Origin: Escherichia phage phi456
Reading direction: 5' to 3' (one strand)
DNA: 64,000 bases
Sequence record: OR339795
Part shown: positions 1-64,000 of the stretch, piece after piece
How positions within the stretch are numbered: position 1 is the first letter of the stretch
How the letters are laid out: every line of letters starts with the position of its first letter
Translations under genes and position numbers: made by a program
Notes under the pieces: generated by a model
Told to the model about the DNA's origin: nothing
The model's input: the letters and a program-made list of their open reading frames with translations, nothing else
The model's database searches: none

Positions 1-618
1 GAAGTAAGAACCCATGTCCGTTTCTTCTGCGTAAGGCTTATCGATGTTGCGTGTGTTATCACGACCACCGAACGGAACGTTACCCACAACATGGTCGAAT
101 GAATCGTTAGGCGTGCTTACAGCCAGTTGTTCGAACGGAGAAATCTGTACGCTGTCTTCCGGGTGCAACAGCTGGTTTATACGACCGGAAACACTGCTGA
201 TCTCAGTCGCGGTCATCACCGTACCAACCGGTTTTGTCTCATTAAAAACGCCGGTTCCCGCCGATGGTTCCAGAGTGTTACCTACGTCCGCGCCGTAGAG
301 CTTCATGATCTCCCAGACACCTTCAGCGATCGGCTTTGGTGTGTAATATTCGGAGACGGACCCGCCAATGCCGCCTTCGCCGGTGTACCCAGCCAGGATC
401 TGGCGCTGTTCATCTGTCAGTGTCGCGCCGTCCACCAGCGAATTAAGCAAATCTATCGCCTTCTGATTCGCCTCCCGGCGTAGTCGGTCATAGCTTTTGC
501 CTTCCACCTTTTCCACGCCGTATCTAATCGGCGCTCGGTGAGATGTTATTGCCCTAATGTATTTCAATATTTCGCTGACACTTGAACAGCGAAACACCCC
601 TATAGATAGCTTGTTCAT
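1..618 (-). CDS. darB: DarB-like protein, N-terminal SAM-dependent DNA methyltransferase domain (partial; ORF runs off window start)
   Basis: Minus-strand ORF starts at ATG 616-618 and stays open to position 1. Own translation MNKLSIGVF...LEPSAGTGVF...GNVPFGG shows an MTase motif I (GxG) and an NPPF-like motif IV. Sits divergent from the portal gene. Not in the ORF track because it is truncated. Confidence 0.45.
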   Translation of the reverse strand, partial: MNKLSIGVFRCSSVSEILKYIRAITSHRAPIRYGVEKVEGKSYDRLRREANQKAIDLLNSLVDGATLTDEQRQILAGYTGEGGIGGSVSEYYTPKPIAEGVWEIMKLYGADVGNTLEPSAGTGVFNETKPVGTVMTATEISSVSGRINQLLHPEDSVQISPFEQLAVSTPNDSFDHVVGNVPFGGRDNTRNIDKPYAEETDMGSYF

Positions 619-684
619 TGGTAATCCTTAACAAGTGACTAGTGTTAAATTCCGTTCAAACACGATGCGAATTATTCTAATTAA

Positions 685-3415
<2,731 letters not shown>

Positions 3416-3426
3416 CCACCAAAAAT

Positions 3427-3448
3427 AACCCCGGCAGCTGCCGGGGTT
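3427..3448. terminator. GC-rich hairpin between convergent pro and lyz-operon ends
   Basis: AACCCCGGCAGCTGCCGGGGTT perfect stem; on the minus strand it is followed by a T-run. Confidence 0.55.
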
Positions 3449-3459
3449 CTCGTTAACTA

Positions 3460-3720
3460 TTATCGCCTTCGCCTGCGTGCCATATATTTGCGCACCGCGC
3501 GGCGTGGACAATCTGAAGCGGTTTCTTTCTGCTGCATCAATCTCGCAGCCATGCTCAAAAATGTCAGGCACAGCCGAAGCCCGGCATACAATAGCGGTTC
3601 CAGTGGCCACGTCTCATTGAGCACATATACCGCCATGAAAATCGAGTCAAAAACTATCGCCGCCAGCGATAACTTCATTGTCGAAAGTCGGCGGAGCTGC
3701 CGGAGTTTATTCATTGACAA
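3460..3720 (-). CDS. small membrane protein with Arg-rich C-terminus downstream of endolysin (lysis accessory candidate)
   Basis: 86-aa ORF overlapping the lyz stop; hydrophobic segment LSLAAIVFDSIFMAVYVL and C-terminal RRRRR; followed by the terminator. Confidence 0.3.
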   Translation of the reverse strand: MSMNKLRQLRRLSTMKLSLAAIVFDSIFMAVYVLNETWPLEPLLYAGLRLCLTFLSMAARLMQQKETASDCPRRAVRKYMARRRRR

Positions 3721-4264
3721 GCCCCGTCAGGCAAAGCTGGCGTTCTTTTTCACGGCGAATCTTTAAACCTCGCAGGGGCACGCCGTTACTGTTCACGAAA
3801 TCAGGGAGATGGTTACACATATTCACCCATTCCCCTTTCTGCGCCCACTTGTGGATGGACGTTTCTACTCGCATGCCTCGCGCTTTGCTGTAGTAGGTCC
3901 GTAAGCTATTGCATCCCATATTGAATGCCGCGCTTGTCATTGCACTGAAGGCATTATCGGGCATGTCTTTGCCCCGGAAGTGCTGATTAATACAGCGTTC
4001 AGCGATCAGGATATTCTTTTCCCAATCAGCGGCGATTTGCTGGTCGGTTTTTCGCACACCCGGCGTTACCCCGTGTGTATTACCGATCCCGTCAGTCCAT
4101 ACCCCCGCCGGGCACATGTATGGATCACGTCGGCAACCTTCAGCGTTACCAATCAGCTCAAGCCCCGCCTGGTTGGTTCGCACATTGCCATTACCCATCA
4201 CGATGGTAATCATCACCGCGATAGCGCAAATTGCACCGCCTCCTGCGGCTGTTTTTCCCTTCAT
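3707..4264 (-). CDS. lyz: SAR endolysin (GH24 lysozyme), P1 Lyz
   Basis: From internal Met: MKGKTAAGGGAICAIAVMITIV... (signal-anchor-release segment) then EGCRRDPYMCPAGVWTDGIGNTHG catalytic region; 185 aa; recognised as P1 Lyz from memory. Confidence 0.9.
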   Translation of the reverse strand: MKGKTAAGGGAICAIAVMITIVMGNGNVRTNQAGLELIGNAEGCRRDPYMCPAGVWTDGIGNTHGVTPGVRKTDQQIAADWEKNILIAERCINQHFRGKDMPDNAFSAMTSAAFNMGCNSLRTYYSKARGMRVETSIHKWAQKGEWVNMCNHLPDFVNSNGVPLRGLKIRREKERQLCLTGLVNE

Positions 4265-4397
4265 AAAGACCTCATAAGCGAATTTTTTACGCTCCAGGAC
4301 AAACACCCATTCACAGCCAATACCGACTGACTCGATCCCTTTAGAAGGCACAGGATAATGCAAATCACTTGTTAGCTACGTTTCAAAGATATACATT

Positions 4398-4414
4398 ATT
4401 GCTCTAATTAATTT
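4398..4414 (+). promoter_or_regulatory. C1 repressor operator-like site
   Basis: ATTGCTCTAATTAATTT, close to the P1 C1 operator consensus ATTGCTCTAATAAATTT as I recall it; sits between divergent lyz and ssb. Confidence 0.5.
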
Positions 4415-4433
4415 ATTTTATTAGGTAAGATAA

Positions 4434-4922
4434 GTGGCACAACGCGGTGTAAACAAAGTCATCCTGATTGGTACCCTGGGGCAAGACCCGGAGATCAGGT
4501 ATATACCAAATGGCGGAGCGGTCGGAAGACTCAGCATCGCAACGAATGAATCATGGCGCGACAAGCAAACGGGCCAACAGAAAGAGCAAACAGAATGGCA
4601 TAAAGTCGTTTTGTTCGGAAAACTTGCTGAAATTGCGAGTGAGTATTTACGAAAAGGTTCTCAGGTCTACATCGAAGGAAAACTTAAAACCCGTAAGTGG
4701 ACAGATGACGCCGGTGTAGAACGTTACACGACGGAAATTATCGTCAGCCAGGGCGGCACCATGCAAATGATCGGCGCTCGCCGCGACGATTCACAATTCT
4801 CAAATGGCTGGGGGCAGTCAAACCAACCTCAAAACCACCAGCAATACAGCGGTGGCAGTAAACCTCAGAGCAACGCCAATAGCGAACCTCCAATGGACTT
4901 TGAAGACGATATTCCATTTTGA
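4434..4922 (+). CDS. ssb: single-stranded DNA-binding protein
   Basis: GTG start; OB-fold N-terminus, Gly/Gln-rich linker and acidic C-terminal DDIPF tail. Confidence 0.95.
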
Positions 4923-4959
4923 GAGGGCTGAAAGTTGCTCGATTACTTAAAAATAACTT

Positions 4960-5140
4960 TACCTAATTGGTGTAAAAAAATGGGCGCAACAAAGCGCCCC
5001 AACAATAGAGTTTCAAATTAATAAAAAGGTAATAAATAACATGAAGTTAAATTGAGAAGAGGCAATTTTATTGCCTCTTCAAAGGTGGCATGAGGGTGCC
5101 ACCTATATGCGGGCAGTGACATCACTCCCTTCCCGCATAT
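4960..5140. terminator. cluster of four stem-loops between convergent ssb and porin genes
   Basis: GGGCGCAACAAAGCGCCC, GAAGAGGCAATTTTATTGCCTCTTC, GGTGGCATGAGGGTGCCACC and GCGGGCAGTGACATCACTCCCTTCCCGC palindromes within about 180 bp. Confidence 0.4.
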
Positions 5141-5155
5141 TCTTACCTACCAAAA

Positions 5156-6268
5156 TTAGAATTGGTAGGTCATACCAACAGCAACGATGTTGTCGGTTGC
5201 AACCTCAGATCTTTTGGTAAATTCACTTTCATCAATCAGGTTGATCTTGTAGTCAACGAAAGCGGACATATTTTTGTTGAAGTAATAAGTCGCACCCAAG
5301 TCGATGTATTCAACCAGATCCTGGCTGCCGAACGCACCAATATTTTCACCGCGAGAGTGCAGATAAGCGATGGACGGACGCAGGCCGAAATCAAACTGGT
5401 ATTGAGCAACAGCTTCAAAGTTTTTCGCCTTGTTCGCGATAAAGTCATCACCGAAGACAGTCATATTCTGAGTTTCAGAATAAGTTGCAGCCAGGTAAAT
5501 GTTATTTGCGTCATATTTCAGGCCAGTAGCCCATACTTCAGCAGTTTTACCAGAAGCATTCAGAGGATCCTTTTTAGCATAGGATACCTGCCCATCAGTA
5601 CGATCAGATTTTGCATAGGTTGCACCAACGCCAAATCCTTCATAATCGTAAGTAGCAGACAGACCAAAGCCATCACCATTAGATTCAACTACGTCACGGC
5701 CTTTCCAGTTGTTCACTTTTGCAGCACTATCATTTTTACCTTGATACTGCAAAGCAAAGTTCAGACCATCAACCAGGCCGAAGAAATCATTGTTACGGTA
5801 GGTGGCTACGCCAGTAGCACGCTGGGTCATAAATACATCGGTCTGAGTCCAGGTATCTCCACCAAACTCAGGCAGCACGTCAGTCCAAGCGCCAATATCA
5901 TAAGCTACACCATAGTTGCGACCATAGTCGATTGAACCATAATCAGCAAAACGGAGGCCAGCAAATGCAAGACGAGTTTTATCTTTATCAGAGCCCTCAG
6001 ATTCAGTACGGTTACCTTTAAATTCGTACTCCCACTGACCAAAACCGGTTAACTGGTCATTAATCTGAGTTTCACCTTTGAATCCCAGACGAGCATAAGT
6101 CTTATCTCCGTCATCACTAGCTGAAGAAGAGAAGTAATGTTCTGCGTTAACTTTGCCGTACAGATCCAGTTTATTACCGTCTTTGTTGTAGATTTCAGCT
6201 GCTTGCGCAGACATTGCCATCAGGACAGATGCTGCAACCGCAGAGAGTGCCACTGTGATTTTTTTCAT
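5156..6268 (-). CDS. outer membrane general porin (OmpC/OmpF/PhoE family)
   Basis: 370 aa; signal peptide ending AQA, then [29 protein letters not shown] motifs and C-terminal ...YQF barrel terminus. Confidence 0.9.
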
Positions 6269-7009
6269 TTTTTTTGCCCTTTAGATTGAACTTTTCAGTA
6301 GAAAAGAAGTCACTGCGGACAAATGTTTATCTTTTTTGGATTCGTGTTTCAAGTTTTGCAAATAAAAATCAAGGTATTTTTGTGATCAAAATCACAAATA
6401 ATAGCCTTGAAAACCCAATGGACTATTAGAAAAAACTCAATTCACAGAATAAAAATTGACAAAATAGATCAAAAAACAATCAAAAATAAGCACAAAAGAC
6501 AAACAATTAAATTATCACAAAAATAATAACTGTCAAAAATAGATAGCCTGTTAATTAACAGGGCTTTAATGGATGTAGACTTGAAATCTACTTAAAAATT
6601 AGAATCAAATTAATTACTGCCGATTGGGTATTAAATTGAATCTATATTGTGAGAGTTAAAGACGATGTGTTTTAGTTATAAATGTTATTCCCTAAAATGG
6701 AGCGGTCTCATCGAATCCTGATTAATAACGAGCTAAGCTAATTCATTTTAGTATGTGTATATCTTTACCCTCTGAATATGCAATAAAGAAGAGATATTAA
6801 ACAATATGTAGCTTCAGGATTGACTCTGGAAGAATTAAAAGATCGACTAAAGTGTTCAATATGTGGTGAGCGAAACGCAAAAATTAATTTTTTTTGATCT
6901 AACATATTAGGTAACGGCTTGCTTCCATAACCTAAAGCAAGCCACTACGCGTTTACTTTAAGTACACAATTAACATATCAGAACAGATTATTTTTGCACA
7001 ATCAGGGAG

Positions 7010-7321
7010 TTAATATACGATCTGGTCTACATGATCACCAAAATCATCATCGTCGTCGTCATCATCGCCACCATCTACTGCTGGCCAATCAACAAACCAG
7101 CCAGCGTAAAGATGCAGCGTTCGGAGAACATCACTTGCGGGAGCATCAAGGGTGTTAACGAATCCCATATAGCTATTGGGATTTGCCCCAGCTATGGCTT
7201 CAGCGATCATGTCCTCGGTAATGTCACCGGAGATAATGCTTAAACGCCCGGAAACTTCTTCATTATCATCAAATTCGATAATGGCATCTCCGCCTAATGG
7301 CGCTGCGATTTTAATCTGCAT
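7010..7321 (-). CDS. small highly acidic protein with an 8-Asp tract (distal gene of the dar operon)
   Basis: 103 aa, about 24 D/E against about 3 K/R, run DDDDDDDD; overlaps the ddrB stop. Confidence 0.5.
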   Translation of the reverse strand: MQIKIAAPLGGDAIIEFDDNEEVSGRLSIISGDITEDMIAEAIAGANPNSYMGFVNTLDAPASDVLRTLHLYAGWFVDWPAVDGGDDDDDDDDFGDHVDQIVY

Positions 7322-10298
7322 TATTTAGCTCCTTTGCCACACCTAATAACAGTTCCAGCAATCCGTCACCATTCATCAGTGATGCGGCAGCGGCCTCTTT
7401 GTCATGATACAACTGAAGAGCCATAGAGAATACTTCCGTTGCTGACGTTTTGGAAATAGTCGGTGATTTCTGCCGAATTTTCCCGGTGTTACTTACTGAG
7501 GCTGGCGGGTATACCTTCGCCATATAAATATTACTCAATCGAGATCTGAAGCACCATTCAGGCTTGCCACGCCCACCGATATTAACGAAAGATGGCTTAT
7601 CCCCTTCAACATTGGCCTTCAGGAATGACCGGGCTTTCTCTAACAAACCAGGGTTACTGTACTCAAGATGATGACCCAGCTCGTGCCACAGTGCACTTGC
7701 ATTTTCATCGTTCAAATTGACAGCAACAACACCATTAAGATTTGCATATGCCCTTCCCTGGTGGTGAACCACCTTTGATAAGGTCGAAATTTTACCGCCG
7801 GTCAGGCGATAAATATCAGCAAGTTCCTTGCGCAGGTCTATCCCACCATTCTGTCCAGCGCGGGCTTCTTCCACTTCTTCCGTGATAAAAGAGTCGGCCC
7901 ACTCAAGAGCTTTTTCTTCAGATACGGATGAGTTTGCGATCGCACTGTTCATGGCAGATAACACTTTCTCGTGGACCGAACCCATTCTTCGCTGATTCAT
8001 TTGCCAGCGTGTCTGCGGGTTATATGAGAATCGCTTAAGTAGTTGGTCAAGCTGCTCAAGTTCTTCTTCACTGACATACCTTTTAGCCTCACCAATAATG
8101 CCAGGGAGAATATTGCCGTTAGGATTAAACGCTCGCGAAAGGAAGAGTTTCAGCGCCCCCATGCCCTCCGATGCTTCAATATCACCAATAACCCGGTTAA
8201 CAATGGCCGCACTCTTCGGATTAGCATCCGCCAACGCTCTGGCTACAATTTGCAGGGACGATACGACCTCACGCTGCATATCAGTCCTGATCTCATCAAT
8301 AAACTCTGGCGTTATGCCGTGCTCTTTAAGGATATCCCTGCCTTCCGCCGTTACCCCATCGATATCACCGACATGTTTATTAACCCGACTTTGCAATGCC
8401 TTAAATGCCTTCAGAATTCCACGGGAATCATCCGCTTTACTAACGGCCTTCCTGAATGCTGGCAAGAAGTCTGAGTTAACCTCATTTTGTTGATCGGCCC
8501 ACTGAATGGAGGCTTCTTTCATCTCGTCCAGAGTCAGATCACCCAACGCGGTATGGTCTGTGAATATGAGCGACAACCTCTGAACCATTTCTGCCAATGG
8601 TGATGCCGAATGCGCCGCGCTAAGGAATGCTTTCACCCTGGTTGGGCGAATGGAAAACCAGTCAATAGCTGGTGGCATATCTCCGTTTTTTATCGCCTGC
8701 GCTATCTCGTCAAAGCCATCGCGCCCAAGGGAAGATGCGTGATTTAACAAGCCGCGAAGTAACGAATTGCTGATACCGAATAATCGGCACCATTTTTTCA
8801 CGTCGGCAACAGGCATTCGAACAAAATGCGCAAGCACTTGTACAAGCTGTTCATCCTGGGGATCTGTGCGGGAAAGCAGCCTGATCAGATGAATAATGTC
8901 TTTGATGCCGGATGCCCGATGTAATAGCAAACTGGTATACGGAGCAACACCGTTGTAACTACCGCCGGAAACGGACTCGAAAAGACCGCCGGATATCCCT
9001 TGCATGCCTTCGTTTTCCAGTTCCTGAGACACCTGGCGAAGGATATCCTGTAACGACACATCGCCGCCGCCAAACATATCCCCCAGCGCCTGGCCCTGGT
9101 GCTGTAACTCATCATTGATACGTTGAGCCATCAACTTAAAGGCGGTGGCCATACGCTTCGCGCTACGGTTATTCGCGACGATGAACAACGCGAGAGCTTT
9201 CACTTCCGGGGCTGTTTCGCTGAACATATCCCCCTGAGCAATAACATCGGTAATATGTTGGCCTGACTCCTTCGATTGCCTTACCAGGTCTACCGCATCT
9301 TTCAATGCCGCCAGCGCCTTTTTATCGAGACTATCCGCTGTCTCAATGCCATCAACAATAGTTGTCACAGCCTGCTTGTGCGCTTCACCTGATAAAGCCT
9401 GCATCTGGACAAAATCATTGGCTGCCGCATTAAGCGCCGTCAGAACATTACGCATATCTGGATCAGGTTCTTCTGCAACCATCCTTACCAGGCGCGCATC
9501 CTTATATGCCTTGGCAAAGATCGCGTTTTGTATACGGTCTACAAGTTGCCGTGTTGGTCGCCCATCTTCAGTTACAAGGCCAGCCGCCTGTGTGGCACCA
9601 ACTTGCGTCATAAATCCGCGAATAAACGCGTTATTACTGCGGCTAAGCAGATCTCCGCTTTCTGACGGGTTAAAAAGCGCCATCATCGCCGGTGTTATGC
9701 TGTCGGCATCAACAAAAGCCTTTTCACTGGCTGCCATTTCCTGGAGATCAGAAATATTTGAGTCCTTGGCAAACTGAACACGGTCAACCTTCGTTAACCG
9801 GCGGCGCACCAGTACCGGAGCCGTCATTGATTCAACCTTTTCAGGCCGTATGCCGAATTCGGTCGCATGTTCAATCAGGTACTCCCGATACCGATCCGCA
9901 TTACCGTCCTGATAGGCTTTAATGATCCCCATGGTCCGCCCATTACCTGACTCAACGGCATTGTCCTCACCAATTATCGGCGCACCATGGCTGGATAAAC
10001 CGGAATCAGTAAGCTGAGCAGGCCGCAAATCTTTGGATATCTGGTTAACCTGAAGAAGGCTGGATGCGCGGGTCCGGTCGCGCGGCTGAAGTTCCTGGGG
10101 ATAGTCAGGATTAATTTTCCCATCCAGAGTATTGGATACCAAAAGAGCTGAGGCATCGACGATATCAAACGCTGTTTTTACCTCGTCTCCCTTCGCTGTC
10201 ACCACATACGAAACCCGCCCATAATCGGGCAGGTTCTTAAGCAGCTCGATCAGCGTTTCTATGCTGGTGGCCATTACCACCTGATCGCTTAAGCTCAT
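7311..10298 (-). CDS. ddrB: DdrB-like antirestriction-associated protein
   Basis: 995-aa ORF in the hdf-darA-ddrA-ddrB order; contains WHELGHHLE (HExxH) near the C-terminal quarter. Confidence 0.5.
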   Translation of the reverse strand: MSLSDQVVMATSIETLIELLKNLPDYGRVSYVVTAKGDEVKTAFDIVDASALLVSNTLDGKINPDYPQELQPRDRTRASSLLQVNQISKDLRPAQLTDSGLSSHGAPIIGEDNAVESGNGRTMGIIKAYQDGNADRYREYLIEHATEFGIRPEKVESMTAPVLVRRRLTKVDRVQFAKDSNISDLQEMAASEKAFVDADSITPAMMALFNPSESGDLLSRSNNAFIRGFMTQVGATQAAGLVTEDGRPTRQLVDRIQNAIFAKAYKDARLVRMVAEEPDPDMRNVLTALNAAANDFVQMQALSGEAHKQAVTTIVDGIETADSLDKKALAALKDAVDLVRQSKESGQHITDVIAQGDMFSETAPEVKALALFIVANNRSAKRMATAFKLMAQRINDELQHQGQALGDMFGGGDVSLQDILRQVSQELENEGMQGISGGLFESVSGGSYNGVAPYTSLLLHRASGIKDIIHLIRLLSRTDPQDEQLVQVLAHFVRMPVADVKKWCRLFGISNSLLRGLLNHASSLGRDGFDEIAQAIKNGDMPPAIDWFSIRPTRVKAFLSAAHSASPLAEMVQRLSLIFTDHTALGDLTLDEMKEASIQWADQQNEVNSDFLPAFRKAVSKADDSRGILKAFKALQSRVNKHVGDIDGVTAEGRDILKEHGITPEFIDEIRTDMQREVVSSLQIVARALADANPKSAAIVNRVIGDIEASEGMGALKLFLSRAFNPNGNILPGIIGEAKRYVSEEELEQLDQLLKRFSYNPQTRWQMNQRRMGSVHEKVLSAMNSAIANSSVSEEKALEWADSFITEEVEEARAGQNGGIDLRKELADIYRLTGGKISTLSKVVHHQGRAYANLNGVVAVNLNDENASALWHELGHHLEYSNPGLLEKARSFLKANVEGDKPSFVNIGGRGKPEWCFRSRLSNIYMAKVYPPASVSNTGKIRQKSPTISKTSATEVFSMALQLYHDKEAAAASLMNGDGLLELLLGVAKELNNAD

Positions 10299-10310
10299 CC
10301 CTGTTACGCC

Positions 10311-10676
10311 TTATGCTGCCTCTTCAATGTTGGCGGCTATCCATGCCGCCGTGTGCTGTTTAACCTGGTCCAGGTCGATGTATGTGCCAACATATTGACT
10401 CAAGTCCTGCAAGGTACCGATAAATGCATCTGTGCTCTGATCGACGAATTTATCAGCCAGGAAATCAGCAACCAGTTTTGGCACACCATCATGTACCGAA
10501 GGTTGTTTTTCCTCGCCACTACTGCCGCCGGACGCGCCGTACCCCATCTGTTGCATGATCTGGTCAATTTCATCGCTGATATCCAGCAACTCCATGCCAC
10601 TCGCGGTAGCCGCTTTGGACATCAGAGCATCCAACTTATCGCTGAGATCCATTAACTCAATAGCTGATAGTGTCAT
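10311..10676 (-). CDS. ddrA: DdrA-like protein
   Basis: 121-aa ORF between darA and ddrB, overlapping the darA stop; assigned by synteny. Confidence 0.5.
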   Translation of the reverse strand: MTLSAIELMDLSDKLDALMSKAATASGMELLDISDEIDQIMQQMGYGASGGSSGEEKQPSVHDGVPKLVADFLADKFVDQSTDAFIGTLQDLSQYVGTYIDLDQVKQHTAAWIAANIEEAA

Positions 10677-12592
10677 GCCGCTACCCCCGCTTTCTGGATT
10701 GCTACCAGCAGATCAGCCAGGTGGCGAGCAGCGCCATTAACCAGCTCTTCGTTTTCCTCAAAACGTCCGGCAGCCTGAAGGGCTGCAATCGCTTCCCGGA
10801 CATTGCCCCGGGCGTTACGGATCTCCGCCATGTCAGTGCTTTGCATATCCATCACGTTATTGAGATATTCAATGGCTTTATTAGCCTCTGCATCTGCTTC
10901 GCTAACCGTTTCATCAGGCTGTGCCGGGGCCGGTTCTGGCTGAGTAATCTCACCGACTTCGGCCTGCAATGCATTGATCATGCTCTGCACCATTTTCTCG
11001 GTGCCAGCGCCCCCCGGAAACGCAATATTGGGGAAAGTTTTTTGAAACTGAGTCTTCAGCATTACGCGGAACTCGTCTGGTGAGCTGGTGGCCAGCTCCA
11101 GAGCTTTTTGTGCATATTTGCCAAACGGACCATTAGTAAGTGTCTTCGCCAGGAAGTCGAAAGAATCCTCGCGAGGCAATAACTTCAGGTCGTACTCACT
11201 CATTTGCTGATCAGAAAGCGGGGTATCGTAAGTAGCAATGCCGTAGCGTGCATATTCATAATACGGGTCACCTTCATCAGGGCGCGGCAGAATTGCTTTG
11301 TTACCTTCAGGTATTGCGCCAGGGGCCGCCGGACGCATTTGCAGGGCATATCGATATGCACCTACAGAGACTTCTGGTTCAGGCGAAGAGCTACCGGTAT
11401 CCTCCGCTGGTTCAGGTTCGACGTTTTCCGGTTTATGTTCTTCTGGTTGGACCAGGTATTCCGATACATTACCCGCTTTATAGGCTTTAAACAGCTTGCC
11501 GATCGCATCTGCCATGTCCACACCCTGTATGGATTTAGCCTTGATCATGTACACGCTGCCATCCGAATCGGTTAACTGGATATACCCTTCACCGTCCTCA
11601 ATGAATTGCTTCATTGATGCACCATTACTGAGCGTCACTTCCCCGTTCATATGCATACGATTTTTGATACTTGCAAGGCGATCCGTCATCGCGCGAGAGT
11701 GTCCACCAGTCATCCCCGCAGGAGCAATGGTTTCGCGCCCACCAGTGCGATTGAGCTGATCAATCTCCGTCTGCAAACGCTCATTCTCTTCATAAAGAGA
11801 ATCCGCTTCCGATGCAACAGCGTTAATTTTCTGCTCCAGATCTACCTTCTGCCCTTCTACCGCTGCCACCTGATCCGCGAGGTCGCTCATGGCATCCTCT
11901 TTCTGGTCACTGTCAGCCTGTAGTTGGGTTATTTCATCAACCAGGGCTTTTTTCTTCTTCTGCGCACGCTGGAATTTTGCCGAGTTTTTCTCTGCAAGGT
12001 TGGCAAGTTTCATGGTGACCTGCGCCAGCGTCATATCACGTCCACTCATCGGAGCAACGGTGTGAGTAACGTCTTTTTTATTCAGTAAGAACTGGAAAGC
12101 AACCAGCGTATCGCTATTGGTGATCCGGTTTTCCGCTGTCGGGCTATGAAACAGAATGCTGATAGTCTGACCATCACTGAGCGGAATAATGGCTGGCAGG
12201 ACCGGCAGCCCGTTAACGTTACGTGCCCGGCCAATTTCAGCCCCGCCGATCGCGCGTGCACCGTTCTGGGCCACATCCCCCGTTTTATCACTCCCCGCAG
12301 AGATTCCGGTACCATTCAGCTTCTGGTTCAATGCCCGGACAAATGCCTGCATGGTCCGGTGTAACTGCAAACGAGTAGAACTAATCGCCTCCAGTAAATC
12401 CGTAGCACACCAGTGGATCGGCGTGTCATAGAAGAACGTAGCCTCGATTTCCTCCAGGGTGTTGGATTCCGTCATCAGATAGCGGTCCTCACCGGCCATT
12501 AATGCGCGATATTCATCATCAGTCACTGGCGGGGGAAGCACGTCAAGCCCAGGCTTGAGCGTCACCCCTTTATTGATATTGAACTGTTCCAT
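10673..12592 (-). CDS. darA: DarA antirestriction head protein
   Basis: 639 aa, the size I recall for P1 DarA; shares the segment KNSAKFQ(R/K)... with the adjacent Hdf. Confidence 0.7.
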   Translation of the reverse strand: MEQFNINKGVTLKPGLDVLPPPVTDDEYRALMAGEDRYLMTESNTLEEIEATFFYDTPIHWCATDLLEAISSTRLQLHRTMQAFVRALNQKLNGTGISAGSDKTGDVAQNGARAIGGAEIGRARNVNGLPVLPAIIPLSDGQTISILFHSPTAENRITNSDTLVAFQFLLNKKDVTHTVAPMSGRDMTLAQVTMKLANLAEKNSAKFQRAQKKKKALVDEITQLQADSDQKEDAMSDLADQVAAVEGQKVDLEQKINAVASEADSLYEENERLQTEIDQLNRTGGRETIAPAGMTGGHSRAMTDRLASIKNRMHMNGEVTLSNGASMKQFIEDGEGYIQLTDSDGSVYMIKAKSIQGVDMADAIGKLFKAYKAGNVSEYLVQPEEHKPENVEPEPAEDTGSSSPEPEVSVGAYRYALQMRPAAPGAIPEGNKAILPRPDEGDPYYEYARYGIATYDTPLSDQQMSEYDLKLLPREDSFDFLAKTLTNGPFGKYAQKALELATSSPDEFRVMLKTQFQKTFPNIAFPGGAGTEKMVQSMINALQAEVGEITQPEPAPAQPDETVSEADAEANKAIEYLNNVMDMQSTDMAEIRNARGNVREAIAALQAAGRFEENEELVNGAARHLADLLVAIQKAGVAA

Positions 12593-12593
12593 G

Positions 12594-13205
12594 TTAATTT
12601 CCTGCTTTCAGTTGCTTAAGACGGCGTTTGAGTTCGCCATTTCGGGCCTTTTCGTTATTGAGTCGGCCTGTCTCCTTATCCAGCTTCGCCCGCAAATCAG
12701 TGATCTGCTGTTGATTGAAAGACACCGAGTTCTGAGCTGATTTATAAGCGGCAACCACCTGAGCATTCCGCTGTTTTGCTTCTTGCAGGCGCTGAAAGTT
12801 GGATTTAACTGCCGGTTTCTTGTCTACCGGATTGGCAACACGCTTCGCTTTGGCGATCAGTGATTTCTGGAATTTTGCGGAGTTTTTGCGAGCCGCCTGT
12901 CCCATGACGGTACCAAGCGTCTTGATATCCGGCGACTGAGCGTTAGGAATAGCTTTTCCATTCAGTTTCACAGACGATATATCGCCAGTATCGTTTACCT
13001 GTATGGCAAGAATTTGTCCGTCGTTAAGAACCAGCTTTGCGGTTTTAACTTTAACGCCATCTTTCGTTGTTGCGCGGTTGCTGGAGTCAACCTCAATTAC
13101 CGTAACCCCGGTTTTATTGATCGCCGCGATAAGGGATTTCAGCCCCTTTTCATTAACCTGGTCAAAATCGACCGTTGCATACTTATTTTTCGTCATCTGA
13201 CACAT
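12594..13205 (-). CDS. hdf: Hdf (homolog of DarA fragment)
   Basis: 203 aa; ARKNSAKFQKSLIAKAKR matches DarA AEKNSAKFQRAQKKKKAL; first gene of the operon. Confidence 0.65.
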   Translation of the reverse strand: MCQMTKNKYATVDFDQVNEKGLKSLIAAINKTGVTVIEVDSSNRATTKDGVKVKTAKLVLNDGQILAIQVNDTGDISSVKLNGKAIPNAQSPDIKTLGTVMGQAARKNSAKFQKSLIAKAKRVANPVDKKPAVKSNFQRLQEAKQRNAQVVAAYKSAQNSVSFNQQQITDLRAKLDKETGRLNNEKARNGELKRRLKQLKAGN

Positions 13206-13626
13206 CCTGTGCGAGATTTATTACGTAACTTCTGCGGATTTGCTGAGTAACAGGGAAAATCCGATACAACGGGTTAATGAACGAGTCGCCATGCGTAACC
13301 ATGACGTTGAAATGCCACAGTCGCTCTCCTTTACCCATATATTCAGTGGGTATGTACAACCATTCACTGTTTTCGCCCTGTTCAGCCGACGTCAGACAAC
13401 GTTGTTCGCCTTCAATCACTGTCGTCGGCTTCTGAACATCGCGGATCCAATATCTGACCGTTGCGCCGCGCAAAAACGGGAATTTAGACCGGTATTTGAA
13501 CGGCACCCGGATGAAACCCGGTTTAATTTCCACATCACCAAGTTCTAAATGCGTGATGTCCTTGCGTTTTAGCAAATAGCGATCGGCTAAGGCTAACGCA
13601 AGAACGCATACACCCCAGCCAATCAT
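13183..13626 (-). CDS. lydB: LydB-like antiholin
   Basis: 147-aa ORF immediately downstream of the holin, overlapping hdf; N-terminal hydrophobic segment. Confidence 0.5.
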   Translation of the reverse strand: MIGWGVCVLALALADRYLLKRKDITHLELGDVEIKPGFIRVPFKYRSKFPFLRGATVRYWIRDVQKPTTVIEGEQRCLTSAEQGENSEWLYIPTEYMGKGERLWHFNVMVTHGDSFINPLYRIFPVTQQIRRSYVINLAQDVSDDEK

Positions 13627-13952
13627 TTCCCGCCTCCCTTTTTCACCAAACTTGTAAGAACATTCAGAATGCTATCGATATTCACTCGTTTCATCCCTGA
13701 AATCACCTCATGACCGTTATTGCTGGCTATCGTTACCATTAAGTACGTAATTGATAACTCCCAGCCCTCGTGTTGCCCCAATAGGTACGCCACCGCGCCA
13801 GCTGTCACTGCAACAAAGATCTCCGTAACCAATCCCAACAAATTGCCAGACTGGCGACCGTCTCGGACATCCATCAGGAACGTGCCTATCCCACCAATTA
13901 CTGAAAGCAGGAGCGCAATAGCAACTGGAGCTAATTCCTGTGTGTCAAGCAC
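13623..13952 (-). CDS. lydA: LydA-like holin
   Basis: 109 aa with hydrophobic helices and charged C-terminus (KKGGGK). Confidence 0.55.
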   Translation of the reverse strand: MLDTQELAPVAIALLLSVIGGIGTFLMDVRDGRQSGNLLGLVTEIFVAVTAGAVAYLLGQHEGWELSITYLMVTIASNNGHEVISGMKRVNIDSILNVLTSLVKKGGGK

Positions 13953-14019
13953 AAGTTCCCTCCTACGTTGTCAGGAGGTAATGGTATGCAAAGTAACTTC
14001 TCAACCGGTCATTTGTTGC

Positions 14020-14301
14020 TTAAGAGGCATTTCTATTGAGGTGCGAATCGATAATCCTTTGTAACTTTTCAAGAATGAGCCTGTTATTGATGCTGCAAAT
14101 AATAGTCACGCAATTCTGAAGACTTTCATCCATACCCTTATATTCCGCGAAATACATGCCTATAAAGCCTGCAAGTACGGCAGCAATACACTCGGCCATC
14201 AATTGCCTGCATGACGCTTCGTAACGTTTTTCACGAACCCCATTCAGAAACGAATGCACCCCGCCAAGGATGGAGAGGAGCATTATTGTGAAATCACACA
14301 T
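14020..14301 (-). CDS. small membrane protein (holin-like)
   Basis: 93 aa with two hydrophobic segments; first ORF of the lyd-dar transcription unit. Confidence 0.35.
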   Translation of the reverse strand: MCDFTIMLLSILGGVHSFLNGVREKRYEASCRQLMAECIAAVLAGFIGMYFAEYKGMDESLQNCVTIICSINNRLILEKLQRIIDSHLNRNAS

Positions 14302-14428
14302 AACTATTTCCTTAATAGTGAATTAAATATCATTGGGAAACGGTATGTACTTTGTGATTTCCACACATACTGGTTTTTGTTAATTAAAATCCGCAGCTTG
14401 CTATAAATAACGATAGTGAGCAGAAAAT

Positions 14429-14473
14429 ATGCTAATAGGCTATGTACGCGTATCAACAAATGACCAAAACACT
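14429..14473 (+). pseudogene. cin: Cin/Gin/Hin-family serine invertase remnant (first 15 codons only)
   Basis: ATG then MLIGYVRVSTNDQNT, the conserved invertase N-terminus including the catalytic Ser context; all three downstream frames lose invertase similarity. Confidence 0.6.
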
Positions 14474-14772
14474 GCTTTACTCAGACGCCACCGGAAGGAA
14501 AAATACGTATTTGCGGAGAGAATGGACAACCCGCATGGGGGGATGTTCCTCCTCCAACGAAAGAAGAGCTAATGGCTATTGCAGAAGCCAGGAAATTAAG
14601 CTTAAAGGCTCAAGCGGACTTTGAAATCGCCTGGCGATAGGATGCGGTTGATGCCGGTATCGCGACGGATGAGGAAACCGCCGCGCTTTCTGAATCGAAG
14701 AAATGCCGGATCCTGCTGATGCGCGTTGATACAGCAAAACCCGTATGGCCTGTCAATCCGCAGGATATTTAA
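14464..14772 (+). pseudogene. tail fiber assembly protein C-terminal domain fragment (U'-like) with in-frame amber
   Basis: Frame opens next to the cin remnant: ...GKIRICGENGQPAWGDVPPPTKEELMAIAEARKLSLKAQADFEIAWR, then TAG at 14638-14640, then [43 protein letters not shown]. Resembles the conserved C-terminal domain of Mu/P2/lambda tail fiber assembly proteins. Confidence 0.5.
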
Positions 14773-14986
14773 CGGGGGCGTTGTAGGTGGTGACATATTC
14801 AAGCAGTTCTGTTGGATATGTCACCGTTGCTGCATCTCGCTCTACGTTAAATGTATCCGCTCCCCAGATAACACACTCCCTCAAAAATGCCTCCACCTCT
14901 GGCGAGACTTCAACCGCATCATCAGGTCGCTCTTGTTCAGAAACATAAAAACCAACGGTCGTTGGGCTGAAATACATATTCTCCAT
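14753..14986 (-). CDS. short ORF downstream of tail fiber gene (possible truncated tail fiber assembly U)
   Basis: 77 aa, 3 bp after the S stop; lacks the conserved C-terminal chaperone domain, which is instead found inverted on the plus strand. Confidence 0.35.
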
Positions 14987-14988
14987 AT

Positions 14989-17445
14989 TTAGTATCCTAT
15001 TGCTTCAAAATGCAAAGTCGGAATTTCGCCGAGATTGGGTGTCGTATACGACACAGTGAATCGCGTTCTTGATACGTCAGTGCCAGAATCAGTATCGCGA
15101 TGCGTTGCCAGTGATTTCCCAGCCATTGATGACTGGGTCGAAAAGCTGTAACTCGCTAGTGTTGCCAGCGTTGCTATTTGTGCATTTGGGAATTGTCTGG
15201 GGAAATTAACCCTGTAGTAATGGGTGTAGTACGTCACCCCACCAAGCACCTGCGCGTTGAAGTTACCAACTGGTGTCAGTGTCACAGTGCCAACCTGTCG
15301 AATCATACCATTTGGGAGAATATCCCAGGCAGTTTGTCCGTTTCGCGACATACCAAATGCGGACATGTCCGGGAGTTGATTATTACCGGTTCCGACATCC
15401 CGTTTTGCCGCTTCTCCCAATTGAAGGTATGCGAGAAGACCAGCAACATCCTTTCCACTCAAATTAGTCAGCGTATTGTCCAGCGGTTGTTTGCCCGCCA
15501 GTGCGCTCTGTACTTCGCTTTTGCTGTAGGCATCCAGATCTTTAGGCGTAAGCGTAATATCCTTCGTGCCGTCAAACGGAACGCCGTTGATATTCCGTGC
15601 AGTCTGTAGTTTTGTGGCAGTTGCAGCATTACCAGTGGTGTTCTGATTACCCGTAGTGTTTACACCTGGAAGATTAATATTGGCCGAGCCATCAAATGCC
15701 ACACCGCCAATCGTGCGTGCTGTTTTCAATTTCGTCGCGGTGTCGGCGTTCCCTGTCAGTGCCCCGGTGATCCCGCCGTTGAAAGTCTGGCGTGCACTCC
15801 ATGTGTTAGCCGTACTCAACAGGGGGATCTTTTCACCGCTGGTACCGAGTTCTCTTAAACCAAGGTATTGGATAACGGCCAGTGTGCTTGTTTTAGCCAG
15901 AATATCGCGACCGACTGACGTTAAATCAGTCTGAGCTACCGTATCCTTACCAGTGAAATAAGGCAGTTTGTTTGCACCAGTCGCAAGGGCAGCGAGAGCG
16001 GTTAAAGTTGCATCCAGAGGCTGTTTGCCTGCCAGCGCATTTGTCATTGTTGTCGCAAAGTTCGGGTCATTGCCAAGTGCTGCGGCAAGCTCATTCAGGG
16101 TATCAAGAGCTTCTGGTGATGAACCAACCAATGCGGATATGGCAGCTCTTACATAAGCGGTCGTAGCAATCTGCGTGTTATTCGTACCCTGTGCAGCGGT
16201 AGGCGCAGTAGGGACACCCGTTAATGCAGGGCTTGCCAAAGGCGCTTTGAGAGCCAAGGCATTGTTGATAGTTGTGCTGTAATTCGGGTCGTTATTGATC
16301 GCAGCAGCTATTTCTTTAAGCGTATCCAGTGTGCCAGGCGCACCGTTGATAAGTGCAGTTATAGCTGCCTTAACAAAGGCTGTATTTGCGATCTGCGTGT
16401 TATTCGTACCCTGTGCAGCGGTAGGCGCAGTAGGTATTCCCGTTAATGCAGGACTTGCTAAAGGAGCTTTAAGAGCCAGAGCATTGTTGATAGTTGTGCT
16501 GAAATTCGGGTCGTTATTGATCGCAGCAGCTATTTCTTTAAGCGTATCCAGTGTGCCAGGTGCACCGTTGATAAGTGCCGTTATAGCTGCCTTAACAAAG
16601 GCTGTATTTGCGATCTGCGTGCTATTTGTACCTTGCGCTGCCGTCGGCGCGGTTGGCGTTCCTGTCAGACTCGGGCTTTCTATTGGCGCTTTGGTATCAG
16701 CCAGATCTTTTATAGACTTAACAGCTTTAGGGGTAGCCGCCATTGTTTCGCTGTCGCTGTTAGTTGCGCTACTGAGCTGAACTAATCCCTTTTGCGTTGT
16801 GCTTGCATCCTGTGCCGTATACTTGCTTTTCGCCAGATCGTAGGCTTTTTTAACTGCCAGCGAACTTGCAGCAACATCACTTCTGGTACTGGTTACAGAG
16901 TCTGAAATATCAATGCCGATCGAGCGGTTGATACGCTCGGATGTATCAATCATCTCCTGGGTAATGGCAGATACACTAGCAGGGATATTCACCGTACAAA
17001 CAAGCAGCTCCCCATCTCCTAACTGATATGAATCGGTATAGGTTCTGGCAACAAATTCAGCCGCATGAATATGTGACGCGGTATTCACCTGGTAGGTATC
17101 TTCTCCAAGGAGGTATCTTCCCTTCAGCACAATTGCATATTTCTTGCCTGCACTAAGTGCAAGAGAAATATCCTTACGTTGCTGAATAGTTACCTGGTAA
17201 AATTCACCAATATCCACCGACGCCGCGCCTGCGGTTTTATCACCATCCACTGAGGTAATTAACAGGTTCATCCCACCGCCAGGCTTAGGTAAGAAACCGG
17301 CATAAAATCCCGGGTCAACAATCCCCCTGAATTTTCGGTTTAGCGCGGCTGACAGATATGGTTCGTGGTATTGCACATCGGCCACCAGAGCCAACGACTC
17401 GGATGATGGGTAAGTAACCGATGTAACAACTGTAACGTCATTCAT
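14989..17445 (-). CDS. tail fiber protein S (constant plus variable part)
   Basis: ORF 14989..17532; probable start at Met 17445 (MNDVTVV), 12 bp after R. Three 73-aa tandem repeats NALALKAPLASPALTG...KAAITALINGAPGTLDTLKEIAAAINNDPN typical of tail fiber shafts. Confidence 0.75.
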   Translation of the reverse strand: MNDVTVVTSVTYPSSESLALVADVQYHEPYLSAALNRKFRGIVDPGFYAGFLPKPGGGMNLLITSVDGDKTAGAASVDIGEFYQVTIQQRKDISLALSAGKKYAIVLKGRYLLGEDTYQVNTASHIHAAEFVARTYTDSYQLGDGELLVCTVNIPASVSAITQEMIDTSERINRSIGIDISDSVTSTRSDVAASSLAVKKAYDLAKSKYTAQDASTTQKGLVQLSSATNSDSETMAATPKAVKSIKDLADTKAPIESPSLTGTPTAPTAAQGTNSTQIANTAFVKAAITALINGAPGTLDTLKEIAAAINNDPNFSTTINNALALKAPLASPALTGIPTAPTAAQGTNNTQIANTAFVKAAITALINGAPGTLDTLKEIAAAINNDPNYSTTINNALALKAPLASPALTGVPTAPTAAQGTNNTQIATTAYVRAAISALVGSSPEALDTLNELAAALGNDPNFATTMTNALAGKQPLDATLTALAALATGANKLPYFTGKDTVAQTDLTSVGRDILAKTSTLAVIQYLGLRELGTSGEKIPLLSTANTWSARQTFNGGITGALTGNADTATKLKTARTIGGVAFDGSANINLPGVNTTGNQNTTGNAATATKLQTARNINGVPFDGTKDITLTPKDLDAYSKSEVQSALAGKQPLDNTLTNLSGKDVAGLLAYLQLGEAAKRDVGTGNNQLPDMSAFGMSRNGQTAWDILPNGMIRQVGTVTLTPVGNFNAQVLGGVTYYTHYYRVNFPRQFPNAQIATLATLASYSFSTQSSMAGKSLATHRDTDSGTDVSRTRFTVSYTTPNLGEIPTLHFEAIGY
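15850..15875. other. cix/gix/hix-like invertase crossover site inside S
   Basis: TTCTCTTAAACCAAGGTATTGGATAA resembles the Gin/Hin crossover site family as recalled (AAACC core, GGATAA half-site); lies where an Sc/Sv junction would be (about 290 codons from the S C-terminus). Confidence 0.45.
16060..16700 (-). repeat. tandem approx 219-bp direct repeats (about 3 copies) within S
   Basis: Near-identical DNA blocks, e.g. GCGATCTGCGTGTTATTCGTACCCTGTGCAGCGGTAGGCGCAGTAGG recurring at about 16158 and 16377; they encode the 73-aa protein repeat. Confidence 0.7.
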
Positions 17446-17456
17446 CAAGCATATCC

Positions 17457-17891
17457 TTATGCTGTAGTCGTGTTTATGGCCATAACTGCGGTATATGTTT
17501 TGCCCACATACAGCGAGTCTTCCTGGACACAAATAATGGCGATTGGCTTGTTCTCGTTATCCAGAACAACCAGAGTGTTGAATGGGTAGTTTTTCCCTTC
17601 CTGCAACTGGCTTTGATCAAGGTCCATTCGGACAGTAATTATCCCGCCTGAGTAGGTTGGGACGAGGTTGATGGTGCAAAATTGACTGGTCAGTTCTGCC
17701 AGTTCGAAAGCCTTTGGCAGTTCTCCAATCTCATAAGTGCCATCTCCTTTCTTAGTAACCAGCGAACTGGTACCGAAAACGGCCTTGCTGATTAAAAATC
17801 GAGAGCCTTTGTTAATGGACGATTCAGCGCGCCGCTGATAGTAATAGTCCAACAACTGACTCTTATAGAGGTTTGTTGAGACGTCAGACAT
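17457..17891 (-). CDS. tail fiber-associated protein (P1 R-like)
   Basis: 144-aa ORF immediately upstream of S in the same operon. Confidence 0.4.
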   Translation of the reverse strand: MSDVSTNLYKSQLLDYYYQRRAESSINKGSRFLISKAVFGTSSLVTKKGDGTYEIGELPKAFELAELTSQFCTINLVPTYSGGIITVRMDLDQSQLQEGKNYPFNTLVVLDNENKPIAIICVQEDSLYVGKTYTAVMAINTTTA

Positions 17892-17969
17892 GATTTTCCC
17901 TAATCAATGTTGTGAAGCCTCATTGTAAGATAAGTAACTTGTCACCCCGCCCTGCGGACGGGGTGATTA

Positions 17970-18809
17970 TCAGGCATCACTATCCAGCAGCAAATCATCT
18001 GCGCGGGTGCGATCAAACGTAGGCGTTGCTTTCACAATAGTGCCGCCCGGCGTTGCAGTGATCGGAGCGCTAATCGACGTAACTCCAGTAAGCGAAGTTG
18101 TATCCGAAGTTTCAAACCAGCAGTACGCTTTTTCGGTATCAGAAATCTCGTTCAAAGTGATCATGTCGGCGTGTTCATTTACAACAACCGACAAATAGAG
18201 CGTAAGCCCATCAAACACTATATGCAGTGGCAGTAGAGGCTTTACGAACTGATTAAACTTTCTGAGAATTTCTTCTGTAATTGCGGACTGATCTATCGTG
18301 CCAGTAATCCCCATTGTCCGGGCCAGGTCGTTTATGGGAATACTGATCATCCCTCTGGAAGTCAGAAACATCTCGCCGAATGTGCCGCCGGTAGTCTCCA
18401 GTGTGCTTTCAGGTATTAGAACCGTGCCATAGGGATGACGCTCAAGGTCCACCGGTGCATATATCGGATCCCATAAAACAGAAATACCGTTAAATTCGCG
18501 GTAAATTGTCTGGTTTATAGGGCGTTCAGTCCCCTTAAAGTGAATCTCATCAAGACGCTGTTGTAACAACATCGGAACGGAAGATGAGTTCGACGTTCTG
18601 ATAGTAAAGAACTGGCCAAGTTCATTTGTCCTGGTCTCCAGATCCTCCTTGCTCATGGAAAAAATAGACTTCCGGTTGGTAATTCGCTCCAACCATGGGT
18701 CAACAAAGGTATCCATCATTGACTGAACCAAATCAGCCAATGATTTATAGAGCAATGACTTTTGCTTAGCTGATGTAAGCCGGTTATTAAACCAGGAACG
18801 CTGCATCAC
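17970..18809 (-). CDS. baseplate/tail structural protein (P1 gp16-like)
   Basis: 279-aa ORF overlapping the stop of the upstream baseplate gene. Confidence 0.4.
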   Translation of the reverse strand: MMQRSWFNNRLTSAKQKSLLYKSLADLVQSMMDTFVDPWLERITNRKSIFSMSKEDLETRTNELGQFFTIRTSNSSSVPMLLQQRLDEIHFKGTERPINQTIYREFNGISVLWDPIYAPVDLERHPYGTVLIPESTLETTGGTFGEMFLTSRGMISIPINDLARTMGITGTIDQSAITEEILRKFNQFVKPLLPLHIVFDGLTLYLSVVVNEHADMITLNEISDTEKAYCWFETSDTTSLTGVTSISAPITATPGGTIVKATPTFDRTRADDLLLDSDA

Positions 18810-20239
18810 TCCTCCTCATACGAAATATTAAAGGTGGAGTTTTCTGTATCCAGATAAACGAAATCGTAAAAGCCGTTGGACTCATTCCACTCGACAAATT
18901 CCAGATAAAAGTCGCGGAAATAACCCAGCGTTTCGATAAATGCCCAAACGTCTTTTTTCTTGATTAGGATGTACTTGCCAACACGGTTCGGATCAAAGAA
19001 AGTTGAGTCACGCCCAAATTTTGTTTCCAGTGCCGACTTCAGCTCATCAGTCACGTTCTCAATGGTCAGGCTTGCCGATATCCGCCCGGTGATGGTGATC
19101 TTAAAGGGTAGTTTTCTGACCTCTTTATACGAGAATTTCTTGTTCAACTCATTCGGCACCTTCTTAAAGGCAGCCAGGATCATTTCTTCAAGCTCTGACT
19201 GGCTTTTGTTTGGATGCCATCCTGAAATAAATATCTTATTGATATTCCGAACATTATAAGCACCATCTAATTTCTCTTGCTGGCCTTCGCCCCATGCCTT
19301 TACCCAGGACAGTCCCGGGATGTTACGCACCAGAAAATACGTATAGTCCCCGCCCCATACGACCTGATCATCATAGGCAAGGTAATATTGTGCACGATTA
19401 CGTGTGATCTCCGTTGTTTCGGCATCGGTACCTGCGGTTATGGGTGTCATTGTCTTAACTGAAATCAAATTAGCTAAATTAGCCGCAGAATCGACAGGCG
19501 TCAGATTTTGGCCAGCAACCAAGGTTATATCTCCGTTGGTGCACCATACCTTAAGTGTAATGGTCGAGCCTTCTGGCGGTATTTGCCCAATTAGCCCATC
19601 ACCGAATCGAACCCCCAACTGCTCGGATGGTTTATAAAACTCAACGTAGACCTGGCTTTTACTACCAGCTAACCGGAACATAGTGCTGGAAGACCACTGC
19701 GTGGTCTTACCATCGGTCGTCACGAATACTTCCAGCTTATAGCAGACAGCAGTGAGAGCCTTTGATAACACGACTTCCAGAAATTCTTTGGCTGCCGTAA
19801 CGGTATATGTCACCTCCTGGATTTCCAACTGTGCCACTTCTACCGTACCGGTGCCGTCAACCAACCTGCATACATCCATAGTTATGTAAGGGTACTGGTC
19901 GTCAGATATTAAAGGCATGTTTTTGGGGATTACCGCTGGAGCATCTTCACTTGTGGCGGTGATCTCAATCATCCCCGATGACGGTGTTGGCTTGGTACCA
20001 ACGTAACTATTCGTTTCTGCCGCTGCCAGGATAGAGGAACGCCGCGTCGCGGTCGATATAAAGCCTTCAGCCAGCGCCGCATCGGCATACTGAAAGCACC
20101 TGTAGACAATCTGGGTAATAAACAATGTCAGCATCGAGACAAATTGAGAGCCGACAAACTTCGACCAGAATGAATCTTTCTCGACAAGCTCTTCAAACTC
20201 TGCACGAATACTGTCTTTAGTCGGTGTTGTTTTACTCAT
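18806..20239 (-). CDS. baseplate protein (BplA-like)
   Basis: 477-aa ORF in a translationally coupled structural operon. Confidence 0.45.
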   Translation of the reverse strand: MSKTTPTKDSIRAEFEELVEKDSFWSKFVGSQFVSMLTLFITQIVYRCFQYADAALAEGFISTATRRSSILAAAETNSYVGTKPTPSSGMIEITATSEDAPAVIPKNMPLISDDQYPYITMDVCRLVDGTGTVEVAQLEIQEVTYTVTAAKEFLEVVLSKALTAVCYKLEVFVTTDGKTTQWSSSTMFRLAGSKSQVYVEFYKPSEQLGVRFGDGLIGQIPPEGSTITLKVWCTNGDITLVAGQNLTPVDSAANLANLISVKTMTPITAGTDAETTEITRNRAQYYLAYDDQVVWGGDYTYFLVRNIPGLSWVKAWGEGQQEKLDGAYNVRNINKIFISGWHPNKSQSELEEMILAAFKKVPNELNKKFSYKEVRKLPFKITITGRISASLTIENVTDELKSALETKFGRDSTFFDPNRVGKYILIKKKDVWAFIETLGYFRDFYLEFVEWNESNGFYDFVYLDTENSTFNISYEEE

Positions 20240-20595
20240 AGCACCACGTCCTGTGTGATAGTTATATCCCTGATACGAATGGATATTTTCAACTTATCAA
20301 AAGCATCTCCCTCGGCTACTGACAAGCCAGAAATCGGTATGTCAGGTAAATCTACCGTCAGTTTTTGCAACAGCATTGCCTCAACCGCAATTTGAACATG
20401 CGACAAGTTGGTCGGTTCGTGTTTAAACTGCGGTAAAACATTGCCCCATGACGGATCCCCGTATACCTCACCCTGATAAGTGTTTAGCCACTCATATAAA
20501 CGAGCGCCCCAGGCCTCCTCCTGGGACTCATACGTTTTTACGCCGGATAACTCCAGCGTCAGCAAAGGATCAATTTCGTTATTGTTGGCCATCAA
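20236..20595 (-). CDS. tail morphogenesis protein (PmgA-like)
   Basis: 119-aa ORF coupled between sit and the baseplate gene. Confidence 0.35.
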   Translation of the reverse strand: MMANNNEIDPLLTLELSGVKTYESQEEAWGARLYEWLNTYQGEVYGDPSWGNVLPQFKHEPTNLSHVQIAVEAMLLQKLTVDLPDIPISGLSVAEGDAFDKLKISIRIRDITITQDVVL

Positions 20596-23500
20596 TCAAC
20601 TCTCGCGTAGTCATTCATCAACGGATCATCAATTGACAGTGGTACCGTGCGCATAACGCCCGGCTGAGGCGTGCTGACCTTTACGACAGTTCCCTGGCCT
20701 TTCGCCGAGTCTTTGGTGTGCTCTTCAATCCTGGCAAGCAATGAGGCCATCTGCGCAAACAGCCGCTTCGTTTCACCATCAAGTGAAACGGTATTATCAG
20801 CCAACTGCATTGTCGGCTTGGCACCGGAGCCGCCAAGGTCACTAATAACCTGTCCGTCTATCTGCATACGACCGGTTGGTTGCTGCAAATCGTTGGCGGC
20901 AGTCGTCACCTTGGACGTGGAGGCTGGTTCAGGCGCATTATTTTTCCGCATCCCCGGCGAGTTGCGGAGTTTATCGAATAGTCCATCAATCTCCATTTGT
21001 GCGCCGAGTTGGTCAAAGTAACTTGAGTTGTTGGCCACCGGACGCGCCTCTTCAACTGGCATCGGAGTATCAACATACACATTGCCAGCTGCTGTTGCGG
21101 TCCCCTTCCCTCGTGCACGTTCTTCGAGCGTTCCCTGAACGACTTCCCGACGCATACCCCGGCCATTCATGAATTTGTTGACCAGATCGTTAACGCCAAC
21201 AGCATTGCCGATTTTGTCTACCAGACCGCCTTTCTCAAACGGGCTATCACCAGGGGTAAATGCCAGGCCAGTAGACTGATCGATAACAGCGTTATCAGGC
21301 AGTGGTCCCCTCACTCCATATTGCGCCCCACCCTGTGCTCCTGCTCCAGGTGTATAGATTTCACCACCTAAATAGCGAGCACGATGAGTATTGACCTTGA
21401 TCGCGTACTCACGGTTTTCTTTGGATAAGTCACCTGTGCCTTTTTTCCACTTATTGATAGTGCCAAACCCAGCGTTATATGCAGTGATGGCCTCGTTTAA
21501 GTCTCCATTGGCTTGCTTCAGATACTTGCTCATGAGAAGAGCCGCAGCTTCTGCCGATTTCACAGGATCAAACGATTCACCTTCAGCTAAGCCAGTCTCT
21601 TCACGAGCAATCCCCGTGAACTGAAACATTCCCAGAGCACCGGTTTGGGATTTTGCATACGGATTACCACCAGATTCAGTTGCAGCAATCGCGTAAAGAG
21701 TGCCTTCTGGAAGACCGTATTTATTCTCTAGTTCGGCAAAATACGGAGCCAACTTATCGAGATTTGCCTTACCTTCAGCGCCAAGACTTCCGACTTTTAC
21801 ATCTAAGTTGCCATTGTTGTAAGTATCCGCAGCTTTCTGAATGTCATTCCTGGTGCCAGTAGTATTAAGCGACGATGATGATGAGCTATTTTGACCAATA
21901 GCATTATCAATTTTCTGCAACGCGCTATTGCCCGTTTCTACGGCATTTGCATTGATAATCTGATTGGCAGTTTCTTTAACTGTTTTATTGCTATCTTTCG
22001 CCGTATCTAGGGATGCATTTACAACACGAGTGACAATATTAGCCTTTTTAGGGGTATATTCAGTCTTAGGAGCATTGTCCTCCTGACTTTCTTTAGCTGG
22101 TGTTTTTAATTCAGGTGTAACCTCTTTCGCATCCGCTTTGTTGACTAGCTTTGATGCAACCCAGGCCACAGGGGTGCTCTGAACAGCGGCATCTGCAACC
22201 TCACCTGAAAGCTCTTTTGCGGCACTCCATAGATTACTGCCAGCTTCTTTAATGTATTTCCCTGGGTTCTTAATGAAATCAATTGCACTATCAATTGCAT
22301 CACTGAAAACCTGTTTCAGGTTATCGACAGTAAAGAAGTTTTTGATGGCGTCTAATTTTTCGTTCAGGTTCTTTGTTGTGTCACTGAACCATGCTGAAAT
22401 AGCATCACCAATCTTTGCAGTATAATCACTAAATGTCGTGGATATAGTATCACCAAGGTTAGAAATATATGTTTCTAAATTGGTAATCCCACTATCAATG
22501 GCCTGGGCAATACTTTCCGTCGAAAATGATTGCAACATATTGCCGATATCCTCAAATCCAAGTGATTTGAGAACGCCGCCAATGGCACTGCTAATACCAG
22601 ATACCAGTCCTCCCATATCGAGAACGTTAGCCAGTGTATAAGCCGCTTTTTGCTGAAAAGATGGATCTTCCCCATCCTTAAGCCCAAAGGTCCGACGTTG
22701 TGCTTCTGTATCATTCCAACCGGTTACCGCATCATAGATACCTCCAGCCACCGTGCCGACTAGCGGAATTGCGCGTAAAGCCCCCTTTGCAAGAGCCTTA
22801 ACACCTAGTTTCCCCAATCCCTTAGTTGCAAGTTTTCCGGCACCGCGAGTAGCCAATTCGCCAGCTTCTTTGGCAGCAGCTTTTTTCCCACCAAAGCCCA
22901 ATAAGCTTGCAACTTTTTTTATACCTAAAGCGCCTAGTGCCATCGAGCCAACTTTCTTTAGTACCCCACGGCCAAAAATAAGGGAAGCAATACCACCGGC
23001 CCCCTTCCCTAACAGGCTAAATAGTTTGGACAGCAAGCCGCCCTTCTTTTTCCCGGTGTTTTTGGCTATCTGATCAAGGGCGCTGAGAATCTTGTCATTG
23101 CCCTCTTTAATTTCGCTGGTCTGCTCCTGAAGTTCCTGAACCGTCCGTTTTTGGGTGTTAACCTGAACGACATCGGCACTATTTTGCGATTTACGCCTAA
23201 AAAAACCTTTTCTACGGCTGTTATCGTCATTGCCACGAATCACATCGGCAATAGACTTTCTGGCACCATTAAGCGATCCACCAACTTCTTTTGATATCCC
23301 GCCAAGCTCCTTCCCTGCTGCCCACAATGGACCAGCAACGGCATAACCTAACGCATCGACGGCACGAGTCTCTGAAGGGTTACCTATGCCTTCAGCTACT
23401 TTTGACAGTTTTTTTAATAAACCTGATTCAGCATTTAGACGCTCATCATCCTCTTTGCGCCTGGCCTTTTCAGCACGTTCAGCACGGGCATCTTCCGCTG

Positions 23501-32572: not shown

Positions 32573-33154
32573 TTACTGGAACGCCCGAACAATATCGGAG
32601 CTGTTATATATCGAAGAACCGGTCAACTGGAGGTTGACGGTGTTTTTCAGGAAATGCCCATTGCTGTCCCTGGGCGCATCGAGATCGAAACTTATGTCCT
32701 GGATAGCGACATCAATGATGTTGATCCGGCGACCAATGTTTAGCGTCACACGCTCCGGGATTCGACCACCAATACTGGCATCTTTAAGTTCCGGGCTAAT
32801 CATCGCTGACAATGCGGCGATAGCGCCTGAAACTTCAATGAATGGATTGTTCAAAGCAATGAAAGTTACAGGCAGCGTGAACGTCGGCGGAGTCCCCCCT
32901 TCCCAAACCATTAAGCTATTCCAACGGGCAACCGACGTTGTTTCAGTACCTACTTGCACAAAACCACCCAGAGCACCAGAAACAGATCCCATGGACATAC
33001 CGGTAAACGGCGCTTCCCAATTCTGGGCCATGTTCATTGCCGCTCCCTGGCTGATATATCCGGTAACCTGGTACTGAGAGTTCGTTAAAGTAACTTTCAG
33101 ATATGGCGATACACCGTCAGCCTGGCTGTAAACCCCATAAGCTATAGGAGCCAT
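32573..33154 (-). CDS. hypothetical structural protein
   Basis: 193-aa ORF. Confidence 0.3.
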   Translation of the reverse strand: MAPIAYGVYSQADGVSPYLKVTLTNSQYQVTGYISQGAAMNMAQNWEAPFTGMSMGSVSGALGGFVQVGTETTSVARWNSLMVWEGGTPPTFTLPVTFIALNNPFIEVSGAIAALSAMISPELKDASIGGRIPERVTLNIGRRINIIDVAIQDISFDLDAPRDSNGHFLKNTVNLQLTGSSIYNSSDIVRAFQ

Positions 33155-33189
33155 TCAAGTTAAAGGCCGGAGTTCTCCGGCCTCCTCCT

Positions 33190-34005
33190 TTAGCCAAGGC
33201 GCTTACGGCGCAGTTTCATTGACTTTTTGCGGGCAAGTTTTGCCGCGCCGGTCTGGGCTTTTCGACGCGCTTTTTTCAGCGCCGATTTTTGAGCCGCAGT
33301 CAGACGTTTTTTACGCAGGCGTTTACGGATGAGTTTGATCTCACCGTTACGAACAACCTTCTTAAATGCTTCAGTCAGCATTTCATCAGAAGTGCCAGCA
33401 ACAACAAACGCCGCTTCCAGTTCGTCGCGGTCGTCGCTATCTAAACCAGCGATAGAGGCACCAACATCAGCAGCTGCGTCGTCGTCTTCATCGTCAGCCA
33501 GTGCTTCGATCAGGTCATCATCTACACCGCATGCTGCGAGGAAGTCAGCAACATTTGCCCATGCTTCGTTATAGGCATCGTCCTGTTCTTCTGTAACTTC
33601 GGAGTCGTCGTCATCAGAGATACCAGCGATAGCCTGAACGAAACCATCAAGGGAGTCGAAAGTCAGATCACCGCTATCAGCCCAGGCGAAAACGGCGTCG
33701 GCCGCATCACTCAACGCATTCTGCATAGCACTTCGATTTGCAGCTTCCAGAATCATCTGGTGCGCCTGTTCGACGGTCCATTCTTTACCGTCTTTCTCTT
33801 CCAGGATTTGCTCAGGAGCCGTGGCAGATGGAGCGTTATCGTTAGTCTGTGCCGCCGGTTCCGGATTATTATTAATAACCGGATCTGTTGTCGGTTCGGC
33901 GCTTGCTCGGGCAGACTCCATCAACTGCACAGGATCAGAGTTCAAAGCGAAACGAGACAGTCCATTCCCCAAAAATGCCCCGGATTGAAAAAAGTTTTTG
34001 CTCAT
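33190..34005 (-). CDS. acidic protein with strongly basic C-terminal tail (scaffold/DNA-binding candidate)
   Basis: 271 aa; D/E-rich body then KKVVRNGEIKLIRKRLRKKRLTAAQKSALKKARRK... Confidence 0.3.
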   Translation of the reverse strand: MSKNFFQSGAFLGNGLSRFALNSDPVQLMESARASAEPTTDPVINNNPEPAAQTNDNAPSATAPEQILEEKDGKEWTVEQAHQMILEAANRSAMQNALSDAADAVFAWADSGDLTFDSLDGFVQAIAGISDDDDSEVTEEQDDAYNEAWANVADFLAACGVDDDLIEALADDEDDDAAADVGASIAGLDSDDRDELEAAFVVAGTSDEMLTEAFKKVVRNGEIKLIRKRLRKKRLTAAQKSALKKARRKAQTGAAKLARKKSMKLRRKRLG

Positions 34006-34014
34006 TGTATTTCC

Positions 34015-35604
34015 TTACTTAATAAGCAGCGGTACGCCCTGGATACGACGGGCTACGCCAGTCGGGCAGCAGGCCCAGACTACTTCCCATTTATCGAATT
34101 CCGCCTGCGTAACTTTCAGCACATACGGTTCTGTACCGTCAGCATCAGGATCACGAGGAGCCACCAGAGCGCCGGAGGCGACAAAGCGATCCAAAAGTTT
34201 GGTCATCCCTTTAGTCAGGCCAGACTCAGTAATACCGTCCGGGTTATGCTTCATCTGTCGGGCTAACTGGACAATGAAACGGCTGATTGCGTTCATCAGG
34301 GATGGGACGTGCTGGAAATGCAGATAGTTGTCCTGCGTGCAGCAAGTTAAAGCATCATCGATGATCATCTGGCCCGAAGTACCTACAGATACTTTATTGA
34401 GTCGGCCCTTGACCATAGCTTCTTCGTCCGGGGTGTCTTCAGGATACAGCGGCTGAAGTGATGCACGAGCAATGACGGCACGTTCTTCACCAGCCGGTGA
34501 GTAATGCCAACCGCCGACATCGGAGTTTTTCTTGACGCCACGAGCTTTCGCCGCATACGCCGCGCCAGACAGACCGAAGACCACGCGGGATTGGGTCCAT
34601 TTGTCTTTGCAGGAGAACGGGAAATGATAGACAGCACAGCTTACATAATCGGTACCAAGTAAACCGGTATCTTCAACAGCAGAGATCGCTTCCGTGTACG
34701 TCAATGTCGGTTTGACATCAAAGAAGCCATCAATCAAGCGATCAGAACAGATATTACCTAACGCAGTGATCGCCGCATTGTCATAGCAACCCAGGCCGAG
34801 AACAGCGGTGTACATGTACGGCGCATTGTTCAGCACTTTCACCGCACGCAGGTAAGCAGCAGTGGAAATGTTCGACTGATCGCCGTTGGTACCGCCAGTG
34901 AACGCCAGCGATTTTTTATTTGTTACTTTCGCCGTCGAAATCAGCTCTTCATTAACAACCGCGCGCAGATATTTAGAACGGGCTTCCAGAGCCGTAGGCA
35001 GATAACACAAGCGGCCCATGTCATCTTTCGCTTCTTCCGCCAAAGACACAGTGTGTGTCTCCAGGGTCGTTACCACACCGAGCGAAGTCGTCTGGGTCAG
35101 TTTTAAGAGGAAGCGTTCATTACCCGCGCTGTCCGCTGTTGCCGTTTCGATGGTTAACTCACGGGTAGGAGAAATACACGGATCACCATCATCAACGTAG
35201 ATAGCAAAGGCTTCGCCGCTATCAAGTTCAATTTCAGAACCGTATGGCAACGCACTGTAAGCCGGTTCGCCTGATTCATCGAACATAATAATCGGGAACT
35301 TCGCATCATCCGGAACAGCACGGACAACATAACCAGACGTTTGCTGAATAGCTTCGTACACATGGCGAATTGGTTCGAACTGTGAGCCGGAGGACGGCTT
35401 CAGCGGTTCGCCGAGAACATCTTCGTAATTGGACTCAGTAACCGCAAGAACAGTAAACGGCTTGCCACGCGCAAATACGCCAATACCAGCCCACAAGCTG
35501 CTATTTAATACAACACCGGTAGATAACGTCGCATCGGCATTGATCGGGCTAACAGCGACACCTGATGCATTACCTAATGACTGTTGAATTGAATATTGAG
35601 ACAT
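34015..35604 (-). CDS. tail sheath protein (P1 gp22-like)
   Basis: 529-aa ORF between the capsid-like gene and smaller tail genes; size and position fit a contractile sheath. Confidence 0.45.
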   Translation of the reverse strand: MSQYSIQQSLGNASGVAVSPINADATLSTGVVLNSSLWAGIGVFARGKPFTVLAVTESNYEDVLGEPLKPSSGSQFEPIRHVYEAIQQTSGYVVRAVPDDAKFPIIMFDESGEPAYSALPYGSEIELDSGEAFAIYVDDGDPCISPTRELTIETATADSAGNERFLLKLTQTTSLGVVTTLETHTVSLAEEAKDDMGRLCYLPTALEARSKYLRAVVNEELISTAKVTNKKSLAFTGGTNGDQSNISTAAYLRAVKVLNNAPYMYTAVLGLGCYDNAAITALGNICSDRLIDGFFDVKPTLTYTEAISAVEDTGLLGTDYVSCAVYHFPFSCKDKWTQSRVVFGLSGAAYAAKARGVKKNSDVGGWHYSPAGEERAVIARASLQPLYPEDTPDEEAMVKGRLNKVSVGTSGQMIIDDALTCCTQDNYLHFQHVPSLMNAISRFIVQLARQMKHNPDGITESGLTKGMTKLLDRFVASGALVAPRDPDADGTEPYVLKVTQAEFDKWEVVWACCPTGVARRIQGVPLLIK

Positions 35605-35618
35605 AACTTTCCCTGTTA

Positions 35619-35640
35619 TGCGCCCCGCACGGGGCGCTAT
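35619..35640 (-). terminator. hairpin between capsid-like and sheath-like genes
   Basis: GCGCCCCGCACGGGGCGC perfect stem. Confidence 0.4.
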
Positions 35641-35663
35641 GTTAAACGGAGAACTTCCCCTGA

Positions 35664-37391
35664 TTACTCAGAGTCACCGGCATCAATCGTGTCGCCGCTT
35701 ATAAAGTTAAGCCCGCCTTTTTTGGCCATTGTCAGCGTTACACGAGTGAAGTAATCAGCGCCGTTGCGTGGGTGCATATCGTTGATAGCCGAACCCCACA
35801 GCGTGGTACGGTTGACCAGCGCCGGAGTGGTCGGATGCTGGAACGGGATGGCCGGGACAGCATCACCAGTCACGAAGCCTGCTTTACCCGGATTTTCATC
35901 ACGGACGTAGCACAGCACATCCATCGAGCTGAACTGAATGTTCTCTGTCGTTAAGTTCTTACAAATACCAGCAGGTACTTCGTACACTTTCACGTTACCG
36001 AACAGGGTACCGATGTAGTGAACATACGGAGTCTGGATATAGTCTTCGGCTGGCTGGAAGAAATCCTTCGGCAACTGTTTGAAGAAAGATGCTGCATCAG
36101 CACCAGCAAACATCCCCATCGCACCAGAAGATTTAACGCGCTCAATAATGTCGCGATATACAGTCTGGAATTTGCCACGAATGATGGTTGCCCATACATC
36201 AAAGGACTGGTTAACCGGCAGAGCGATGTCAAAGGTGACGGTCGCAAGAGTACGCCAGATCATGATGTGAAGACGCAGCATATCCTGTTCATGAGACAGG
36301 TATTCCTTCAGGGTGCGGAACTGTAGGGAACCCAGGTCCAGACCAAATTCACGCTGTGCTTCATACGCCGCCTGTACCGTGTGCTCAGCCGCGATAACGA
36401 ACTGACTTGGGAACAGGGTGTATTTCTTCATTTCGTGGTTGATCAGCGGGATCAGCTCAGGAGCGGCTTCAATATTGATTTCCGTCTCAATTGCGATCTC
36501 AGTGCCTTTATCCGGCGCTTTGGAGAACGACAGGGCAATCTGACCAATGTTGTAGTTCAGAGAGCAGGTAACAGTGATTTGCTCACCAGCAGCATTAGTA
36601 AACGAGTGAAGTAGGCTGCCGGAACCGTTATCAACAACAGACTTAATACGGTTAACGTAGATGTTAGTGCGACCTTTTCGGATTGGTACATTCTGGCCTT
36701 CGAAGTCTTCCATCTTGAAGGTTGCGGTTTTGCTGGTGCCATCGGAGCTTGCCACCAGCACATAGCGGCGACGTAACTGGCTGTACACACCGACGGATTG
36801 CATGTCCAGAACATCACCAGCAGCATAAGAACCAAAAGATGAACCTGCCACGTTAAAGACTTCATAGATGTCGGACTGGTCACGCGTAACCGGAATGAAG
36901 GTACACGCATCAGCGGTAGCTGCCCCCAACTGAACAGGCAGGATCATCGCGAGGAATAAAGGCAGACGCATAACACCGTCAGAAACGCTCATCATCTCTG
37001 CTGCGACGGATTCCAGCATCGCTTTATTAGTGGCATCCATGCTATTGCGGGTGGACTCAATCAGGCAGTTTTCCAGCGTCTGGTGGCAGGAGGCCAGAAT
37101 TTCCGGACGCGGCATAGATTTATGTGCTGCGGCGTAGTCAGCCAGTGCACTTGCCCACGCTGTAGCGATTTGAGCGGTGGCATTATCAGAGATACCCGCA
37201 AAAACCGGGTCTTTACGTGCAGCTTCAAGGATAGATGCGGCACGCGCGGCATCATCTTTAATGAATTGGTTATCAGTACCGAACTGCGCAGTGCTTGCCC
37301 AGCCAAGCACAGCTTTAGAGCGTTTTGCGATATCTGCAATACGATTCTGGTATTCGCGTAAGTTACTCAATTTACTCTTCCTTAAACACAA
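35664..37391 (-). CDS. major capsid protein (P1 gp23-like)
   Basis: 575-aa ORF adjacent to parS, as gene 23 is in P1; assignment by synteny and size. Confidence 0.45.
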   Translation of the reverse strand: MCLRKSKLSNLREYQNRIADIAKRSKAVLGWASTAQFGTDNQFIKDDAARAASILEAARKDPVFAGISDNATAQIATAWASALADYAAAHKSMPRPEILASCHQTLENCLIESTRNSMDATNKAMLESVAAEMMSVSDGVMRLPLFLAMILPVQLGAATADACTFIPVTRDQSDIYEVFNVAGSSFGSYAAGDVLDMQSVGVYSQLRRRYVLVASSDGTSKTATFKMEDFEGQNVPIRKGRTNIYVNRIKSVVDNGSGSLLHSFTNAAGEQITVTCSLNYNIGQIALSFSKAPDKGTEIAIETEINIEAAPELIPLINHEMKKYTLFPSQFVIAAEHTVQAAYEAQREFGLDLGSLQFRTLKEYLSHEQDMLRLHIMIWRTLATVTFDIALPVNQSFDVWATIIRGKFQTVYRDIIERVKSSGAMGMFAGADAASFFKQLPKDFFQPAEDYIQTPYVHYIGTLFGNVKVYEVPAGICKNLTTENIQFSSMDVLCYVRDENPGKAGFVTGDAVPAIPFQHPTTPALVNRTTLWGSAINDMHPRNGADYFTRVTLTMAKKGGLNFISGDTIDAGDSE

Positions 37392-37504
37392 GGCACTTGT
37401 GTGAATCCCTTTTCGGAAGAGATTTTATTGAAAGTCACTTGTTGACTTTCTCGTGACAAGCAATTTTTTTATTTTTTTCGGGAGTAGGGGAGGAAGGTAA
37501 AATC

Positions 37505-37590
37505 CAAGGTGAAATCGTGGCGATTTCACCTTGAAATTTTAGATGGATTTACTTTAAAAACAGTAGTTTAATAGTGAAATTTGAATGGCG
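37505..37590 (-). promoter_or_regulatory. parS: parS partition site (ParB boxes flanking an IHF site)
   Basis: Reverse complement reads TCGCCATTCAAATTTCACTATTAAACTACTGTTTTTAAAGTAAATCCATCTAAAATTTCAAGGTGAAATCGCCACGATTTCAC: ATTTCAC heptamers (box A) and TCGCCA hexamers (box B), matching P1 parS as recalled. Confidence 0.75.
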
Positions 37591-37595
37591 AAAGT

Positions 37596-38597
37596 TTAAG
37601 GCTTCGGCTTTTTATCGAGGCTCTTTCTAAGGATATGCCCAATCATCCTGTCGAGTTCTTCCTGTAGCTCTTTTGAAAGTCGATTAAACTCATAAGAAAA
37701 TGCACGGCCTTTCACGCGCTTCCTTGCAAAGCGATCCTTGTCCTCAAATTTCCATAATTCAGTAACTACGGACTTATCTTTAGAACCTTTATCCGTGAGT
37801 AGTGAAGCTTCCTTTGTTATCAAGCGCAGGATTTTATTTTTAACTTCATCTTCGGCCATTTCTTCAATGGATAAGATGTCGTTTATTTCCGGGGATATGT
37901 TTTGAATAAGCTGATCAAACTCTAAATTCTTGTTCCCCATTTCGTCGCCAACAGCACAAAGCGTTTTGTAGTCCGAAAAGGTTAATTCCGACTGCACAGG
38001 GAAAAGGGCGACTAATTCTTCCGGAGCACTCGCTGCCTGGAGAGCACGCGTGACCTTCGCCTGAGATAGCCCTTCTTTGGCTGCAATATCCTTCTGACTC
38101 ATCCCATCATTTTTCATTCGCATCAAACGCAGACCTATTTCTCGAATGCTGTGCTGCAATGCTGTCTGAACGTCTTTCGCTAAATTTTGCGCTTCCTGAA
38201 CGCTGATCTCCTGGTCCGTGACTAAAACCCGCAACCCTACGTTCTCTAAGATGGCAGAAGCTCGACGCCGGGAACCATCCAAAATTTCAATTTTCCCTGT
38301 AGCCCGTCTAACACCTATTGCAGGGTAAAATTGCTGATGCTTAATAGTGCTTCGGATACTTTTTAATGATTTTGGCGTAAGAGATGCCTGGTCACGCCCG
38401 TTGTTATGCTGATCAACAAAGGTATCGCTTTCTACCTGGTTCGGAGGTATTACCTCTTCAATAAATGTGGCCTGGCGACCAGTTGATAACTTGAATACCT
38501 GCTCGACTCGATCGCCAGAGGCTGAAGAACTATCAAATCCGCTTAATATTGAAGGATTAAGGGTTCGCCCAATTGTTGGTCTGTTTTTCTTTGACAT
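37596..38597 (-). CDS. parB: partition protein ParB
   Basis: 333 aa (P1 ParB size), downstream of parA and next to parS. Confidence 0.9.
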   Translation of the reverse strand: MSKKNRPTIGRTLNPSILSGFDSSSASGDRVEQVFKLSTGRQATFIEEVIPPNQVESDTFVDQHNNGRDQASLTPKSLKSIRSTIKHQQFYPAIGVRRATGKIEILDGSRRRASAILENVGLRVLVTDQEISVQEAQNLAKDVQTALQHSIREIGLRLMRMKNDGMSQKDIAAKEGLSQAKVTRALQAASAPEELVALFPVQSELTFSDYKTLCAVGDEMGNKNLEFDQLIQNISPEINDILSIEEMAEDEVKNKILRLITKEASLLTDKGSKDKSVVTELWKFEDKDRFARKRVKGRAFSYEFNRLSKELQEELDRMIGHILRKSLDKKPKP

Positions 38598-38613
38598 GGG
38601 GGTTTCTTACTCC

Positions 38614-39810
38614 TCAGTTAGATCTGATAAATTCAATACGGTCAAAAACTGCTTTAGCAAAATCTTCCGCAGCAATTCGCGCGTTCTTCAATGCATCAGC
38701 ACTACCAACATACGTTGCCGGGTTAGCTGAAATAACAGTGTCAAAAGACTCGCCGCAGCGTTCAAAACCGTCAAGGCGAGGGAGGACAACATCAAGCATA
38801 TCCCCACCGAACACTTCTTTAGCCAGGCTATGGCAATACTTATGGTCTGCCTTGTTACTCAACTTGGACATAAAACCAATGTTAGTTGCAAGCTGACACT
38901 CGCAGCCTTCATCCGAAATGAGTTTCACCAACTCAGGAAGGCGGGCAACGTATTTAAGCGATGAGTGGAAATCAACCGTTGCAGGCGGCAGAGGTGTAAA
39001 CAGTATATTGGCCGAGGCCAAAGCATTTTTCAGGAAGGCGTCAAGGTGAGGACCACTATCAACGAGGATAAAGTCATAATCGCTCTTCAGCTTATCAATC
39101 ACATTTTCTTTCAGGACTGCATGGATGTTCTGACCCGGTAGATGCTCATTGCACAGCTCTCTCCAATCGGATGCAATAAAGGCATCGTCAATCGACGCAG
39201 GCATAACGTCAACCCCAGGTACAACAGAAGGAACAATAAACTCCTCTAACAGCTCTTCACGGCTTACATTCTGCAACATAGCCTGTGCAGATGTTGCGTT
39301 TACGATACCAATAGAGTGTTTATGGCTTAAAAACATCGTTGCTGAAGATTGCGGATCAAGGTCAATAACCAGAATCCTTAAATCTTCCATCAGAAGATGA
39401 GGATGAGCACGCATTGCATGCGCCAGAGAAACCGTCGATACAGTTTTTGACACACCGCCTTTAAGATTGGAGATGAAAATCACATACGCTTCGCTGTAGC
39501 GATCCCGGTATTTTGGCACTCCGCGATGTTCATATATGTCAATGATGTTCTGAATTGACATCGCATATTTCATTGAAGAGCCAGCAGGGCGTTTATCGAA
39601 AACATAACCCTTTTCTTCCATTTCACTTACGGCATAGTCAACGTTCGCACGAGTCAGTAGAGGCAATTTTGCCAGTGCCGCTTTCGCATAGACCTGGTAA
39701 AACTCGTTCGCGTGTAGCTCATCCTTTTGCAACTGTACTTGTTCAGTCAGAACATTGAGCATTCTATTTGCTCTTTGAGCAACCTTGTGAAGCTGGCTGG
39801 AATCACTCAT
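38614..39810 (-). CDS. parA: partition ATPase ParA
   Basis: 398 aa; deviant Walker A NLKGGVSKTVST; long N-terminal DNA-binding extension as in P1 ParA. Confidence 0.9.
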   Translation of the reverse strand: MSDSSQLHKVAQRANRMLNVLTEQVQLQKDELHANEFYQVYAKAALAKLPLLTRANVDYAVSEMEEKGYVFDKRPAGSSMKYAMSIQNIIDIYEHRGVPKYRDRYSEAYVIFISNLKGGVSKTVSTVSLAHAMRAHPHLLMEDLRILVIDLDPQSSATMFLSHKHSIGIVNATSAQAMLQNVSREELLEEFIVPSVVPGVDVMPASIDDAFIASDWRELCNEHLPGQNIHAVLKENVIDKLKSDYDFILVDSGPHLDAFLKNALASANILFTPLPPATVDFHSSLKYVARLPELVKLISDEGCECQLATNIGFMSKLSNKADHKYCHSLAKEVFGGDMLDVVLPRLDGFERCGESFDTVISANPATYVGSADALKNARIAAEDFAKAVFDRIEFIRSN

Positions 39811-39956
39811 CGAAAGCCATCCTTTATGCTGTATTTTTGAATTTAATTAAAAATGCTGCATAAAATAATAATGTATGCGTAGATGCTTGTACATAGCATT
39901 CTCTGCATGTTTGGTTCATTTTGCACGATTGAGAGTTACAAGGAGGGCACAAAAAA

Positions 39957-39971
39957 GCCCCGTTCAGGGGC
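39957..39971 (-). terminator. rho-independent terminator after the T5orf172 gene
   Basis: Minus strand reads GCCCCTGAACGGGGC followed by TTTTTTGTG, immediately upstream of the parA promoter region. Confidence 0.6.
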
Positions 39972-39978
39972 ATCAGTG

Positions 39979-40788
39979 TTATTTGCTAAGAGCAGCGAAT
40001 AATCGTTCGAAATCGATAGTATCTATAGCACGCGTAAGCGCCGGAAGTTCAGCCTCAAAGTACCCGTGTCGATCGTAAAAGAAGGGACCGAAGAGCGAGG
40101 CATGTTGGATTCTACTTCGCCCCAGCCCGGACACACAGTTAAGCCCATTACCGGCTAAAAGGCTAAAAAACTTCTCTGGATTATCGTGGTAAAGCTGGGA
40201 ATCAATGGTGGCGGTTAACTCTTCCATAGGGAAGCACACCCGCCCTGTATCCCAGGGATATTTAGTCCGAAGCATAAACATTGCTTTCAGCAATTCACAT
40301 TGAGCGCGGATCGCGTCCGGTTCATAGCCAGATATGGAGACATAAGCCACGTCCCTCATTCCTGCGTCATCTTTGAAAGTCACGATAGAAGTAACATCCA
40401 GCTCTTTTTCGAAAGAGCAAGCAGCATCTACTGGACGCTGAAGTAAATCATTCGACTTAATGCGCTCGAGAATCCCTCCCCACATATCATTTAGATATTC
40501 GATATGAGCCAAAACCTTATCAAGACACTCTCGTGTAAACCATTCAGTATGCCCGCCACCGGCGCTTTTCTCCCACGGCGCATTCCAGGGGAAAAAGGTT
40601 GCGTGTAAAGCCCGCTCAAGATTAACCATTGCCAAACGCGTACCACGATAGACCCGTGAAAGCGCAAAATCGGGACTCACTTGTAGCCCTTTAAACCGTG
40701 CCAATGGACCACATGAAATGCCGATTTTAAAAGTATCTCCGTTCTCTGGCACCAGAACGTAGAGGTAGTGTTGTTTCTCTTCTTGCAT
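39979..40788 (-). CDS. T5orf172 (GIY-YIG-like) domain protein, cargo gene between parA and incA iterons
   Basis: 269 aa; N-terminus YLYVLVPENGDTFKIGIS...LERALHATF...GGHTEWF matches the T5orf172 signature; C-terminal 170 aa unassigned. Confidence 0.6.
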   Translation of the reverse strand: MQEEKQHYLYVLVPENGDTFKIGISCGPLARFKGLQVSPDFALSRVYRGTRLAMVNLERALHATFFPWNAPWEKSAGGGHTEWFTRECLDKVLAHIEYLNDMWGGILERIKSNDLLQRPVDAACSFEKELDVTSIVTFKDDAGMRDVAYVSISGYEPDAIRAQCELLKAMFMLRTKYPWDTGRVCFPMEELTATIDSQLYHDNPEKFFSLLAGNGLNCVSGLGRSRIQHASLFGPFFYDRHGYFEAELPALTRAIDTIDFERLFAALSK

Positions 40789-40819
40789 ATCAATACCACT
40801 GCTTGATGAGAACCGCGCA

Positions 40820-41080
40820 AATGTTGACTATGCGCGAAGGTTAATGTGAATAGTTGACTATGCGCGATGTGACTACAGTCAAAAGTTGACTGTAGTCGAT
40901 TTAACTCCACCAAAGATCGACTATGTAAGATATTGTCGGGAGAAACGTTGACTATACGCGATGAAATGCCCCTAAAAGCCATCTCAATAGCGACTTGCAG
41001 AATATTGACGCCAGCAAAAATCCACCAGCGTCAACGAATGTCGCCTATAGTCAACTTCTCGCTATCGCATATAGTCAATA
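40820..41080. repeat. incA-like iteron cluster downstream of repA
   Basis: At least 7 copies of a GTTGACTATGCGCGA-like element in both orientations (e.g. 40823, 40853, 40885, 40947, 41042, 41067). Confidence 0.65.
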
Positions 41081-42001
41081 TTATGGATTGCGCTTATGGA
41101 TCTGGAAGCCGATTTTCCTGCCGTTTTTTATCTCTGAAAATTTAAGATATTCAATAGCTTCCAAATCTTTCATGGCTTTTCTGATAACGCTATTTTGCAC
41201 GCTAACGGATGATTTGAGATTAAGCCTCGCTCTAAGGCGCTCAATGCTGACAGGTGCCGGGTTGGCGGGTAGAGCCTCAAAGAATGTATACAGTACCTTG
41301 GCCGTCTCTTTGCGCCCTAGTTTATCCAGCATCTTCAGCTTCAGGATTCGCTTATAGTCAACATAGTAAAGTTCAGATAGCTGTTTCTGCGGCTGGATCT
41401 CGATAACATCAAGCTCGGTATTCAGGCTGCTATATGCCAACAAGTTGACGTTAATGTTATTGAGATGACCTTTTGCCGCCGGGAAGCGGAATTTGACAAC
41501 TGTCTGCTGAATGCGTGTCAGAGAGTCATCAATACTTTTACGGAACGCCTTTGAAAGGCGCTTACGTGGATAGCCGCATCGATCGGCAAACTCGGAGAAT
41601 GGCAGGGTGATTATGCCGTCATCATCAGGTGCGTAGTCAAACAACGCGGAGGTTATGCCCACCCACACCTTAAAATCAGTATCCATATCCAGGCGTGGAC
41701 CATGAATTTCAATTCCCTCATAGCCTTCCTGCTCAACAATTTTGAGGCTTGATAGTTCTTCAGTTGCGTTCGTTGTGTTTGTTGTAACTGACGATCCGCG
41801 ACGTAGCGCCACATTGGTAGATTTTAAGGTTGGCACAAACACACCTAAGCGCAACAAAGCGATGGGTTGTATAGTGCTGTTGTTATTGGGCTTCAGGCTG
41901 TGGATTTCTCCTGTATTTCCTGCAACTTCTTCAACGCTAAGGAAGCCTTTACTTTCTTCCGGCATCACGGTTTCTCCATGTGTGGCGCGGCCTGACGTCA
42001 A
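41081..42001 (-). CDS. repA: iteron-binding replication initiator RepA
   Basis: 306 aa; QPIALLRLGVFVP...GPRLDMDTDFKVWVGI...RLRARLNLKSSV resembles the P1/RepFIB RepA family; flanked by iterons on both sides. Confidence 0.8.
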   Translation of the reverse strand: MTSGRATHGETVMPEESKGFLSVEEVAGNTGEIHSLKPNNNSTIQPIALLRLGVFVPTLKSTNVALRRGSSVTTNTTNATEELSSLKIVEQEGYEGIEIHGPRLDMDTDFKVWVGITSALFDYAPDDDGIITLPFSEFADRCGYPRKRLSKAFRKSIDDSLTRIQQTVVKFRFPAAKGHLNNINVNLLAYSSLNTELDVIEIQPQKQLSELYYVDYKRILKLKMLDKLGRKETAKVLYTFFEALPANPAPVSIERLRARLNLKSSVSVQNSVIRKAMKDLEAIEYLKFSEIKNGRKIGFQIHKRNP

Positions 42002-42044
42002 TTTGGATGGCTGTTATCAACAGCTGTGAATATTCAGACTCTAA

Positions 42045-42260
42045 AATCGCTTACAGTCAATGTTTCTGTCGCGTATAGTCAACAATAAATCGCGTGCAGT
42101 CAACAATAAATCGTGCACAGTCAACATAAAATCGCGTATAGTCAATGTTGATCCCATTTCAGGCCAGTAATGACGCGGCTTACAGCGATCCGGGATCTTC
42201 TTTGGATCTTCCTAGGTTCTCTTTAGGATCTGTTTATTGGATCTATGCTGTGGATAAGTT
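42045..42260. promoter_or_regulatory. plasmid origin (oriR-like): 5 direct iterons, GATC cluster, DnaA boxes
   Basis: Iterons CGCGTATAGTCAACA-like at about 21-bp spacing (42048-42147); five GATC between 42187 and 42243; perfect DnaA box TGTGGATAA at 42249-42257 and near-box TTATCAACA at about 42014. Confidence 0.65.
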
Positions 42261-42479
42261 GAATAAACCGGCCAACAAAGCCGGTTGGAAGGAAGTCATA
42301 TTATTCTACGCTTTCGATAAGAAGACCATGTTCATAACATTTAAGCTCATCGCCTTCATACAGGAATTGGTATCCAACACCACCATCTTCATGGACATTA
42401 GGGAATAACTCATAACTCACTGAAGTGAACCGCCCCGGGAATCCTGGAGACTAAACTTCCTGAGAAAGAGGTAAACAGG

Positions 42480-42806
42480 ATGACTAAAAATACTCGTTTT
42501 TCCCCCGAAGTCCGTCAACGGGCAGTTCGTATGGTTCTGGAAAGTCAGGGCGAATATGACTCACAATGGGCGGCAATTTGTTCCATTGCTCCAAAGATTG
42601 GCTGTACGCCAGAGACTCTGCGCGTCTGGGTTCGCCAGCATGAGCGGGATACCGGGGGCGGTGATGGTGGGCTCACCACCGCTGAACGTCAGCGTCTGAA
42701 AGAGCTGGAGCGTGAAAATCGTGAACTGCGCCGCAGTAACGATATCCTTCGCCAGGCTTCCGCTTATTTTGCGAAGGCGGAGTTCGACCGCCTCTGGAAA
42801 AAATGA
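42480..42806 (+). CDS. IS629 transposase OrfA
   Basis: 108 aa [21 protein letters not shown]... HTH and leucine zipper. Confidence 0.85.
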
Positions 42807-43591
42807 TGCCACTGCTGGATAAGCTGCGTGAGCAGTACGGGGTCGGACCGGTATGCAGCGAACTGCATATTGCCCCGTCAACGTATTACCACTGTCAGCA
42901 ACAGCGACATCATCCGGATAAACGCAGTGCCCGTGCGCAGCGCGATGACTGGCTGAAGAAAGAGATACTGCGCGTATACGATGAAAATCATCAGGTGTAC
43001 GGTGTGCGTAAAGTCTGGCGTCAGTTGTTACGGGAAGGTATCAGGGTGGCCAGATGCACTGTGGCACGTCTCATGGCGGTTATGGGACTTGCCGGTGTTC
43101 TCCGGGGTAAAAAGGTCCGTACGACCATCAGCCGGAAAGCCGTTGCCGCAGGCGACCGCGTAAACCGTCAGTTCGTGGCAGAACGTCCTGACCAGCTGTG
43201 GGTAGCTGATTTTACTTACGTCAGCACATGGCAGGGCTTCGTCTATGTGGCGTTCATCATTGATGTATTTGCCGGATACATCGTGGGGTGGCGAGTCTCA
43301 TCGTCTATGGAAACGACATTCGTGCTGGATGCACTGGAGCAGGCGTTGTGGGCCCGCCGGCCGTCCGGCACAATCCACCACAGTGATAAAGGTTCTCAGT
43401 ATGTATCGCTGGCCTACACGCAGCGGCTTAAGGAAGCCGGCTTACTGGCCTCAACAGGAAGTACTGGTGACTCGTATGACAACGCGATGGCGGAGAGCAT
43501 CAATGGTCTTTACAAAGCGGAGGTAATACACCGTAAGAGTTGGAAAAACCGGACAGAAGTGGAACTGGCCACACTAACGTGGGTGGACTGG
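42803..43591 (+). pseudogene. IS629 transposase OrfB, truncated by IS2 insertion
   Basis: DDE transposase frame diverges after ...TLTWVDW at the IS2 boundary; the remaining C-terminus ([28 protein letters not shown]) is found at 44923-45030. Confidence 0.8.
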
Positions 43592-43602
43592 TGGATTTGC
43601 CC

Positions 43603-44508
43603 CTATATTTCCAGACACCTGTTATCACTTAACCCATTACTGGCCTGCTGCCGCAGATATTCCCGTGGCGAGCGATAACCCAGTGCACTATGCGGATGCC
43701 ATTCGTTATAATGCTCGAACGCCTCTGCAAGGTTCTTTGCTGCCGTTAACCCGTCTGGTTTAGGCATGATACTGATGTAGTCACGCTTTATCGTTTTCAC
43801 GAAGCTCTCTGCTATGCCGTTACTCTCTGGACTCCGCACCGCCGTGTTCTTCGGTTCAAGCCCCAACATCCGGGCAAACTGCCGTGTTTCATTAGCCCGG
43901 TAGCATGAACCATTATCCGTCAGCCACTCTACTGGAGACGCCGGAAGCTCGTTGCCGAAGCGGCGTTCCACCGCTCCCAGCATTACGTCCTGTACTGTTT
44001 CACTGTCGAAGCCGCCCGTAGTGACTGCCCAGTGCAGTGCCTCACGGTCACAGCAGTCCAGCGCGAACGTGACTCGCAGTTTTTCTCCGTTATCACAGCG
44101 GAACTCGAACCCGTCAGAGCACCATCGTTGATTGCTTTCTTTCACGGCCACTTTGCCAGTATGTGCCCGTTTCGATGGCGGTACAGCGGTTTTTCGCTCA
44201 AGCAACAGCGCATTCTGGCGCATGATCCGGTAAACACGTTTGGCATTGATCGCAGGCATACCATCAAGTTCGGCCTGTCTGCGAAGCAGCGCCCATACCC
44301 GACGATAACCATACGTGGGCAGCTCTCCGATAACATGGTGTATACGGAGAAGCACATCCGTATCATCTGAGTGACGGCTGCGGCGACCATCTTTCCAGTC
44401 ATCGGTTCGTCTGAGAATTACGTGCAACTGCGCACGCGACACCCGGAGACAACGGCTGACTAAGCTTACTCCCCATCCCCGGGCAATAAGGGCGCGTGCG
44501 CTATCCAC
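43603..44508 (-). CDS. insD: IS2 transposase InsD (OrfB)
   Basis: 301-aa DDE transposase recognised as IS2 OrfB. Confidence 0.9.
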
Positions 44509-44876
44509 TTTTTTGCACGCCCGTATTCAACGGCTTCTTTAAGGAGTTCATTTTCCATCGTTTTTTTGCCGAGCAGGCGCTGGAGTTCTTTAATCTGCTT
44601 CATGGCAGCAGCAAGTTCAGAGGCAGGAACGACCTGCTCTCCTGCGGCCACAGCAGTAAGACTTCCCTCCTGGTATTGCTTGCGCCAGAGAAATAACTGG
44701 CTGGCTGCCACACCGTGTTGCCGGGCAACAAGGGAGACCGTCATTCCCGGTTCAAAACTCTGCTGAACAATAGCGATCTTTTCCTGTGTAGTACGCCGTC
44801 TGCGTTTCTCCGGTCCTAAGACATCAATCATCTGCTCTCCAATGACTAGTCTAAAAACTAGTATTAAGACTATCAC
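44466..44876 (-). CDS. insC: IS2 InsC (OrfA)
   Basis: 136 aa [24 protein letters not shown]... Confidence 0.9.
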
Positions 44877-45071
44877 TTATTTAAGTGATATTGGTTGTCT
44901 GGAGATTCAGGGGGCCAGTCTAACTGGTATAACAATCGACGATTGCTGGAAAGGCTGGGCCATATTCCTCCGGCAGAAGCAGAAAAAGCTTATTATGCTT
45001 CCATCGGAAATACTGATCTGGCAGCCTGAGTTCACAGATAAAACACTCTCCAGGAAACCCGGGGCGGTTCA

Positions 45072-45254
45072 AACTGCAGTTGCCATGTTTTACGGCAGTG
45101 AGAGCAGAGATAGCGCTGATGTCCGGCAGTGCTTTTGCCGTTACGCACCACCCCGTCAGTAGCTGAACAGGAGGGACAGCTGATAGAAACAGAAGCCACT
45201 GGAGCACCTCAAAAACACCATCATACACTAAATCAGTAAGTTGGCAGCATCACC
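45072..45254 (-). mobile_element. IS1 left-end fragment (about 183 bp including the inverted repeat)
   Basis: Sequence identical in kind to the insA-proximal end of the full IS1 copies, ending ...GTTGGCAGCATCACC; truncated by IS629. Confidence 0.7.
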
Positions 45255-45462
45255 CAGGTGCTGGTGAGAATGAGTGCAAGGACGGCTGAAGAATATTTTT
45301 TCATACCAACACCTTCTGTAGGTTAAAAAGAGAGGAGCTTTTCCGGAGTTATATTAATAATTCATTCATCAGAGAAAACTGTTTTTTTGTTACGGCAATA
45401 ATAATGAGACAATTCCTGGTAAGCCCGGTGCCGTTCTACGGTTGCACCGGGAGGGCTGGAAC

Positions 45463-45777
45463 TCAGTGCGGAGATTTTTTACCATCCTGGCGATATAAAT
45501 GATCATGTGCTGTTTTGCGATCCCTGTATATGCCCATTTCTTTTTCCGTCTGTATTGCAGAACTGCGTAATAATCTGAAGGAGAACTCTTCCTGGCTGGT
45601 TGCTCTCTGTGATTTCATTTTTGCACGTTTCAGGCAGTGCTGTATCCGTCTCTGGATACAGATCCGATCATCTTCCTGCAGGTAGTTCAGCAGCAATTCC
45701 TGCCAGCGTGCAGCGGCTCTGCGCCATAATCCCCGCTGTTTGAGCTCTTCAGCTTTTTTATCAGTAATCATATTCAC
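45463..45777 (-). CDS. PerC/Pch-family transcriptional regulator-like protein
   Basis: 104 aa; KKAEELKQRGLWRRAAARWQELL matches the PerC-family N-terminal signature as recalled. Confidence 0.55.
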   Translation of the reverse strand: MNMITDKKAEELKQRGLWRRAAARWQELLLNYLQEDDRICIQRRIQHCLKRAKMKSQRATSQEEFSFRLLRSSAIQTEKEMGIYRDRKTAHDHLYRQDGKKSPH

Positions 45778-45794
45778 CTCTGCTCTGGTCGGTC

Positions 45795-46595
45795 ATGCTT
45801 TCTTCCCGGTATGTTATAGTTATTAAGATACTTTTGTCCCTGTTCTGTTCCGGAGTGAACATGATTTTTGTCTGTTCTGTTGTACTGGCTGACAAGGCAT
45901 TCACCCTGCAGTTTGCCGGGAAAATGCTGTCCCTTTCTGCAGGAGATGTGCTTCTGATTGATGATACTGATCGTGAGGATTTTCAGCCTCATGCTGCGCA
46001 TATCACTGAGGTGCGGCTGGATGAAAATATCATCCGCAGATATCTGGAGAGTTGTGGCGGCAACCGGGAGGCCGACAACACGGTTTCTTCTGGTTTCATC
46101 AGAGTGGCCTTTGCTCATCCTGCGTTGTTGCGTGACGTTATGCATCATCTGAATTCGGGAGGATTTGTTCATCCCGGATTTTCCGAGCAGATGTTTTTTT
46201 CCTGCATTGCTGTCTTTGCATCAAAAAAAGGCTTTCTTCCTTTGTTGCTGGGCGGAATGCTTTCTGTGGCCGGGAGAGTGAGGCATATCATCTGTACTGA
46301 CTTTTCACGCCAGTGGAAGCTGCGGGATGTCAGCAGTCGTTTGTATATGAGTGAAAGTCAGCTGAAAAAGAAACTGAAGGAAGAAGGATGTTCGTTCACC
46401 GGAGTGCTTCTGGATGTGAGAATGGGCTATGCACGCCGTCTGTTACAGGCCCGTCTGCCGGTCAACAGGGTGGCCGCGCAGTGTGGTTATGTAAGCACAT
46501 CTTATTTTATCTGCGTGTTCAGGGAATGTTTTGGCGTCACGCCTCACCGGATGCTGGCGCTTCAGGAGCACGGGCAGCATAAAAGTGAATGCTGA
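45795..46595 (+). CDS. AraC/XylS-family transcriptional regulator
   Basis: C-terminal dual HTH (...RLLQARLPVNRVAAQCGYVSTSYFICVFRECFGVTPHRM); alternative start at Met 45861; divergent from the PerC-like gene. Confidence 0.75.
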   Translation: MLSSRYVIVIKILLSLFCSGVNMIFVCSVVLADKAFTLQFAGKMLSLSAGDVLLIDDTDREDFQPHAAHITEVRLDENIIRRYLESCGGNREADNTVSSGFIRVAFAHPALLRDVMHHLNSGGFVHPGFSEQMFFSCIAVFASKKGFLPLLLGGMLSVAGRVRHIICTDFSRQWKLRDVSSRLYMSESQLKKKLKEEGCSFTGVLLDVRMGYARRLLQARLPVNRVAAQCGYVSTSYFICVFRECFGVTPHRMLALQEHGQHKSEC

Positions 46596-46754
46596 GTTTG
46601 AATTATTCTGAAGAACGGCGGGCATTTTATGGAAACGGCACATTTCCGTGTCTCTGTGGTCATTCCCGATTGCTGTTGACGCATCGCCACTCACCGGAAA
46701 TGTGCCGGAATATTTTAATCGTTCTTCACCGTCTGTGAAGGTCCTGTGCTTACA

Positions 46755-46950
46755 TTACTGAGCGGAAAATGACCTCAATTTCCTCCTGTGTAGCCTGAAT
46801 CGGGTTTGTCAGACCACATGCATCCTTCAGGGCATTAGCGGCCAGAACAGGGATATCCTCTTCTCTGACGTTCAGGGCTTTCAGACCTGTCGGGATATTC
46901 ACTTTTCCGGCCAGTTCCCTGATTGCAGATATACTGTCAGCGCCAGTGAT
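46755..46950 (-). pseudogene. C-terminal fragment of an iron-containing alcohol dehydrogenase-like gene
   Basis: Minus-strand translation ...[45 protein letters not shown] then stop; N-terminal part is cut by the IS end at 46951. Confidence 0.3.
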
Positions 46951-48420
<1,470 letters not shown>

Positions 48421-48677
48421 GCGTTGACAGCGGGTTCCTGAGTCCGGTGAAGCGCCGGTTACTGGAAAATGTTGTGTACGTCATAACAGAAACGGAGAGA
48501 AAAACGGCGATGCAAATCAGGCGGAGAAGGGTGTATCAGCGGTTACTGAAGGTTGACCCGCTGAAGTGCATCCTGTGCGGAGGTCAGATGCGGTTTACGG
48601 GGCTGAAGCGGGGCTACCGTCTGGCAGAGCTGGTCATGATGCATGAGCCACTGGCACGACAGCGGGTATACAGCTGA
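48421..48677 (+). pseudogene. possible transposase C-terminal fragment (Cys-rich)
   Basis: C-terminal part of ORF 48324..48677, ...PLKCILCGGQMRFTG...; family not assignable with confidence. Confidence 0.2.
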
Positions 48678-48773
48678 GAGCCGCAGAGGGGAAGTTGCGT
48701 CCATTTTTTGAGGAATGGAGCAAAAAATCATCACAGATATAAAAAATCAATCAATGAAAGCCATTTAATTGCC

Positions 48774-53240
<4,467 letters not shown>

Positions 53241-53737
53241 ACTGTTTTTTCTTTAGTGATGCATTTTTTATCAACCATACAAGCACATTATTTCATTGAT
53301 ACCAATCACATCAGGATGAATGTTTTTTCTCAATAGAAATAAGTGTCTTTATTCCTTACTAATTTATTCTGGTTATTCCTCTTATCCAGACGTCTCGTGA
53401 TACTCCCTGTATTTATTATAGAGTATATATATGTACTGCGTTTAAATCATGAAGACGACAACCTGTTTTACATAAATTATTCCTAAGTATTTTTCCAGAG
53501 AAGACCTAGGTATAATGATGTGCACTGTCTGGTTTTCTTACAACTGACTTAGCGATCTGCATATCCGTGATAACGCCTGAATAAATAGGACGAGAGAACT
53601 CTTAACCAAATAATCTAACACTTTTAATCGACAGGAATTAAAAACCCGGGGAGGTTAAAAAAACACAAAAAAATGGTTGTTTATTCAACTCTGGTTACGT
53701 ACCATGAGGACTGCATCCACAATGCACCGGCAATTAA

Positions 53738-54505
53738 GGTAATGACTCCAACTTATTGATAGTGTTTTATGTTCAGATAATGCCCGATGACTTTGTCATG
53801 CAGCTCCACCGATTTTGAGAACGACAGCGACTTCCGTCCCAGCCGTGCCAGGTGCTGCCTCAGATTCAGGTTATGCCGCTCAATTCGCTGCGTATATCGC
53901 TTGCTGATTACGTGCAGCTTTCCCTTCAGGCGGGATTCATACAGCGGCCAGCCATCCGTCATCCATATCACCACGTCAAAGGGTGACAGCAGGCTCATAA
54001 GACGCCCCAGCGTCGCCATAGTGCGTTCACCGAATACGTGCGCAACAACCGTCTTCCGGAGACTGTCATACGCGTAAAACAGCCAGCGCTGGCGCGATTT
54101 AGCCCCGACGTATCCCCACTGTTCGTCCATTTCCGCGCAGACGATGACGTCACTGCCCGGCTGTATGCGCGAGGTTACCGACTGCGGCCTGAGTTTTTTA
54201 AATAGCGGAAAATCGTGTTGAGGCCAACGCCCATAATGCGGGCTGTTGCCCGGCATCCAACGCCATTCATGGCCATATCAATGATTTTCTGGTGCGTACC
54301 GGGTTGAGAAGCGGTGTAAGTGAACTGCAGTTGCCATGTTTTACGGCAGTGAGAGCAGAGATAGCGCTGATGTCCGGCAGTGCTTTTGCCGTTACGCACC
54401 ACCCCGTCAGTAGCTGAACAGGAGGGAGAGCTGATAGAAACAGAAGCCACTGGAGCACCTCAAAAACACCATCATACACTAAATCAGTAAGTTGGCAGCA
54501 TCACC
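53738..54505 (-). mobile_element. IS1 (768 bp), copy B
   Basis: Same orientation as copy A; insB 53753..54256, insA 54175..54450. Confidence 0.9.
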
Positions 54506-54839
54506 GATCATCCTTAGACTCAGGGGCAAAGATTCTGTCTCAGTAAATCAGGCTCTTACCGACAAATTCCTGAGTTTACCGTCAGAACTCAGAAGATCAC
54601 TGACATGGGACAGAGGAATGGAACTGGCCAGACATCTAGAATTTACTGTCAGCACTGGCGTTAAAGTTTACTTCTGCGATCCTCAGAGTCCTTGGCAGCG
54701 GGGAACAAATGAGAATACAAATGGGCTAATTCGGCAGTACTTTCCTAAAAAGACATGTCTTGCCCAATATACTCAACATGAACTCGTCATTGTGGAAAGG
54801 CCGACATCCATAGCGCTGGCTGCATCTACCACGGTGTAA
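54506..54839 (+). pseudogene. IS30-family transposase C-terminal fragment
   Basis: ...VKVYFCDPQSPWQRGTNENTNGLIRQYFPKKT, matching the IS30 transposase C-terminal motif as recalled. Confidence 0.5.
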
Positions 54840-54977
54840 TTCTGGTCAACGACCAGTTGAGCGGATTCGCGTTTAAACTCTGCGCTGAAATTTCTTTTTT
54901 TCATTATGGCACCTGTGTTGTTCTGAGGTGAGCATATCACCTCTGTTCAGGTGGCCAAATTCAGTAAACCACTTCAG
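54840..54977 (-). mobile_element. IS911-like left-end fragment (inverted repeat plus first 21 codons of orfA)
   Basis: Minus strand: TGAAGTGGTTTACTGAATTTGGCCACCTGAACAG... then [21 protein letters not shown]. Confidence 0.55.
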
Positions 54978-55022
54978 AGGGAAACGTTCAAAAGCAACCG
55001 CCGGGAAAATGAAGGCTGAAGG

Positions 55023-55790
55023 GGTGATGCTGCCAACTTACTGATTTAGTGTATGATGGTGTTTTTGAGGTGCTCCAGTGGCTTCTGTTTCTATCAGCTG
55101 TCCCTCCTGTTCAGCTACTGACGGGGTGGTGCGTAACGGCAAAAGCACCGCCGGACATCAGCGCTATCTCTGCTCTCACTGCCGTAAAACATGGCAACTG
55201 CAGTTCACTTACACCGCTTCTCAACCCGGTACGCACCAGAAAATCATTGATATGGCCATGAATGGCGTTGGATGCCGGGCAACAGCCCGCATTATGGGCG
55301 TTGGCCTCAACACGATTTTACGTCACTTAAAAAACTCAGGCCGCAGTCGGTAACCTCGCGCATACAGCCGGGCAGTGACGTCATCGTCTGCGCGGAAATG
55401 GACGAACAGTGGGGATACGTCGGGGCTAAATCGCGCCAGCGCTGGCTGTTTTACGCGTATGACAGGCTCCGGAAGACGGTTGTTGCGCACGTATTCGGTG
55501 AACGCACTATGGCGACGCTGGGGCGTCTTATGAGCCTGCTGTCACCCTTTGACGTGGTGATATGGATGACGGATGGCTGGCCGCTGTATGAATCCCGCCT
55601 GAAGGGAAAGCTGCACGTAATCAGCAAGCGATATACGCAGCGAATTGAGCGGCATAACCTGAATCTGAGGCAGCACCTGGCACGGCTGGGACGGAAGTCG
55701 CTGTCGTTCTCAAAATCGGTGGAGCTGCATGACAAAGTCATCGGGCATTATCTGAACATAAAACACTATCAATAAGTTGGAGTCATTACC
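55023..55790 (+). mobile_element. IS1 (768 bp), copy C, inverted relative to copies A and B
   Basis: GGTGATGCTGCCAACTTACTGAT...GGAGTCATTACC; insA 55078..55353, insB 55272..55775. Confidence 0.9.
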
Positions 55791-55791
55791 G

Positions 55792-56067
55792 GCTGAAGGG
55801 CAGAAAAAAGGTTATCCGGACATGAGTCTCGATAAAGCATGCGGTATTTATCACGGCATGCGAATTGAGCTTAAAGAACCAAATGGTAAAGCCCCGACGA
55901 AAGAGCAGATCGCCTGGATGCGCAGGCTTAGAGAGGAAGGTTACTACGTCGTTCTTGCGTATGGTGCAGAACAAGCGATAACCGCCATCCTGGAATACAT
56001 AAGCCTTAAAAAGGGTGAGGCTATTGAGCATGTATTGAACGGCGATAAGTGGTTGTATGCTGCTTAA
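55792..56067 (+). pseudogene. VRR-NUC-domain nuclease-like protein, 5' end disrupted by IS1
   Basis: ...KKGYPDMSLDKACGIYHGMRIELKEPNGKAPTKEQIAWMRRLREEGYYVVLAYGAEQAITAILEY fits the VRR-NUC pattern; the ORF's first codons lie within the IS1 terminus. Confidence 0.45.
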
Positions 56068-56263
56068 AATAATAAATTAATTAGTGCATATGTGCTCTTT
56101 GATATAGCGCACATTAACATCGGGAGAATAATCGTGTCATTCAAGGCTAATTATGAATCGCTGGCATCGATCATGCCGCGTAATGAACAGGAAGCAGATG
56201 CTGTAGTGGACCCGGTAATCGCTGAAATGAATGCTCGCCTGGAGGCTGAATTTGCAGCTGAGA

Positions 56264-56893
56264 ATGAACATACCACCCAGGGCGACTAGGACTGTTTTTT
56301 GTGTCGGTAGCGGTCCGTCACTCACTCGTGAGGACTGTGCTGCTATAGAAAAAACTGGCTGTTCAATCATCGCGGTTAACAATTCCTGGCAGATGTTCGA
56401 TGACATTTATGCCTTATACGCCGGTGATTTGTCATGGTGGAAGCAATACGGATCCACCATACCGGGAGGGAGATTCCGCAAAGTGACAGCCAACCTGGCG
56501 GCGGCGAAATCATTTTCGTTGGAGTACAGGCGATATTGTGGACCGGCGGAAGGGGTAAATAGCGGCGCGCAGGCTATCAGTCTGGCTGCTGAATCAGGGG
56601 CTGAAGTAGTGGTATTAGTCGGCTATGACTGTTCTCTGCAAAACGGCCTTCATTGGCATGGCGCGCACCCTCAAGCCCTACGGAATCCAACGCAGGTGTC
56701 TATTTCAAAATGGCAACAGCAGTTCCTGGATACCCGCAAAAAACACGCAGATTTACATATTTTGAATGCAAGTAGGAGCAGTGCAATTCAATGTTTCCCA
56801 AGAATAAATTTAGAGGCAGTGATCGCGTTATTATCGTCGGCAGTGGCCCAAGCGCCGCAAACTTTGTTGCGCCGCGCGGAGTGCCGATTATAG
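56264..56893 (+). CDS. GSGPS-motif Rossmann-like protein, paralog 1 (MptE/Maf-like fold suspected)
   Basis: VFCVGSGPSLTREDCAAIEKTGCSIIAVNNSW...; likely start at Met 56264; 3' end overlaps paralog 2 by 103 bp. Confidence 0.4.
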   Translation: MNIPPRATRTVFCVGSGPSLTREDCAAIEKTGCSIIAVNNSWQMFDDIYALYAGDLSWWKQYGSTIPGGRFRKVTANLAAAKSFSLEYRRYCGPAEGVNSGAQAISLAAESGAEVVVLVGYDCSLQNGLHWHGAHPQALRNPTQVSISKWQQQFLDTRKKHADLHILNASRSSAIQCFPRINLEAVIALLSSAVAQAPQTLLRRAECRL

Positions 56894-57417
56894 CGGTCAA
56901 TGGGGCCATCGACTGGCTGAACCGCGCTTCTTATTTTTTCACACTTGATCCATCGCCAGACAATATGCGGCGCGTTGGTCGTGGCCGCCGTCGCCGTGGT
57001 GTTTGTTATTGCATGGCACTACCCGATGTTAAAGAACGTGAAGTCAGAGACGGCGTTCTGTGCTTCCGTCGTGTGGCTGAACGTGGCATGGAGCCAAAAA
57101 ATACGAATTCTCCCGAGTGGTGGGCGTGGCGCTGGTCCGCACATTTCGGACTTTGCGAAGATGAGAATGAAATTGCCAGCGGCAATAGTGCATATGGCGC
57201 TCTGAACCTGGCTTTCCATATCGGATTCAAACATGTCGCCCTGGTGGGCGTTGACGCTACACAAGAACCACGCGTTCACTCCGGCGGCACGCCAAAAAAT
57301 CTAAGTCACCTGCCTTTGTTATTCCAGTCTGCGCGTGAACGGATTGACGTTGTTTCATGCGGGAAAATGGGAGGTATTCCGCAGATGACTCTTAAAGAAT
57401 GGCTGAAGAATACATGA
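56791..57417 (+). CDS. GSGPS-motif Rossmann-like protein, paralog 2
   Basis: [30 protein letters not shown]...; the same motif layout as paralog 1. Confidence 0.4.
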
Positions 57418-58091
57418 TGGCACCAACAATTTATCACCGTATCGACGGTACCAAATACAGGAATATCTGGGTTGTTGGTGATCTGCATGGTTGCTACACC
57501 AGACTGATGTCCGAACTCCATCGTGTGGATTTTGACCCGGCGCAGGATTTACTGATATCGGTCGGCGACCTTATCGATCGCGGTACTGAAAATGTCGAAT
57601 GTCTGGAACTATTGCAGATGCCCTGGTTCAGGGCAGTAATGGGGAACCATGAGCGGTTGATGCTCGATGCGTTAAGTCCTGATGGCAACGTGAATAACTG
57701 GCTAATGAATGGCGGACAATGGTTCTTCATGCTGGACACTGATCAGGAAATATTAGCCAGGGCGCTGGTGGAGTTGGTAAGACGACTGCCCTATATCATT
57801 GAGTTGAACACCGGGCAAGAAACTATCGTTATAGCCCATGCCGACTATCCGGATAATGAATATCAATTCGGTAAGGAGGTGCCGCTTTTCAACGTTGTCT
57901 GGGCGCGCGAGCGTATCAGTGATTCGATGGATGATATTGGTGGCGAAATTTCGGGCGCAGATCGTTTTATCTTTGGTCACACTCCGGTGAAAAGCCCGAA
58001 GACATTCTGGAATCAGCATTATATCGACACTGGTGCCGTATTTTGCGGAAACCTGACATTGATGAAAGTGAAAGGTGATGGTGCAGCATGA
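57399..58091 (+). CDS. PPP-family Ser/Thr protein phosphatase (lambda-phosphatase/PrpA-like)
   Basis: Motifs GDLHG, GDLIDRG, GNHE present in order. Confidence 0.8.
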
Positions 58092-58741
58092 AGATTGCTT
58101 TAGTTCTTCGCTCTGGTGGCGACTATAACGCTTCCGATGTGCAGTGGCTGGTTAATCAACTGCCAAAAGGCTATGAAATTATTTGCCTGACAGACCTGAA
58201 GCGTTTACATGTACCTGGCGTCAAAGTTATCCCATTGATCAACCAGTGGCAAAAGTGCCGTGGCTGGTGGGCGAAAATCGAGTTGTTCCGACCGGATATA
58301 ACCGATGATCTGTTCTATCTGGATTTGGACACGGTTATTGCCGGTGATATACGCCCAATCCTTGAGAATCCACCAACCAGCTTCACCATGCTTAGGGATT
58401 TTTACCATCCACAATATCGTGGTAGCGGTGCCCTGCGGATACCAAATAGTGTAAAAGCGCATATCTGGAGTTCATTCTGGCAAGATCCGGAAGGTTGGAT
58501 TTCTCGTTGTGTCACTACTGAGTGCTGGGGTGATCAGGGGTTCTTACGGAAGGTTATGGGCGATGATACACCAGCATTTCAGGATCTGTATCCAGGATGG
58601 TTTGTAAGTTACAAGGCCGATGTTGTGGAACCTGGTTCAAAATATGCGAGCGCGCGTTACTCCAGGGGGAATGGGGCATTACCAAAGGACTGCCGAATAA
58701 TTTTTTTCCACGGCAAACCGCGACCTCGCGAAGTGTCATAG
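58088..58741 (+). CDS. hypothetical protein with DXD motif (possible nucleotide-sugar transferase)
   Basis: 217 aa; [12 protein letters not shown]; translationally coupled to the phosphatase gene. Confidence 0.3.
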
Positions 58742-58790
58742 GATTGGCTTCCCCTTACCAGCTCGTTTTTTGAGCAAGAATCAGAATAAT

Positions 58791-58856
58791 ATTGCTCTAA
58801 TAATTCCATGTTTTTAAAACGCGATGTACACTCATCACGTTTTTTATTAGAGCAAT
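58791..58856. promoter_or_regulatory. pair of inverted C1 operator-like sites
   Basis: ATTGCTCTAATAATTCC (58791-58807) and inverted TTATTAGAGCAAT (58844-58856), flanking a putative promoter for the downstream operon. Confidence 0.5.
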
Positions 58857-58870
58857 CCATAAGGTGCACT

Positions 58871-59089
58871 ATGTGGCCATTCCGACGGAAATATCACTAC
58901 TGGCTGATCGCCTTTGTTACGCCGACCGGCGGTATCAGGCATGTCATTACCAGGTATCGCAACAAGAGACTCACCTTAGCCAGAATTTTACAGGCTGCCA
59001 TAGGTGAGGGACTGGATACAAATTGCGTAGTCCTTCCACCTTCATACTTAGGAAAAATGACCGAAGCACAAGCTAATACGGAACTTTGA
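58871..59089 (+). CDS. small basic protein, first gene of the C1-operator-associated operon
   Basis: 72 aa from Met 58871 (RBS AAGGTG); stop 1 nt before the next ATG. Confidence 0.3.
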   Translation: MWPFRRKYHYWLIAFVTPTGGIRHVITRYRNKRLTLARILQAAIGEGLDTNCVVLPPSYLGKMTEAQANTEL

Positions 59090-59090
59090 A

Positions 59091-60353
59091 ATGAGCACTT
59101 CAGCACAAAACCAATCAATCGAAAATGTATCTATCCCTGACGTCCTGAATGCCGGTATCCCGGCCATTATCCAGAACATCCGGGCCGCGCAACGCCGCGT
59201 TAGTTGTGATGACCTCACAGCGCGTTTTTTTGATAATGCGGTTCAGTCAGCGGAGATGCTTCACGCACAGCTTATTGATGTTTATAACGCAGAAGCTGAT
59301 AGCCATAACTCCCTGGTAGATGCAGCTGAAAATATGCAGTTGGATCTTGGTCTGAAGGGTAAAGAAATTGAAGAGCTTCAGCTGCAAATTGAACATTTGA
59401 AACGCCAGCAACAGGACGCGATCGACGATGCGACGCATGACGCCAACCAGCGTGCTGATAATGCCGAACGTATAAGCATTGAGCTGGAAACAAAACTCAA
59501 TGAAATGACCGCGATGGTTGAACTGCGGAACTCACAGATTTCAACGCTAAAATCTCAATATAAAGAGATCATGAAACTTGATCCTTTTAACCTTGAGAAA
59601 CGCTATAACAAAGCTAAAAGCGAGCGACAGGAACTGCGTAAGCAGGTCGCCGACCTTAACCAACAGTTCAAAAAAACTATTAAAGATGCAAGCGAAGCGC
59701 GCGTGGCATTTGCTAATAAAAAAGCAGAGGTTACCGCGCTGGTTAATGAGAATGCCAAATTTGCGACGCTCAAGAAGGAAATGTATGGCATTACTGAGCG
59801 CCGTTTCCCTGCAAGCAAACTTCATCCGACGTTAGGGCAAATCTCCTTCTTCCCGCGCCTCCTGGCTTATGGGATCTCATCGCCTAAAGAGTTCAATAAC
59901 GAGCGTCCTTATATCGTTTCTAAGCTGGACTTTGCTTATCAGTTCTGCTGCGACATGGGCTATGCCATTGATATCCGAATCAACGAATGGTTGATGCCAA
60001 ACTTCCAGCCGTTGGCCATTTTCCGCGAGTTCCAGCCGGAAGGTTGGGTAGAGTTCTTCCATGAATTGATCTGTAAAGAGATGGAAAGCCGCCGCCCGGA
60101 ATTGGTCCGTCGAGTTGAGTGGGCGCAAGAGGTTATGTTGGCAGATGCAGAGCTGCCGTTCGAACCGGAATTCATTGATGATCTGGCAACTAAAGGGTTG
60201 CATACCCTGTTTGATGTGGTTACCCGCCGTCATGAGCAGTTGGTTGTCGAATTGGGTTTAGAGGAAACAGCGGCAAGAAGACTTCTCGATGTTTGCTATG
60301 CACGTAGCGATGCATGGGAAAAAGAGAACGGCGGCACTATTTACGTCCGCTGA
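59091..60353 (+). CDS. hypothetical protein, N-terminal coiled coil plus C-terminal globular domain
   Basis: 420 aa; residues about 40-240 heptad-rich (ELQLQIEHLKRQQQDAIDD...). Confidence 0.4.
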   Translation: MSTSAQNQSIENVSIPDVLNAGIPAIIQNIRAAQRRVSCDDLTARFFDNAVQSAEMLHAQLIDVYNAEADSHNSLVDAAENMQLDLGLKGKEIEELQLQIEHLKRQQQDAIDDATHDANQRADNAERISIELETKLNEMTAMVELRNSQISTLKSQYKEIMKLDPFNLEKRYNKAKSERQELRKQVADLNQQFKKTIKDASEARVAFANKKAEVTALVNENAKFATLKKEMYGITERRFPASKLHPTLGQISFFPRLLAYGISSPKEFNNERPYIVSKLDFAYQFCCDMGYAIDIRINEWLMPNFQPLAIFREFQPEGWVEFFHELICKEMESRRPELVRRVEWAQEVMLADAELPFEPEFIDDLATKGLHTLFDVVTRRHEQLVVELGLEETAARRLLDVCYARSDAWEKENGGTIYVR

Positions 60354-60425
60354 TAGTTACAGTGTCACTTTTAATGCTGGTGGAGTGCGCCCACCAGCAT
60401 TTTTTTCGTCCAATGAGGAGGGCAT

Positions 60426-60932
60426 TTGAGTATTTTCAATAAACACGCACACCAGGAACGTCCGTACATCGTCATAGTAGATATTGATGGAACGATATCA
60501 GAGGCAACGGAAGACAGGCTGCATTTACTTCCACCACCTGGCAAAGGTGCATTAACAGAGCACTGGAACGAGTTTAACCTTGCCTGTGACACTGATGCTC
60601 CCATCACTCCAGTTATTGATATGGTGCGCCAGTTGTCCAGCATTTACACGCTCTGGTTTGTAACCGGGCGCTGTGAGATAGCCAGGGATAAAACACGAGC
60701 TTGGTTGCGTAAGCACGTAACAAACGGGGCTGAGCCTTTGCTATCTATGCGTCCTGCCACCGATGACAGAAATGACGGCCCAGCAAAGATTGATCTCCTT
60801 AAGAAAATTGGTATAAGCAAAATTGCGTTCGCGCTGGAAGATAAGATTGAAGTGGCGCATGTTTTCAGGAGGCACGGCGTGCTTACGTTAATGGTCAGGG
60901 AGTATGAAAATGCGCTTCTTCATCAACAATAA
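60426..60932 (+). CDS. HAD-superfamily phosphatase-like protein
   Basis: 168 aa; motif I VIVDIDGT (DxDGT), later FVTGR and K...D elements. Confidence 0.5.
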   Translation: MSIFNKHAHQERPYIVIVDIDGTISEATEDRLHLLPPPGKGALTEHWNEFNLACDTDAPITPVIDMVRQLSSIYTLWFVTGRCEIARDKTRAWLRKHVTNGAEPLLSMRPATDDRNDGPAKIDLLKKIGISKIAFALEDKIEVAHVFRRHGVLTLMVREYENALLHQQ

Positions 60933-60947
60933 TTGCTCTAATAAACC
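60931..60947 (+). promoter_or_regulatory. C1 operator-like site
   Basis: AATTGCTCTAATAAACC, overlapping the stop of the HAD-like gene and upstream of the small peptide ORF. Confidence 0.5.
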
Positions 60948-61030
60948 ATGATTTTTAAAAAAGAGAAAGTGAAAATAAAAACATGCCGCAAGGCGCGGCA
61001 TGTATCCAATCAATCACAGGAGCTGAAAAT

Positions 61031-61117
61031 ATGAACACGGCATTCAAAATCATTATGGCCGCGATCTATTTCTGGCTGTTCTCTATCACTTTTGGCGGCA
61101 TCGTCGCGCATGGGTAA
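61031..61117 (+). CDS. 28-aa hydrophobic peptide (candidate small membrane toxin or leader peptide)
   Basis: MNTAFKIIMAAIYFWLFSITFGGIVAHG; strong RBS AGGAG 9 nt upstream; structured leader CATGCCGCAAGGCGCGGCATG; not in the ORF track (under 60 aa). Confidence 0.35.
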   Translation: MNTAFKIIMAAIYFWLFSITFGGIVAHG

Positions 61118-61196
61118 GGGGAGTATATTAGCCATTTGAAACCCCACGGTCTCTTGCGGGTTTAATTAAGAACCCGCAAGAAAAACACGAATTGGG

Positions 61197-64000
61197 CTAT
61201 ATTTTTCCGCCTACGCCTTTAAACTTCTCAATAAACGAGACGATTTTCTGGAAAACTGCCTGTTTTTTCGTTTTATATTGCGGATTCAACGGACTAAGTT
61301 TTGGTAATGTTTCGTTTAATTCTGTGCCATTTTCTGTGGCATATTCGCGTTTTAAAGACGTGCGAATATAGCGTTTTGCTGCATCTTCATTGAGATTTTC
61401 TTCTTTTATCAATGCTTCTGCTTCACGTTGCTGTTCGCGTTGAGCAAACGTAAAGAATGCGTCAATGATGCTGGCTTTGTCCGGTAAATCATCCAGGTTC
61501 GTTTGCTGAATAAAATCGACCACCAGGCCCTCTTTAGCACGGTTCCCTAAGCTTGAACGAATTAAGCGTTTAACCTCTTCGATCATTTCGCCCTTGCCTT
61601 TATTTTGTCTGTTGTGTTCGAAAATCAGTCCAAGGATATAATCCAGGTTTATTTCCTGAGACTTCAGCAAATCGACCTCAAAAACTACGTCATCCCAGTC
61701 AGTGGTTGATTTCTCTTTTTTCTCAGCTTCTTTCTCACGGCGCTGCCAGTCGCGAATATCGTTATAGGCAGAACGATAATCCTGAATCTTGCGATCAGCA
61801 GGGAGACGAATTGTTTGCAATTCAGCGAGCTTTTCATCATCCACATAATGTTCTGCTTTGAATTTTTCTACTGCAACAGGATCGCTAAGATCGATTTGTT
61901 GCAGGGCTTTCAGCGTGGCAAATTCATCATAGTTTTGCAGGATGTTCTCGGCACGCAGGTATTCACCAAACAGTTTAACGAAGTCTTTCTTCTCTTTTTC
62001 ACTTTCAATACTGGCAGGGTCAGGGAACCGTTGTTCCAGTTCTGAAACTACTGCCATAAAGCCGCGCTTAGCTTCACCAGTGGCAGCATCAGTAAAGCCT
62101 TCCATATACTCTGCATAACTCTTTTCTAAAACCACATTTTTGGTGTTTTTGTCACCAAACAGCGTTATGGCAGCAATAGTTGAGCGTTCCAGATCCCGGA
62201 AAGTGACGATATTACCGAAGGTTTTAGTTGCATCATAAATACGGTTGGTGCGGGAAAATGCCTGCATCAAGCCGTGAAAACGCAGGTTTTTATCGACGAA
62301 TAGCGTGTTCAATGTTGGAGCATCGAAGCCAGTTAAAAACATCCCCACGACAATTAACAGATCGATATCCTGATTTTTAACCCGTTGGGCTAAATCGCGA
62401 TAGTAGTTCTGAAAACCGTTACCGTCGGTGCTGAAGTTAGTTTTAAAATAGCTGTTATACTCACGAATTGCAGCGTCAAGAAACTCTTTAGCACTGCTGT
62501 CCATTGCGCTGGTATCAAAAGTTTCATCGGAAATTTCACCAATGGCATTTTGTTCTTCATTGGCAGCAAAGGAGAAGATTGTCGCAACACGCAGCGGTTT
62601 ATAGGTAGCCGATTTATTAGCTGCTTCCTCTTGTAACCGTTTAAACGCCGCGTAATAGGCTTTTGCAGCATCCACGCTGCTCACTGCCAACATAGCATTA
62701 AAACCTTTTGAGCCAGGGAAGGTGCGGTGGGTTTTCTGGCGGAAATTATTCAGAATATATTGCGTGATTTCCTGTATACGCATGGGATGAAGAAACGCCT
62801 GCTGATTTTCAGCCGCACTTAGTTTTTTCTCGTCAGTTTCTGTCTCTAAAGACTTAAACTGTGGCCGCACATCGTTGTAGTCCACCTTGAATTTGAGCAC
62901 TTTTTCATCACGAATCGCATCGGTAATTACATACGAATGCAATTCACGACCAAATACGCTGGCGGTCGTTTCTGAGCCTAAGGCATTTTCCGGGAAAATA
63001 GGGGTGCCGGTAAAACCAAACTGATAATAGCGTTTGAATTTCTTCTTCAGGTTTTTCTGCGCTTCTCCAAACTGGCTGCGGTGACATTCATCAAATATAA
63101 ACACCACTTGCTGATTGTATACAGGCAGGTCGCTTTCTACTTTCATCAGGTTATTGAGTTTCTGAATAGTAGTGACGATAATTTTGTTATCCTCCTTATC
63201 CAGATTTCGTTTAAGGCCTGCGGTATTTTCCGAGCCGTTGACGCTGTCTGGCGAAAAACGCTGATATTCCTTCATGGTCTGGTAATCGAGGTCTTTCCTG
63301 TCGACCACAAAGAAGACTTTATCAATAAAGTCCAGCTCTGTTGCCAGACGCGCGGCTTTAAAGCTGGTGAGGGTTTTACCAGAACCGGTAGTGTGCCAGA
63401 TATACCCACCGCTTTCCGGTTTTGACCAGTTCTTCGCTGTAAAGGAACTCTTAATTTTCCACAGAATGCGCTCGGTGGCGGCAATCTGGTACGGTCGCAT
63501 CACCAGTAGCGTCTGACTACTGTCAAAAACGCTGTAGTTCACCAGAACATTCAGCAGAGTATGTTTCTGGAAAAAGGTAGCGGTAAAGTCTTTGAGGTCT
63601 TTAATCAGCGTGTTGTCTGATTTCGCCCAATTCATGGTGAAGTCAAAACTGTTTTTATCGCGCTTTGTCGTGTTGGCAAAATAACGGGTATCGGTGCCGT
63701 TAGAAATGACAAACAGTTGCAGATACTTAAACAGGGAATTTTCGCTGTTAAAACTCTCTTTACTGTAACGATGTATCTGGTTGAAAGCCTCACGAATCGC
63801 CACCCCGCGTTTTTTTAGTTCGATTTGCACCAGCGGTAAACCATTAACCAGGATCGTGACGTCATAACGGTTAGCATGAGAACCCGTCTGTTCAAACTGC
63901 TGGATAATCTGCACCTTATTGCGCATGAGATTCTTTTTATCTATCAAATAGATGTTCTCAAGTCGCCCGTCGTCAAAAATAAAGTCGCAGATATAGTCGA
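61197..64000 (-). CDS. hsdR: type I restriction enzyme R subunit HsdR (N-terminus beyond window end)
   Basis: Frame open to 64000; N-terminal nuclease-type motif [19 protein letters not shown]; helicase motifs [24 protein letters not shown]. Confidence 0.85.

Follow-up and report, generated by a model that had tools for sequence, protein, structure and literature searches.

The region between ssb and hxr in Escherichia phage phi456 is a P7-type nmpC cassette that replaces the isaA-IS1 segment of P1 at a variable site of the phage-plasmid backbone. The porin gene of this cassette is followed by a structured 3' untranslated region (3'UTR) that likely derives from the same ancestor as IpeX, the 3'UTR RNA of lambdoid porin genes, which has no Rfam family. 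We propose, with a probability of roughly 60%, that the cassette is an autonomous cargo unit (moron) in which a CRP-dependent porin and an IpeX-like RNA would replace the porins of the host in lysogens. The porin itself is already known, being annotated in P7 and in about 100 plasmid records. What is new is modest: the cassette may represent a diverged second lineage of the porin and IpeX unit, carried by P1-family phage-plasmids. Throughout, the window denotes the whole 64,000-nucleotide stretch of DNA that was analyzed (record OR339795).

A porin cassette in place of isaA-IS1

The porin sits between ssb and hxr/dar, within the backbone of P1/P7-like phage-plasmids, and the window as a whole is a P1-family phage-plasmid. 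At the ssb flank the sequence is 97.5% identical to P1, and homology ends at position 4922, the stop codon of ssb; at the hxr/ddrB flank it begins again at 6789, with 94% identity. Because P1 holds isaA, IS1 and isaB between these two homology ends, the statement in a preliminary description of this DNA, made from the letters alone, that P1 carries an IS1 at this locus was right. The same flanks establish that the porin is cargo of the element rather than a piece of chromosome, as that description had proposed. Variability at this site has been reported previously for P1-like elements (PMC9603915). The features of the region are listed in Table 1.

A more exact view of the exchange comes from the plasmid pHNBY4G-2, in which the porin cassette stands in place of exactly isaA and IS1 and is followed by a complete isaB. 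The edge of its cassette is the very base at which the IS1 of P1 ends. Compared with pHNBY4G-2, both the window and P7 have lost a further ~610 bp, a deletion that took away the isaB promoter and the 5' 497 bp of that gene.

Table 1. Features of the ssb-hxr region, in window coordinates
Feature	Position	Strand	Remarks
Distal end of cassette	4923-4973	-	ssb stop codon to porin terminator; beyond P1 homology
IpeX-like structured 3'UTR	4974-5158	-	185 nt including stop codon; from fold and covariance model
Intrinsic terminator, GGGCGC-TTTGTT-GCGCCC then ATTTTTTT	4982-4999	-	
Mostly single-stranded stretch CUCAAUUUAACUUCAUGUUAUUUAUUACCUUUU, predicted seed	5024-5056	-	predicted fold
Stem-loop 3 of 3'UTR, GAAGAGGCAAU-AAA-AUUGCCUCUUC	5056-5080	-	
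Stem-loop 2 of 3'UTR	5083-5104	-	loop CCCUCA near-invariant between P7-type and lambdoid sequences
Stem-loop 1 of 3'UTR	5105-5140	-	
Porin gene (nmpC in P7; elsewhere annotated ompC or ompD)	5156-6268	-	370 aa, uninterrupted ORF
Porin signal peptide, residues 1-23	6200-6268	-	equals the 23-aa signal peptide annotated in P7
Proximal upstream region common to lambdoid lc/nmpC	6269-6332	-	probable 5'UTR
Transcription start site (TSS), inferred	near 6317	-	proximal upstream region
-10-like TAAACA	6324-6329	-	proximal upstream region
-35-like TTGAAA, inferred	6347-6352	-	invariant in 6/6 aligned porin promoters
CRP core palindrome TGTGA-N6-TCACA, perfect, TGTGATCAAAATCACA	6381-6396	.	within CE12-1-homologous block
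AT-rich spacer	6430-6784	.	27% GC; seen only with this porin in P1/P7-like elements
isaB 3' remnant	6787-6897	+	encodes last 36 residues of IsaB
Convergent isaB/hxr spacer	6898-7009		P1 backbone
9-bp-stem hairpin, GGCTTGCTT-N10-AAGCAAGCC	6925-6952	.	convergent isaB/hxr spacer, P1 backbone
hxr	7010-7321	-	gene bounding upstream gap

The porin and its carriers

The porin sequence aligns with the Pfam family Porin_1 over the entire model (positions 1-337 of 337; E 3.9e-148, 493.8 bits) and passes the cut-off of the NCBIfam OmpC subfamily NF007841 (530.4 bits against 484), while scoring below the NCBIfam equivalog cut-offs for both PhoE and OmpF. The PEFGG motif of L3 and a C-terminal YQF are present, and the nearest solved relatives are Omp36, OmpC and OmpK36. 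Judged by its sequence, the product is a general porin of the OmpC/NmpC class, with formation of a trimeric channel predicted. Full-length identity to Lc of PA-2, to NmpC and to many lambdoid phage porins is 79.5-82%. The differences from Lc and NmpC are grouped in five blocks, one of them an insertion of 6-9 aa, and these blocks likely correspond to surface loops. Given the ORF, the domain matches and the nmpC entry of the P7 record, we conclude that the porin gene is real, intact and already annotated; the preliminary description had likewise called it a complete general porin gene, and the disruption that would have spoken against its proposal is absent.

Over 4400-7400, the window shows 100% identity with Escherichia phage JL22 as well as with many E. 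coli plasmids, and 96% identity with phage P7. Names for the gene vary: in the GenBank record of P7 (AF503408) the gene at the same place is nmpC, with the product 'NmpC precursor', the JL22 record has ompD, and ompD is also the name used in a paper on a Klebsiella mcr-1 plasmid (PMC5786510). Many annotations label the window-type porin gene ompD. A porin at least 90% identical is encoded by ~113 plasmids. Of the PLSDB plasmids with a match, 514 in all, 104 carry the whole porin unit, as do 107 of the 5,426 complete E. coli genomes (~2%). In a few copies the gene is interrupted, by an IS insertion in NZ_MN510446.1 and a frameshift in pSCLS1. P1-family phage-plasmids are common in E. coli, often with resistance genes such as mcr-1 or CTX-M aboard.

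A structured 3'UTR resembling IpeX

The porin transcript is predicted to end in three stem-loops, a single-stranded stretch and a terminator, with a minimum free energy of -66.9 kcal/mol (z -6.0). In K-12, the DLP12 region after nmpC, which encodes IpeX, has the same four-hairpin layout; this counterpart is 165 nt long, close to the 167 nt of published IpeX. Passages in three papers describe IpeX as a 167-nt RNA derived from a phage porin transcript that lowers OmpC and OmpF (PMC12197685, PMC5069750, PMC8065619).

Evidence for homology comes from a covariance model, R1, that was built from 21 lambdoid-type sequences and contains no P7-type sequence. Searched against the 64 kb, this model had a sole match, which coincides with the 3'UTR (71.3 bits, E 2.6e-14); it found no match at chromosomal ompD-like loci. 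Base pairs were counted on a model-guided alignment because MAFFT placed the 5' arm of stem-loop 1 two columns out of register. In this alignment, which is itself fitted to the structure of the model, 97.4% of cells are paired, versus 41-49% with the partners slid. Compensatory changes affect 12 of 39 pairs, although few are independent events, because they mostly separate two clades, P7-type and lambdoid; the observed values were reached in 0 of 500 shuffles.

Two known RNA families were considered for the 3'UTR. GcvB gave the only Rfam hit at the locus, below threshold (30.5 against 42 bits), which we read as similar layout and not as membership. With the MicF model (RF00033), 4300-7500 contained no match at E <= 5, and the whole window contained none at gathering score; the 3'UTR is therefore no member of that family, though its action on ompF may resemble that of MicF. 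Taken as a whole, the fold and the model match argue that the 3'UTR is likely a diverged IpeX homolog. The preliminary description had placed a possible small RNA in the upstream leader or its hairpin. That location is not supported, and the better candidate lies at the 3' end of the porin transcript.

Predicted pairing with host porin mRNAs

Among the unpaired parts of the 3'UTR, conservation between the two clades is highest in the single-stranded stretch, which we treated as a predicted seed. Folding of full-length RNA-RNA duplexes gave meaningless whole-molecule duplexes and was replaced by an analysis of the seed only, with shuffles and a background. Measured against this background of 170 start regions, which were drawn from the window and other enterobacterial loci and do not represent the E. 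coli transcriptome, and with duplex energies that ignore accessibility, the window seed pairs with the ribosome-binding/start region of ompF better than with all 170 (12-14 bp perfect plus 6 bp, -23.4 kcal/mol). Its predicted pairing with the surroundings of the ompC start codon (8 + 9 bp with one bulge, -20.5 kcal/mol) is second best relative to the 170. With the mRNA of its own porin no pairing was predicted (z about 0, unranked). A run of 12 nt, UUAUUUAUUACC, is identical in the window seed and the MicF seed.

IpeX of K-12 gives a different picture under the same scheme. It is predicted to pair with the Shine-Dalgarno region of ompC better than with all 170 background regions (15 bp with one G-U, -23.5 kcal/mol) and more weakly with ompF (-18.6 kcal/mol), where four background regions are ahead. 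The different predicted ompC sites in the two clades could reflect retargeting or partial coincidence. The 2006 work of Castillo-Keller on IpeX is said to have reported no simple complementarity to ompC.

These results bear on an alternative that we consider unlikely, though it survives better than the others: the porin would be expressed, and the 3'UTR would serve merely as a cis-acting stabilizer and terminator of its mRNA, with complementarity to ompF and ompC incidental to AU-rich sequence. Multi-hairpin 3'UTRs can indeed just shield an mRNA from exonucleases. The disregard of accessibility, the small background and the clade-specific position of the predicted ompC site all leave room for such a reading. 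However, for the lambdoid homolog of this 3'UTR, repression of OmpC and OmpF in trans has been described experimentally (PMC5069750, PMC12197685). No other unpaired part is as well conserved between the clades as the single-stranded stretch, and the seed ranks first and second on exactly the two known IpeX targets while leaving its own mRNA unmatched. We therefore favor an IpeX-like RNA acting in trans, as part of the autonomous cargo unit, over a role confined to the porin mRNA.

A composite upstream region with a CRP site

The gap between the porin gene and hxr (6269-7009) is 741 bp long, has a GC content of 27-33% against 47% for the window, and contains no ORF longer than 51 aa, in agreement with the AT-rich leader of about 740 bp without an ORF noted in the preliminary description. 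Indels between variants interrupt the sole annotated small ORF, gp17 of JL22 (window 6407-6526). This gap is not one long leader unit, as had been supposed, but a composite: only the proximal ~160 bp are common to other porin genes, and the distal 220 bp are P1 backbone, made up of a C-terminal remnant of isaB and the convergent isaB/hxr spacer.

As far upstream as 6429 the sequence is homologous to that of a chromosomal porin of E. coli strain CE12-1, and this block takes in a perfect CRP core. This core occurs once in the 64 kb, with 0.08 occurrences expected by chance. It aligns with the CRP site annotated for lc of PA-2 (J02580, 1363-1383), and the site lies -126 to -128 from the ATG in four cassettes (window, PA-2, DLP12 and CE12-1). 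Across five variants the sequence from the CRP site to the ATG is nearly invariant, whereas divergence further upstream reaches 16%. The preliminary description expected regulator sites in the leader, and the one that could be identified is for CRP. The likeness of TTGAAACA to OmpR half-sites is too slight to serve as evidence. No C1 operator was found near the porin. A promoter region of its own with a CRP site, a separate terminator and the lack of a neighboring C1 operator give the cassette an autonomous layout, which accords with the earlier proposal of lysogenic-conversion cargo.

Beyond the CE12-1-homologous block lies the AT-rich spacer, for which distant blastn searches of E. coli genomes, plasmids, phages and 160 porin loci detected no relatives outside P1/P7-like elements. 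It has no significant similarity to the upstream regions of PA-2 or DLP12. A long AT-rich non-coding stretch upstream is nonetheless common among phage porin genes, measuring 803 bp in PA-2 and 572 bp in DLP12. Neither the palindrome CCTGTTAATTAACAGG (6547-6562) nor a hairpin at 6574-6590 is conserved, and both were rejected.

The composition of this DNA is also the starting point for a less probable alternative than a cis-acting 3'UTR, namely that the cassette is silent cargo with little phenotypic effect in ordinary conditions. With upstream DNA so extremely rich in AT, H-NS may be recruited and the gene silenced, as for other 'quiescent' porins, a term applied to NmpC and OmpN (PMC3333887, PMC5745476). 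The hexamers of the porin promoter are weak, the scan of the - strand yielded no consensus promoter, and elements persist in which the porin copy is disrupted. Weighing against silence, the ORF, the CRP site, the 5'UTR and the 3'UTR are conserved and intact in ~100 plasmids spanning four sequence variants. Moreover, nmpC of K-12 is silent because of an IS5 insertion and not because of its promoter, and Lc of PA-2 is expressed in lysogens, according to work cited in passages of PMC8065619 and PMC12197685. We consider a CRP-dependent, expressed porin the better reading of the upstream region.

The upstream hairpin belongs to the P1 backbone

The 9-bp-stem hairpin to which the preliminary description drew attention exists, and its 86-nt context folds better than shuffled sequences (z -3.6 on the - strand, -3.2 on the + strand). 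It is 100% conserved in P1, an element without the porin, and falls inside a 'terminator' that the dar-operon record of P1 places at the end of that operon (AJ000741; window 6906-6979). The isaB remnant, or in pHNBY4G-2 a whole isaB, intervenes between it and the porin. No T-run follows the stem on either strand and a terminator scan made no call, so the hairpin is not a canonical intrinsic terminator. Comparison with P1 identifies it as a backbone feature that lies outside the porin unit and is not a porin regulator.

It is accordingly very improbable that the hairpin is a regulator site or small RNA controlling the porin from a dedicated leader, as first suggested: the fold is real and the upstream region is long and without an ORF, but porin-less P1 has an identical copy of the hairpin with its surroundings, an isaB sequence separates these from the gene, Rfam searches of the leader found no match (at permissive thresholds in 4300-7500 or at gathering scores in the whole window), consensus folding found compensatory changes in 0 of 145 predicted pairs with an unfavorable covariation term (at low power, with 5 sequences of 84-100% identity), and 2 of 5 variants do not preserve the two local hairpins of the AT-rich part.

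Proposed mode of action

For the autonomous cargo unit we envisage the following course. In a lysogen, the porin would be transcribed from a sigma-70 promoter activated by CRP-cAMP, independently of the C1 repressor. The porin would be exported and trimerize, presenting surface loops unlike those of Lc and NmpC and of the OmpC and OmpF of the host. An IpeX-like RNA would arise from the 3' end of the same transcript, and its single-stranded stretch could pair with the ribosome-binding and start-codon regions of the ompF and ompC mRNAs, lowering their translation; on ompF this pairing would be comparable to that of MicF. The net effect would be that the porin of the element substitutes for those of the host, changing permeability and removing the receptors of other phages and colicins.

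We speculate further, and more tentatively, that the P7-type cassette amounts to a full 'porin-swap' module, in which one transcript would supply a new porin with distinct surface loops and, in its 3'UTR, a dual-specific seed that is MicF-like on ompF and directed to the start codon on ompC, silencing both; the odds here are somewhat below even. If this were true, comparison of the two IpeX clades would favor direct base pairing as the mechanism of IpeX.

Should ompF and ompC be repressed by the 3'UTR, altered antibiotic permeability would be expected in lysogens, as well as altered sensitivity to phages and colicins that depend on OmpC or OmpF. The existence of two IpeX lineages with conserved structure and different seeds also provides a comparative handle on how IpeX acts.

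Comparison with known systems

The closest known system is nmpC of P7 (AF503408 / NC_050152), a match in both gene and site, with the order ssb, nmpC, odaA/hxr and prt/ddrB. The DNA is 96% identical over 3 kb and the protein 96% identical, and the flanking non-coding DNA is the same. The window allele is a variant relative to that of P7, shared with JL22 and many p0111/IncY plasmids, and its amino acid differences are concentrated in a single loop block around residues 232-236.

The next-closest proteins are OmpD of Salmonella and chromosomal ompD-like porins of Enterobacter and Citrobacter, with 72-75% identity. Neither the 3'UTR nor the upstream region of these ompD-like genes is homologous to that of the window. 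MicF (RF00033) represses ompF by pairing in the translation-start region of its mRNA, and the target site predicted there for the window RNA is the same. Unlike MicF, the window RNA would derive from a 3'UTR rather than from a free-standing gene divergent from ompC, and its overall structure is different.

The porin genes of lambdoid elements, Lc of PA-2 and NmpC of DLP12, resemble the window cassette at both ends. Upstream, the two share with it a homologous 5'UTR, a CRP site at -126 to -128 and AT-rich DNA beyond; downstream, the 3'UTR is homologous to ipeX of PA-2 and DLP12, down to its three stem-loops, the conserved single-stranded stretch and the terminator. As in IpeX, the window 3'UTR directly follows the stop codon of a phage porin and ends at an intrinsic terminator. 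The carrier differs, being a P1-family phage-plasmid and not the late region of a lambdoid phage, and the far-upstream DNA is unrelated. Where the lambdoid genes lie between Q and the lysis genes, the window porin lies between ssb and hxr. The window 3'UTR is 20 nt longer than the lambdoid IpeX region, and compared with the lambdoid IpeX seed its own seed has a better predicted pairing with ompF and a shifted site on ompC.

History of the porin cassette

The P1/P7-family element pHNBY4G-2 (NZ_CP136027.1) retains a full-length isaB, located between the porin cassette and hxr. This arrangement shows that the cassette is an exact replacement of the isaA and IS1 of P1, and that an additional deletion of approximately 610 bp produced the arrangement found in the window and in P7. 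The porin gene itself is dispensable for the element, as it has been inactivated by insertion of ISVsa5 near codon 36 in NZ_MN510446.1 and by a frameshift in pSCLS1.

A porin gene is also found on the chromosome of E. coli CE12-1 (NZ_CM188249.1, 3065955-3067052 and flanks), within an IS-dense island and adjoining a type I restriction-modification system. This gene is a mosaic, with P7-type sequence in the 5'UTR, at the CRP site and in the 3'UTR (92% identity in the 3'UTR) and a mature protein that resembles PA-2 Lc. Its composition suggests that two cassette lineages, P7-type and lambdoid, have recombined with each other.

Sequence features of the cassette and window

Upstream of the porin gene, the AT-rich spacer contains a 16-bp perfect palindrome, CCTGTTAATTAACAGG (window 6547-6562). 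Its core, TTAATTAA, is kept across variants; the flanking arms are broken in others. The neighboring gene hxr is annotated as a "putative repressor, Xre homolog," an assignment that a Pfam scan of its protein product, which returned no match, does not support.

On the porin 3'UTR, Rfam places a sub-threshold match to GcvB (window 4974-5160, minus strand; 30.5 bits, E 3.6e-4, gathering threshold 42), which probably reflects likeness in the layout of stem-loop and terminator. Elsewhere in the window, the sok antitoxin RNA implies that the element carries an addiction module of the hok/sok type, and the ALIL pseudoknot identifies an IS element (see table).

Features of the window and of K-12
Feature	Coordinates	Strand	Score	Remarks
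hxr	window 7010-7321	-		product 103 aa, run of eight Asp
C4 antisense RNA with its a1/b1 target repeats	window 27957-28163	+		part of P1 immI region
sok antitoxin RNA	window 31611-31785	+	114 bits	
ALIL pseudoknot	window 42761-42877	+	121 bits	frameshift signal of IS3-family insertion sequence
isrC family match	window 49499-49620	-	78 bits	Hfq-binding sRNA family
K-12 IpeX (DLP12)	K-12 574368-574532			compared with ompC leader

Comparison with IpeX of K-12

IpeX is an RNA derived from the 3'UTR of lambdoid porin genes; the annotation of NC_000913.3 includes micF and omits ipeX. The original description of IpeX reportedly noted no simple complementarity to ompC. We find 15 bp of complementarity, including one G-U pair, between the single-stranded segment of K-12 IpeX, AACCUUCUGUUAUAU, and the Shine-Dalgarno region of ompC, AUAUAACAGAGGGUU.

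Follow-up and report, generated by a model that had tools for sequence, protein, structure and literature searches.

The window analysed here is a stretch of 64,000 nucleotides from Escherichia phage phi456 (OR339795). At 7010..7321 on the minus strand lies hxr, the homolog of P1_gp021 (ORFVIII), which encodes 103 aa plus a stop codon; the translation reads MQIKIAAPLGGDAII...GGDDDDDDDDFGDHVDQIVY. Between 6500 and 8000, the window matches Escherichia phage JL22 (Punavirus) at 100% identity and P1 and P7 at 96–97%, and the JL22 gene (JL22_gp018) is 100% identical to the hxr of the window. Both annotated records, P1_gp021 and JL22_gp018, give the name hxr to the gene found here at 7010–7321 (-), and the GenBank label on P1_gp021 is "possible repressor; homolog of Xre". 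The gene order is lydA-lydB-hdf-darA-ddrA-ddrB-hxr, and the record AJ000741 ("Bacteriophage P1 darA operon") likewise has hxr, as ORFVIII, followed by a terminator. Thus hxr is a gene that is already annotated and has never been studied functionally: the literature searched yielded neither a functional study nor a knockout, only a CRISPRi screen and gene tables in which the repressor label recurs. In that screen, done on K-12, hxr was non-essential for plaque formation, with EOP values of 1.6 and 1.2 (PMC10695390).

Homologs of the same length (38–47% identity) are present in many P1-like phage-plasmids, and Hxr matched its own family, PHROG 2292, from end to end (E = 3.9e-60; Hxr residues 1–103 against profile positions 1–105 of 105). 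On these grounds, hxr is a real gene, and the chance-ORF reading was dropped, the sequence being conserved as protein. PHROG 2292 is a family with no assigned function. Three ORFs on the opposite strand, at 6994–7158, 7031–7243 and 7176–7328 (all +), were also dropped, since they are short and lie inside a CDS that is conserved as protein.

The start of hxr overlaps the stop of ddrB by 11 nt (7311..7321, -), an arrangement that couples translation of the two genes. A Shine-Dalgarno sequence, AAGGAG (7329..7334, -), is located 7 nt upstream of the hxr ATG, within the ddrB coding sequence, and the same AAGGAG-N7-ATG layout is found in nearly all related loci. No sigma-70-like promoter for hxr was found on the minus strand within 1.3 kb upstream. 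About 60 nt downstream of the hxr stop there is a perfect 15-bp stem-loop (6911..6948, -), which matches the AJ000741 terminator. The RNA of 6880–7012 (-) folds with an energy of -36.8 kcal/mol (z = -5.2 relative to shuffled sequences). The hairpin has no canonical U-tract and was therefore missed by a simple terminator scan, but was recovered by RNA folding; it may work as a terminator in both directions.

Published RNA-seq data on P1vir infection (PMC8201110) place hxr among the late genes. The log2FC of hxr was 4.98 at 10 min and 10.22 at 30 min (Table S1 of that study), and its kinetics match those of ddrB (4.65 to 11.09 over the same interval), ddrA (4.86 to 10.86) and darA (4.72 to 11.54), while the early genes cre, ant1 and parA had already reached 9.5–10.4 at 10 min. 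Taken together, the overlap with ddrB, the lack of a promoter-like site of its own, the hairpin and terminator that follow, and the late RNA-seq profile show that hxr belongs to the darA late operon, as its last gene. The initial annotation of the window had claimed that this ORF is co-transcribed with hdf-darA-ddrA-ddrB, and the same four observations bear this out.

Hxr contains 19 Asp and 5 Glu against only 3 Lys/Arg, which gives a net charge of -21 and a pI of about 4.05. The window has 99 ATG-initiated ORFs of 80 aa or more; of these, hxr ranks first in acidity (-0.204 charge per residue), followed by DdrA (-0.124), and it encodes the only run of at least five Asp residues in this set. 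This run, eight Asp at residues 86–93, is encoded at 7043..7066 (-) by the codons GAT GAT GAC GAC GAC GAT GAT GAT. A highly acidic 103-aa product with an Asp8 run had been noted here from the outset, and its coordinates proved accurate. The acidic Asp/Glu tract varies in length from 6 to 10 residues among otherwise near-identical hxr genes of the P1 clade (loci L030–L185), a polymorphism that slippage on the GAT/GAC triplet repeat could explain. In a few hxr alleles, the tail is substituted (...DEDDDDDEEVFSDETVNQLLY).

Hxr was modeled with AF2, using nine diverse homologs, and is predicted to consist of a compact domain (aa 1–82) and a disordered acidic tail. The predicted α/β domain (residues 1–80; 7082..7321, -) has the order β-β-β-α-loop-α-β and a net charge of -10. 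The C-terminal tail (residues 81–103; 7013..7081, -) has a net charge of -11, is predicted to be disordered and terminates in the hydrophobic/aromatic residues IVY (...DDDDDDDDFGDHVDQIVY). The pLDDT was 76 overall, with values of 82–90 over most of residues 1–82, about 70 for residues 21–30, and below 50 for residues 84–97, in the tail. A structure prediction had been proposed as a way to look for a DNA-like display of charge; the AF2 model instead has a compact domain, with about half of the net charge residing in the disordered tail. Nor is the charge of the folded domain conserved in the family, where it ranges from -2 to -14. Other Dar proteins are strongly acidic as well, with a net charge of -15 and a pI of 4.05 for DdrA and a net charge of -33 for DarA, so that charge alone does not discriminate.

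Scans of Pfam and NCBIfam with Hxr at E ≤ 10 returned no family, a sequence search of the PDB (phmmer, E ≤ 10) returned no match, and a PADLOC search returned nothing. A HMMER search against 1.84 billion representatives yielded seven homologs, setting aside fragments and two spurious repeat proteins. Six of the seven are 96–100 aa long and 32–45% identical to Hxr. The two spurious hits, the long matches P0020 and P0025, were rejected because they are repetitive and aligned only at query residues 23–49 through G/D/V-rich repeats. A profile search added about a dozen further homologs. All homologs on long contigs are found on P1-like phage-plasmid contigs of 80–96 kb (from Klebsiella, Citrobacter, Cronobacter, Enterobacter, Rosenbergiella and similar), and a scan of genome contigs found a single hxr locus, indicating that the family is rare outside phage-plasmid collections. 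The seventh homolog, P0014 (184 aa, 55% identity), is a tandem duplication: a single polypeptide carries two complete Hxr domains, the first of which is without most of the acidic tail.

The residues that are invariant in the family are P8, S50, G53, N56, L66, R67, W75, W79 and P80, and the 75–80 aa domain is marked by the motifs PNSxxGxVN and VLR(S/T)L..GW.V.WP. A single Arg aside, these positions are taken by hydrophobic or aromatic residues, a pattern that points towards a specific protein–protein interface. The tails are 20–25 aa long with a net charge of -6 to -14, and their sequences are not conserved except for a hydrophobic end, (I/V)VN or IVY; further tail ends are IVN, VEY, VCF and AIF. 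Strong acidity of the whole protein is kept throughout the family (net -6 to -23).

About 185 loci were collected, and counts were made over the unique locus types among them. Every long DdrB (906–1016 aa) was followed by an acidic ORF of 96–121 aa with a net charge of -6 to -23. In these loci, the start of the Hxr-like ORF overlaps the ddrB stop by 4–20 nt, most often by 11 nt, usually with AAGGAG upstream. Three diverged elements have an hxr homolog directly after ddrB, with an overlap of 11–14 nt. The gene after hxr, by comparison, varies with the lineage (porin, IS1/isaB, RelE/MqsA, Arc-like or SSB). The long-DdrB set includes three lineages in which the small ORF was too diverged for sequence search (L027/L111, L029/L168/L175, and L028). 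Profile comparison by hhalign aligned the Hxr profile A6 with A7, a diverged positional equivalent, at a probability of 80% (E = 1.4e-5, 76 co-linear columns), and with A8, from a second diverged lineage, at a probability of 69% (E = 4.4e-5). These alignments support the view that two of the three highly diverged positional equivalents are remote Hxr homologs. The small ORF of L111 keeps the motif LLRAVEAAGGKVEWPEAW, and that of L028 matches over this motif only.

An Hxr-like ORF was present wherever DdrB has the variable middle region and the HExxH zincin. The Vibrio DdrB (614 aa, ParB + InPase) has no Hxr-like ORF and is followed by a convergent parB, and no hxr-like gene was found in the lineage with a short DdrB of about 450 aa (L117, L123, L127–L142, L160). 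A conserved 560-aa protein (MATKDKNKGFLSALKK...) starts 64–88 nt after ddrB in the latter lineage. Thus, hxr is an obligate genomic companion of the long, peptidase-bearing DdrB, a finding that is new here, and it is this strict, exclusive linkage that ties hxr to the Dar machinery.

The ddrB CDS (7311..10298, -) encodes 995 aa, with a ParB-like N-terminal module (aa 1–440; Pfam ddrB-ParB, E = 1.7e-39), a hypervariable middle (441–800) and a zincin (800–995). Identity to P1 DdrB follows these segments, at 56–90% for residues 1–440, 10–30% for 441–800 and 30–60% for 800–995. Naturally short DdrBs end at the boundary near residue 440, and a recombination breakpoint between P1 and L007, where identity drops from 90% to 34%, falls at the same place. 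The C-terminal 235 aa (7311..8018, -) comprise the zincin metallopeptidase domain, with HExxHHxE at DdrB aa 872–879 and a basic insert of 66 aa (+10). A single HExxH, 100–130 aa from the C-terminus, was found in 13/13 long DdrB lineages examined, and HExxHHxE is invariant in long DdrBs. We count the zincin fold of the DdrB C-terminus as shown. Iyer et al. proposed that this MPTase carries out the known pre-packaging cleavage of DdrB (PMC5512222), a step that would need control.

In its divergence, Hxr follows the C-terminal half of DdrB. Between P1 and L007, residues 1–450 of DdrB are 90% identical, whereas the C-terminal half is only 34% identical and Hxr 41%, which shows that Hxr moves and diverges along with this half of DdrB. 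In a comparison of 13 lineages, the identity of Hxr followed that of the DdrB C-half (Spearman ρ = 0.73) more closely than that of the N-half (ρ = 0.61). Since adjacent genes are co-inherited in any case, this co-divergence may reflect mere linkage. The 66-aa insert, which follows the HExxH helix, has a charge of +8 to +14 in lineages with a strongly acidic Hxr tail, compared to 0 to +4 in divergent lineages with tails of -4 to -9. The charges of insert and tail were inversely correlated (Spearman ρ = -0.59, p = 0.006, uncorrected for phylogeny), and this complementarity is no more than suggestive, as the lineages, being non-independent, effectively represent two or three clades.

Several functions were considered for Hxr. 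That it is an Xre-type transcriptional repressor, as the GenBank annotation has it, goes back only to the original annotation note, based on a stretch of about 58 aa with 28% identity to B. subtilis Xre. The family scans contained no HTH_3, HTH_19, HTH_31 or other Pfam or NCBIfam match even at E ≤ 10, the PDB search gave nothing, and the AF2 fold (β-β-β-α-α-β) differs from a five-helix HTH. Hxr, with only three basic residues and a net charge of -21, is moreover incompatible with a DNA-binding role. With neither an HTH match nor an HTH-like predicted fold, the Xre label is effectively refuted, a repressor function is extremely improbable, and the current annotation of hxr is very probably wrong.

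The initial annotation had suggested that the protein may be a DNA mimic of the Ocr/ArdA type and an extra component of the Dar system. Such a protein could be a packaged decoy, loaded with the Dar proteins and ejected with the DNA, whose polyanionic surface and tail take the place of DNA in the binding site of type I restriction enzymes or of other host defences that bind DNA. The net charge of Hxr, the acidity kept across its family, and its place in a late operon whose products get packaged all speak for such a role. Like Ocr (T7 gp0.3) and ArdA, Hxr is small, very acidic (pI about 4) and encoded by a mobile element in an anti-restriction context. However, it resembles neither Ocr (PF08684) nor ArdA (PF07275), nor any solved DNA mimic, in sequence or fold (Pfam and PDB phmmer, both at E ≤ 10), and the mimicry of that type was not upheld. 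Ocr and ArdA are rigid, elongated dimers with carboxylates that trace the DNA backbone; Hxr is instead modeled as a compact α/β domain with a disordered tail. Half of its charge is in that tail, with an acidic run of variable length, the charge of the folded domain is unconserved, and DdrA and DarA belong equally to the very acidic class. Ocr is the first gene expressed on entry, whereas hxr is late, which rules out the Ocr-like "first gene in" mode. The invariant residues point instead to a specific protein–protein interface, and a free-standing decoy leaves the strict dependence on long DdrB unexplained. Hxr is also unlisted among the P1 virion proteins identified by LC-MS/MS (trypsin, at least two unique peptides required). 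This absence is weak evidence, since Hxr gives one tractable tryptic peptide (22 aa) besides peptides of 36 and 41 aa; a peptide suited to targeted MS (PRM) is IAAPLGGDAIIEFDDNEEVSGR. Beyond charge and location, the decoy model is without positive support, and we consider it unlikely. The connection to the Dar system, in contrast, held up through the operon and the exclusive linkage to long DdrB.

Hxr could also be a late cytoplasmic anti-defence or housekeeping factor that works independently of DdrB, for example by neutralising, while virions are being produced, a nuclease of the host or of a prophage or a sensor of abortive infection, with the position after ddrB serving as a convenient end of the late operon. 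Late transcription fits this, as does the fact that hxr is non-essential on a laboratory K-12 host, which is typical of accessory counter-defence genes, and Hxr is small, acidic and in no known family. However, such a factor would explain neither why hxr occurs only together with long DdrB and is absent where DdrB is short, nor the conserved start/stop overlap, and we regard this role as quite improbable.

The reading we favour, tentatively and with a little less than even confidence, is that Hxr is a dedicated partner, coupled to DdrB in translation, that serves the C-terminal half of this protein and most probably its zincin domain. Hxr would then be a small, non-enzymatic late protein whose output is fixed in proportion to DdrB through translational coupling. 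We infer a physical interaction in which the conserved α/β domain of Hxr docks onto the peptidase module of DdrB, while the flexible acidic tail, with its hydrophobic/aromatic C-terminus, rests on the basic insert beside the HExxH site. In the producer cell, Hxr might mask the peptidase/effector of DdrB or keep it correctly folded, and masking or folding of this kind could control both how DdrB processes itself (from 108 to about 76 kDa) and how it is loaded in order into the prohead. We thus favour a role for Hxr in masking, regulating or chaperoning DdrB; as to the direction of the effect, the data fit an inhibitor, a chaperone and an activator alike. Any "DNA-like" charge mimicry by Hxr would have DdrB of the phage itself as its target, not the restriction enzymes of the host, and hxr would be an accessory, seventh gene of the Dar system. 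Against a partnership with DdrB, published work on ddrB reports no requirement for hxr, which is also dispensable for forming plaques (CRISPRi EOP about 1).

Small acidic proteins that are encoded next to an effector, coupled to it, and co-evolving rapidly with the domain that they bind include the T3SS class I chaperones and immunity proteins such as colicin Im and barstar. Hxr shares no homology with these proteins, but resembles them in being small, acidic, adjacent and coupled to DdrB, and co-diverging with it. We know of no toxicity of DdrB. The tail has a possible parallel in E. coli SSB (...DDDIPF) and in T7 gp2.5 and gp4, in which a disordered poly-acidic tail with a hydrophobic or aromatic tip docks on the basic, DNA-binding patches of partner proteins. 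The likeness would be confined to the tail, as Hxr has no OB fold or DNA-binding domain. Within P1 itself, the loading of the large Dar protein DarB requires the small protein Ulx, which "aids DarB localization" (PMC9024508). Ulx and DarB, like Hxr and DdrB, are a small protein and a very large Dar protein encoded side by side in the same phage, which suggests that the two pairings may be analogous. They differ in that Ulx is encoded upstream of darB and was detected in virions, while hxr is downstream of ddrB.

The Dar system of P1 is the textbook case of capsid-delivered anti-restriction, with a parts list that now stands at six proteins. A bolder version of the partnership with DdrB, which we consider rather unlikely, would make Hxr an unrecognised seventh component whose polyanionic, DNA-like tail gates the DdrB zincin through a basic, possibly DNA-binding patch, so that cleavage or activation takes place only when DNA is met in the head or in the infected cell; in a variant of this idea, Hxr would be co-injected as a decoy. 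In either form, Hxr would stand for a fold not described before and for a new class of proteins, small acidic regulators that go with the polyvalent effectors packaged in virions. Hxr has no known fold and may offer a way to learn how polyvalent virion proteins are restrained before injection; if it is only a chaperone, its significance would be modest and specialist. The "putative repressor" label on hxr has been propagated for two decades and is due for correction across the P1-like phage-plasmids, a group of importance because its members carry mcr-1 and ESBL genes.

Two features of the flanking sequence were also observed. An ORF at 9346–9777 (+), inside ddrB on the opposite strand, occupies the position of "iddB" in P1. 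In the P1vir RNA-seq data, iddB was far below its neighbours (log2FC of -1.1 at 10 min and 4.9 at 30 min; PMC8201110), and this low signal indicates that it is probably not a real gene. On the other side of hxr, the junction between hxr and ssb is filled by a gene for an OmpD-like outer-membrane porin (370 aa; window 5156–6268, -), and the same junction in P1 holds isaA/IS1/isaB. A cargo hotspot seems to begin just past the hxr hairpin.

Follow-up and report, generated by a model that had tools for sequence, protein, structure and literature searches.

The C-terminal region of the DdrB protein of Escherichia phage phi456 (residues 791-995; positions 7314..7928, minus strand) is very likely a genuine zincin metallopeptidase, probably of the gluzincin type, and corresponds to the MPTase that Iyer et al. 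described in the polyvalent proteins of phages and plasmids; it most likely serves as a processing enzyme of the phage head or of DNA injection. We also find that hxr, the small gene next to ddrB, is a conserved partner gene of this zincin domain, which is a new observation. Both genes lie in a stretch of 64,000 nucleotides from sequence record OR339795 (hereafter the window), and all positions given here are those of the window.

The window represents a P1-like phage-plasmid, and its ddrB is 98.2% identical at the nucleotide level to that of P1 (NC_005856) and 100% identical to that of phage JL22. According to the open reading frame (ORF) list and its translation, the ddrB coding sequence occupies 7311..10298 on the minus strand (995 amino acids, with an ATG start and the stop codon included), and phrog_2299 of the PHROGs collection matches its product over the full length. 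The dar operon has the order hdf-darA-ddrA-ddrB-hxr, with every gene on the minus strand: hdf (12594..13205) and ddrA (10311..10676) were assigned from PHROG Hdf-like and DdrA-like matches and the JL22 annotation, darA (10673..12592) from the Pfam DarA_N and DarA_C families and the JL22 annotation, and hxr (7010..7321; 103 amino acids), whose ATG lies inside the last ddrB codons, from the JL22 annotation. This gene order is kept around homologs with just 31-37% identity in the zincin domain. In other words, the gene is orthologous to P1 ddrB and stands in the hdf-darA-ddrA-ddrB operon, and its product belongs to the P1-type Dar (defence against restriction) system. In the literature, DdrB is described as a capsid-internal Dar protein required for DarB loading. 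Virions contain DdrB (PMC9024508), and both ddrB and hxr were non-essential in CRISPRi screens of P1 (PMC10695390).

The N-terminal part of DdrB is a ddrB-like ParB superfamily domain (residues 36-167; 9798..10193, minus strand), which matches Pfam PF18763 with an E-value of 1.7e-39 and a score of 135 bits, where the cutoff is 27.6. The segment WHELGHHLEYSNPG (residues 871-884; 7647..7688, minus strand), located in the DdrB translation, contains the HExxH that the original prediction had noted in the 995-residue protein; it occupies residues 872-876 (7671-7685) and occurs only once in DdrB. The chance expectation for HExxH in a protein with the composition of DdrB is 0.026, and the 99 window ORFs of at least 100 amino acids contain one such motif against 0.61 expected; at the scale of the window, a bare HExxH is without significance.

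A word-indexed search with residues 751-995 returned only near-identical proteins and two partial relatives of about 50% identity, and the distant homologs were collected by an exhaustive profile search in its place. HExxH lies within the matched domain in 154 of these 156 distant homologs, the other two being aligned downstream of the motif only, and it is present in all 70 diverse genomic loci, which were gathered with an alignment headed by a distant member (a P1-headed alignment returned P1 near-duplicates only). Because the motif is conserved among homologs, it is more than a chance occurrence. Seven residues, R849, H872, E873, H876, E879, Y925, and E955, are invariant in alignments of 31 and of 44 sequences, the latter spanning 23-53% identity; E914 is also conserved, and the clade carries the signature RAxAN ... 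HExGHHxE[FY]SNP ... E ... Y ... TEVxS. In 59 of the 70 loci listed, the domain ends the protein, with a C-terminal tail of 0-6 residues. Among the homologs it is fused to ddrB-ParB, InPase, or Phage_Mu_F modules, the ddrB-ParB and MuF fusions joining it to capsid-delivered modules, and many clade members of the non-ParB type combine a Phage_Mu_F N-terminus with the zincin domain at the extreme C-terminus and a small linked gene next to it.

An AF2 model built from a four-sequence alignment had a pLDDT of 41.5 and was discarded. The domain model used here has an N-terminal helix, a beta-sheet with an edge strand, and an HExxH helix, as expected of a zincin fold, and both the model and the alignment place a beta-hairpin insert of about 50 residues between the HExxH helix and the later, second helix. 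The motif falls within model helix 78-91, the active-site helix of the fold; the homolog alignment and the structure prediction that the original prediction had proposed as checks both speak for the motif. By analogy with His153/Glu154/His157 of PPEP-3, H872 and H876 are predicted zinc ligands and E873 is the predicted general base; in that enzyme, Glu197 lies on helix alpha7 and Tyr190 is catalytic (PMC12828418). As the third zinc ligand, E955 (codon 7434..7436, minus strand) is the strongest candidate, since it is invariant, stands in the TEVxS segment directly before model helix 166-175, and has counterparts in the helix glutamate of Iyer et al. (2017) and in Glu197 of PPEP-3. The invariant Y925 (codon 7524..7526, minus strand) is, by its analogy to Tyr190, a candidate transition-state stabiliser, and the invariant E879 would either lie in the second shell or act as an alternative ligand. 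The invariant R849 (codon 7752..7754, minus strand), in the RAxAN segment upstream of the active-site helix, corresponds to model residue 59, in the loop after the first beta-strand, between strands 52-55 and 67-70. The C-terminal domain of DdrB is therefore probably an active gluzincin-type peptidase.

It should be mentioned that the metallopeptidase domain of DdrB is correct but already known. The original prediction could not place an enzymatic role in established knowledge, yet the P1 RefSeq note on ddrB, part of the P1 genome annotation since 2004, reads "possible metallopeptidase", the JL22 annotation reads "putative metallopeptidase", and the domain is in print in Lenart 2013 and Iyer 2017 (PMC5512222). 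The literature that could be searched yielded no biochemical test of the DdrB peptidase. Iyer, Burroughs, Anand, de Souza, and Aravind explicitly gave P1 DdrB a C-terminal MPTase, whose core, in their description, runs from an N-terminal helix through a sheet of three strands to the HExxH helix and a second, glutamate-bearing helix, and their phage-type clade has an acidic residue three positions past HExxH (PMC5512222). The order of secondary structures in the DdrB model and the invariant E955 agree with this description, the acidic residue is E879, and DdrB, like the MPTases delivered by phages or conjugative elements, is a multidomain protein with its zincin in a late or virion context. The DdrB clade differs in having its own signature and the beta-hairpin insert, and Iyer et al. 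(2017) make no mention of an Hxr-family partner gene (PMC5512222).

Comparison with other zincins gives a more distant picture. The C-terminal domain of DdrB and 44 domain homologs, compared with Pfam, matched no family above threshold, the models for polyvalent proteins among them, and gave only sub-threshold zincin matches (one clade member against Peptidase_M90 had an E-value of 0.092), and NCBIfam likewise has no model for this domain; the absent Pfam match reflects model coverage and is compatible with MPTase membership. PDB sequence searches with two profiles (A2 and A3) and a Foldseek search against the PDB likewise returned no significant match to the domain or its model. The M34 zincins (PPEP-1/2/3 and the ATLF-like domain of anthrax lethal factor) are only 13-15% identical to DdrB, with no match at the sequence level; the spacing from HExxH to the glutamate is 79 residues in DdrB versus about 40 in PPEP-3, and M34 enzymes are secreted enzymes or toxins, whereas DdrB, which carries the domain, is an intracellular phage protein packaged in the capsid. 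MtfA (Mlc titration factor A, peptidase M90) has no significant similarity and an unrelated biology. The fold of the DdrB domain is nearer to M34 and M90 than to M78, the family of ImmA/IrrE.

The hxr gene overlaps ddrB by 11 nt, and the ddrB codons AAGGAG provide a Shine-Dalgarno sequence 7 nt upstream of the hxr ATG. Its product is extremely acidic (pI 4.05, net charge -21). A small acidic ORF adjoins the zincin ORF in 64 of 69 loci (about 93%); these partner ORFs encode 82-127 amino acids and start from -58 to +18 nt relative to the stop of the zincin ORF. A pI below 4.5 is found in 73% of the 52 unique partner proteins versus 4.5% of the window ORFs. Clustering and profile comparison unified the partner proteins in part, into three sequence clusters and five singletons, and the enterobacterial and cyanobacterial partners are probably homologous, to judge from their profiles (hhalign 88.5%, E-value 2.7e-6). 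Conservation in the partner alignments is too low for pattern scans. A reciprocal check, in which the protein was searched for and its neighbours were then inspected, held in three of three cases. Hxr is annotated as an Xre-like repressor; however, Hxr and its positional counterparts had no Pfam helix-turn-helix (HTH) match even at E<=10, and the family profiles matched no solved HTH protein. In the ImmA/IrrE (M78)-Xre and CapP-CapH pairs, the partner is a repressor, whereas Hxr is extremely acidic with no detectable HTH; no adjacent HTH_XRE repressor that could be the protease substrate was found. We rejected a role for Hxr as an Xre repressor that the protease would cleave, since no HTH signal was found, and likewise its being a DdrA paralog, since a search showed no similarity.

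Taking these observations together with the capsid-internal location of DdrB and the requirement for it in DarB loading, from which we infer a role in processing, the favoured mechanism is as follows. The active-site helix would contribute H872 and H876, and the later helix E955, as ligands of Zn2+, a water molecule would be activated by E873, and the pocket would be lined by E879, R849, and Y925. The protease most likely acts as a processing enzyme, either within the head during assembly or directly after injection, and its substrates could be DdrB itself, co-packaged proteins, or host proteins.

One narrower possibility, which we hold to be rather unlikely, is that the enzyme does nothing but cut DdrB, so that a ParB-containing N-terminal fragment of about 76 kDa is packaged and the protease domain is discarded. 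Autoprocessing of this kind is proposed by Iyer et al. (2017; PMC5512222) from a reported 76-kDa head form, and such a fragment would stop near residue 697, upstream of the zincin domain. On the contrary, the 59.5% coverage of DdrB in virions is hard to obtain from residues 1-697 alone (the Gonzales 2022 supplement does not give the peptide positions for DdrB), the P1 prohead protease Pro, which cuts the major capsid protein after Glu120, could process Dar proteins too (PMC9024508), and the conserved partner gene and the MuF fusions suggest more than self-cleavage. Edema factor and Certhrax, with their lethal-factor-like binding domains, are precedents for a zincin fold that is catalytically dead and kept for capsid targeting or protein contacts. 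However, HExxH is typically lost in such non-catalytic derivatives, while in the DdrB clade it is present in every one of the 70 loci, and the H, E, and H, two glutamates, the tyrosine, and the arginine are invariant at 23-53% identity, the pattern that selection on an active site leaves; we regard a dead domain as improbable. Less probable still is a DNA-dependent protease like SprT, Wss1, and Spartan that strips proteins such as restriction enzymes off the injected DNA. These proteases have the zincin superfamily and the HExxH helix in common with DdrB, but the third histidine downstream and the closest structural similarity to WLM/SprT proteins that would mark membership were both missing. 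Of the metalloprotease or SprT-like site originally predicted, the metalloprotease part is thus upheld by fold and conservation and the SprT-like part is not. An HExxH with no functional meaning would fit the window-scale count, but this reading has already been refuted by the conservation of the motif across 231 relatives and 70 loci and by its place in a zincin active-site helix.

A further reading refines the processing enzyme without contradicting it. Here the zincin is the enzymatic half of a pair and Hxr is an inhibitor, immunity protein, or chaperone, with the protease held inactive until injection; we offer this only tentatively. The near-universal acidic neighbour, the low pI and probable homology of the partners, the reciprocal context, the terminal position of the domain, and the coupling of the hxr start to ddrB by the internal Shine-Dalgarno sequence are all consistent with it, as is the absence of Hxr from the virion protein list. 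There is also a precedent, in that the MuF toxins already known include a class with a metallopeptidase at the C-terminus and immunity genes downstream; a metallopeptidase domain is present in 20% of MuF toxins (Jamet et al. 2017, PMC5576092). DdrB-clade members resemble them at the level of architecture, and ddrB and hxr show the same arrangement of a putative effector at the C-terminus and an adjacent gene, although the N-terminal module of P1 DdrB is of the ParB type, unlike that of MuF toxins. One objection to this view is that the putative interaction, toxicity, and inhibition are read from gene adjacency, which a chaperone, an assembly factor, or a DNA-mimic anti-restriction protein acting independently would explain too. 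The partner clusters and singletons are only partly unified, and the non-essentiality of both genes in CRISPRi (PMC10695390) is uninformative on toxicity either way. It is possible, if doubtful, that the two genes form an effector-immunity-like module in which the injected protease does not only trim DdrB but cuts a target in the host, plausibly a protein of its defence. With the same hesitation, such a module might occur in capsid-delivered proteins of both the ParB (Dar) and the MuF type, across a range that runs from enterobacterial P1-like phages to elements of cyanobacteria and archaea, and the Xre-like label of hxr may then be a mis-annotation.

Dar, which the phage packages in its head, is a classic among anti-restriction systems. 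Because the protease domain of DdrB is well conserved and probably active, one or more steps of Dar are likely to be enzymatic, as processing or target cleavage, and not simple DNA shielding. This idea was already in the literature; what is added here is the support from fold and deep conservation, the named residues (H872, E873, H876, E879, E955, Y925, and R849), and the exclusion of the SprT-like reading. As the most conserved partner of the zincin domain, hxr opens a route to how the protease may be controlled.

The interval 7311..10298, for which the original prediction had described a 995-aa DdrB-like protein with an HExxH motif, is indeed one uninterrupted reading frame of 995 codons with that motif, and it lies on the minus strand (ORF list and translation). 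HExxH occupies DdrB aa 872-876 (window 7671-7685), within the segment WHELGHHLEYSNPG (aa 871-884, window 7647-7688), and no second copy occurs anywhere in the protein. The gene matches the ddrB genes of Escherichia phage JL22 and phage P1 at 100% and 98.2% identity, respectively, and the operon order is hdf-darA-ddrA-ddrB-hxr, as expected (Pfam and PHROG matches; JL22 annotation); the window is that of a P1-like phage-plasmid. The region downstream of hxr, occupied by IS1/isaB in phage P1, here contains an intact Gram-negative porin gene at 5156..6268 (-) (Pfam Porin_1, E 3.9e-148; “ompD” in JL22), a cargo gene carried by this phage-plasmid. A putative 143-aa ORF antisense to ddrB, at 9346..9777 (+), corresponds to the annotated P1 gene iddB (“internal to ddrB”). 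In phage P7 (GenBank AF503408 / NC_050152), the features under the ddrB match are named prt and odaA, not ddrB and hxr, which suggests an inconsistency of naming or coordinates.

A protein of DdrB composition is expected to contain 0.026 HExxH motifs, and over the 99 window ORFs of at least 100 aa, 0.61 are expected and 1 is seen. The bare motif therefore proves nothing, and conservation, the check named in the original prediction, is the right test. A word-indexed search returned near-identical proteins, two partial relatives of ~50% identity, and nothing else. When 1.84 billion cluster representatives were searched exhaustively with an HMMER profile, 231 relatives were found at E<=1e-3. The motif is conserved: HExxH lies within the matched domain in 154 of the 156 retrieved relatives (in the other two, the aligned part is downstream of the motif only) and is kept in 70/70 genomic loci from viral contigs and bacterial and archaeal genomes, counts to be read in the light of a recruiting profile whose strongest part is HExxH itself; against this caveat, ~30 matches span the entire ~190-residue domain. 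In an alignment of 44 sequences that share 23-53% identity with the query, the residues R849, H872, E873, H876, E879, Y925, and E955 are invariant, and conservation is 90% or higher at A852, G875, H877, E914, Y930, S958, and G986.

A Foldseek search of the zincin-domain model (DdrB aa 791-995) gave no significant match in the PDB, and seven uncharacterized phage proteins were matched among viral predicted structures. No match above threshold was obtained when PDB sequences and Pfam were searched with profiles; the sub-threshold matches are nearly all to zincin families. The C-terminal domain is therefore a zincin, and its closest solved relatives are the M34/M90 gluzincins. In those enzymes, HExxH is combined with a Glu from a later helix, and the PPEPs also have a catalytic Tyr (PMC12828418). 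The analogy would make H872 and H876 ligands of the zinc, with E955 as the third; E873 would act as the base, Y925 as a transition-state stabilizer, and E879 as a second-shell residue or alternative ligand. The metalloprotease reading of the motif is supported, and the SprT-like reading offered beside it is not.

The original prediction could not place an enzymatic role in established knowledge, but such a role is already known, as a prediction. Our finding is a rediscovery, because it is preceded by the P1 reference record (“unknown protein function; possible metallopeptidase”), the JL22 annotation (“putative metallopeptidase”), Lenart et al. (2013), who placed the ddrB family among suspected but undescribed zincins, and Iyer et al. 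(2017), who recognized a C-terminal MPTase in DdrB (PMC5512222). Our literature search turned up no study in which the motif had been tested biochemically or by mutation.

Iyer et al. also proposed that the MPTase autoprocesses DdrB to a 76-kDa head form (PMC5512222). The 76 kDa corresponds to aa 1-697. DdrB has been detected in virions by 39 peptides that cover 59.5% of it (PMC9024508), and in an in-silico digest, aa 1-697 can yield at most 50-56% coverage from fully cleaved tryptic peptides, or at most 69% if missed cleavages are allowed. The reported coverage against the 50-56% maximum therefore mildly favours the packaging of more than the 76-kDa N-terminal fragment. For P1 DdrB itself (phage P1 locus, L002:1501-4488), the same excess hints that the protease domain is possibly in virions too. 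P1 encodes its own prohead protease (PMC9024508), to which any DdrB processing could alternatively be due. According to published work, loading is sequential, with DdrB coming after Hdf and DarA, and DdrB aids the incorporation of DarB; ddrB is not essential for forming plaques (PMC10695390).

Homologs 31-37% identical in the zincin domain lie in syntenic lydB-hdf-darA-ddrA-ddrB operons, and a ParB-less homolog is still preceded by Hdf-like and DarA-like genes. Among 60 distinct proteins, ddrB-ParB is present in 20 and a DarA_N gene lies upstream in at least 26, the remaining proteins tested being mostly Phage_Mu_F fusions; one homolog combines InPase, two ParB domains, and the zincin. Given these N-terminal partners, the zincin thus terminates proteins with known capsid-internal or portal-associated modules. 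Two MuF-zincin fusions, from a Scytonema MAG (L171:2799-5573) and Brasilonema (L175:869-3748), are interrupted by intein/Hint elements, with Intein_splicing and PT-HINT domains within or beside Phage_Mu_F. On a metagenome contig (L087), adjacent giant proteins of 1877 and at least 2398 aa (6001-11634 and 12128-17634) both have this zincin domain, with a MuF domain in one and an ADP-ribosyltransferase toxin domain in the other; the two form a pair of polyvalent proteins in phage-like surroundings. In the Methanomicrobia MAG JdFR-19 (L189:1687-2847), a MuF and DdrB-type zincin protein is followed by a 121-aa acidic ORF; if the contig binning is correct, this archaeal locus carries the module beyond bacteria.

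A small ORF directly follows the DdrB-type zincin ORF, usually overlapping it: among the 69 loci with sequence downstream, 64 have an ORF of 82-127 aa that begins -58 to +18 nt from the zincin stop. The window's example is hxr (7010..7321, -), with counterparts at L083:8927-9241, L084:6830-7153, L086:7941-8300, L088:3686-4000, and about 60 further loci. Its ATG falls within the final ddrB codons, and its Shine-Dalgarno sequence, AAGGAG, is formed by ddrB codons 7 nt upstream; hxr is translationally coupled to ddrB through this sequence. The annotation of hxr is that of a possible Xre-like repressor, and a search for an HTH in Hxr gave no match even at E<=10. Hxr has a pI of 4.05 and a net charge of -21. 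The 52 unique small proteins are similarly acidic (pI < 4.5 in 73% and < 5 in 90%, versus 4.5% and 18% of window ORFs), and they cluster into groups of 25 (with Hxr), 17 (mostly cyanobacterial), and 5 members, plus five singletons. Cleaned profiles of the two largest clusters match co-linearly (88.5% probability); searches of the families against solved structures and named families gave no match. For three of three independently retrieved Hxr homologs, the directly preceding gene is ddrB-like. We also observed that ddrB is flanked by the window's two most acidic predicted proteins, DdrA (10311..10676, -) and Hxr, both of pI 4.05; Hxr has no detectable relationship to DdrA, though the latter is equally acidic.

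The combination of a zincin with a small downstream gene resembles the MuF polymorphic toxins, 20% of which have metallopeptidase domains and whose immunity genes lie downstream (PMC5576092). These observations support, but do not prove, a protease-partner module in which the partner is an inhibitor or chaperone. Iyer et al. (PMC5512222) do not mention hxr, and the partnership is the only part of our findings that is possibly new: Hxr may be a partner or inhibitor of the DdrB protease.

Follow-up and report, generated by a model that had tools for sequence, protein, structure and literature searches.

Among the closest known relatives of the locus studied here is the cin/C-segment of phage P1 (cin, cixL, Sv', U', U, Sv, cixR), which occupies the same genomic position, with lydC on one side of cin and S, R and 16 on the other. 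The gin/G-segment of phage Mu belongs to the same family of host-range switches operated by Din invertases and also has convergent S/U cassettes; it is functional and sits in a different phage backbone. Homologies to Mu are recorded in the P1 annotation. A third group of relatives shares with our locus the same allele, or the 3' end, of the tail fibre assembly gene (tfa), and consists of the P2-like prophages of the E. coli W444 chromosome and of an E. kobei plasmid, together with the lambdoid phage phi458. Both P2-like prophages have an invertase gene next to a pair of inverted repeats of 74-76 nt that are separated by 1294 nt; the invertase of W444 is frameshifted, and that of phi458 is interrupted near an IS1. 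Finally, in the P1-like plasmids pSvP1, pTZ20_1P and pJIE250-3 cin is altered or truncated and the C-segment is incomplete, which was read as a loss of tail-tip switching (Venturini et al. 2019, PMC6906374), and their lesions are IS-mediated or involve a different partial invertase ORF (PMC6906374).

We analysed a stretch of 64,000 nt from Escherichia phage phi456 (OR339795), called here the window, which is a P1-like phage-plasmid. The 5' end of cin and the DNA upstream of it are 99.4% identical to P1, cixR and the late promoter LPs are identical, and Sc and R are homologous. In contrast to P1, the window retains only 17 codons of cin, neither cixL nor Sv' is present, U' is missing its 5' third, and the Sv/U allele is a gp53-like tip with a 77-aa partner, where P1 has a U protein of 175 aa. 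It also differs from pSvP1, pTZ20_1P and pJIE250-3 in that cin is joined cleanly at nt 52, through a microhomology, to a surviving fragment of U'. With the W444, E. kobei and phi458 elements it shares the 77-aa gene, the gp53-like tip and the site of the right repeat arm (window 15412-15437), whereas the left arm and the invertase of the P2-like cassettes are absent. We conclude, with a probability of roughly 90%, that the locus is a fossil P1-type Cin/C-segment host-range switch, destroyed by one illegitimate recombination at the sequence TTTAC.

Results

The cin remnant and the junction

The features of the locus are collected in Table 1. The body of cin is lost, its homology ends at 14480, and the 52 nt that remain correspond to 17 codons and 1 nt (MLIGYVRVSTNDQNTAL). 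A tblastn search of the window with P1 Cin gave a match confined to residues 1-19, and a full-length invertase ORF of the Din family (about 186-190 aa, with a resolvase catalytic domain and a C-terminal HTH) is absent at the remnant. The 99.4% identity to P1 extends over lydC-cin DNA, from 14300 to 14480 (P1 L004:1032-1212). The remnant keeps the N-terminal catalytic-serine motif YVRVST, which reads as a mark of descent from cin and not of function. Taking coordinates from the P1 annotation (cin, L004 1161-1721; enhancer, 1179-1250, that is, cin nt 19-90), 34 of the 72 nt of the recombinational enhancer (sis) are left in the remnant and its distal half is missing, so that no complete enhancer is present in cis.

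Three-way alignment placed the junction with single-nucleotide precision. The pentanucleotide TTTAC is common to cin (CTGCTTTAC, followed by AACG) and to the tfa gene (GAAATTTAC, followed by TCAG), and the junction joins cin nt 52 to codon 44 (about nt 130) of the convergent tail fibre assembly gene. The locus has lost the body of Cin and one half of the enhancer, 43 codons of U', and all of cixL and Sv'. A previous interpretation made from the letters alone (the sequence-only reading) had proposed 15 codons of cin fused to the C-terminal domain of an assembly gene. That only the 5' end of cin remains is borne out by the alignment and by tblastn, although the count is 17 codons and 1 nt; the assembly gene fragment is present as well, but it spans two-thirds of the protein. 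The join itself is physical and not translational: the ORF opened by the cin ATG runs for 47 codons and enters the tfa DNA out of frame, the frame of the U' fragment being +2 relative to that ATG.

Table 1. Position and basis of the features of the tail-fibre locus (positions of the window).
Feature	Position	Strand	Basis
lydC-cin intergenic region, counterpart of the annotated P1cin/P2cin promoters and RBS	14302..14428	+	identical to P1
cin remnant, codons 1-17 and 1 nt (MLIGYVRVSTNDQNTAL)	14429..14480	+	alignment with P1 cin
Recombination junction, 5-bp microhomology TTTAC	14476..14480	.	three-way alignment of window, P1 cin and intact E. kobei tfa
U'-equivalent tail fibre assembly pseudogene fragment, residues 44-141 of 141	14476..14772	+	homology, Pfam
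Amber codon TAG (CAG/Gln in intact homologues)	14638..14640	+	alignment with homologues
77-aa ORF WP_001619155, intact; positional equivalent of U, cognate partner gene of the gp53-like fibre tip	14753..14986	-	
Sv, expressed variable part of S, with a gp53-like tip domain at its C-terminal end	14989..15862	-	Pfam PF21882, E=2.1e-5
Second orphan Din-type crossover-like site (TTCTCCCAATTGAAGGTATGCGAGAA), nested in Sv	15412..15437	+	homology to prophage inverted repeat
cixR, orphan P1-type Cin crossover site at the Sc/Sv junction	15850..15875	+	26/26 identical to P1 cixR
Sc, constant N-terminal part of S, ATG at 17445	15863..17445	-	continuous ORF; homology to P1 S
R gene, 144 aa, first gene of the R-S-77aa late operon	17457..17891	-	100% aa identity to P1 R
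LPs, late promoter of the tail-fibre operon	17922..17940	-	P1 annotation

The U' fragment

The fragment is 95% identical in amino acids to the intact 141-aa Caudo_TAP protein WP_050885414 and matches PF02413 with E=1.3e-21 and 77.5 bits (cutoff 22.1), a score computed with the internal stop read as Q, over profile positions 36-131 of 131. It is not an intact translatable gene, as codons 1-43 and the start codon are missing and an internal TAG is present; in pKBN10P04869B, PGAP annotates this stretch as a pseudogene of a tail fiber assembly protein, interrupted by an internal stop. This in-frame TAG, also noticed in the sequence-only reading, is CAG in three intact homologues and is accompanied by three missense changes shared by the lineage (W->S, Y->C and V->I). 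A further change, S->F at 14621, is seen in the phi456 window and is not lineage-shared. In all, the fragment differs from the intact alleles at 5 non-synonymous and 1-2 synonymous positions.

The expressed fibre operon

The S gene is complete, in a single orientation, as one continuous ORF of 818 aa in which Sc is joined to Sv at the cix site, the Sc/Sv crossover position having been mapped from P1 cixR. Sc is 92.8% identical in amino acids to residues 1-415 of P1 S, and fibres of P1-like, D6-like, P2-like and lambdoid elements match the Sv tip at 95-99% identity. Positions 17885-17975 are also 100% identical to P1 over the annotated LPs. Both the late promoter and the R-S-77aa operon are intact. 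A promoter and terminator scan of 14250-15100 returned chance-level results, and a tRNA scan of the window found none.

The 77-aa ORF is convergent with the U' fragment, as had been proposed, and overlaps its 3' end by 20 nt. It had also been suggested that the assembly chaperone was possibly truncated, and here the evidence points the other way: the length of the family is constant, at 77-80 aa down to 59% identity, and the identical protein is annotated in pEC13-3 and in E. coli H8 plasmid A, where the invertible segment and the invertase are intact. In P1-like, D6-like, P2-like and lambdoid elements alike, the gene lies directly downstream of the same tip, together with which it is inherited. 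Likeness to assembly proteins was faint. The Pfam search gave no match, a weak hit to phrog_188 (E=8e-5) covers only residues 1-31, resembling the TFA N-terminus, hhalign scored the protein against an alignment of TFAs at a probability of 0.6%, and its best viral match in Foldseek (E=0.034) comes from phage LIMEzero, a "tail fiber assembly protein" of 60 aa. We infer that the 77-aa protein is an accessory or chaperone of the fibre. Substitutions among close relatives are too few for dN/dS on this gene to be informative.

Crossover sites and other parts of a switch

The sequence-only reading had placed a gix/hix-like site within S at the constant/variable junction, and the site is indeed P1 cixR (TTCTCTTAAACCAAGGTATTGGATAA), present once in the window against 0 copies expected by chance and encoding the Sc/Sv junction GLRELGTSG at aa 529 of S. 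A second, nested site was missed by a search allowing up to 3 mismatches to cixR and was revealed by homology to the prophage inverted repeats. Its sequence is identical to the outermost part of the right repeat arm in the P2-like prophages, where the inverted repeats of 74-76 nt border a compact invertible cassette next to an invertase gene; in the window it is single-copy and lies on the same strand as cixR.

No inverted partner for either site was found in the 64 kb, and no inverted repeats within 14300-17500. Likewise, tblastn detected no other Cin or TFA homologue, and thus no intact tail fibre assembly gene elsewhere, in the 64 kb. One complete cassette is present, Sv with the 77-aa ORF; of a second, alternative cassette of Sv and chaperone, there is no Sv' and only the 3' two-thirds of U' are left. 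In the near-identical plasmid pDC71-1 (1 mismatch in 1801 nt), the only recombinase in the 28 kb beyond the window is a Cre-like integrase. The proposal that the host-range switch had been deleted and the fibre locked is therefore upheld: Cin-type gene, cixL, Sv' and inverted partner are all absent from the 64 kb, and the second site, at 15412-15437, is not inverted.

Distribution of the junction

Besides the microhomology and the nested site within Sv, the sequence-only reading had missed how widespread the lesion is. An identical 191-nt junction is found in 24 complete E. coli genomes and in 19 PLSDB plasmids, with humans, pigs, a gull, sewage, a panda and Shigella among the sources. The junction-bearing plasmids are all collinear with the query, in the order lydC, cin remnant, U' fragment, 77-aa gene and Sv tip. 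Other relatives are more complete: pEC13-3 and H8 plasmid A have an invertase and both cassettes, their 77aa/Sv cassette being oriented so as to be silent, and only 218 of the 516 PLSDB plasmids that match the region keep 80% or more of the P1 cin region. No intact P1-like plasmid with the exact U' allele was found, so the ancestral state is a reconstruction and not an observation.

Discussion

In the reading that we favour, a single illegitimate recombination would join cin nt 52 to about nt 130 of the tail fibre assembly gene of the silent cassette. This one event would account for the loss of Cin's catalytic body, of the distal part (one half) of the Fis-dependent enhancer, of cixL, of Sv' as the alternative tip and of codons 1-43 of U'. 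The segment is unable to flip because the invertase and the inverted partner site are gone, so the R - S - 77-aa ORF operon would be permanently expressed from LPs and the phage would make one fibre type. The U' fragment, startless and functionless, would then drift, acquiring the amber and the three missense changes, and both crossover sites would persist only through their location inside the expressed S coding sequence.

The exact course of the event may have been an import instead of a deletion in situ. A fibre module of a P2-like prophage (the 3' two-thirds of tfa, the 77-aa gene and the gp53-like tip) would have entered a P1-like plasmid, replacing cin-3', cixL, Sv', U', U and Sv, by an illegitimate crossover at TTTAC on the left and a homologous one inside S on the right. 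The outcome, a dead switch, would be the same and the history different. Several observations speak for such an import. The 5' portion of U' (14476-14622) is intact in only 6 of 5426 genomes, in each case within a chromosomal P2-like prophage, and in no plasmids; positions 14476-15504 are 97.8% identical to the E. coli W444 prophage; a crossover site of the P2-prophage type lies within Sv; and other P1-like plasmids keep 59 5' codons of cin beside a foreign invertase cassette, replacement of the locus being common. However, the block of 77-aa gene, tip and tfa 3' end (from 14623) is already present in P1-like and D6-like plasmids at 96-97% identity, and the ancestor may be unsampled. We consider import a serious candidate, at somewhat less than even odds.

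Din-family invertases occasionally use quasi-sites, as known from the older P1 literature, and the cin of a D6-like plasmid is cut at the same nucleotide position as ours, as might be expected had Cin itself made the deletion by recombining cix with a quasi-cix site. Yet the junction is away from any cix site, with cixR intact 1.4 kb off, the parental junction sequences, judged by eye, are unlike the Din half-site consensus, and they have TTTAC alone in common, and no 26-bp site built around a shared central dinucleotide. Moreover, the cin breakpoints of other plasmids are scattered (about nt 140, 177, 212 and 236). We therefore reject this course as very improbable, the junction sequences not being cix-like.

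Even less probable is a switch that still works by means of a partner site elsewhere and an invertase supplied in trans, such as Pin of e14 or that of a P2-like prophage. Din invertases are functionally interchangeable and the two crossover sites are well preserved; however, an enzyme encoded by the host chromosome would still find no inverted partner site in the 64 kb, the enhancer in cis is truncated, without Sv' there is nothing to switch in, and the collinearity of all junction-bearing plasmids from lydC to the Sv tip also speaks against it. A sequencing or assembly artefact as the source of truncation and stop codon is ruled out for practical purposes, the 191-nt junction being 100% identical in 24 independent complete genomes and the amber being present in 4/4 of the junction-bearing lineage members examined.

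A broader interpretation, which we regard as improbable, is that the orphan P1-type site and the nested P2-prophage-type site record active exchange of cassettes between chromosomal prophages and P1-like plasmids, with selection of the same tip and with the 77-aa protein as a new minimal class of chaperone. In 4/4 of the other elements examined in which the switch looks damaged or incomplete, the cassette of gp53-like tip and 77-aa gene is the one joined to the fibre gene. If the interpretation were true, Din invertases or recombination at conserved sites would move fibre-tip cassettes, the bias toward this cassette could mirror selection for receptor specificity, and the 77-aa protein would be a chaperone without the conserved trimerising C-terminal TFA domain.

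Truncated cin is frequent in P1-like plasmids and has already been published, and the loss of cin or of the C-segment is documented for them (PMC6906374). The lesion is an ordinary one, and its importance beyond annotation is small. For annotation, the correction is that the partner gene of the fibre is undamaged. The lineage, which numbers at least 24 sequenced isolates of E. coli and Shigella and spans several host species, would have lost host-range switching and be left with a single fibre type, and the lesion thus bears on the prediction of host range and transduction potential of P1-like plasmids.

Remnant of the C-segment switch

The window belongs to a P1-like phage-plasmid, and its nearest public record, E. 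coli pDC71-1, differs from it by 1 nt in 1801. On the minus strand, leftward of the locus, lie homologues of P1 ddrB, ddrA, darA, hdf, lydB, lydA and lydC, and to the right S, R, 16 and bplA, a position where P1 has cin and its invertible C-segment. The lydC-cin intergenic region and the cin start are 99.4% identical to P1, and identity to cin stops after ATG...CACTGCTTTAC. A sequence-only reading had described a decayed C-segment here with cin cut to 15 codons. The elements it listed are present in the sequence, including the short 5' remnant, but alignment to P1 cin shows that 52 nt, or 17 codons (MLIGYVRVSTNDQNTAL), are left.

At the end of the remnant, homology passes to an intact 141-aa tail-fibre-assembly gene (tfa), carried by an Enterobacter kobei plasmid prophage and E. 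coli P2-like prophages, which is entered at codon 44. Since the five bases TTTAC are common to both parents, cin and tfa, the junction is a microhomology-mediated illegitimate join. Compared with the P1 annotation, cin is missing from nt 53 onward and the 72-nt recombinational enhancer has lost its distal 38 nt; cixL, Sv' and U' codons 1-43 are gone as well. In tblastn searches of the 64 kb, P1 Cin, a second Din invertase, P1 U and U' and an intact TFA gave no further matches, so no intact tail-fibre-assembly gene lies elsewhere in the window. With the cin body, cixL and Sv' gone and no other invertase present, the sequence supports the proposal of a dead, locked switch. For the 28 kb beyond the window pDC71-1 served as a stand-in, and a Cre-like integrase is the sole recombinase there.

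The U' fragment matches Pfam Caudo_TAP over profile positions 36-131 of 131 (E=1.3e-21), is shifted by +2 from the reading frame of the cin ATG and lacks its own start codon. The in-frame TAG noted earlier is there, where three intact homologues have CAG. Further changes are W->S, Y->C and V->I, with 5 non-synonymous and 1-2 synonymous differences from intact alleles in total, a pattern that fits drift of an inactivated gene. In a sister plasmid the corresponding stretch is already a PGAP pseudogene with an internal stop. Over the 1801 nt compared, the sole difference from pDC71-1 is a C->T substitution, giving S->F in the frame of the dead tfa.

Coordinates of features at the locus and in compared elements
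Feature	Sequence	Coordinates	Strand	Remark
P1-like lydC-cin region	window	14300-14480		
cin remnant	window	14429-14480		
TTTAC	window	14476-14480		shared by cin and tfa
U' (tfa) fragment	window	from 14476		
Probe spanning TAG	window	14600-14680		81 nt
SNP	window	14621		C->T
Amber codon	window	14638-14640		TAG
77-aa ORF	window	14753-14986	-	WP_001619155
Second Din-type crossover-like site	window	15412-15437	+	TTCTCCCAATTGAAGGTATGCGAGAA; inside Sv
cixR	window	15850-15875		
222-bp tandem repeat	window	16169-16650		in Sc
Inverted repeat arms	E. coli W444 P2-like prophage (L010)	4650-4723/6018-6091		
Inverted repeat arms	E. kobei prophage (L002)	4519-4594/5889-5964		
59-codon cin remnant	P1-like plasmid (L006)	9532-9708		
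59-codon cin remnant	P1-like plasmid (L012)	7575-7751		
D6-type cin	E. coli W444 D6-like plasmid (L013)	5104-5156		

The fibre operon and its 77-aa gene

S is a single continuous 818-aa ORF, in which a P1-like Sc is joined at cixR to an Sv whose C-terminal domain is gp53-like. R and the late promoter LPs are each 100% identical to P1, and these elements, together with the 77-aa ORF that follows S directly, remain functional-looking. Sc contains 2.2 copies (92% matches) of a 222-bp tandem repeat, which corresponds to the P1 repeated elements b1/b2. S of pDC71-1 is 74 aa shorter, equal to one unit, which suggests that copy number varies within the lineage.

In Escherichia, Citrobacter, Enterobacter and Phytobacter, homologues of the 77-aa ORF with identities as low as 59% stay within 77-80 aa and share 21 invariant columns, and the predicted fold is confident (pLDDT 92). 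Two plasmids with a wholly intact switch, pEC13-3 and H8 plasmid A, have an identical protein in their annotation; in these the 77aa/Sv cassette has the silent orientation, with a full tfa opposite and a 190-aa invertase alongside. The suggestion that the assembly chaperone was left truncated is thus refuted; given the constant family length and the presence in intact switches, the 77-aa gene appears to be the native partner of the gp53-like tip. It is only weakly related to canonical TFAs: against phrog_188 (E=8e-5) only a 31-residue N-terminal motif scores, and profile-profile and fold comparisons were negative or marginal. TFAs have a variable N-terminal domain that binds the fibre and a conserved, helical C-terminal domain for trimerisation (PMC9608196); on this scheme the 77-aa protein would hold only the N-domain-like part.

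Crossover sites and origin of the lesion

The cix-like site kept in S is P1 cixR, matched at 26/26 positions and occurring once in the window. The second crossover-like site, which the sequence-only reading did not mention, lies on the same strand 438 bp away, and neither this site nor cixR has a partner in the window. Its sequence recurs unchanged at the outer end of the right arm of a 74-76 nt inverted repeat in P2-like prophages; this repeat flanks a compact ~1.4 kb cassette adjoining an invertase gene, ordered 83-aa alternative tip, tfa, then convergent 77-aa gene and tip. Because this P2-prophage-type site lies within Sv, the surviving cassette resembles a P2-prophage-type module set inside the P1 C-segment.

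Two histories fit the data, and both lead to an identical present state. The lesion may be an in-situ deletion in an unsampled ancestor whose C-segment already had this U' allele, favoured by the rest of the cassette being widespread in P1-like and D6-like plasmids; or a prophage fibre module was imported with an illegitimate left crossover, favoured by the U' 5' portion being known only from chromosomal prophages. A sequencing or assembly artefact is ruled out by the identical junction in public genomes: the 191-nt junction occurs at 100% identity in 24 of 5426 complete E. coli genomes, all on 90-119 kb plasmids, and in 19 PLSDB plasmids (humans, pigs, gull, sewage, giant panda, Shigella flexneri). 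This distribution also shows a single inherited event. Junction and amber codon were both present in the four members retrieved. All 24 genomes have one mismatch to the probe spanning TAG; in 2 aligned junction-bearing members this is the window-specific SNP, which probably accounts for it in all 24. S measures 744, 818 or 1366 aa among junction-bearing members, so S has had time to diversify since the lesion arose.

Loss of cin in related elements

Of 516 PLSDB plasmids that match the P1 cin region, only 218 cover 80% or more of it, and the others group into truncation classes that recur, with ends near cin nt 52, 140, 177, 212 and 236. In D6-like plasmids 17 or 39 codons are left, and in pEC13-3-type plasmids 59, beside a foreign invertase cassette. 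Many IncY P1-like plasmids have a 59-codon P1-type remnant adjoining lydC and, in the opposite (Mu gin-like) orientation, an invertase of 190 aa that is different and intact; this shows whole-cassette replacement at the cin locus. An independent, diverged D6-type cin in the W444 D6-like plasmid ends at the same nucleotide position as in the window, after GCTTTGC (~cin nt 52), joined to unrelated DNA; the shared cut could be coincidence or a mid-enhancer breakpoint hot spot. A damaged or incomplete switch is also seen in four other elements: two are D6-like plasmids (L003, L013) in which only a cin remnant is left, one is phi458 (L005), which has an IS1 as well as part of an invertase, and one is the W444 prophage (L010), whose invertase is frameshifted. 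The gp53-like-tip/77-aa cassette is joined to the fibre gene in all four, a sample too small for a claim of selection.

The stretch lydC-cin-Sv'-U'-U-S is one of eight hypervariable regions in a published survey (PMC9603915). Truncated or altered cin and incomplete C-segments have been reported in P1-like plasmids and taken to mean that tail-tip switching was lost (Venturini et al. 2019, PMC6906374), and the locus described here is a routine pseudogenised remnant of this well-known system.

Follow-up and report, generated by a model that had tools for sequence, protein, structure and literature searches.

The 64,000-nucleotide stretch of DNA from Escherichia phage phi456 analyzed here (sequence record OR339795; the window) encodes partition proteins nearly identical to those of P1, yet next to their promoter stands a gene that P1 lacks. 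What does this gene encode, how is it linked to its neighbors, and what might it do for the element that carries it? The original prediction described a T5orf172/GIY-YIG-like gene inserted into the par-inc-rep core, possibly in this strain only, and proposed that it acts in defense, exclusion, or addiction. The gene and its immediate surroundings are the following:

39979..40788, minus strand: gene for a two-domain protein (open reading frame with a PF10544 match; T5orf172/GIY-YIG-type nuclease domain, linker, and predicted winged-helix domain)
39957..39971, minus strand: intrinsic terminator-like GC-rich hairpin and T-run, directly 3' of the nuclease gene
39865..39893, minus strand: par operon promoter, within the P1-identical segment and following the P1 annotation of Ppar
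38614..39810, minus strand: parA, product 99.7% identical to P1 ParA
37596..38597, minus strand: parB, product 100% identical to P1 ParB
40823..41079, no strand: incA-like iteron array, at least six copies, four in one orientation and two in the opposite one

The open reading frame encodes 269 amino acids, starts with MQEEKQHYLYVLVPENGDTFKIGIS, and includes GGGHTEWF. Eight nucleotides past its stop codon, on the same strand, lies the hairpin GCCCCTGAACGGGGC followed by TTTTTT (39971-39957), and downstream of this terminator are the match to the P1 par promoter (TGTACA, 17 nt, TATTAT; 39893-39865), parA, and parB, all oriented like the nuclease gene. On the other side, the closest of the iterons, which share the core GTTGACTATACGCGA, ends 34 nt upstream of the ATG of the gene. 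The open reading frame, hairpin, and iterons were thus all located where the original prediction had placed a 269-amino-acid gene with its own terminator, between the parA promoter and incA-like iterons, and the near identity of ParA and ParB to those of P1 was borne out as well. The base composition of the gene was without anomaly (47.5% GC versus 47.4% for the window). Neither the 168 bp that separate the gene from parA nor the 34 bp from the nearest iteron to the ATG contained a second open reading frame, and an Rfam scan around the gene detected no known RNA elements, its sole match being an IS3 frameshift pseudoknot further to the right. The gene is already present in public annotation without an assigned function: phrog_2876 (function unknown) is a full-length match to the window protein, for which the RefSeq name is "GIY-YIG nuclease family protein."

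We compared the region with P1 to locate the boundaries of the gene-bearing segment. At the DNA level, positions 35000 to 39912 of the window share 99.06% identity with P1, and this identity ends at 39912, 66 bp past the stop codon of the nuclease gene. Homology to P1 returns at 42163, at 82% identity, in the Dam/DnaA part of oriR. The par-side flank of the gene is therefore 99% identical to P1, whereas the rep-side flank, made up of iterons and repA, cannot be aligned with P1 DNA. Between the two boundaries lie five origin iterons, repA, the incA-like iterons, and the nuclease gene:

39913..42162, no strand: replicon cassette that stands in for the spacer, incA, repA, and incC iterons of P1
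41081..41965, minus strand: repA of the p0111 type, 294 amino acids, Rep_3 family (Pfam Rep3_C and Rep3_N)
42047..42146, no strand: incC-like origin iterons, five copies with a spacing of 21-22 bp

The start of repA is the RefSeq start, taken from the RCS47 and PLSDB rows, and the window RepA is 42% identical to P1 RepA. The whole cassette is colinear with RCS47 at 98.8%, and SJ46, JL22, and further phage-plasmids are arranged likewise. These comparisons identify 39913-42162 as the known p0111 replicon type with the nuclease gene as its distal member, so that P1 and p0111 represent a replicon-cassette dimorphism. The original prediction was correct that P1 lacks the gene, having in its place 214 bp of unrelated noncoding DNA between the par promoter and incA, and P7 likewise lacks it, with 109 bp between parA and incA. 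Its description of the gene as inserted did not stand, since the gene is one part of an entire swapped cassette with a different RepA and different iterons. We also searched for a remnant of the gene in the 214-bp spacer of P1 and rejected this candidate: tblastn with the window protein found nothing beyond chance, and local nucleotide alignment with the gene-bearing intervals of all four lineages that carry the gene (see below) reached chance level only.

The distribution of the gene was then determined. PLSDB contains the nuclease gene in 401 plasmids, p0111-type repA in 399, and P1-type (IncY) repA in 374. A tblastn search of PLSDB with the window protein found no homologue outside the p0111 set except for one weak N-terminal match in a Cupriavidus plasmid, which implies that none of the 374 IncY plasmids carries the gene. 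Gene presence thus tracks replicon type across the common enterobacterial population, and PLSDB showed no clean empty site in any p0111-type plasmid. Three further full-length lineages, and only three, were found among 5.8 billion protein clusters and 1.84 billion representatives: P0004, P0010, and P0011, whose full-alignment identities to the window protein are 44%, 27%, and 25%. A search of PLSDB plasmids for the P0010-type gene turned up nothing other than cross-matches to its p0111-type counterpart. In P1-like contigs (L004; L005 and L006 from Salmonella enterica; and L007), the genes of these three lineages are each located between parA and repA with its iterons, and in all four lineages the gene begins 25-35 nt after the last iteron. 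The slot is thus filled in several divergent lineages, with P1 and P7 being the ones without the gene. Given this and its presence in 401 plasmids, the gene is not a strain-specific insertion; nor is it universal in P1-like genomes with a maintenance role.

Pairwise comparisons of the neighboring products indicated how the gene moves. Between the window and L004, which share the iteron core, RepA is 84% identical, the nuclease 44%, and ParA 89%. P1 and L005, both with P1-type iterons, have RepA proteins that are 83% identical and ParA proteins that are 89% identical, and P1 is without the nuclease gene. L004 and L005 have RepA proteins that are only 41% identical and nucleases that are 28% identical but share 99.7% of their ParA residues, with homology returning just past the gene. 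Judged by these identities, the gene moves with the rep cassette, the boundary of exchange falling between the gene and the par promoter, and it diverges far faster than RepA. One plasmid, CP042620.1 (L003), has the same iterons and a RepA that is 84% identical, but has neither the nuclease gene nor parA beside incA. Among the papers searched, none linked T5orf172 or GIY-YIG to P1-like phage-plasmids.

We next considered what the protein is. Its parts are the following:

40474..40788, minus strand: T5orf172 nuclease domain, codons 1-105, with YLYVL ... FKIGIS ... R31 ... H62 ... TEWF
40408..40473, minus strand: low-confidence stretch, codons 106-127, read as a flexible linker
39982..40407, minus strand: predicted winged-helix domain, codons 128-269, with sequence relatives within the family only

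The T5orf172 signature noted previously at the N terminus was confirmed by a significant match to Pfam T5orf172 (PF10544; 27.5 bits versus a gathering cutoff of 20; E, 4.7e-6), in which residues 8-85 align with positions 2-87 of the 101 in the profile; the window protein had no match in NCBIfam. Residues Y8, Y10, F20, K21, G23, R31, H62, and E82 are invariant across the four lineages at 25-44% identity and line up in register with the GIY, YIG, Arg, and Glu motifs. This register agrees with that of the GIY-YIG protein 1ywl, a match that was not significant alone, and the predicted structure has the GIY-YIG alpha/beta fold.

The C-terminal part had no Pfam match, consistent with its earlier description as unassigned by sequence, and its relatives were confined to family members whether 1.84 billion representatives were searched with phmmer or 5.8 billion protein clusters with a profile. 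When the approximately 270- to 300-amino-acid homologues of the N-terminal domain were searched with an HMM, this C-terminal domain likewise appeared in family members only. In the AlphaFold2 model, residues 115-127 had a pLDDT below 50, and the C-terminal domain modeled alone had a pLDDT of 75 and a pTM of 0.70. This model matched winged-helix domains only. The top score was for TcpK, an oriT-binding protein (6.3), followed by a Rep WH1 domain (6h24; 5.3, with 99 residues aligned), JetB (5.2), the MCM8 winged helix (4.8), RepE (4.4), pPS10 RepA (4.3), and RctB (4.2). Foldseek gave no significant match to viral structure models, and its highest-probability match, a COG5527 plasmid replication initiator (probability 0.87; E, 0.08), was not significant. 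The predicted structures point to a protein in which a nuclease carries a tethered winged-helix domain for binding DNA; the likeness of this winged helix to Rep WH1 domains should be treated only as a lead. Capture of the C-terminal domain from the element's own RepA, in the manner of Odn, was considered and rejected, since neither BLASTP nor hhalign against five P1-like RepA proteins found any similarity.

Selection on the gene was compared with that on its neighbors in 51 loci (44 from IMG/VR, five from PLSDB, RCS47, and one GTDB genome), and pN/pS was computed for each gene over the intact copies plus the window allele. The repA gene was intact in 50 of the 51 loci (pN/pS, 0.02) and parA in 44 of 50 (pN/pS, 0.01), with one copy frameshifted and five lacking only the last 2 nt of the BLAST alignment. 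The nuclease gene was intact in 40 of the 50 scorable copies, one further copy being cut by a contig end, and its pN/pS was 0.38, approximately 20 to 40 times that of repA and parA. The disruptions in the other 10 scorable copies included S112* (five loci), Q228* (SJ46), W68*, a frameshift (L014), and an interruption after nt 294 (L059), amounting to at least five independent inactivations among the 51 loci, and in phage 673R5 the nuclease gene is split. Among six alleles, pairwise dN/dS was 0.2-1.3 for the nuclease gene but did not exceed 0.03 for repA or 0.07 for parB and was zero for parA, and 17 of the 20 variable residues in this set were at or beyond position 105. These results indicate that the nuclease gene is dispensable for replication, partition, and the phage cycle. 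The gene nevertheless remains under some constraint, and its catalytic residues persist over deep divergence.

Profiles of single-nucleotide polymorphisms were mosaic within the p0111 type. One locus (L019) equals the window across the origin, repA, incA, and the nuclease gene and diverges from about the 3' end of the gene; another (L053) equals it through repA and diverges from incA onward; and other p0111-type loci switch within repA or within the nuclease gene. Recombination breakpoints are therefore frequent throughout the region.

We also examined how the gene might be expressed. A consensus promoter scan gave no match immediately 5' of the gene for the window, L005, or L007 and one weak promoter-like match approximately 160 bp upstream of it in L004; promoter match counts were not above those of shuffled controls. 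No terminator was predicted between repA and the gene, except for a hairpin in L005 made of inverted iterons, and terminators were found 3' of the gene in the window and in L007. With no direct promoter upstream and no terminator between the two genes, cotranscription with the RepA-autoregulated repA is possible, and the nuclease gene may perhaps be transcribed by read-through from the RepA-repressed repA promoter.

The explanation that we favor, tentatively and at slightly less than an even chance, is that the product is a sequence-directed endonuclease of the free-standing homing type, linked to the cassette and dispensable for plasmid replication or partition. Its N-terminal T5orf172 domain, a member of the GIY-YIG superfamily, would be catalytic and would be joined by a flexible linker to a C-terminal winged-helix domain that binds DNA, and the gene, as the last of the alternative p0111-type iteron cassette, would be inherited along with it. 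When two related P1-like genomes share a cell, the enzyme would cut a specific site in the genome without the gene, and the cut rival would be either destroyed or repaired from the carrier copy. Either outcome would favor the nuclease gene and the linked repA-iteron cassette, amounting to homing or marker exclusion between incompatible relatives. Read-through from repA might, if it occurs, produce an expression burst when the element enters a new cell. Of the roles suggested originally, exclusion in the sense of competition between related elements is the most plausible.

This homing-endonuclease reading is based on the match between the features of the gene and those described for T5orf172/GIY-YIG homing endonuclease genes (PMC10448857), which are variably present, frameshift prone, and located at boundaries of genetic exchange in phages (PMC10448857). 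The matching features are a nuclease with a linker and a DNA-binding domain (the last predicted here); a single intergenic gene beside essential genes; presence or absence among close relatives (present in p0111-type elements, L004, L005/L006, and L007 and absent in P1 and P7); a position at the border of an exchanged module; fast evolution, mostly in the DNA-binding half; and recurrent inactivation. Three observations argue against it. The rep side of the gene-less P1 has no DNA homology to the cassette, and homing by two flanks would therefore have to use the distant homology at the origin (82%, from 42163). In PLSDB, presence of the gene follows replicon type exactly, which simple module linkage explains as well as drive does. 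Finally, the known T5orf172 homing endonucleases mostly have zinc-finger DNA-binding domains of the CapR/DUF723 type and not a winged helix (PMC10448857).

A different target is conceivable. In ICP1, Odn provides a precedent for the targeting of an iteron origin (PMC8263062). On a replicon-directed reading of the window protein, the winged helix would recognize a competing replicon, for instance a P1-type plasmid or a satellite, by its origin or iterons, the nuclease would cut that DNA, and linkage to its own repA-iteron cassette would keep the carrier's origin off target. We regard this as a minor possibility. A DNA-binding domain homologous to the origin-binding domain of the initiator, which defines Odn, was not found here: in sequence and profile comparisons the C-terminal domain resembled neither P1-like RepA (hhalign probability, 0.2%) nor any Rep protein from Pfam or from the large protein sets, its structural scores against Rep proteins were no better than those against generic winged helices such as TcpK and JetB, and the Foldseek match to a replication initiator fell short of significance. 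A more specific version, in which the nuclease is cotranscribed with repA, is derepressed in a cell free of RepA, and is guided by a Rep-like winged helix to cut a resident P1-type rival at its origin or iterons, we consider quite improbable. If true, it would turn passive incompatibility into active displacement and would explain both why repA-iteron-nuclease cassettes are swapped as units and why the p0111 cassette is found in about half of P1-like plasmids.

The nuclease could instead protect the lysogen from unrelated phages, as a single-gene antiphage defense or superinfection exclusion factor, and the original prediction had named defense first. This we consider improbable. The protein had no match to any PADLOC model (PADLOC-DB 2.0; no families at E values up to 10) and none in NCBIfam, no sensor or partner gene is present, and the gene, rather than lying in a variable cargo hotspot, keeps one syntenic position linked to the replicon in each of four divergent lineages.

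The inactivated copies raise the question of whether the gene does anything at all. A former homing endonuclease gene that became fixed in the cassette, lost its function, and is drifting to loss would account for the disruption of 10 of the 50 scorable copies and for the elevated pN/pS. That ratio is still well under 1, however, and approximately 80% of the copies are intact. The existence of full-length homologues that retain the catalytic residues at 25-44% identity in the same slot requires long-term purifying selection, and we therefore give a decaying passenger little chance.

It is less probable still that the protein is a domesticated, CapR-like DNA-binding protein with a nuclease fold that regulates incA, the par promoter, or repA functions without cutting. 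CapR of PLE is indeed a T5orf172 protein that acts as a repressor (PMC8096241), the gene stands between incA and the par promoter, 25-35 nt past the last iteron, in four lineages, and the promoter and terminator predictions would allow cotranscription with repA. Against this, the strict conservation of the catalytic residues argues for retained catalysis, and elements without a working copy persist, among them P1, P7, the 374 IncY plasmids, and the many carriers of nonsense or frameshift alleles. L003 lacks the gene despite having the same iterons and a closely related RepA, and the pN/pS of the gene far exceeds that of the genes it would regulate. Maintenance or addiction, the remaining role proposed for the gene, is unlikely: pseudogenes are too frequent, no partner gene that could form a toxin-antitoxin pair with it is present, and its pN/pS is well above, and its intactness below, what is seen in rep and par genes.

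In E. coli and Salmonella, P1-like phage-plasmids commonly carry resistance genes, and their two replicon types, IncY and p0111, serve in typing. Our results show that the p0111 type differs from P1 not only in RepA and iterons but also in a linked nuclease gene. If the nuclease does act on related genomes, as the homing-endonuclease reading proposes, it would represent, on a plasmid, the equivalent of the T5orf172 homing and anti-replicon nucleases of lytic phages and could explain the turnover of replicon cassettes and the competition among phage-plasmids. If it does not act on relatives, it is one more uncharacterized selfish nuclease gene. In either case, annotation should not treat the gene as a defense system or a maintenance gene and should allow for the frequency with which it is a pseudogene, as it is in the reference phage SJ46.

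Comparison with known systems places the protein nearest to the free-standing T5orf172 homing endonucleases of ICP1, T5-like, and other phages (PMC10448857) and to I-TevI, the Seg proteins of T4, and similar classical enzymes of the GIY-YIG type. Like them, it has a T5orf172/GIY-YIG catalytic domain, here with a predicted rather than established DNA-binding module tethered to it, and its gene, like theirs, is single, intergenic, near essential genes, variably present, often inactivated, and at a boundary of exchange. The DNA-binding modules differ, being CapR/DUF723/DUF4397 zinc fingers or, in I-TevI, a zinc finger and a helix-turn-helix, compared with the winged helix predicted here. The setting differs too, as those genes lie in lytic-phage gene clusters and the present one lies in a plasmid iteron replicon. 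ICP1 Odn (Gp88; PMC8263062) also combines a T5orf172 nuclease with a separate DNA-binding domain, and both it and the window gene are linked to conflicts between iteron replicons and to the exchange of replicon modules. The order of the domains is reversed, however, with the nuclease C-terminal in Odn and N-terminal both here and in I-TevI, and the DNA-binding domain of Odn is 42% identical to the RepA_N of the RepA that it targets, whereas the window protein has only a weak likeness in fold to WH1 domains of the Rep_3 type. PLE CapR (PMC8096241) is likewise a T5orf172 protein on a mobile element with a sequence-specific DNA-binding domain, which in the window protein is predicted. CapR is a domesticated repressor with a zinc finger; the window protein has conserved catalytic residues and shows no sign of a regulatory role. 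The closest records, RCS47 YP_009624912.1 and JL22 gp57 (phrog_2876), are the same protein as that of the window (98-100% identical), and the paper on JL22 noted the gene as accompanying repA' (p0111). The phrog_2876, RefSeq, and JL22 records contain no function, analysis of the C-terminal domain, or comparison across lineages. The latter two are provided here, and what they and the accompanying analyses add is the conserved slot across four lineages, the linkage of the gene to a whole cassette, the predicted winged helix, the relaxed selection, and the recurrent loss.

The nuclease gene, the 269-aa T5orf172/GIY-YIG-type reading frame at 39979..40788 on the minus strand, was found in disrupted form at several of the comparison loci. 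In L037, a 103,445-bp IMG/VR contig, codon 228 was changed from CAA to TAA, and this substitution (Q228*) removed the final 42 residues of the protein. A different stop, S112*, was common to five IMG/VR loci, and a third, W68*, was present in L056. The gene was frameshifted in both L014 and phage 673R5.

The family member of L004, another P1-like lineage, was also inspected at its 5' end. As called (311 aa), this protein, P0004, starts within the iteron array (L004 8001-8123), which produces a repeated AYSQH peptide. M42 of P0004 aligns with the other family members and is most likely the true start. More distant homologues, related through the N-terminal part, were T5orf172 proteins of approximately 290 to 330 aa with unrelated C-termini, encoded at three loci (L008, L009, and L010) in three different contexts. 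One gene lay in a phage-like region and had HTH regulators as neighbours, another shared a chromosomal island with genes of the Mrr_cat and WYL/WCX kinds, and the third was flanked by umuDC-like genes and a relaxase in a conjugative-plasmid region.

A related replicon was also found apart from the gene. L003 (CP042620.1), a 93.7-kb E. coli plasmid, encodes a RepA 84% identical to that of the window and has an identical iteron core, and beside its incA we found neither the nuclease gene nor parA but tail genes instead. L003 may be a rearranged P1-like element whose replicon has moved to another position.

Variation was seen in the iterons themselves. Two IMG/VR loci, L020 and L034, had an incA-like interval between repA and the nuclease gene that was 30 bp shorter than that of the other p0111-type loci; this difference equals one iteron unit and suggests copy-number polymorphism of the array. 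An additional iteron copy, GTTGACTATAAGCGA, with one mismatch to the core, lies within the repA coding sequence at 41348-41362 and was retained in both related replicons, L004 and L003.

To the right of the replicon, synteny with P1 and with the colinear relative RCS47 ended at 42425, just beyond oriR and at the expected start of upfA. The following features were identified there:

42480-43678: orfA/orfB of an IS3-family element, located where synteny with P1 and RCS47 breaks off
42761-42877: ALIL frameshift pseudoknot of the IS3-family element (121 bits)
43603-44876, minus strand: second insertion sequence, after the IS3-family element
45000-54000: autotransporter outer-membrane protein, PerC-family regulator, c-type lysozyme inhibitor, and more insertion sequences

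The last of these regions, whose DNA was matched by segments of many large E. coli plasmids, is a cargo island adjoining the replicon.

L007, a metagenome contig, is a P1-like element that carries its own lineage of the nuclease gene and has a different iteron sequence. Its ParA (401 aa) and ParB (321 aa) are close in length to those of P7, and its RepA represents a third type, approximately 45% identical to P1 RepA and p0111 RepA alike.

Follow-up and report, generated by a model that had tools for sequence, protein, structure and literature searches.

The locus considered here lies in a 64,000-nucleotide stretch of Escherichia phage phi456 (record OR339795), to which we refer as the window, and it joins a partition module to a replicon. 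The part from 35000 to 39912, which runs from gp23 through parS, parB and parA to the Ppar promoter, is 99.06% identical to P1 (NC_005856) by blastn. The left-hand genes gp23, gp22 and gp21 are, like par, 99% identical to P1 and the top matches are Punavirus records, which gives the region the Punavirus-type backbone that belongs to the p0111 replicon type. The centromere parS (37509-37591, minus strand), which is the incB determinant, is of the P1 type: when aligned to the annotated P1 parS (positions 4610-4692 of the P1 comparison locus, L001), every box A and box B is the same, and only the spacer and the annotated IHF site depart from P1, with six differences in all. Box B reads TCGCCA at both positions, as it does in P1, whereas the P7 box B sequences differ. 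ParB (37596-38597, minus strand; Pfam ParB, PF08775, E = 1.6e-44) is identical to P1 ParB at 333 of 333 residues and ParA (38614-39810, minus strand; Pfam HTH_54 and AAA_31) is identical to P1 ParA at 397 of 398 (99.7%), as compared with 43% and 58% identity, respectively, to the P7 proteins. The Ppar promoter and ParA operator (39808-39893, minus strand) correspond to the P1 features at 6909-6994 of the same comparison locus and are also of the P1 type, with one mismatch to P1 in this stretch as far as approximately 39909. Taken together, ParA, ParB and the parS boxes are those of a type Ia ParABS system with P1 species specificity (incB), and the P1-like character that a first-pass annotation had given to all three holds in full.

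Next to Ppar lies an 810-bp T5orf172/GIY-YIG-like gene (39979-40788, minus strand) coding for 269 amino acids, which was recognized through the Pfam domain T5orf172 (E = 4.7e-6). The protein has a full-length match to phrog_2876, a group of unknown function, while searches of PADLOC and NCBIfam gave no match and no known defence system was identified. Downstream of the gene, a consensus scan returned GCCCCTGAACGGGGC followed by TTTTTT (39957-39971, minus strand), a hairpin that may function as a terminator. The gene accompanies the p0111 repA in essentially all carriers and is absent from P1.

The initiator gene repA (41081-41965, minus strand), with GGAG upstream of its start, encodes a p0111-type protein of 294 amino acids. 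Pairwise alignment gives 42.3% identity with P1 RepA (E = 9e-71) and the same value with P7 RepA, the P1 and P7 proteins being 100% identical to each other. IncY is defined by what is essentially P1 RepA, which the phi456 protein is not, and the likeness is indeed one at the family level only, as had been proposed from the first reading. Identity is 100% to the RepA of RCS47, 99.7% to that of JL22, a phage classed as p0111 (PMC9603915), and 99.3% (292 of 294 residues) to that of pO111_2 (NC_013370.1), so that the replication gene is nearly identical to the p0111 reference. Among Pfam domains, Rep3_C is found with 27.3 bits (cutoff 21.1) and Rep3_N with 22.0 bits, just under its cutoff of 22.4; there was no match in NCBIfam, and a sequence comparison with solved structures returned nothing meaningful (best E = 0.39). 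The top Foldseek neighbours of an AF2 model of the protein (pLDDT 73.9) are iteron initiators only, namely RctB domains 2-3, RepE, pi, pPS10 RepA WH1 and TrfA, with TM scores that are low globally (0.3-0.4) and reach about 0.6 per domain. Homology to a characterized iteron initiator, P1 RepA, at 42%, together with this model, indicates a WH1-WH2 fold. A consensus scan for a minus-strand repA promoter gave no convincing candidate and overall counts were at the shuffled expectation.

Scanning the whole 64-kb window for GTTGACTATACGCGA, with up to three mismatches allowed, gave twelve copies of this 15-mer, all within 40823-42146, and no similar copies elsewhere. The consensus of the iterons is (A/G)TTGACTrTnnGCGA; that of P1, derived from the iterons marked in the annotated record, is the 19-bp GATGTGTGCTGGAGGGAAA, and the incA and incC determinants built of such 19-bp repeats, by which IncY is recognized, are not what is found here. 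A comparison of the p0111 iteron matrix with that of P1 (14 iterons) revealed no excess likeness, as 1299 of 2000 column shuffles reached the observed score, and the earlier statement that these iterons are unlike the P1 19-mers was therefore borne out. A residual likeness between the two sets, consisting of ATGT...TG-like starts in both, was dropped because the matrix overlap is at the shuffle level.

Although the iteron sequences are unrelated, their arrangement is that of P1 and P7, in which the replicon likewise lies between upfA and parA and has a homologous initiator. An incA-like control array (40823-41079) is located downstream of repA and has iteron cores in two orientations: the cores at 40823, 40853, 40885, 40915 (a degenerate copy) and 40947 share one orientation and are 30-32 bp apart, and those at 41041 and 41065 are in the repA-sense orientation, the copy at 41065 abutting the repA stop codon as in P1 incA. 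Inverted half-sites are located at 41003-41034. The two orientations, the 30-32-bp spacing and the last iteron at the repA stop are all shared with the P1 and P7 array, which contains nine iterons in P1 as compared with seven clear iterons and one degenerate iteron in phi456. On the other side of repA, five incC-like origin iterons (42047-42146, minus strand; cores at 42047, 42069, 42090, 42111 and 42132) are spaced by 22, 21, 21 and 21 bp, as are P1 incC iterons 10-14. In addition, an iteron-like 15-mer, GTTGACTATAAGCGA, is present inside repA (41348-41362, minus strand; codon position 604). This site is absent from P1 repA, and it is unchanged in three repA lineages with 70-77% DNA identity despite synonymous changes in the flanking codons. 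The searchable literature yielded no description of the p0111 iterons and likewise no experiment on the p0111 replicon.

In the outer part of the origin, repeats of the AGATCC type at 42187-42243 supply five GATC (Dam) sites, at 42187, 42194, 42205, 42227 and 42240. With five sites in 57 bp they form the densest cluster of the window (Poisson P = 4e-6 for at least five per 60 bp) and can be aligned with the Dam-site region of P1 oriR. The cluster is followed by a perfect DnaA box, TTATCCACA (42249-42257, minus strand), and just one other perfect box occurs in the window. Both elements had been noted in the first-pass annotation and are in place, with the correction that the outermost iteron has a further GATC, the sixth, directly beside it at 42150. 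In P1 the equivalent position holds two tandem DnaA boxes, of which one contains a mismatch; the phi456 box aligns with the perfect one and a 7-bp gap leaves it as the only outer box. A further DnaA-box-like sequence with one mismatch, TTATCAACA (42014-42022, plus strand), lies between repA and the origin iterons, and in two diverged relatives described below the corresponding position holds a perfect TGTGGATAA. With tandem direct repeats about two helical turns apart beside a DnaA box and a putative opening region, the origin has the make-up of an iteron-type theta origin.

The borders of P1 similarity are sharp. On the left, 99% identity to P1 ends at 39909-39913, where the pairwise alignment breaks and the blastn alignment stops (at 39912). 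The -35 element of Ppar begins 16 bp downstream of this point, from which it follows that the par promoter and operator are those of P1. On the right, similarity restarts at 42151-42163, past the outermost origin iteron but before the clustered GATC sites. The blastn alignment resumes at 42163, about 12 bp outside that iteron, and continues at 82% identity to 42425, a stretch that takes in the Dam sites and the DnaA box together with the upfA 3' end. In RCS47 similarity to P1 restarts at the equivalent point and then reaches 97.8% across the next 3 kb. The upfA 3' remnant of phi456 (42299-42425, minus strand; coordinates transferred from the RCS47 annotation) ends where the P1 alignment stops, since an IS629-like element, whose end was read from the sequence, begins at 42426 and truncates the gene. 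With 170 bp between it and the DnaA box, the element is outside oriR, and upfA function is lost in the phi456 copy. Between the two borders, at 39913-42162, there is no DNA similarity to P1 except for a 59-bp match at 76% inside repA. This segment of about 2.25 kb stands in place of about 1.49 kb of P1 and comprises exactly the initiator-specific parts, that is repA and both iteron arrays, together with the extra T5orf172 gene between the control array and Ppar, whereas the host-factor half of the origin, with its Dam sites and DnaA box, can still be aligned with P1. The exchange boundary thus runs through the origin and separates the initiator-specific iterons from this host-factor half.

A P1-type par joined to a different replicon, with clean junctions at both ends, supports the modular exchange of the replication cassette that had been suggested at first reading, as far as can be judged from the DNA itself. 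The replacement is already published: in P1-like phage-plasmids repA' (p0111) and gp57, of unknown role, stand in for repA (IncY), and p0111 was found in 24 of 55 such elements (PMC9603915). The 42% identity between the RepA of SJ46 and P1 RepA has been reported as well (PMC5241659). Among Salmonella phage-plasmids, 132 with p0111 and 94 with IncY have been described, and 17 switches between IncY and p0111 were inferred on the Salmonella phage-plasmid tree (PMC11165635).

The same combination of modules is found in many other elements. The par-to-ori blocks of RCS47, SJ46, JL22, vB_EcoM-Ro157c2YLVW and three records labelled P1 are 98.7-99.8% identical to that of phi456. The PlasmidFinder type p0111 is named after plasmid pO111_2 of E. 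coli O111:H- 11128, of which NC_013370 is presumably the RefSeq copy of AP010962. The latter accession has been cited as the p0111 reference (PMC11165635). With pO111_2 included, for which NC_013370.1 matches the window over 5026 bp at 98.6%, the p0111 group has par, the T5orf172 gene, the incA-like array, repA and ori in the same order, at 98.6-99.8% DNA identity and with the same P1-type par. Apart from upfA, which in phi456 is cut by the IS629-like element, the differences from this group are point differences only; the T5orf172 gene, a single frame in phi456, is broken into two open reading frames in pO111_2. Within PLSDB, RepA at least 99% identical to that of phi456 is encoded by 392 plasmids, the stretch from T5orf172 to ori is likewise present in 392, and the contiguous block of P1 par and p0111 replicon is found in at least 382. 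The MOB-suite label 'IncHI1B' given in PLSDB to plasmids with the p0111 block was set aside, as it conflicts with the sequence evidence. The P1 partition module with the p0111 replication module is a common variant that is already documented, and we are confident that the phi456 region is the maintenance module of a P1-like phage-plasmid of the RCS47, SJ46, JL22 and pO111_2 group, in which P1-type ParA, ParB and parS stand beside a p0111-type replicon.

More distant relatives of the replicon are few. Among 5.8 billion proteins, no RepA relatives were found between 54% and 84% identity. Three are 84-85% identical, of which two have a readable context, an E. coli contig (GCA_013513435; L004) and a Logan contig (ERR2144811; L012), and both of these have P1-like backbones; the next-closest RepA, at about 53%, is encoded on a large Proteus contig. 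Both the E. coli and the Logan contig have the same iteron core, origin layout and intragenic iteron as phi456. The E. coli contig carries PmgB-, PmgC-, sheath- and tube-like genes and has the module between pmgB-like and tail-tube genes, without the T5orf172 gene and without an adjacent par. On the Logan contig the order is upfC-upfB-ppfA-ori-repA-T5orf172-parA-parB, with identities of 84% for RepA, 44% for the T5orf172 protein, 89% for ParA and 67% for ParB, and its par is of a third type. The RepA proteins of RepFIB-type plasmids (E. coli and Klebsiella IncFIB) and of SSU5-group phage-plasmids belong to the same initiator family and are 44-49% identical over the full length; they are about as distant as P1 RepA, and most are longer (about 325-340 amino acids).

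Since the p0111 module has the same layout and position as the P1 replicon and is present as diverged copies in the E. coli and Logan contigs, it behaves as an old alternative replicon allele, and the evidence favours the view that this allele passes from one P1-like element to another through recombination in flanking sequences that are conserved. Alternatively, illegitimate or IS-mediated recombination could have brought the cassette in only recently, from a conjugative plasmid with no relation to P1-like elements, such as one of the RepFIB type. In favour of this, the protein carries the annotation 'RepFIB replication protein A', and the IncFIB-type proteins from Klebsiella and E. coli, at 45-49% identity, resemble it a little more than P1 RepA does at 42%. 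The cassette also brings along the T5orf172 gene, which P1 lacks. Against this stand the gap in RepA identity between 54% and 84% and the P1-like backbones of the relatives just above it, and also the fact that the module shares with P1 its position and the number, spacing and orientation of its iterons. Furthermore, the cassette junctions are without IS elements, the Dam-site and DnaA half of the origin can be aligned with P1 at about 82%, and the Logan contig, itself a diverged P1-like element, keeps the order ori-repA-T5orf172-parA-parB with every part diverged. Recent capture from such a plasmid is therefore very unlikely in our view.

We give still less credit to the idea that the region is a decayed replicon remnant in an element that is integrated or kept by another replicon, which we regard as extremely improbable. 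It could be pointed out that a nested IS629-like/IS2 insertion at 42426 truncates upfA and is followed by IS-bounded cargo, and that 8 of the 465 places at which the cassette occurs in E. coli genomes are chromosomal; yet repA is undamaged, with 100% identity to its RCS47 counterpart, and the insertion does not reach into oriR. All iterons, the GATC cluster and the DnaA box are preserved as well, and hundreds of circular plasmids of 90-100 kb that show this region as their replicon have the same elements with few or no changes. That RepA and the iterons are really those of P1 (IncY), the P1 sequences having been mistaken at first reading, can be dismissed, as the P1 iterons have a different sequence from those found here, RepA is 42% identical, and the segment between the junctions has no DNA similarity to P1 bar the 59 bp at 76%.

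The p0111 replicon is best described as an iteron-controlled theta replicon, homologous to that of P1 (IncY) yet of another specificity, and it is by analogy with P1 that we infer its iteron binding, initiation, handcuffing and incompatibility behaviour, the most likely mechanism being of the P1/F type. RepA monomers would bind to the five origin iterons, spaced by 21/22 bp, and together with host DnaA, bound at the box at 42249, would open the adjacent region with the five Dam sites; hemimethylation of these sites after initiation may then lead to sequestration of the origin. Because the iterons overlap TTGACT -35-like hexamers, RepA bound over these hexamers should repress repA, a prediction derived from the TTGACT present in each iteron and from what is known for P1. 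The array downstream of repA would titrate RepA and handcuff origins, and in this way could set the copy number and cause replicon-specific incompatibility.

The first-pass annotation had also pointed to implications for incompatibility, and here the expectation has to be divided. As RepA and its iterons have diverged together from those of P1, replication control should not cross-react with that of P1 or P7, and the incA- and incC-mediated reaction with P1 is expected to be lost. On the other hand, parS and ParB are those of P1, and for this reason partition-mediated (incB) incompatibility should persist. The distribution of the two cassettes among 5426 complete E. coli genomes bears on this point. 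Each cassette was searched for separately and then both were searched concatenated, and the overlap was obtained from the union: the p0111 cassette was present in 415 genomes and the IncY cassette in 361, with a union of 774. Both occur together in 2 of the 5426 genomes, as compared with about 27.6 expected if they were independent (Poisson P = 4e-10), where independence is a crude model in view of population structure, shared phage immunity and superinfection exclusion. In none of these genomes were both cassettes on one record. The rarity of co-residence is consistent with retained incB incompatibility and argues that a replicon swap alone does not render two P1-like elements freely compatible.

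A different role could be imagined for the T5orf172 gene, namely that of a nuclease or exclusion factor directed against the IncY allele or its carriers, which would drive a homing-like replacement via the conserved par and oriR/upfA flanks. Such an activity would account for the frequent switches between IncY and p0111 in the literature, for the fact that the two cassettes hardly ever share a genome (2 cases, where about 28 would be expected), and for the fast divergence of the T5orf172 protein on the Logan contig (44%, as compared with 84-89% for its neighbours). We nevertheless consider this role highly improbable, and a simpler explanation of the rare co-residence is that parS and phage immunity are common to both types.

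P1-like phage-plasmids are vehicles of ESBL and virulence genes, and it is the replicon type that determines which of them are able to coexist in one cell and how typing tools class them. The dichotomy between IncY and p0111 already serves surveillance, and the phi456 window brings no new kind of system. What is added here is minor and consists of the map of the iterons and breakpoints, the conserved layout, the conserved intragenic iteron, the related module found elsewhere on a P1-like backbone, and the deficit in co-residence. For the study of p0111 incompatibility and the design of p0111 mini-replicons, the iteron map, the exchange boundary and the rarity of co-residence may be useful.

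In the three diverged p0111-type repA lineages compared, an iteron-like 15-mer, GTTGACTATAAGCGA, is found within the coding sequence itself, at 41348-41362 in the window, at 6604-6618 in the E. coli GCA_013513435 contig and at 6612-6626 in the Logan ERR2144811 contig. The 15-mer occupies a codon position common to all three lineages even though these share only 70-77% DNA identity, and synonymous changes occur in 4-6 of 10 flanking codons but in none of the five codons of the 15-mer itself. No counterpart of this intragenic site exists in P1 repA. GTTGACTATAAGCGA may be a functional RepA site within repA. Between both blocks of the control array lie inverted half-iterons, ATTGACGCCAGC ... GCTGGTG/GCGTCAAC (41003-41034), and one copy of ATTGACGCTGG is kept at the equivalent place in the same two contigs. 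In other iteron plasmids, inverted half-repeats are the operators of dimeric initiators, and the half-iterons described here are similar to these.

The partition module of the p0111-type phage RCS47 was compared directly with the P1 and P7 records. RCS47 ParB and ParA are 100% and 99.7% identical, respectively, to those of P1, but only 43% and 58% identical to those of P7. In the window, all ParB boxes of parS are the same as in P1, while two 3-nt blocks within 37543-37568 are unlike P1 parS; one of these is located within the annotated IHF site (P1 TTAACTGACTG, window TTAAACTACTG).

Nested insertion sequences (42426-45260) directly adjoin the origin. The gene upfA is cut by an IS629-like element (orfA 42480-42806), which an IS2 copy (43603-44876, minus strand) splits in turn, and a truncated IS1 end follows this nest within the same interval. 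In the comparison with P1, the P1 backbone does not resume directly past these elements, and therefore a rearrangement or deletion is likely. An IS1-flanked cargo region (45463-53240) encodes a PerC-family activator (45463-45777, minus strand), an AraC-family regulator (45795-46595) and an autotransporter (49743-53240, minus strand; 1165 aa) that has pertactin, autochaperone and VirG-insertion domains; the three genes appear to be of the virulence type, here carried by a phage-plasmid. The interval 57399-63947 encodes a metallophosphoesterase, a PNKP-like phosphatase and, at 61197-63947 on the minus strand, a type I restriction HsdR subunit, an accessory set that is common among P1-like plasmids.

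Two p0111 P1-like plasmids, NZ_AP025206.2 and NZ_AP027705.1, are labelled 'IncHI1B' in the MOB-suite typing carried by PLSDB, which looks like a mis-assignment of the p0111 rep gene. By the same typing NZ_AP025206.2 is mobilizable with a MOBH relaxase; a relaxase gene was not found within the 10.7 kb of it examined. Annotated mobH and mobI genes are present in NZ_AP027705.1.

The T5orf172/GIY-YIG-like protein (39979-40788) forms a single tight cluster of 1241 member sequences plus one distant homologue of 44% identity, encoded on the Logan contig (7001-7936), where its gene likewise lies between the repA and parA genes of a P1-like element. As RepA and ParA of the two elements are 84% and 89% identical, this gene is diverging much faster than its neighbours. 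Defence-system and NCBIfam searches with the protein gave no match. In the p0111 reference plasmid pO111_2 (NC_013370.1, 52496-53305) the annotation splits this gene into two separate ORFs, so it is probably disrupted; in that case, maintenance of the replicon would not require an intact copy.

Follow-up and report, generated by a model that had tools for sequence, protein, structure and literature searches.

The pmgM′–pmgQ region of Escherichia phage phi456: a slightly decayed P1 operon with a candidate glycan-building enzyme core

Genes and features of the locus

The DNA analysed here is a 64,000-nt stretch from Escherichia phage phi456 (record OR339795; hereafter, the window). A sequence-only reading of the window had listed five genes of unknown function between positions 55,792 and 58,741. 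All of the ORFs that it described are present on the + strand (the VRR-NUC remnant, PmgO, PmgP, Ppp and PmgQ), but it overlooked a sixth gene, pmgN. The region corresponds to pmgM′-pmgN-pmgO-pmgP-ppp-pmgQ of phage P1, and alignment with P1 (AF234172, 79152–84482) gives 98.2% identity and zero indels. The locus is a slightly decayed copy of an already catalogued P1 operon (Table 1). The reading had asked whether the cluster might match well-characterised P1 genes with assigned roles; the genes are indeed those of P1, but no role has been demonstrated for them. Its view that the cluster is not morphogenetic agrees with knockouts and CRISPRi in P1, where pmgM, pmgO, pmgP, ppp and pmgQ are dispensable (PMC9024508), and a morphogenetic role is not demonstrable. 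The same study reports no phenotype for the P1 knockouts, and virion proteomics of P1 does not mention glycosylation. Directly downstream of the pmgN–pmgQ operon in P1 lies pmgR, a head-completion gene (PMC9024508). No anti-phage defence model in PADLOC was matched by any of the six proteins. The prophage surrounding the locus has lost tail genes.

Table 1. Positions of the features in the window
Feature	Position	Strand	Basis
Internal pmgM fragment left of IS1 (P1 79115–79160)	54977..55022	+	Alignment to P1
IS1, 768 bp, in pmgM; insA/insB on + strand	55023..55790	+	Terminal repeat, ORFs, target duplication
pmgM 3′ part, VRR-NUC, C-terminal ~92 codons	55791..56067	+	PF08774, phrog_2363, alignment to P1
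Predicted sigma-70 promoter PpmgN (−35 56035–56040, −10 56056–56061)	56035..56061	+	P1 annotation
C1 repressor operator Oppp, one mismatch to P1	56074..56090	-	P1 annotation via gap-free alignment
pmgN, 51 aa, acidic	56134..56289	+	P1 annotation, phrog_2350
pmgO, MptE-like/DUF115-fold, Maf/Cst-like	56231..56893	+	Profiles, homologues, predicted structure
pmgP, distant pmgO paralogue with ~35-aa insertion	56791..57417	+	Profile comparison, predicted structure
ppp, lambda-PP/PrpA-like Mn-dependent Ser/Thr phosphatase (predicted)	57399..58091	+	PF00149, NF008516, phrog_246
pmgQ, GT8-like DxD glycosyltransferase (predicted), nonsense-truncated	58088..58741	+	Profiles, alignment to P1
	58871..59089	+	P1 annotation, alignment, PMC9024508

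The first gene had been taken for a nuclease-fold protein disrupted by IS1, and both points hold. The element lies inside pmgM with a perfect terminal repeat at 55023–55045, flanked by a 9-bp target-site duplication, GGCTGAAGG, at 55014–55022 and 55791–55799. The cluster start given earlier, 55792, falls one base inside the right copy of this duplication. pmgM has also been cut a second time: homology to P1 starts abruptly at 54977 (P1 79115), beside IS3/IS30 remnants, and the first 88 codons are therefore gone. The ORF to the right of IS1 (limits 55777/55791–56067) has no amino-acid differences from the corresponding part of P1 PmgM and matches phrog_2363 with an E-value of 4.6e-58. It scores 21.3 bits with PF08774, below the cutoff of 23.8 because the remnant is truncated and retains profile positions 59–115 of 116. 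The PD...ELK core is kept and the N-terminal ~95 residues, start codon and promoter are lost; the remnant is probably inactive. At the other end of the locus, codon 218 of pmgQ is changed from Glu to TAG (E218*, 58739–58741), giving a product of 217 rather than 233 aa; a frame of P1 length would end at 58789. The copy in the window is decaying, with pmgM destroyed by IS1 and a deletion and pmgQ deprived of 16 C-terminal residues.

A promoter and a C1 operator separate pmgM from pmgN. The PpmgN sequence is identical to that of P1, and the presence of Oppp implies that the operon would be silent in the lysogen and expressed during lytic growth. No recognisable family was found for pmgN, which is confined to close P1 relatives.

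The overlap between pmgO and pmgP, which had been singled out as unusual and as a possible frameshift, is exactly 103 nt (56791–56893). Because the alignment to AF234172 is gap-free, it is also present in the P1 reference genome, and a check of independent assemblies found it unchanged between reference P1 and hundreds of independent contigs. It is likewise kept in lineages of ~40% identity, and pmgP always has a start codon of its own; in the window this is an ATG located inside the conserved C-F-P codons of PmgO in the −1 frame. It is extremely improbable that a single gene has been split by a sequencing error or that programmed −1 frameshifting yields a PmgO–PmgP fusion. The −1 register of pmgP relative to pmgO, formal X_XXY_YYZ heptamers at 56794–56800 (T_TTC_CCA) and 56806–56812 (A_AAT_TTA) and a natural in-frame O–P fusion (P0051) all fit such a scheme, but coding in two frames (C-F-P in PmgO and M-F-P in PmgP) accounts for the first heptamer, and the slippery heptamer is absent from loci L207, L213, L220 and L224 despite their long overlaps. 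Elsewhere the overlap shrinks to just 4–13 nt (L209, L214, L217 and L222) or is replaced by a 671-nt gap (L219). A slip at these heptamers would, moreover, remove the conserved C-terminal L-E helix of PmgO, which the natural fusion retains. The overlap is ancient and genuine; misassembly and programmed frameshifting do not account for it.

Families of the predicted proteins

The GSGPS...IAVN motif noted earlier is found in PmgO and PmgP alike, and the proposal that the two are paralogues is confirmed by profile comparison: a PmgO-only alignment, from which the natural O–P fusion was left out, matches the PmgP profile over the full length with an hhalign probability of 98.2% (E = 5.5e-14). Single-sequence searches of the PDB with PmgO, PmgP and PmgQ gave nothing useful. 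In Pfam, both proteins score under the gathering cutoff of 34.6 bits with PF01973 (23.4 bits for PmgO and 21.0 bits for PmgP), and many of their homologues have a precomputed match to this family. The annotated pmgO start is probably too far upstream, as homologues begin near residue 12–24; the alternative ATG is at 56264, and residues 1–20 are of low confidence in the predicted structure. Invariant positions are D66, S111 and D133 in PmgO and D53, S133 and D155 in PmgP.

Structural comparison indicates a fold common to PmgO, PmgP, Maf, MptE and Cst-I, and the MptE/Maf-like assignment first guessed from the letters alone is borne out by both profile and structural matches. The two proteins could be read as diphosphokinases related to MptE and thiamin pyrophosphokinase that activate a small molecule, possibly together with Ppp, and the MptE-like family is indeed their sole Pfam match. 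We regard this as improbable. In the structural comparison, Maf (159–163 residues aligned) and Cst-I (150) match best and over the greatest length, compared with 129–136 residues for MptE; the constant neighbours and fusion partners described below are glycosyltransferases and methyltransferases, and kdsB is among the associated genes. Ppp is missing from nearly all loci, and genes of the pterin or thiamin pathways are absent from the neighbourhood.

The DUF115/MptE-like domain is shared with the Maf flagellin glycosyltransferases (Magnetospirillum, PDB 5mu5; Geobacillus; Clostridium). The acidic residue, Ser and Asp of PmgO and PmgP may correspond to E324, Ser and D415 of Maf, which have been shown to be essential in that enzyme; they occur in equal order and with a Ser-to-Asp spacing of 22 as compared to 23 in Clostridium Maf. 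Sequence identity is, however, only 16–17%. Maf proteins are ~400–650 aa in length with extra flagellin-binding domains, whereas PmgO and PmgP consist of the catalytic domain alone (~200 aa), lack a flagellin context and form a pair of paralogues linked to a GT8-like enzyme. The RefSeq/PHROG name 'alpha-2,3-sialyltransferase' derives from the GT42 enzymes Cst-I and Cst-II of Campylobacter. Against the PDB, the PmgO profile reached Cst-II at non-significant E-values of 0.14–0.7, and the PmgP profile had zero matches. E. coli K-12, on which P1 is classically grown, is not known to synthesise CMP-sialic acid, and the database name is therefore very probably wrong as to substrate.

PmgQ, previously described by its DxD motif, can now be assigned as a glycosyltransferase on the basis of profile matches to GT8 enzymes. 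In the PDB, its profile matches AgtA (E = 2e-7), the GT8 entry 5gvv (7e-5) and glycogenin (1.4e-4). D79-L80-D81 is invariant among homologues and H208, G209, P211 and P213 are nearly so; this DLD and the C-terminal HG.PRPW motif align to GT8 motifs, including those of E. coli WaaJ. By these criteria PmgQ is a divergent GT8-like protein, predicted to be a DxD-dependent retaining hexosyltransferase. It has in common with AgtA, glycogenin and WaaJ/WaaO both the DxD and an H-x-G-x-x-(K/R)-P-W-like C-terminal motif, but the single sequence does not match the GT8 Pfam family PF01501, the protein is ~100 residues shorter than typical GT8 enzymes and it belongs to a large family of its own (4,091 clusters at E ≤ 1e-10).

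The remaining gene, ppp, was correctly recognised as encoding a PPP-family phosphatase. PF00149 scores 59.9 bits against a cutoff of 21.5, and GDLHG, GDLIDRG and GNHE (within MGNHE) can be read in the translation. These correspond to the metallophosphatase motifs GDxHG, GDxxDRG and GNHE of lambda protein phosphatase and PrpA/PrpB, and phrog_246 is NinI-like. Ppp differs from these phosphatases in that its NF008516 score of 279 bits is under the equivalog cutoff of 326 and in that, outside close P1 relatives, it is unlinked to the glycosyltransferase trio. From its distribution, ppp was inserted between pmgP and pmgQ in the P1 lineage and lies outside the conserved module.

Genes that travel together

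The sequence-only reading treated the five genes as one module. We examined co-occurrence in ~200 divergent loci, using coverage-filtered counts and a viral scan with distant lead sequences; the coverage filter was needed because the PmgO ORF also matches the N-terminal third of the PmgP profile. Outside close P1 relatives only the PmgO/PmgP-type proteins and PmgQ co-occur, without PmgM, and Ppp was absent from all non-P1 loci examined. PmgQ adjoins PmgP in 21 of 22 non-P1 PmgP loci, and a DUF115-type partner is present at ~74 of 80 distant PmgQ loci, this partner being PmgO, PmgP or a member of a third clade that is homologous at a probability of 96%. Fusions of PmgQ to a DUF115-type domain account for at least 7 of 18 long PmgQ representatives; others are PmgQ–PmgQ or methyltransferase–(GT9-like)–PmgQ fusions. 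Close PmgO homologues also occur in Enterobacterales prophages, most of them without PmgP or PmgQ. In four bacterial genomes, the trio is found without ppp in a chromosomal adhesin island, where it is interleaved with adhesin genes. The functional unit to which these distributions point is pmgO + pmgP + pmgQ, not the five-gene cluster, and Ppp, PmgN and PmgM may be regarded as P1-lineage neighbours with separate roles.

The module usually follows the major capsid gene or lies among genes for gp6-like connector, head-completion, HK97-gp10 and gp17 proteins. Recurrent neighbours are capsid, portal and connector genes, FkbM/Methyltransf_24-type methyltransferases and other glycosyltransferases, and head or head-tail-joining genes adjoin the module not only in P1 but also in hundreds of unrelated siphophages. 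Four P1-like elements additionally carry kdsB, encoding CMP-Kdo synthetase. In L203 it lies downstream of pmgS (TIGR00466, 270 bits against a cutoff of 155), and homologues are present in L211, L218 and L226; these are the only instances among the examined loci, and all four elements are without ppp.

Candidate sugar, acceptor and competing readings

Taken together, the profile matches and gene associations make it likely that pmgO, pmgP and pmgQ constitute a glycan-building glycosyltransferase trio. Our preferred explanation is that this module acts in lytic growth, possibly with Kdo and probably on a phage protein, and we place its probability at roughly 45%. The three enzymes would jointly build a short glycan, to which a SAM methyltransferase may contribute in many relatives. 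PmgO and PmgP appear closest to Maf and the GT42 sialyltransferases, whose donors are ulosonic or nonulosonic acids activated with CMP, and an E. coli host would generally offer no CMP-ulosonic donor other than CMP-Kdo. For this reason, and because kdsB occurs in P1-like relatives, we tentatively propose Kdo as the most probable sugar used by the Maf-like pair. In E. coli, Kdo supplied as CMP-Kdo can be transferred by Maf enzymes to protein Ser/Thr (bioRxiv 10.1101/2020.06.03.131540).

The choice of acceptor is similarly tentative. The operon would be shut by C1 in P1 lysogens and expressed in lytic growth; this timing, as well as the position beside head and head-tail-joining genes, makes a virion protein the most likely target. 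An analogy may be drawn with the mycobacteriophages, in which glycosyltransferase and O-methyltransferase genes are described as modifying capsid and tail-tube proteins (Freeman et al. 2023, as relayed in PMC11600133 and PMC11256854). Che8, Corndog and the cluster O phages are described there as having tandem glycosyltransferases, often with an O-methyltransferase, that are dispensable in the laboratory. That composition resembles the module considered here, which also adjoins capsid and neck genes. The comparison is between different enzyme families, and the hosts here are Gram-negative rather than mycobacterial. The capsid proteins adjoining the module have no long Ser/Thr-rich C-terminal extensions such as those of the glycosylated mycobacteriophage capsids.

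The main rival to a glycan on phage protein is modification of LPS. The trio would then act on the LPS core of the host or on a different glycolipid of the envelope, for example by adding a WaaZ-like extra Kdo and a GT8-type hexose, and so alter or mask the P1 receptor (an LPS core glucose) in lytic growth; progeny might thereby be spared loss on debris, or superinfecting phages excluded. GT8 includes LPS outer-core glucosyl- and galactosyltransferases, among them the WaaJ with which the PmgQ motifs align, a GT9 heptosyltransferase-like domain is found among the PmgQ fusion partners, and the kdsB genes of relatives would suit this reading as well. The PmgP-type domain is also faintly but repeatedly similar to WaaZ, the KdoIII transferase of the E. 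coli LPS core (WaaZ_KDO_III: TIGR04437, E = 0.11; precomputed PF27901 on the fusion protein), with a likeness that is N-terminal and includes a common A-x-x-x-A-x-x-L-G...G-x-D region. Overexpression of waaZ reportedly truncates the outer core. These scores are, however, far under threshold: TIGR04437 gives 11.9 bits against a cutoff of 200, and hhalign to E. coli WaaZ gives a probability of 13.5–14.4%. C1 repression in P1 lysogens and location in late head operons elsewhere would be poor timing for outer-membrane remodelling and do not resemble lysogenic conversion, and in the four bacterial genomes the trio is found among adhesin genes, not waa genes. We therefore consider action on LPS rather unlikely.

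The sequence-only reading favoured nucleic-acid or sugar-nucleotide modification. If the cluster glycosylated phage DNA bases, for example, the nuclease and phosphatase could belong to the pathway, and a VRR-NUC nuclease and the polynucleotide-kinase-phosphatase-like Pap do lie nearby in P1. Hypermodified bases are not known in P1 DNA. Phage glycosyltransferases that add hexose, heptose or Kdo to 5hmC have been described, but they accompany C5-methyltransferase/TET-type enzymes that make 5hmC, and those adding Kdo or heptose have a GT-B fold (bioRxiv 10.1101/2023.12.21.572611). No companions of this type were found in the ~200 loci: among the annotatable recurrent neighbour clusters there was no C5-methyltransferase with TET/5mYOX or hydroxymethylase, nor any association with DNA-precursor enzymes, and the constant neighbours are instead capsid, portal, connector, methyltransferase and glycosyltransferase genes. 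The nuclease and phosphatase are unlinked to the trio outside close P1 relatives, and the trio also resides in the non-phage adhesin island. DNA modification is thus poorly supported and, in our estimation, very improbable. Since the three-enzyme core recurs beside head genes in thousands of phages, the glycan would most likely be placed on a phage protein rather than on DNA.

For twenty years, the pmgN–pmgQ operon of the workhorse phage P1 has had only the placeholder description 'putative morphogenetic'. The five genes of the cluster can now be reduced to a three-enzyme core that is represented by >4,000 protein clusters, usually situated in head-gene blocks and sometimes fused. Extending the preferred phage-protein reading, P1 and thousands of phages of Gram-negative hosts might attach a short glycan, containing Kdo and in some cases methylated, to head or neck proteins of their virions by means of a dedicated Maf-like/GT8-like module, with the trio recruited by some Enterobacteriaceae for invasin/intimin-type adhesins; in this full form the proposal is doubtful. 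If a virion glycan is nevertheless present, virion glycosylation would extend from the mycobacteriophages to phages of Gram-negative bacteria, the protein–Kdo linkage would be new chemistry and the modification would matter for P1-based delivery vectors and for how antibodies recognise phages used in therapy. If LPS is the target instead, the trio would provide a receptor-editing function expressed in lytic growth.

The P1-derived region and its decay

Window positions 55791–61121 align without gaps to positions 79152–84482 of phage P1 (AF234172) at 98.2% identity, and gene names were transferred to the window ORFs from the P1 annotation. The element is a P1-like phage-plasmid; as sequence, this part of P1 is unremarkable and had been catalogued before. 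The ORFs and the P1 alignment confirm the gene cluster described in the sequence-only reading, including the exact 103-nt overlap; pmgN had been overlooked. Downstream of pmgQ the order continues with pmgR, pmgS and pap.

Features of the pmg region and the adjoining cargo (window coordinates)
Feature	Position	Strand	Remarks
pmgM, 3′ part	55791–56067	+	P1 annotation
pmgN	56134–56289	+	P1 annotation
pmgO	56231–56893	+	P1 annotation
pmgP	56791–57417	+	P1 annotation
ppp	57399–58091	+	P1 annotation
pmgQ	58088–58741	+	P1 annotation
PpmgN, predicted promoter	56035–56061		retained relative to P1
Oppp, C1 operator	56074–56090		retained, one mismatch to P1
IS1 in pmgM	55023–55790	+	9-bp target duplication GGCTGAAGG at 55014–55022 and 55791–55799; checked end to end
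IS1	53738–54505	-	terminal-repeat match; checked end to end
IS1	48774–49541	-	terminal-repeat match
IS1	44487–45254	-	terminal-repeat match
IS30-like transposase remnant	54492–54839		between the last two IS1 copies
IS3 orfA remnant	54773–54940	-	between the last two IS1 copies
Autotransporter, classical, 1165 aa	49743–53240	-	Autotransporter beta-domain, autochaperone AC_1, PATR, VirG insertion domain, Pertactin

Several lesions distinguish this copy from P1. To the left of IS1, pmgM is reduced to 46 bp; P1 homology begins there at 54977, which means that the gene has lost its first 88 codons. The remnant of this VRR-NUC nuclease keeps the PD...ELK core but neither start codon nor promoter. 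The promoter and operator between pmgM and pmgN are assigned by homology to P1. PmgO is identical to its P1 counterpart, PmgP differs by two amino acids and Ppp by four. PmgQ carries five substitutions and a nonsense change (E218, GAG to TAG, at 58739–58741) that leaves 217 residues and removes 16. All 233 residues are present in the nearest PmgQ cluster of the protein collection, which is 98% identical and comprises 2,479 sequences. A W117R change adjoins a nearly invariant position. With pmgM destroyed and pmgQ truncated, the operon in this copy is probably drifting. The true start of pmgO probably lies downstream of the annotated one (region 56231–56300). Its homologues, like the PHROG profile, start near residue 12–25, and the structural model is disordered at residues 1–20; an alternative ATG at 56264 would cut the pmgN/pmgO overlap from 59 to 26 nt.

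The wider element is similarly altered. Positions 1–42425 are P1/P7-like, and about 12.5 kb of non-P1 cargo (42426–54976), bounded and interrupted by IS elements and common on E. coli plasmids, stands in place of about 16 kb of P1. Besides the 1165-aa autotransporter, the cargo carries IS3 and IS1 copies; with the one in pmgM, terminal-repeat matches give at least four IS1 copies. The cargo also encodes regulators that matching plasmids list as helix-turn-helix and PerC-family proteins, one of these being an AraC-type ORF in the window. Of the replaced P1 sequence, the 4 kb that were compared (75115–79114: the final part of gene 6, genes 24, 7, 25 and 26, pmgL and 5′ pmgM) are matched nowhere in the window. 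Given this missing segment and the replacement of P1 genes by cargo, the element appears to be a defective plasmid or prophage derived from P1. The autotransporter gene lies just upstream of the glycosyltransferase operon, a position that is probably an IS-mediated accident.

The P1 label ‘putative morphogenetic function’ was given by position only; RefSeq and PHROGs offer VRR-NUC protein, alpha-2,3-sialyltransferase, ‘norphogenetic protein’, metallophosphoesterase and glycosyltransferase. The literature searched contained no experimental function for the pmgM–pmgQ genes. In a P1 knockout survey, deleting any one of 24 pmg/upf genes, given as a group, impaired neither plaquing nor antirestriction, and essentiality was confined to pmgA, B, C, G and R (PMC9024508). 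A CRISPRi study, whose table cites that survey for pmgL–pmgQ as non-essential, scored pmgM, pmgO, pmgP, ppp and pmgQ as non-essential, but pmgN as essential in contrast to the earlier deletion survey (PMC10695390). The pmgN discrepancy may be a polar dCas12a effect on the downstream operon, or may be real.

Overlap and linkage of pmgO, pmgP and pmgQ

The sequence-only reading had suggested that the 103-nt overlap could mark a frameshift, which might be a sequencing error or a programmed shift yielding a PmgO–PmgP fusion. The pmgP ATG sits inside the conserved C-F-P codons of PmgO (aTGTTTCCCa), and formal slippery heptamers do occur at 56794–56800 and 56806–56812, where they are a consequence of the dual coding of pmgO and pmgP. 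The same layout (-1 frame, overlap of 40–109 nt) recurs in lineages whose PmgO is only ~40–50% identical, and pmgP invariably brings a start codon of its own. Four long-overlap lineages lack a heptamer, four have overlaps of only 4–13 nt, and in one the genes are 671 nt apart. The overlap is thus genuine and of ancient origin, a case of ordinary overlapping, coupled genes; neither a sequencing nor a programmed frameshift is supported.

Linkage was scored with family profiles in ~200 divergent loci. Ppp, PmgN and PmgM accompany the other genes only in close P1 relatives (L202, L216, L224 and L225), and PmgM is also found in some P1-like elements without ppp. PmgQ is adjacent to PmgP in 21 of 22 non-P1 PmgP loci and PmgO usually so (17/22). 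At distant PmgQ loci, a DUF115-type partner is present in ~74 of 80, being PmgO-like, PmgP-like or of a third clade that is homologous to both (probability 96% to PmgP and 88% to PmgO). Gene fusions show the same grouping. One protein (P0051, L003 8001–9131) is an in-frame PmgO–PmgP fusion followed by a pmgQ gene, and the 18 long PmgQ-family representatives include at least seven PmgQ–DUF115 fusions, two PmgQ–PmgQ and two methyltransferase–(GT9-like)–PmgQ. P0051 and the natural PmgQ–DUF115 and methyltransferase–(GT9-like)–PmgQ fusions (P0295, P0305, P0306, P0346, P0384, P0425, P0429, P0393 and P0407) are useful single-polypeptide versions of the module for biochemistry.

The trio also occurs outside phages, in a chromosomal island of four Pseudescherichia/Enterobacteriaceae genomes (L201, identical to L108; L109; L110; L112). 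The order, kept in all four at 73–88% protein identity, is Big_1 protein, 690-aa protein, PmgO, 1166-aa invasin-type inverse autotransporter, PmgP, PmgQ and Big_1 protein. This makes the autotransporter beside the operon in the window a curious neighbour, even if it probably came there by accident. Co-occurrence, fusions and island define the unit as PmgO, PmgP and PmgQ. The proposal that five genes form one module is not supported, since the Ppp phosphatase and PmgM nuclease are lineage-specific neighbours; a promoter and an operator moreover set pmgM apart from pmgN.

Many close PmgO homologues are solitary, in ~40-kb Enterobacterales prophages; one lies between lysis genes and terminase with an adjacent methyltransferase. 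In a Hafnia alvei prophage (L199 9001–11332), the homologue sits between holin and terminase genes and is followed by a 280-aa protein without family, a Methyltransf_23 methyltransferase and a 110-aa protein weakly similar to part of an IscB endonuclease model. Two more distant P1-like elements (L202 1–3730; L203 1–2719) carry a gene for a ~2,260-aa methyltransferase/helicase upstream of the pmgO block, at a distance of a few genes. The protein resembles P1 DarB, whose gene has another location in P1, which suggests a gene order different from that of P1.

Predicted enzymes, donor and acceptor

PmgO and PmgP are real but old paralogues as judged from their sequences: BLAST finds only the N-terminal GSGPS...IAVN stretch (E 0.003), whereas hhalign of clean family profiles aligns them over their full length (probability 98.2%, E 5.5e-14), with a ~35-residue insertion in PmgP. 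AlphaFold models are confident (pLDDT 87.2 for PmgO, 94.9 for PmgP). Maf flagellin glycosyltransferases depend on a conserved Ser, an Asp and a further acidic residue; from order and spacing, the invariant D66, S111 and D133 of PmgO and D53, S133 and D155 of PmgP are plausible counterparts. Pyrophosphokinase chemistry is a less likely possibility for this MptE-like/Maf-like fold. PmgQ has no Pfam match when searched with the window protein, but the profile of its family, a large one with 4,091 clusters at E≤1e-10, matches the solved GT8 enzymes AgtA (2e-7), 5gvv (7e-5) and glycogenin (1e-4), and its invariant D-L-D and C-terminal H-G-x-P-R-P-W align with GT8 hallmarks. Ppp is by sequence a clear lambda-PP/PrpA-like phosphatase (PF00149, 59.9 bits; NF008516, 279 bits, under the equivalog cutoff). 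PADLOC defence models matched none of the six proteins.

Clues to the donor come from kdsB, the CMP-Kdo synthetase gene, which lies a short way downstream, between pmgS and pap, in four P1-like elements without ppp (L203, L211, L218 and L226; L203 10658–11425 scores 270 bits against TIGR00466, cutoff 155). Elements with ppp (P1, L202, L216, L224 and L225) have no kdsB within the stretch examined, a possible either/or pattern among few genomes. Maf enzymes are promiscuous and can transfer Kdo from CMP-Kdo to Ser/Thr in ordinary E. coli. CMP-Kdo is the sole CMP-ulosonic donor known to be universal among P1 hosts, and K-12 is not known to make CMP-sialic acid, so the database ‘sialyltransferase’ label is unlikely to be right as to substrate. 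We propose that PmgO and PmgP would both transfer an acid sugar from a CMP-activated donor, with Kdo the likeliest, and PmgQ a hexose with retention, to give a short glycan made in lytic growth.

The acceptor may, more tentatively, be a phage head or neck protein. Environmental siphophages place the module directly after the major capsid gene, or among gp6-like connector, head-completion, HK97-gp10-like and gp17 tail-completion genes, often with an FkbM- or Methyltransf_24-type methyltransferase. In composition and position it resembles the genes with which mycobacteriophages glycosylate their capsid and tail-tube proteins. Against this parallel, the adjoining capsid proteins have only short, Ser/Gly-containing C-terminal tails, and P1 has no reported glycan. 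The first-ranked rival has LPS or some other envelope glycolipid as acceptor; direct similarity to the Kdo transferase WaaZ of the LPS core is faint and below every threshold. Pyrophosphokinase chemistry for PmgO and PmgP ranks second and glycosylation of DNA third; the latter would call for the acceptor-making enzymes of known DNA pathways, which are absent here. A frameshift fusion ranks last. The comparative evidence recasts a vague ‘enzyme cluster’ as a specific, testable hypothesis, that of a widespread phage glycosylation trio.
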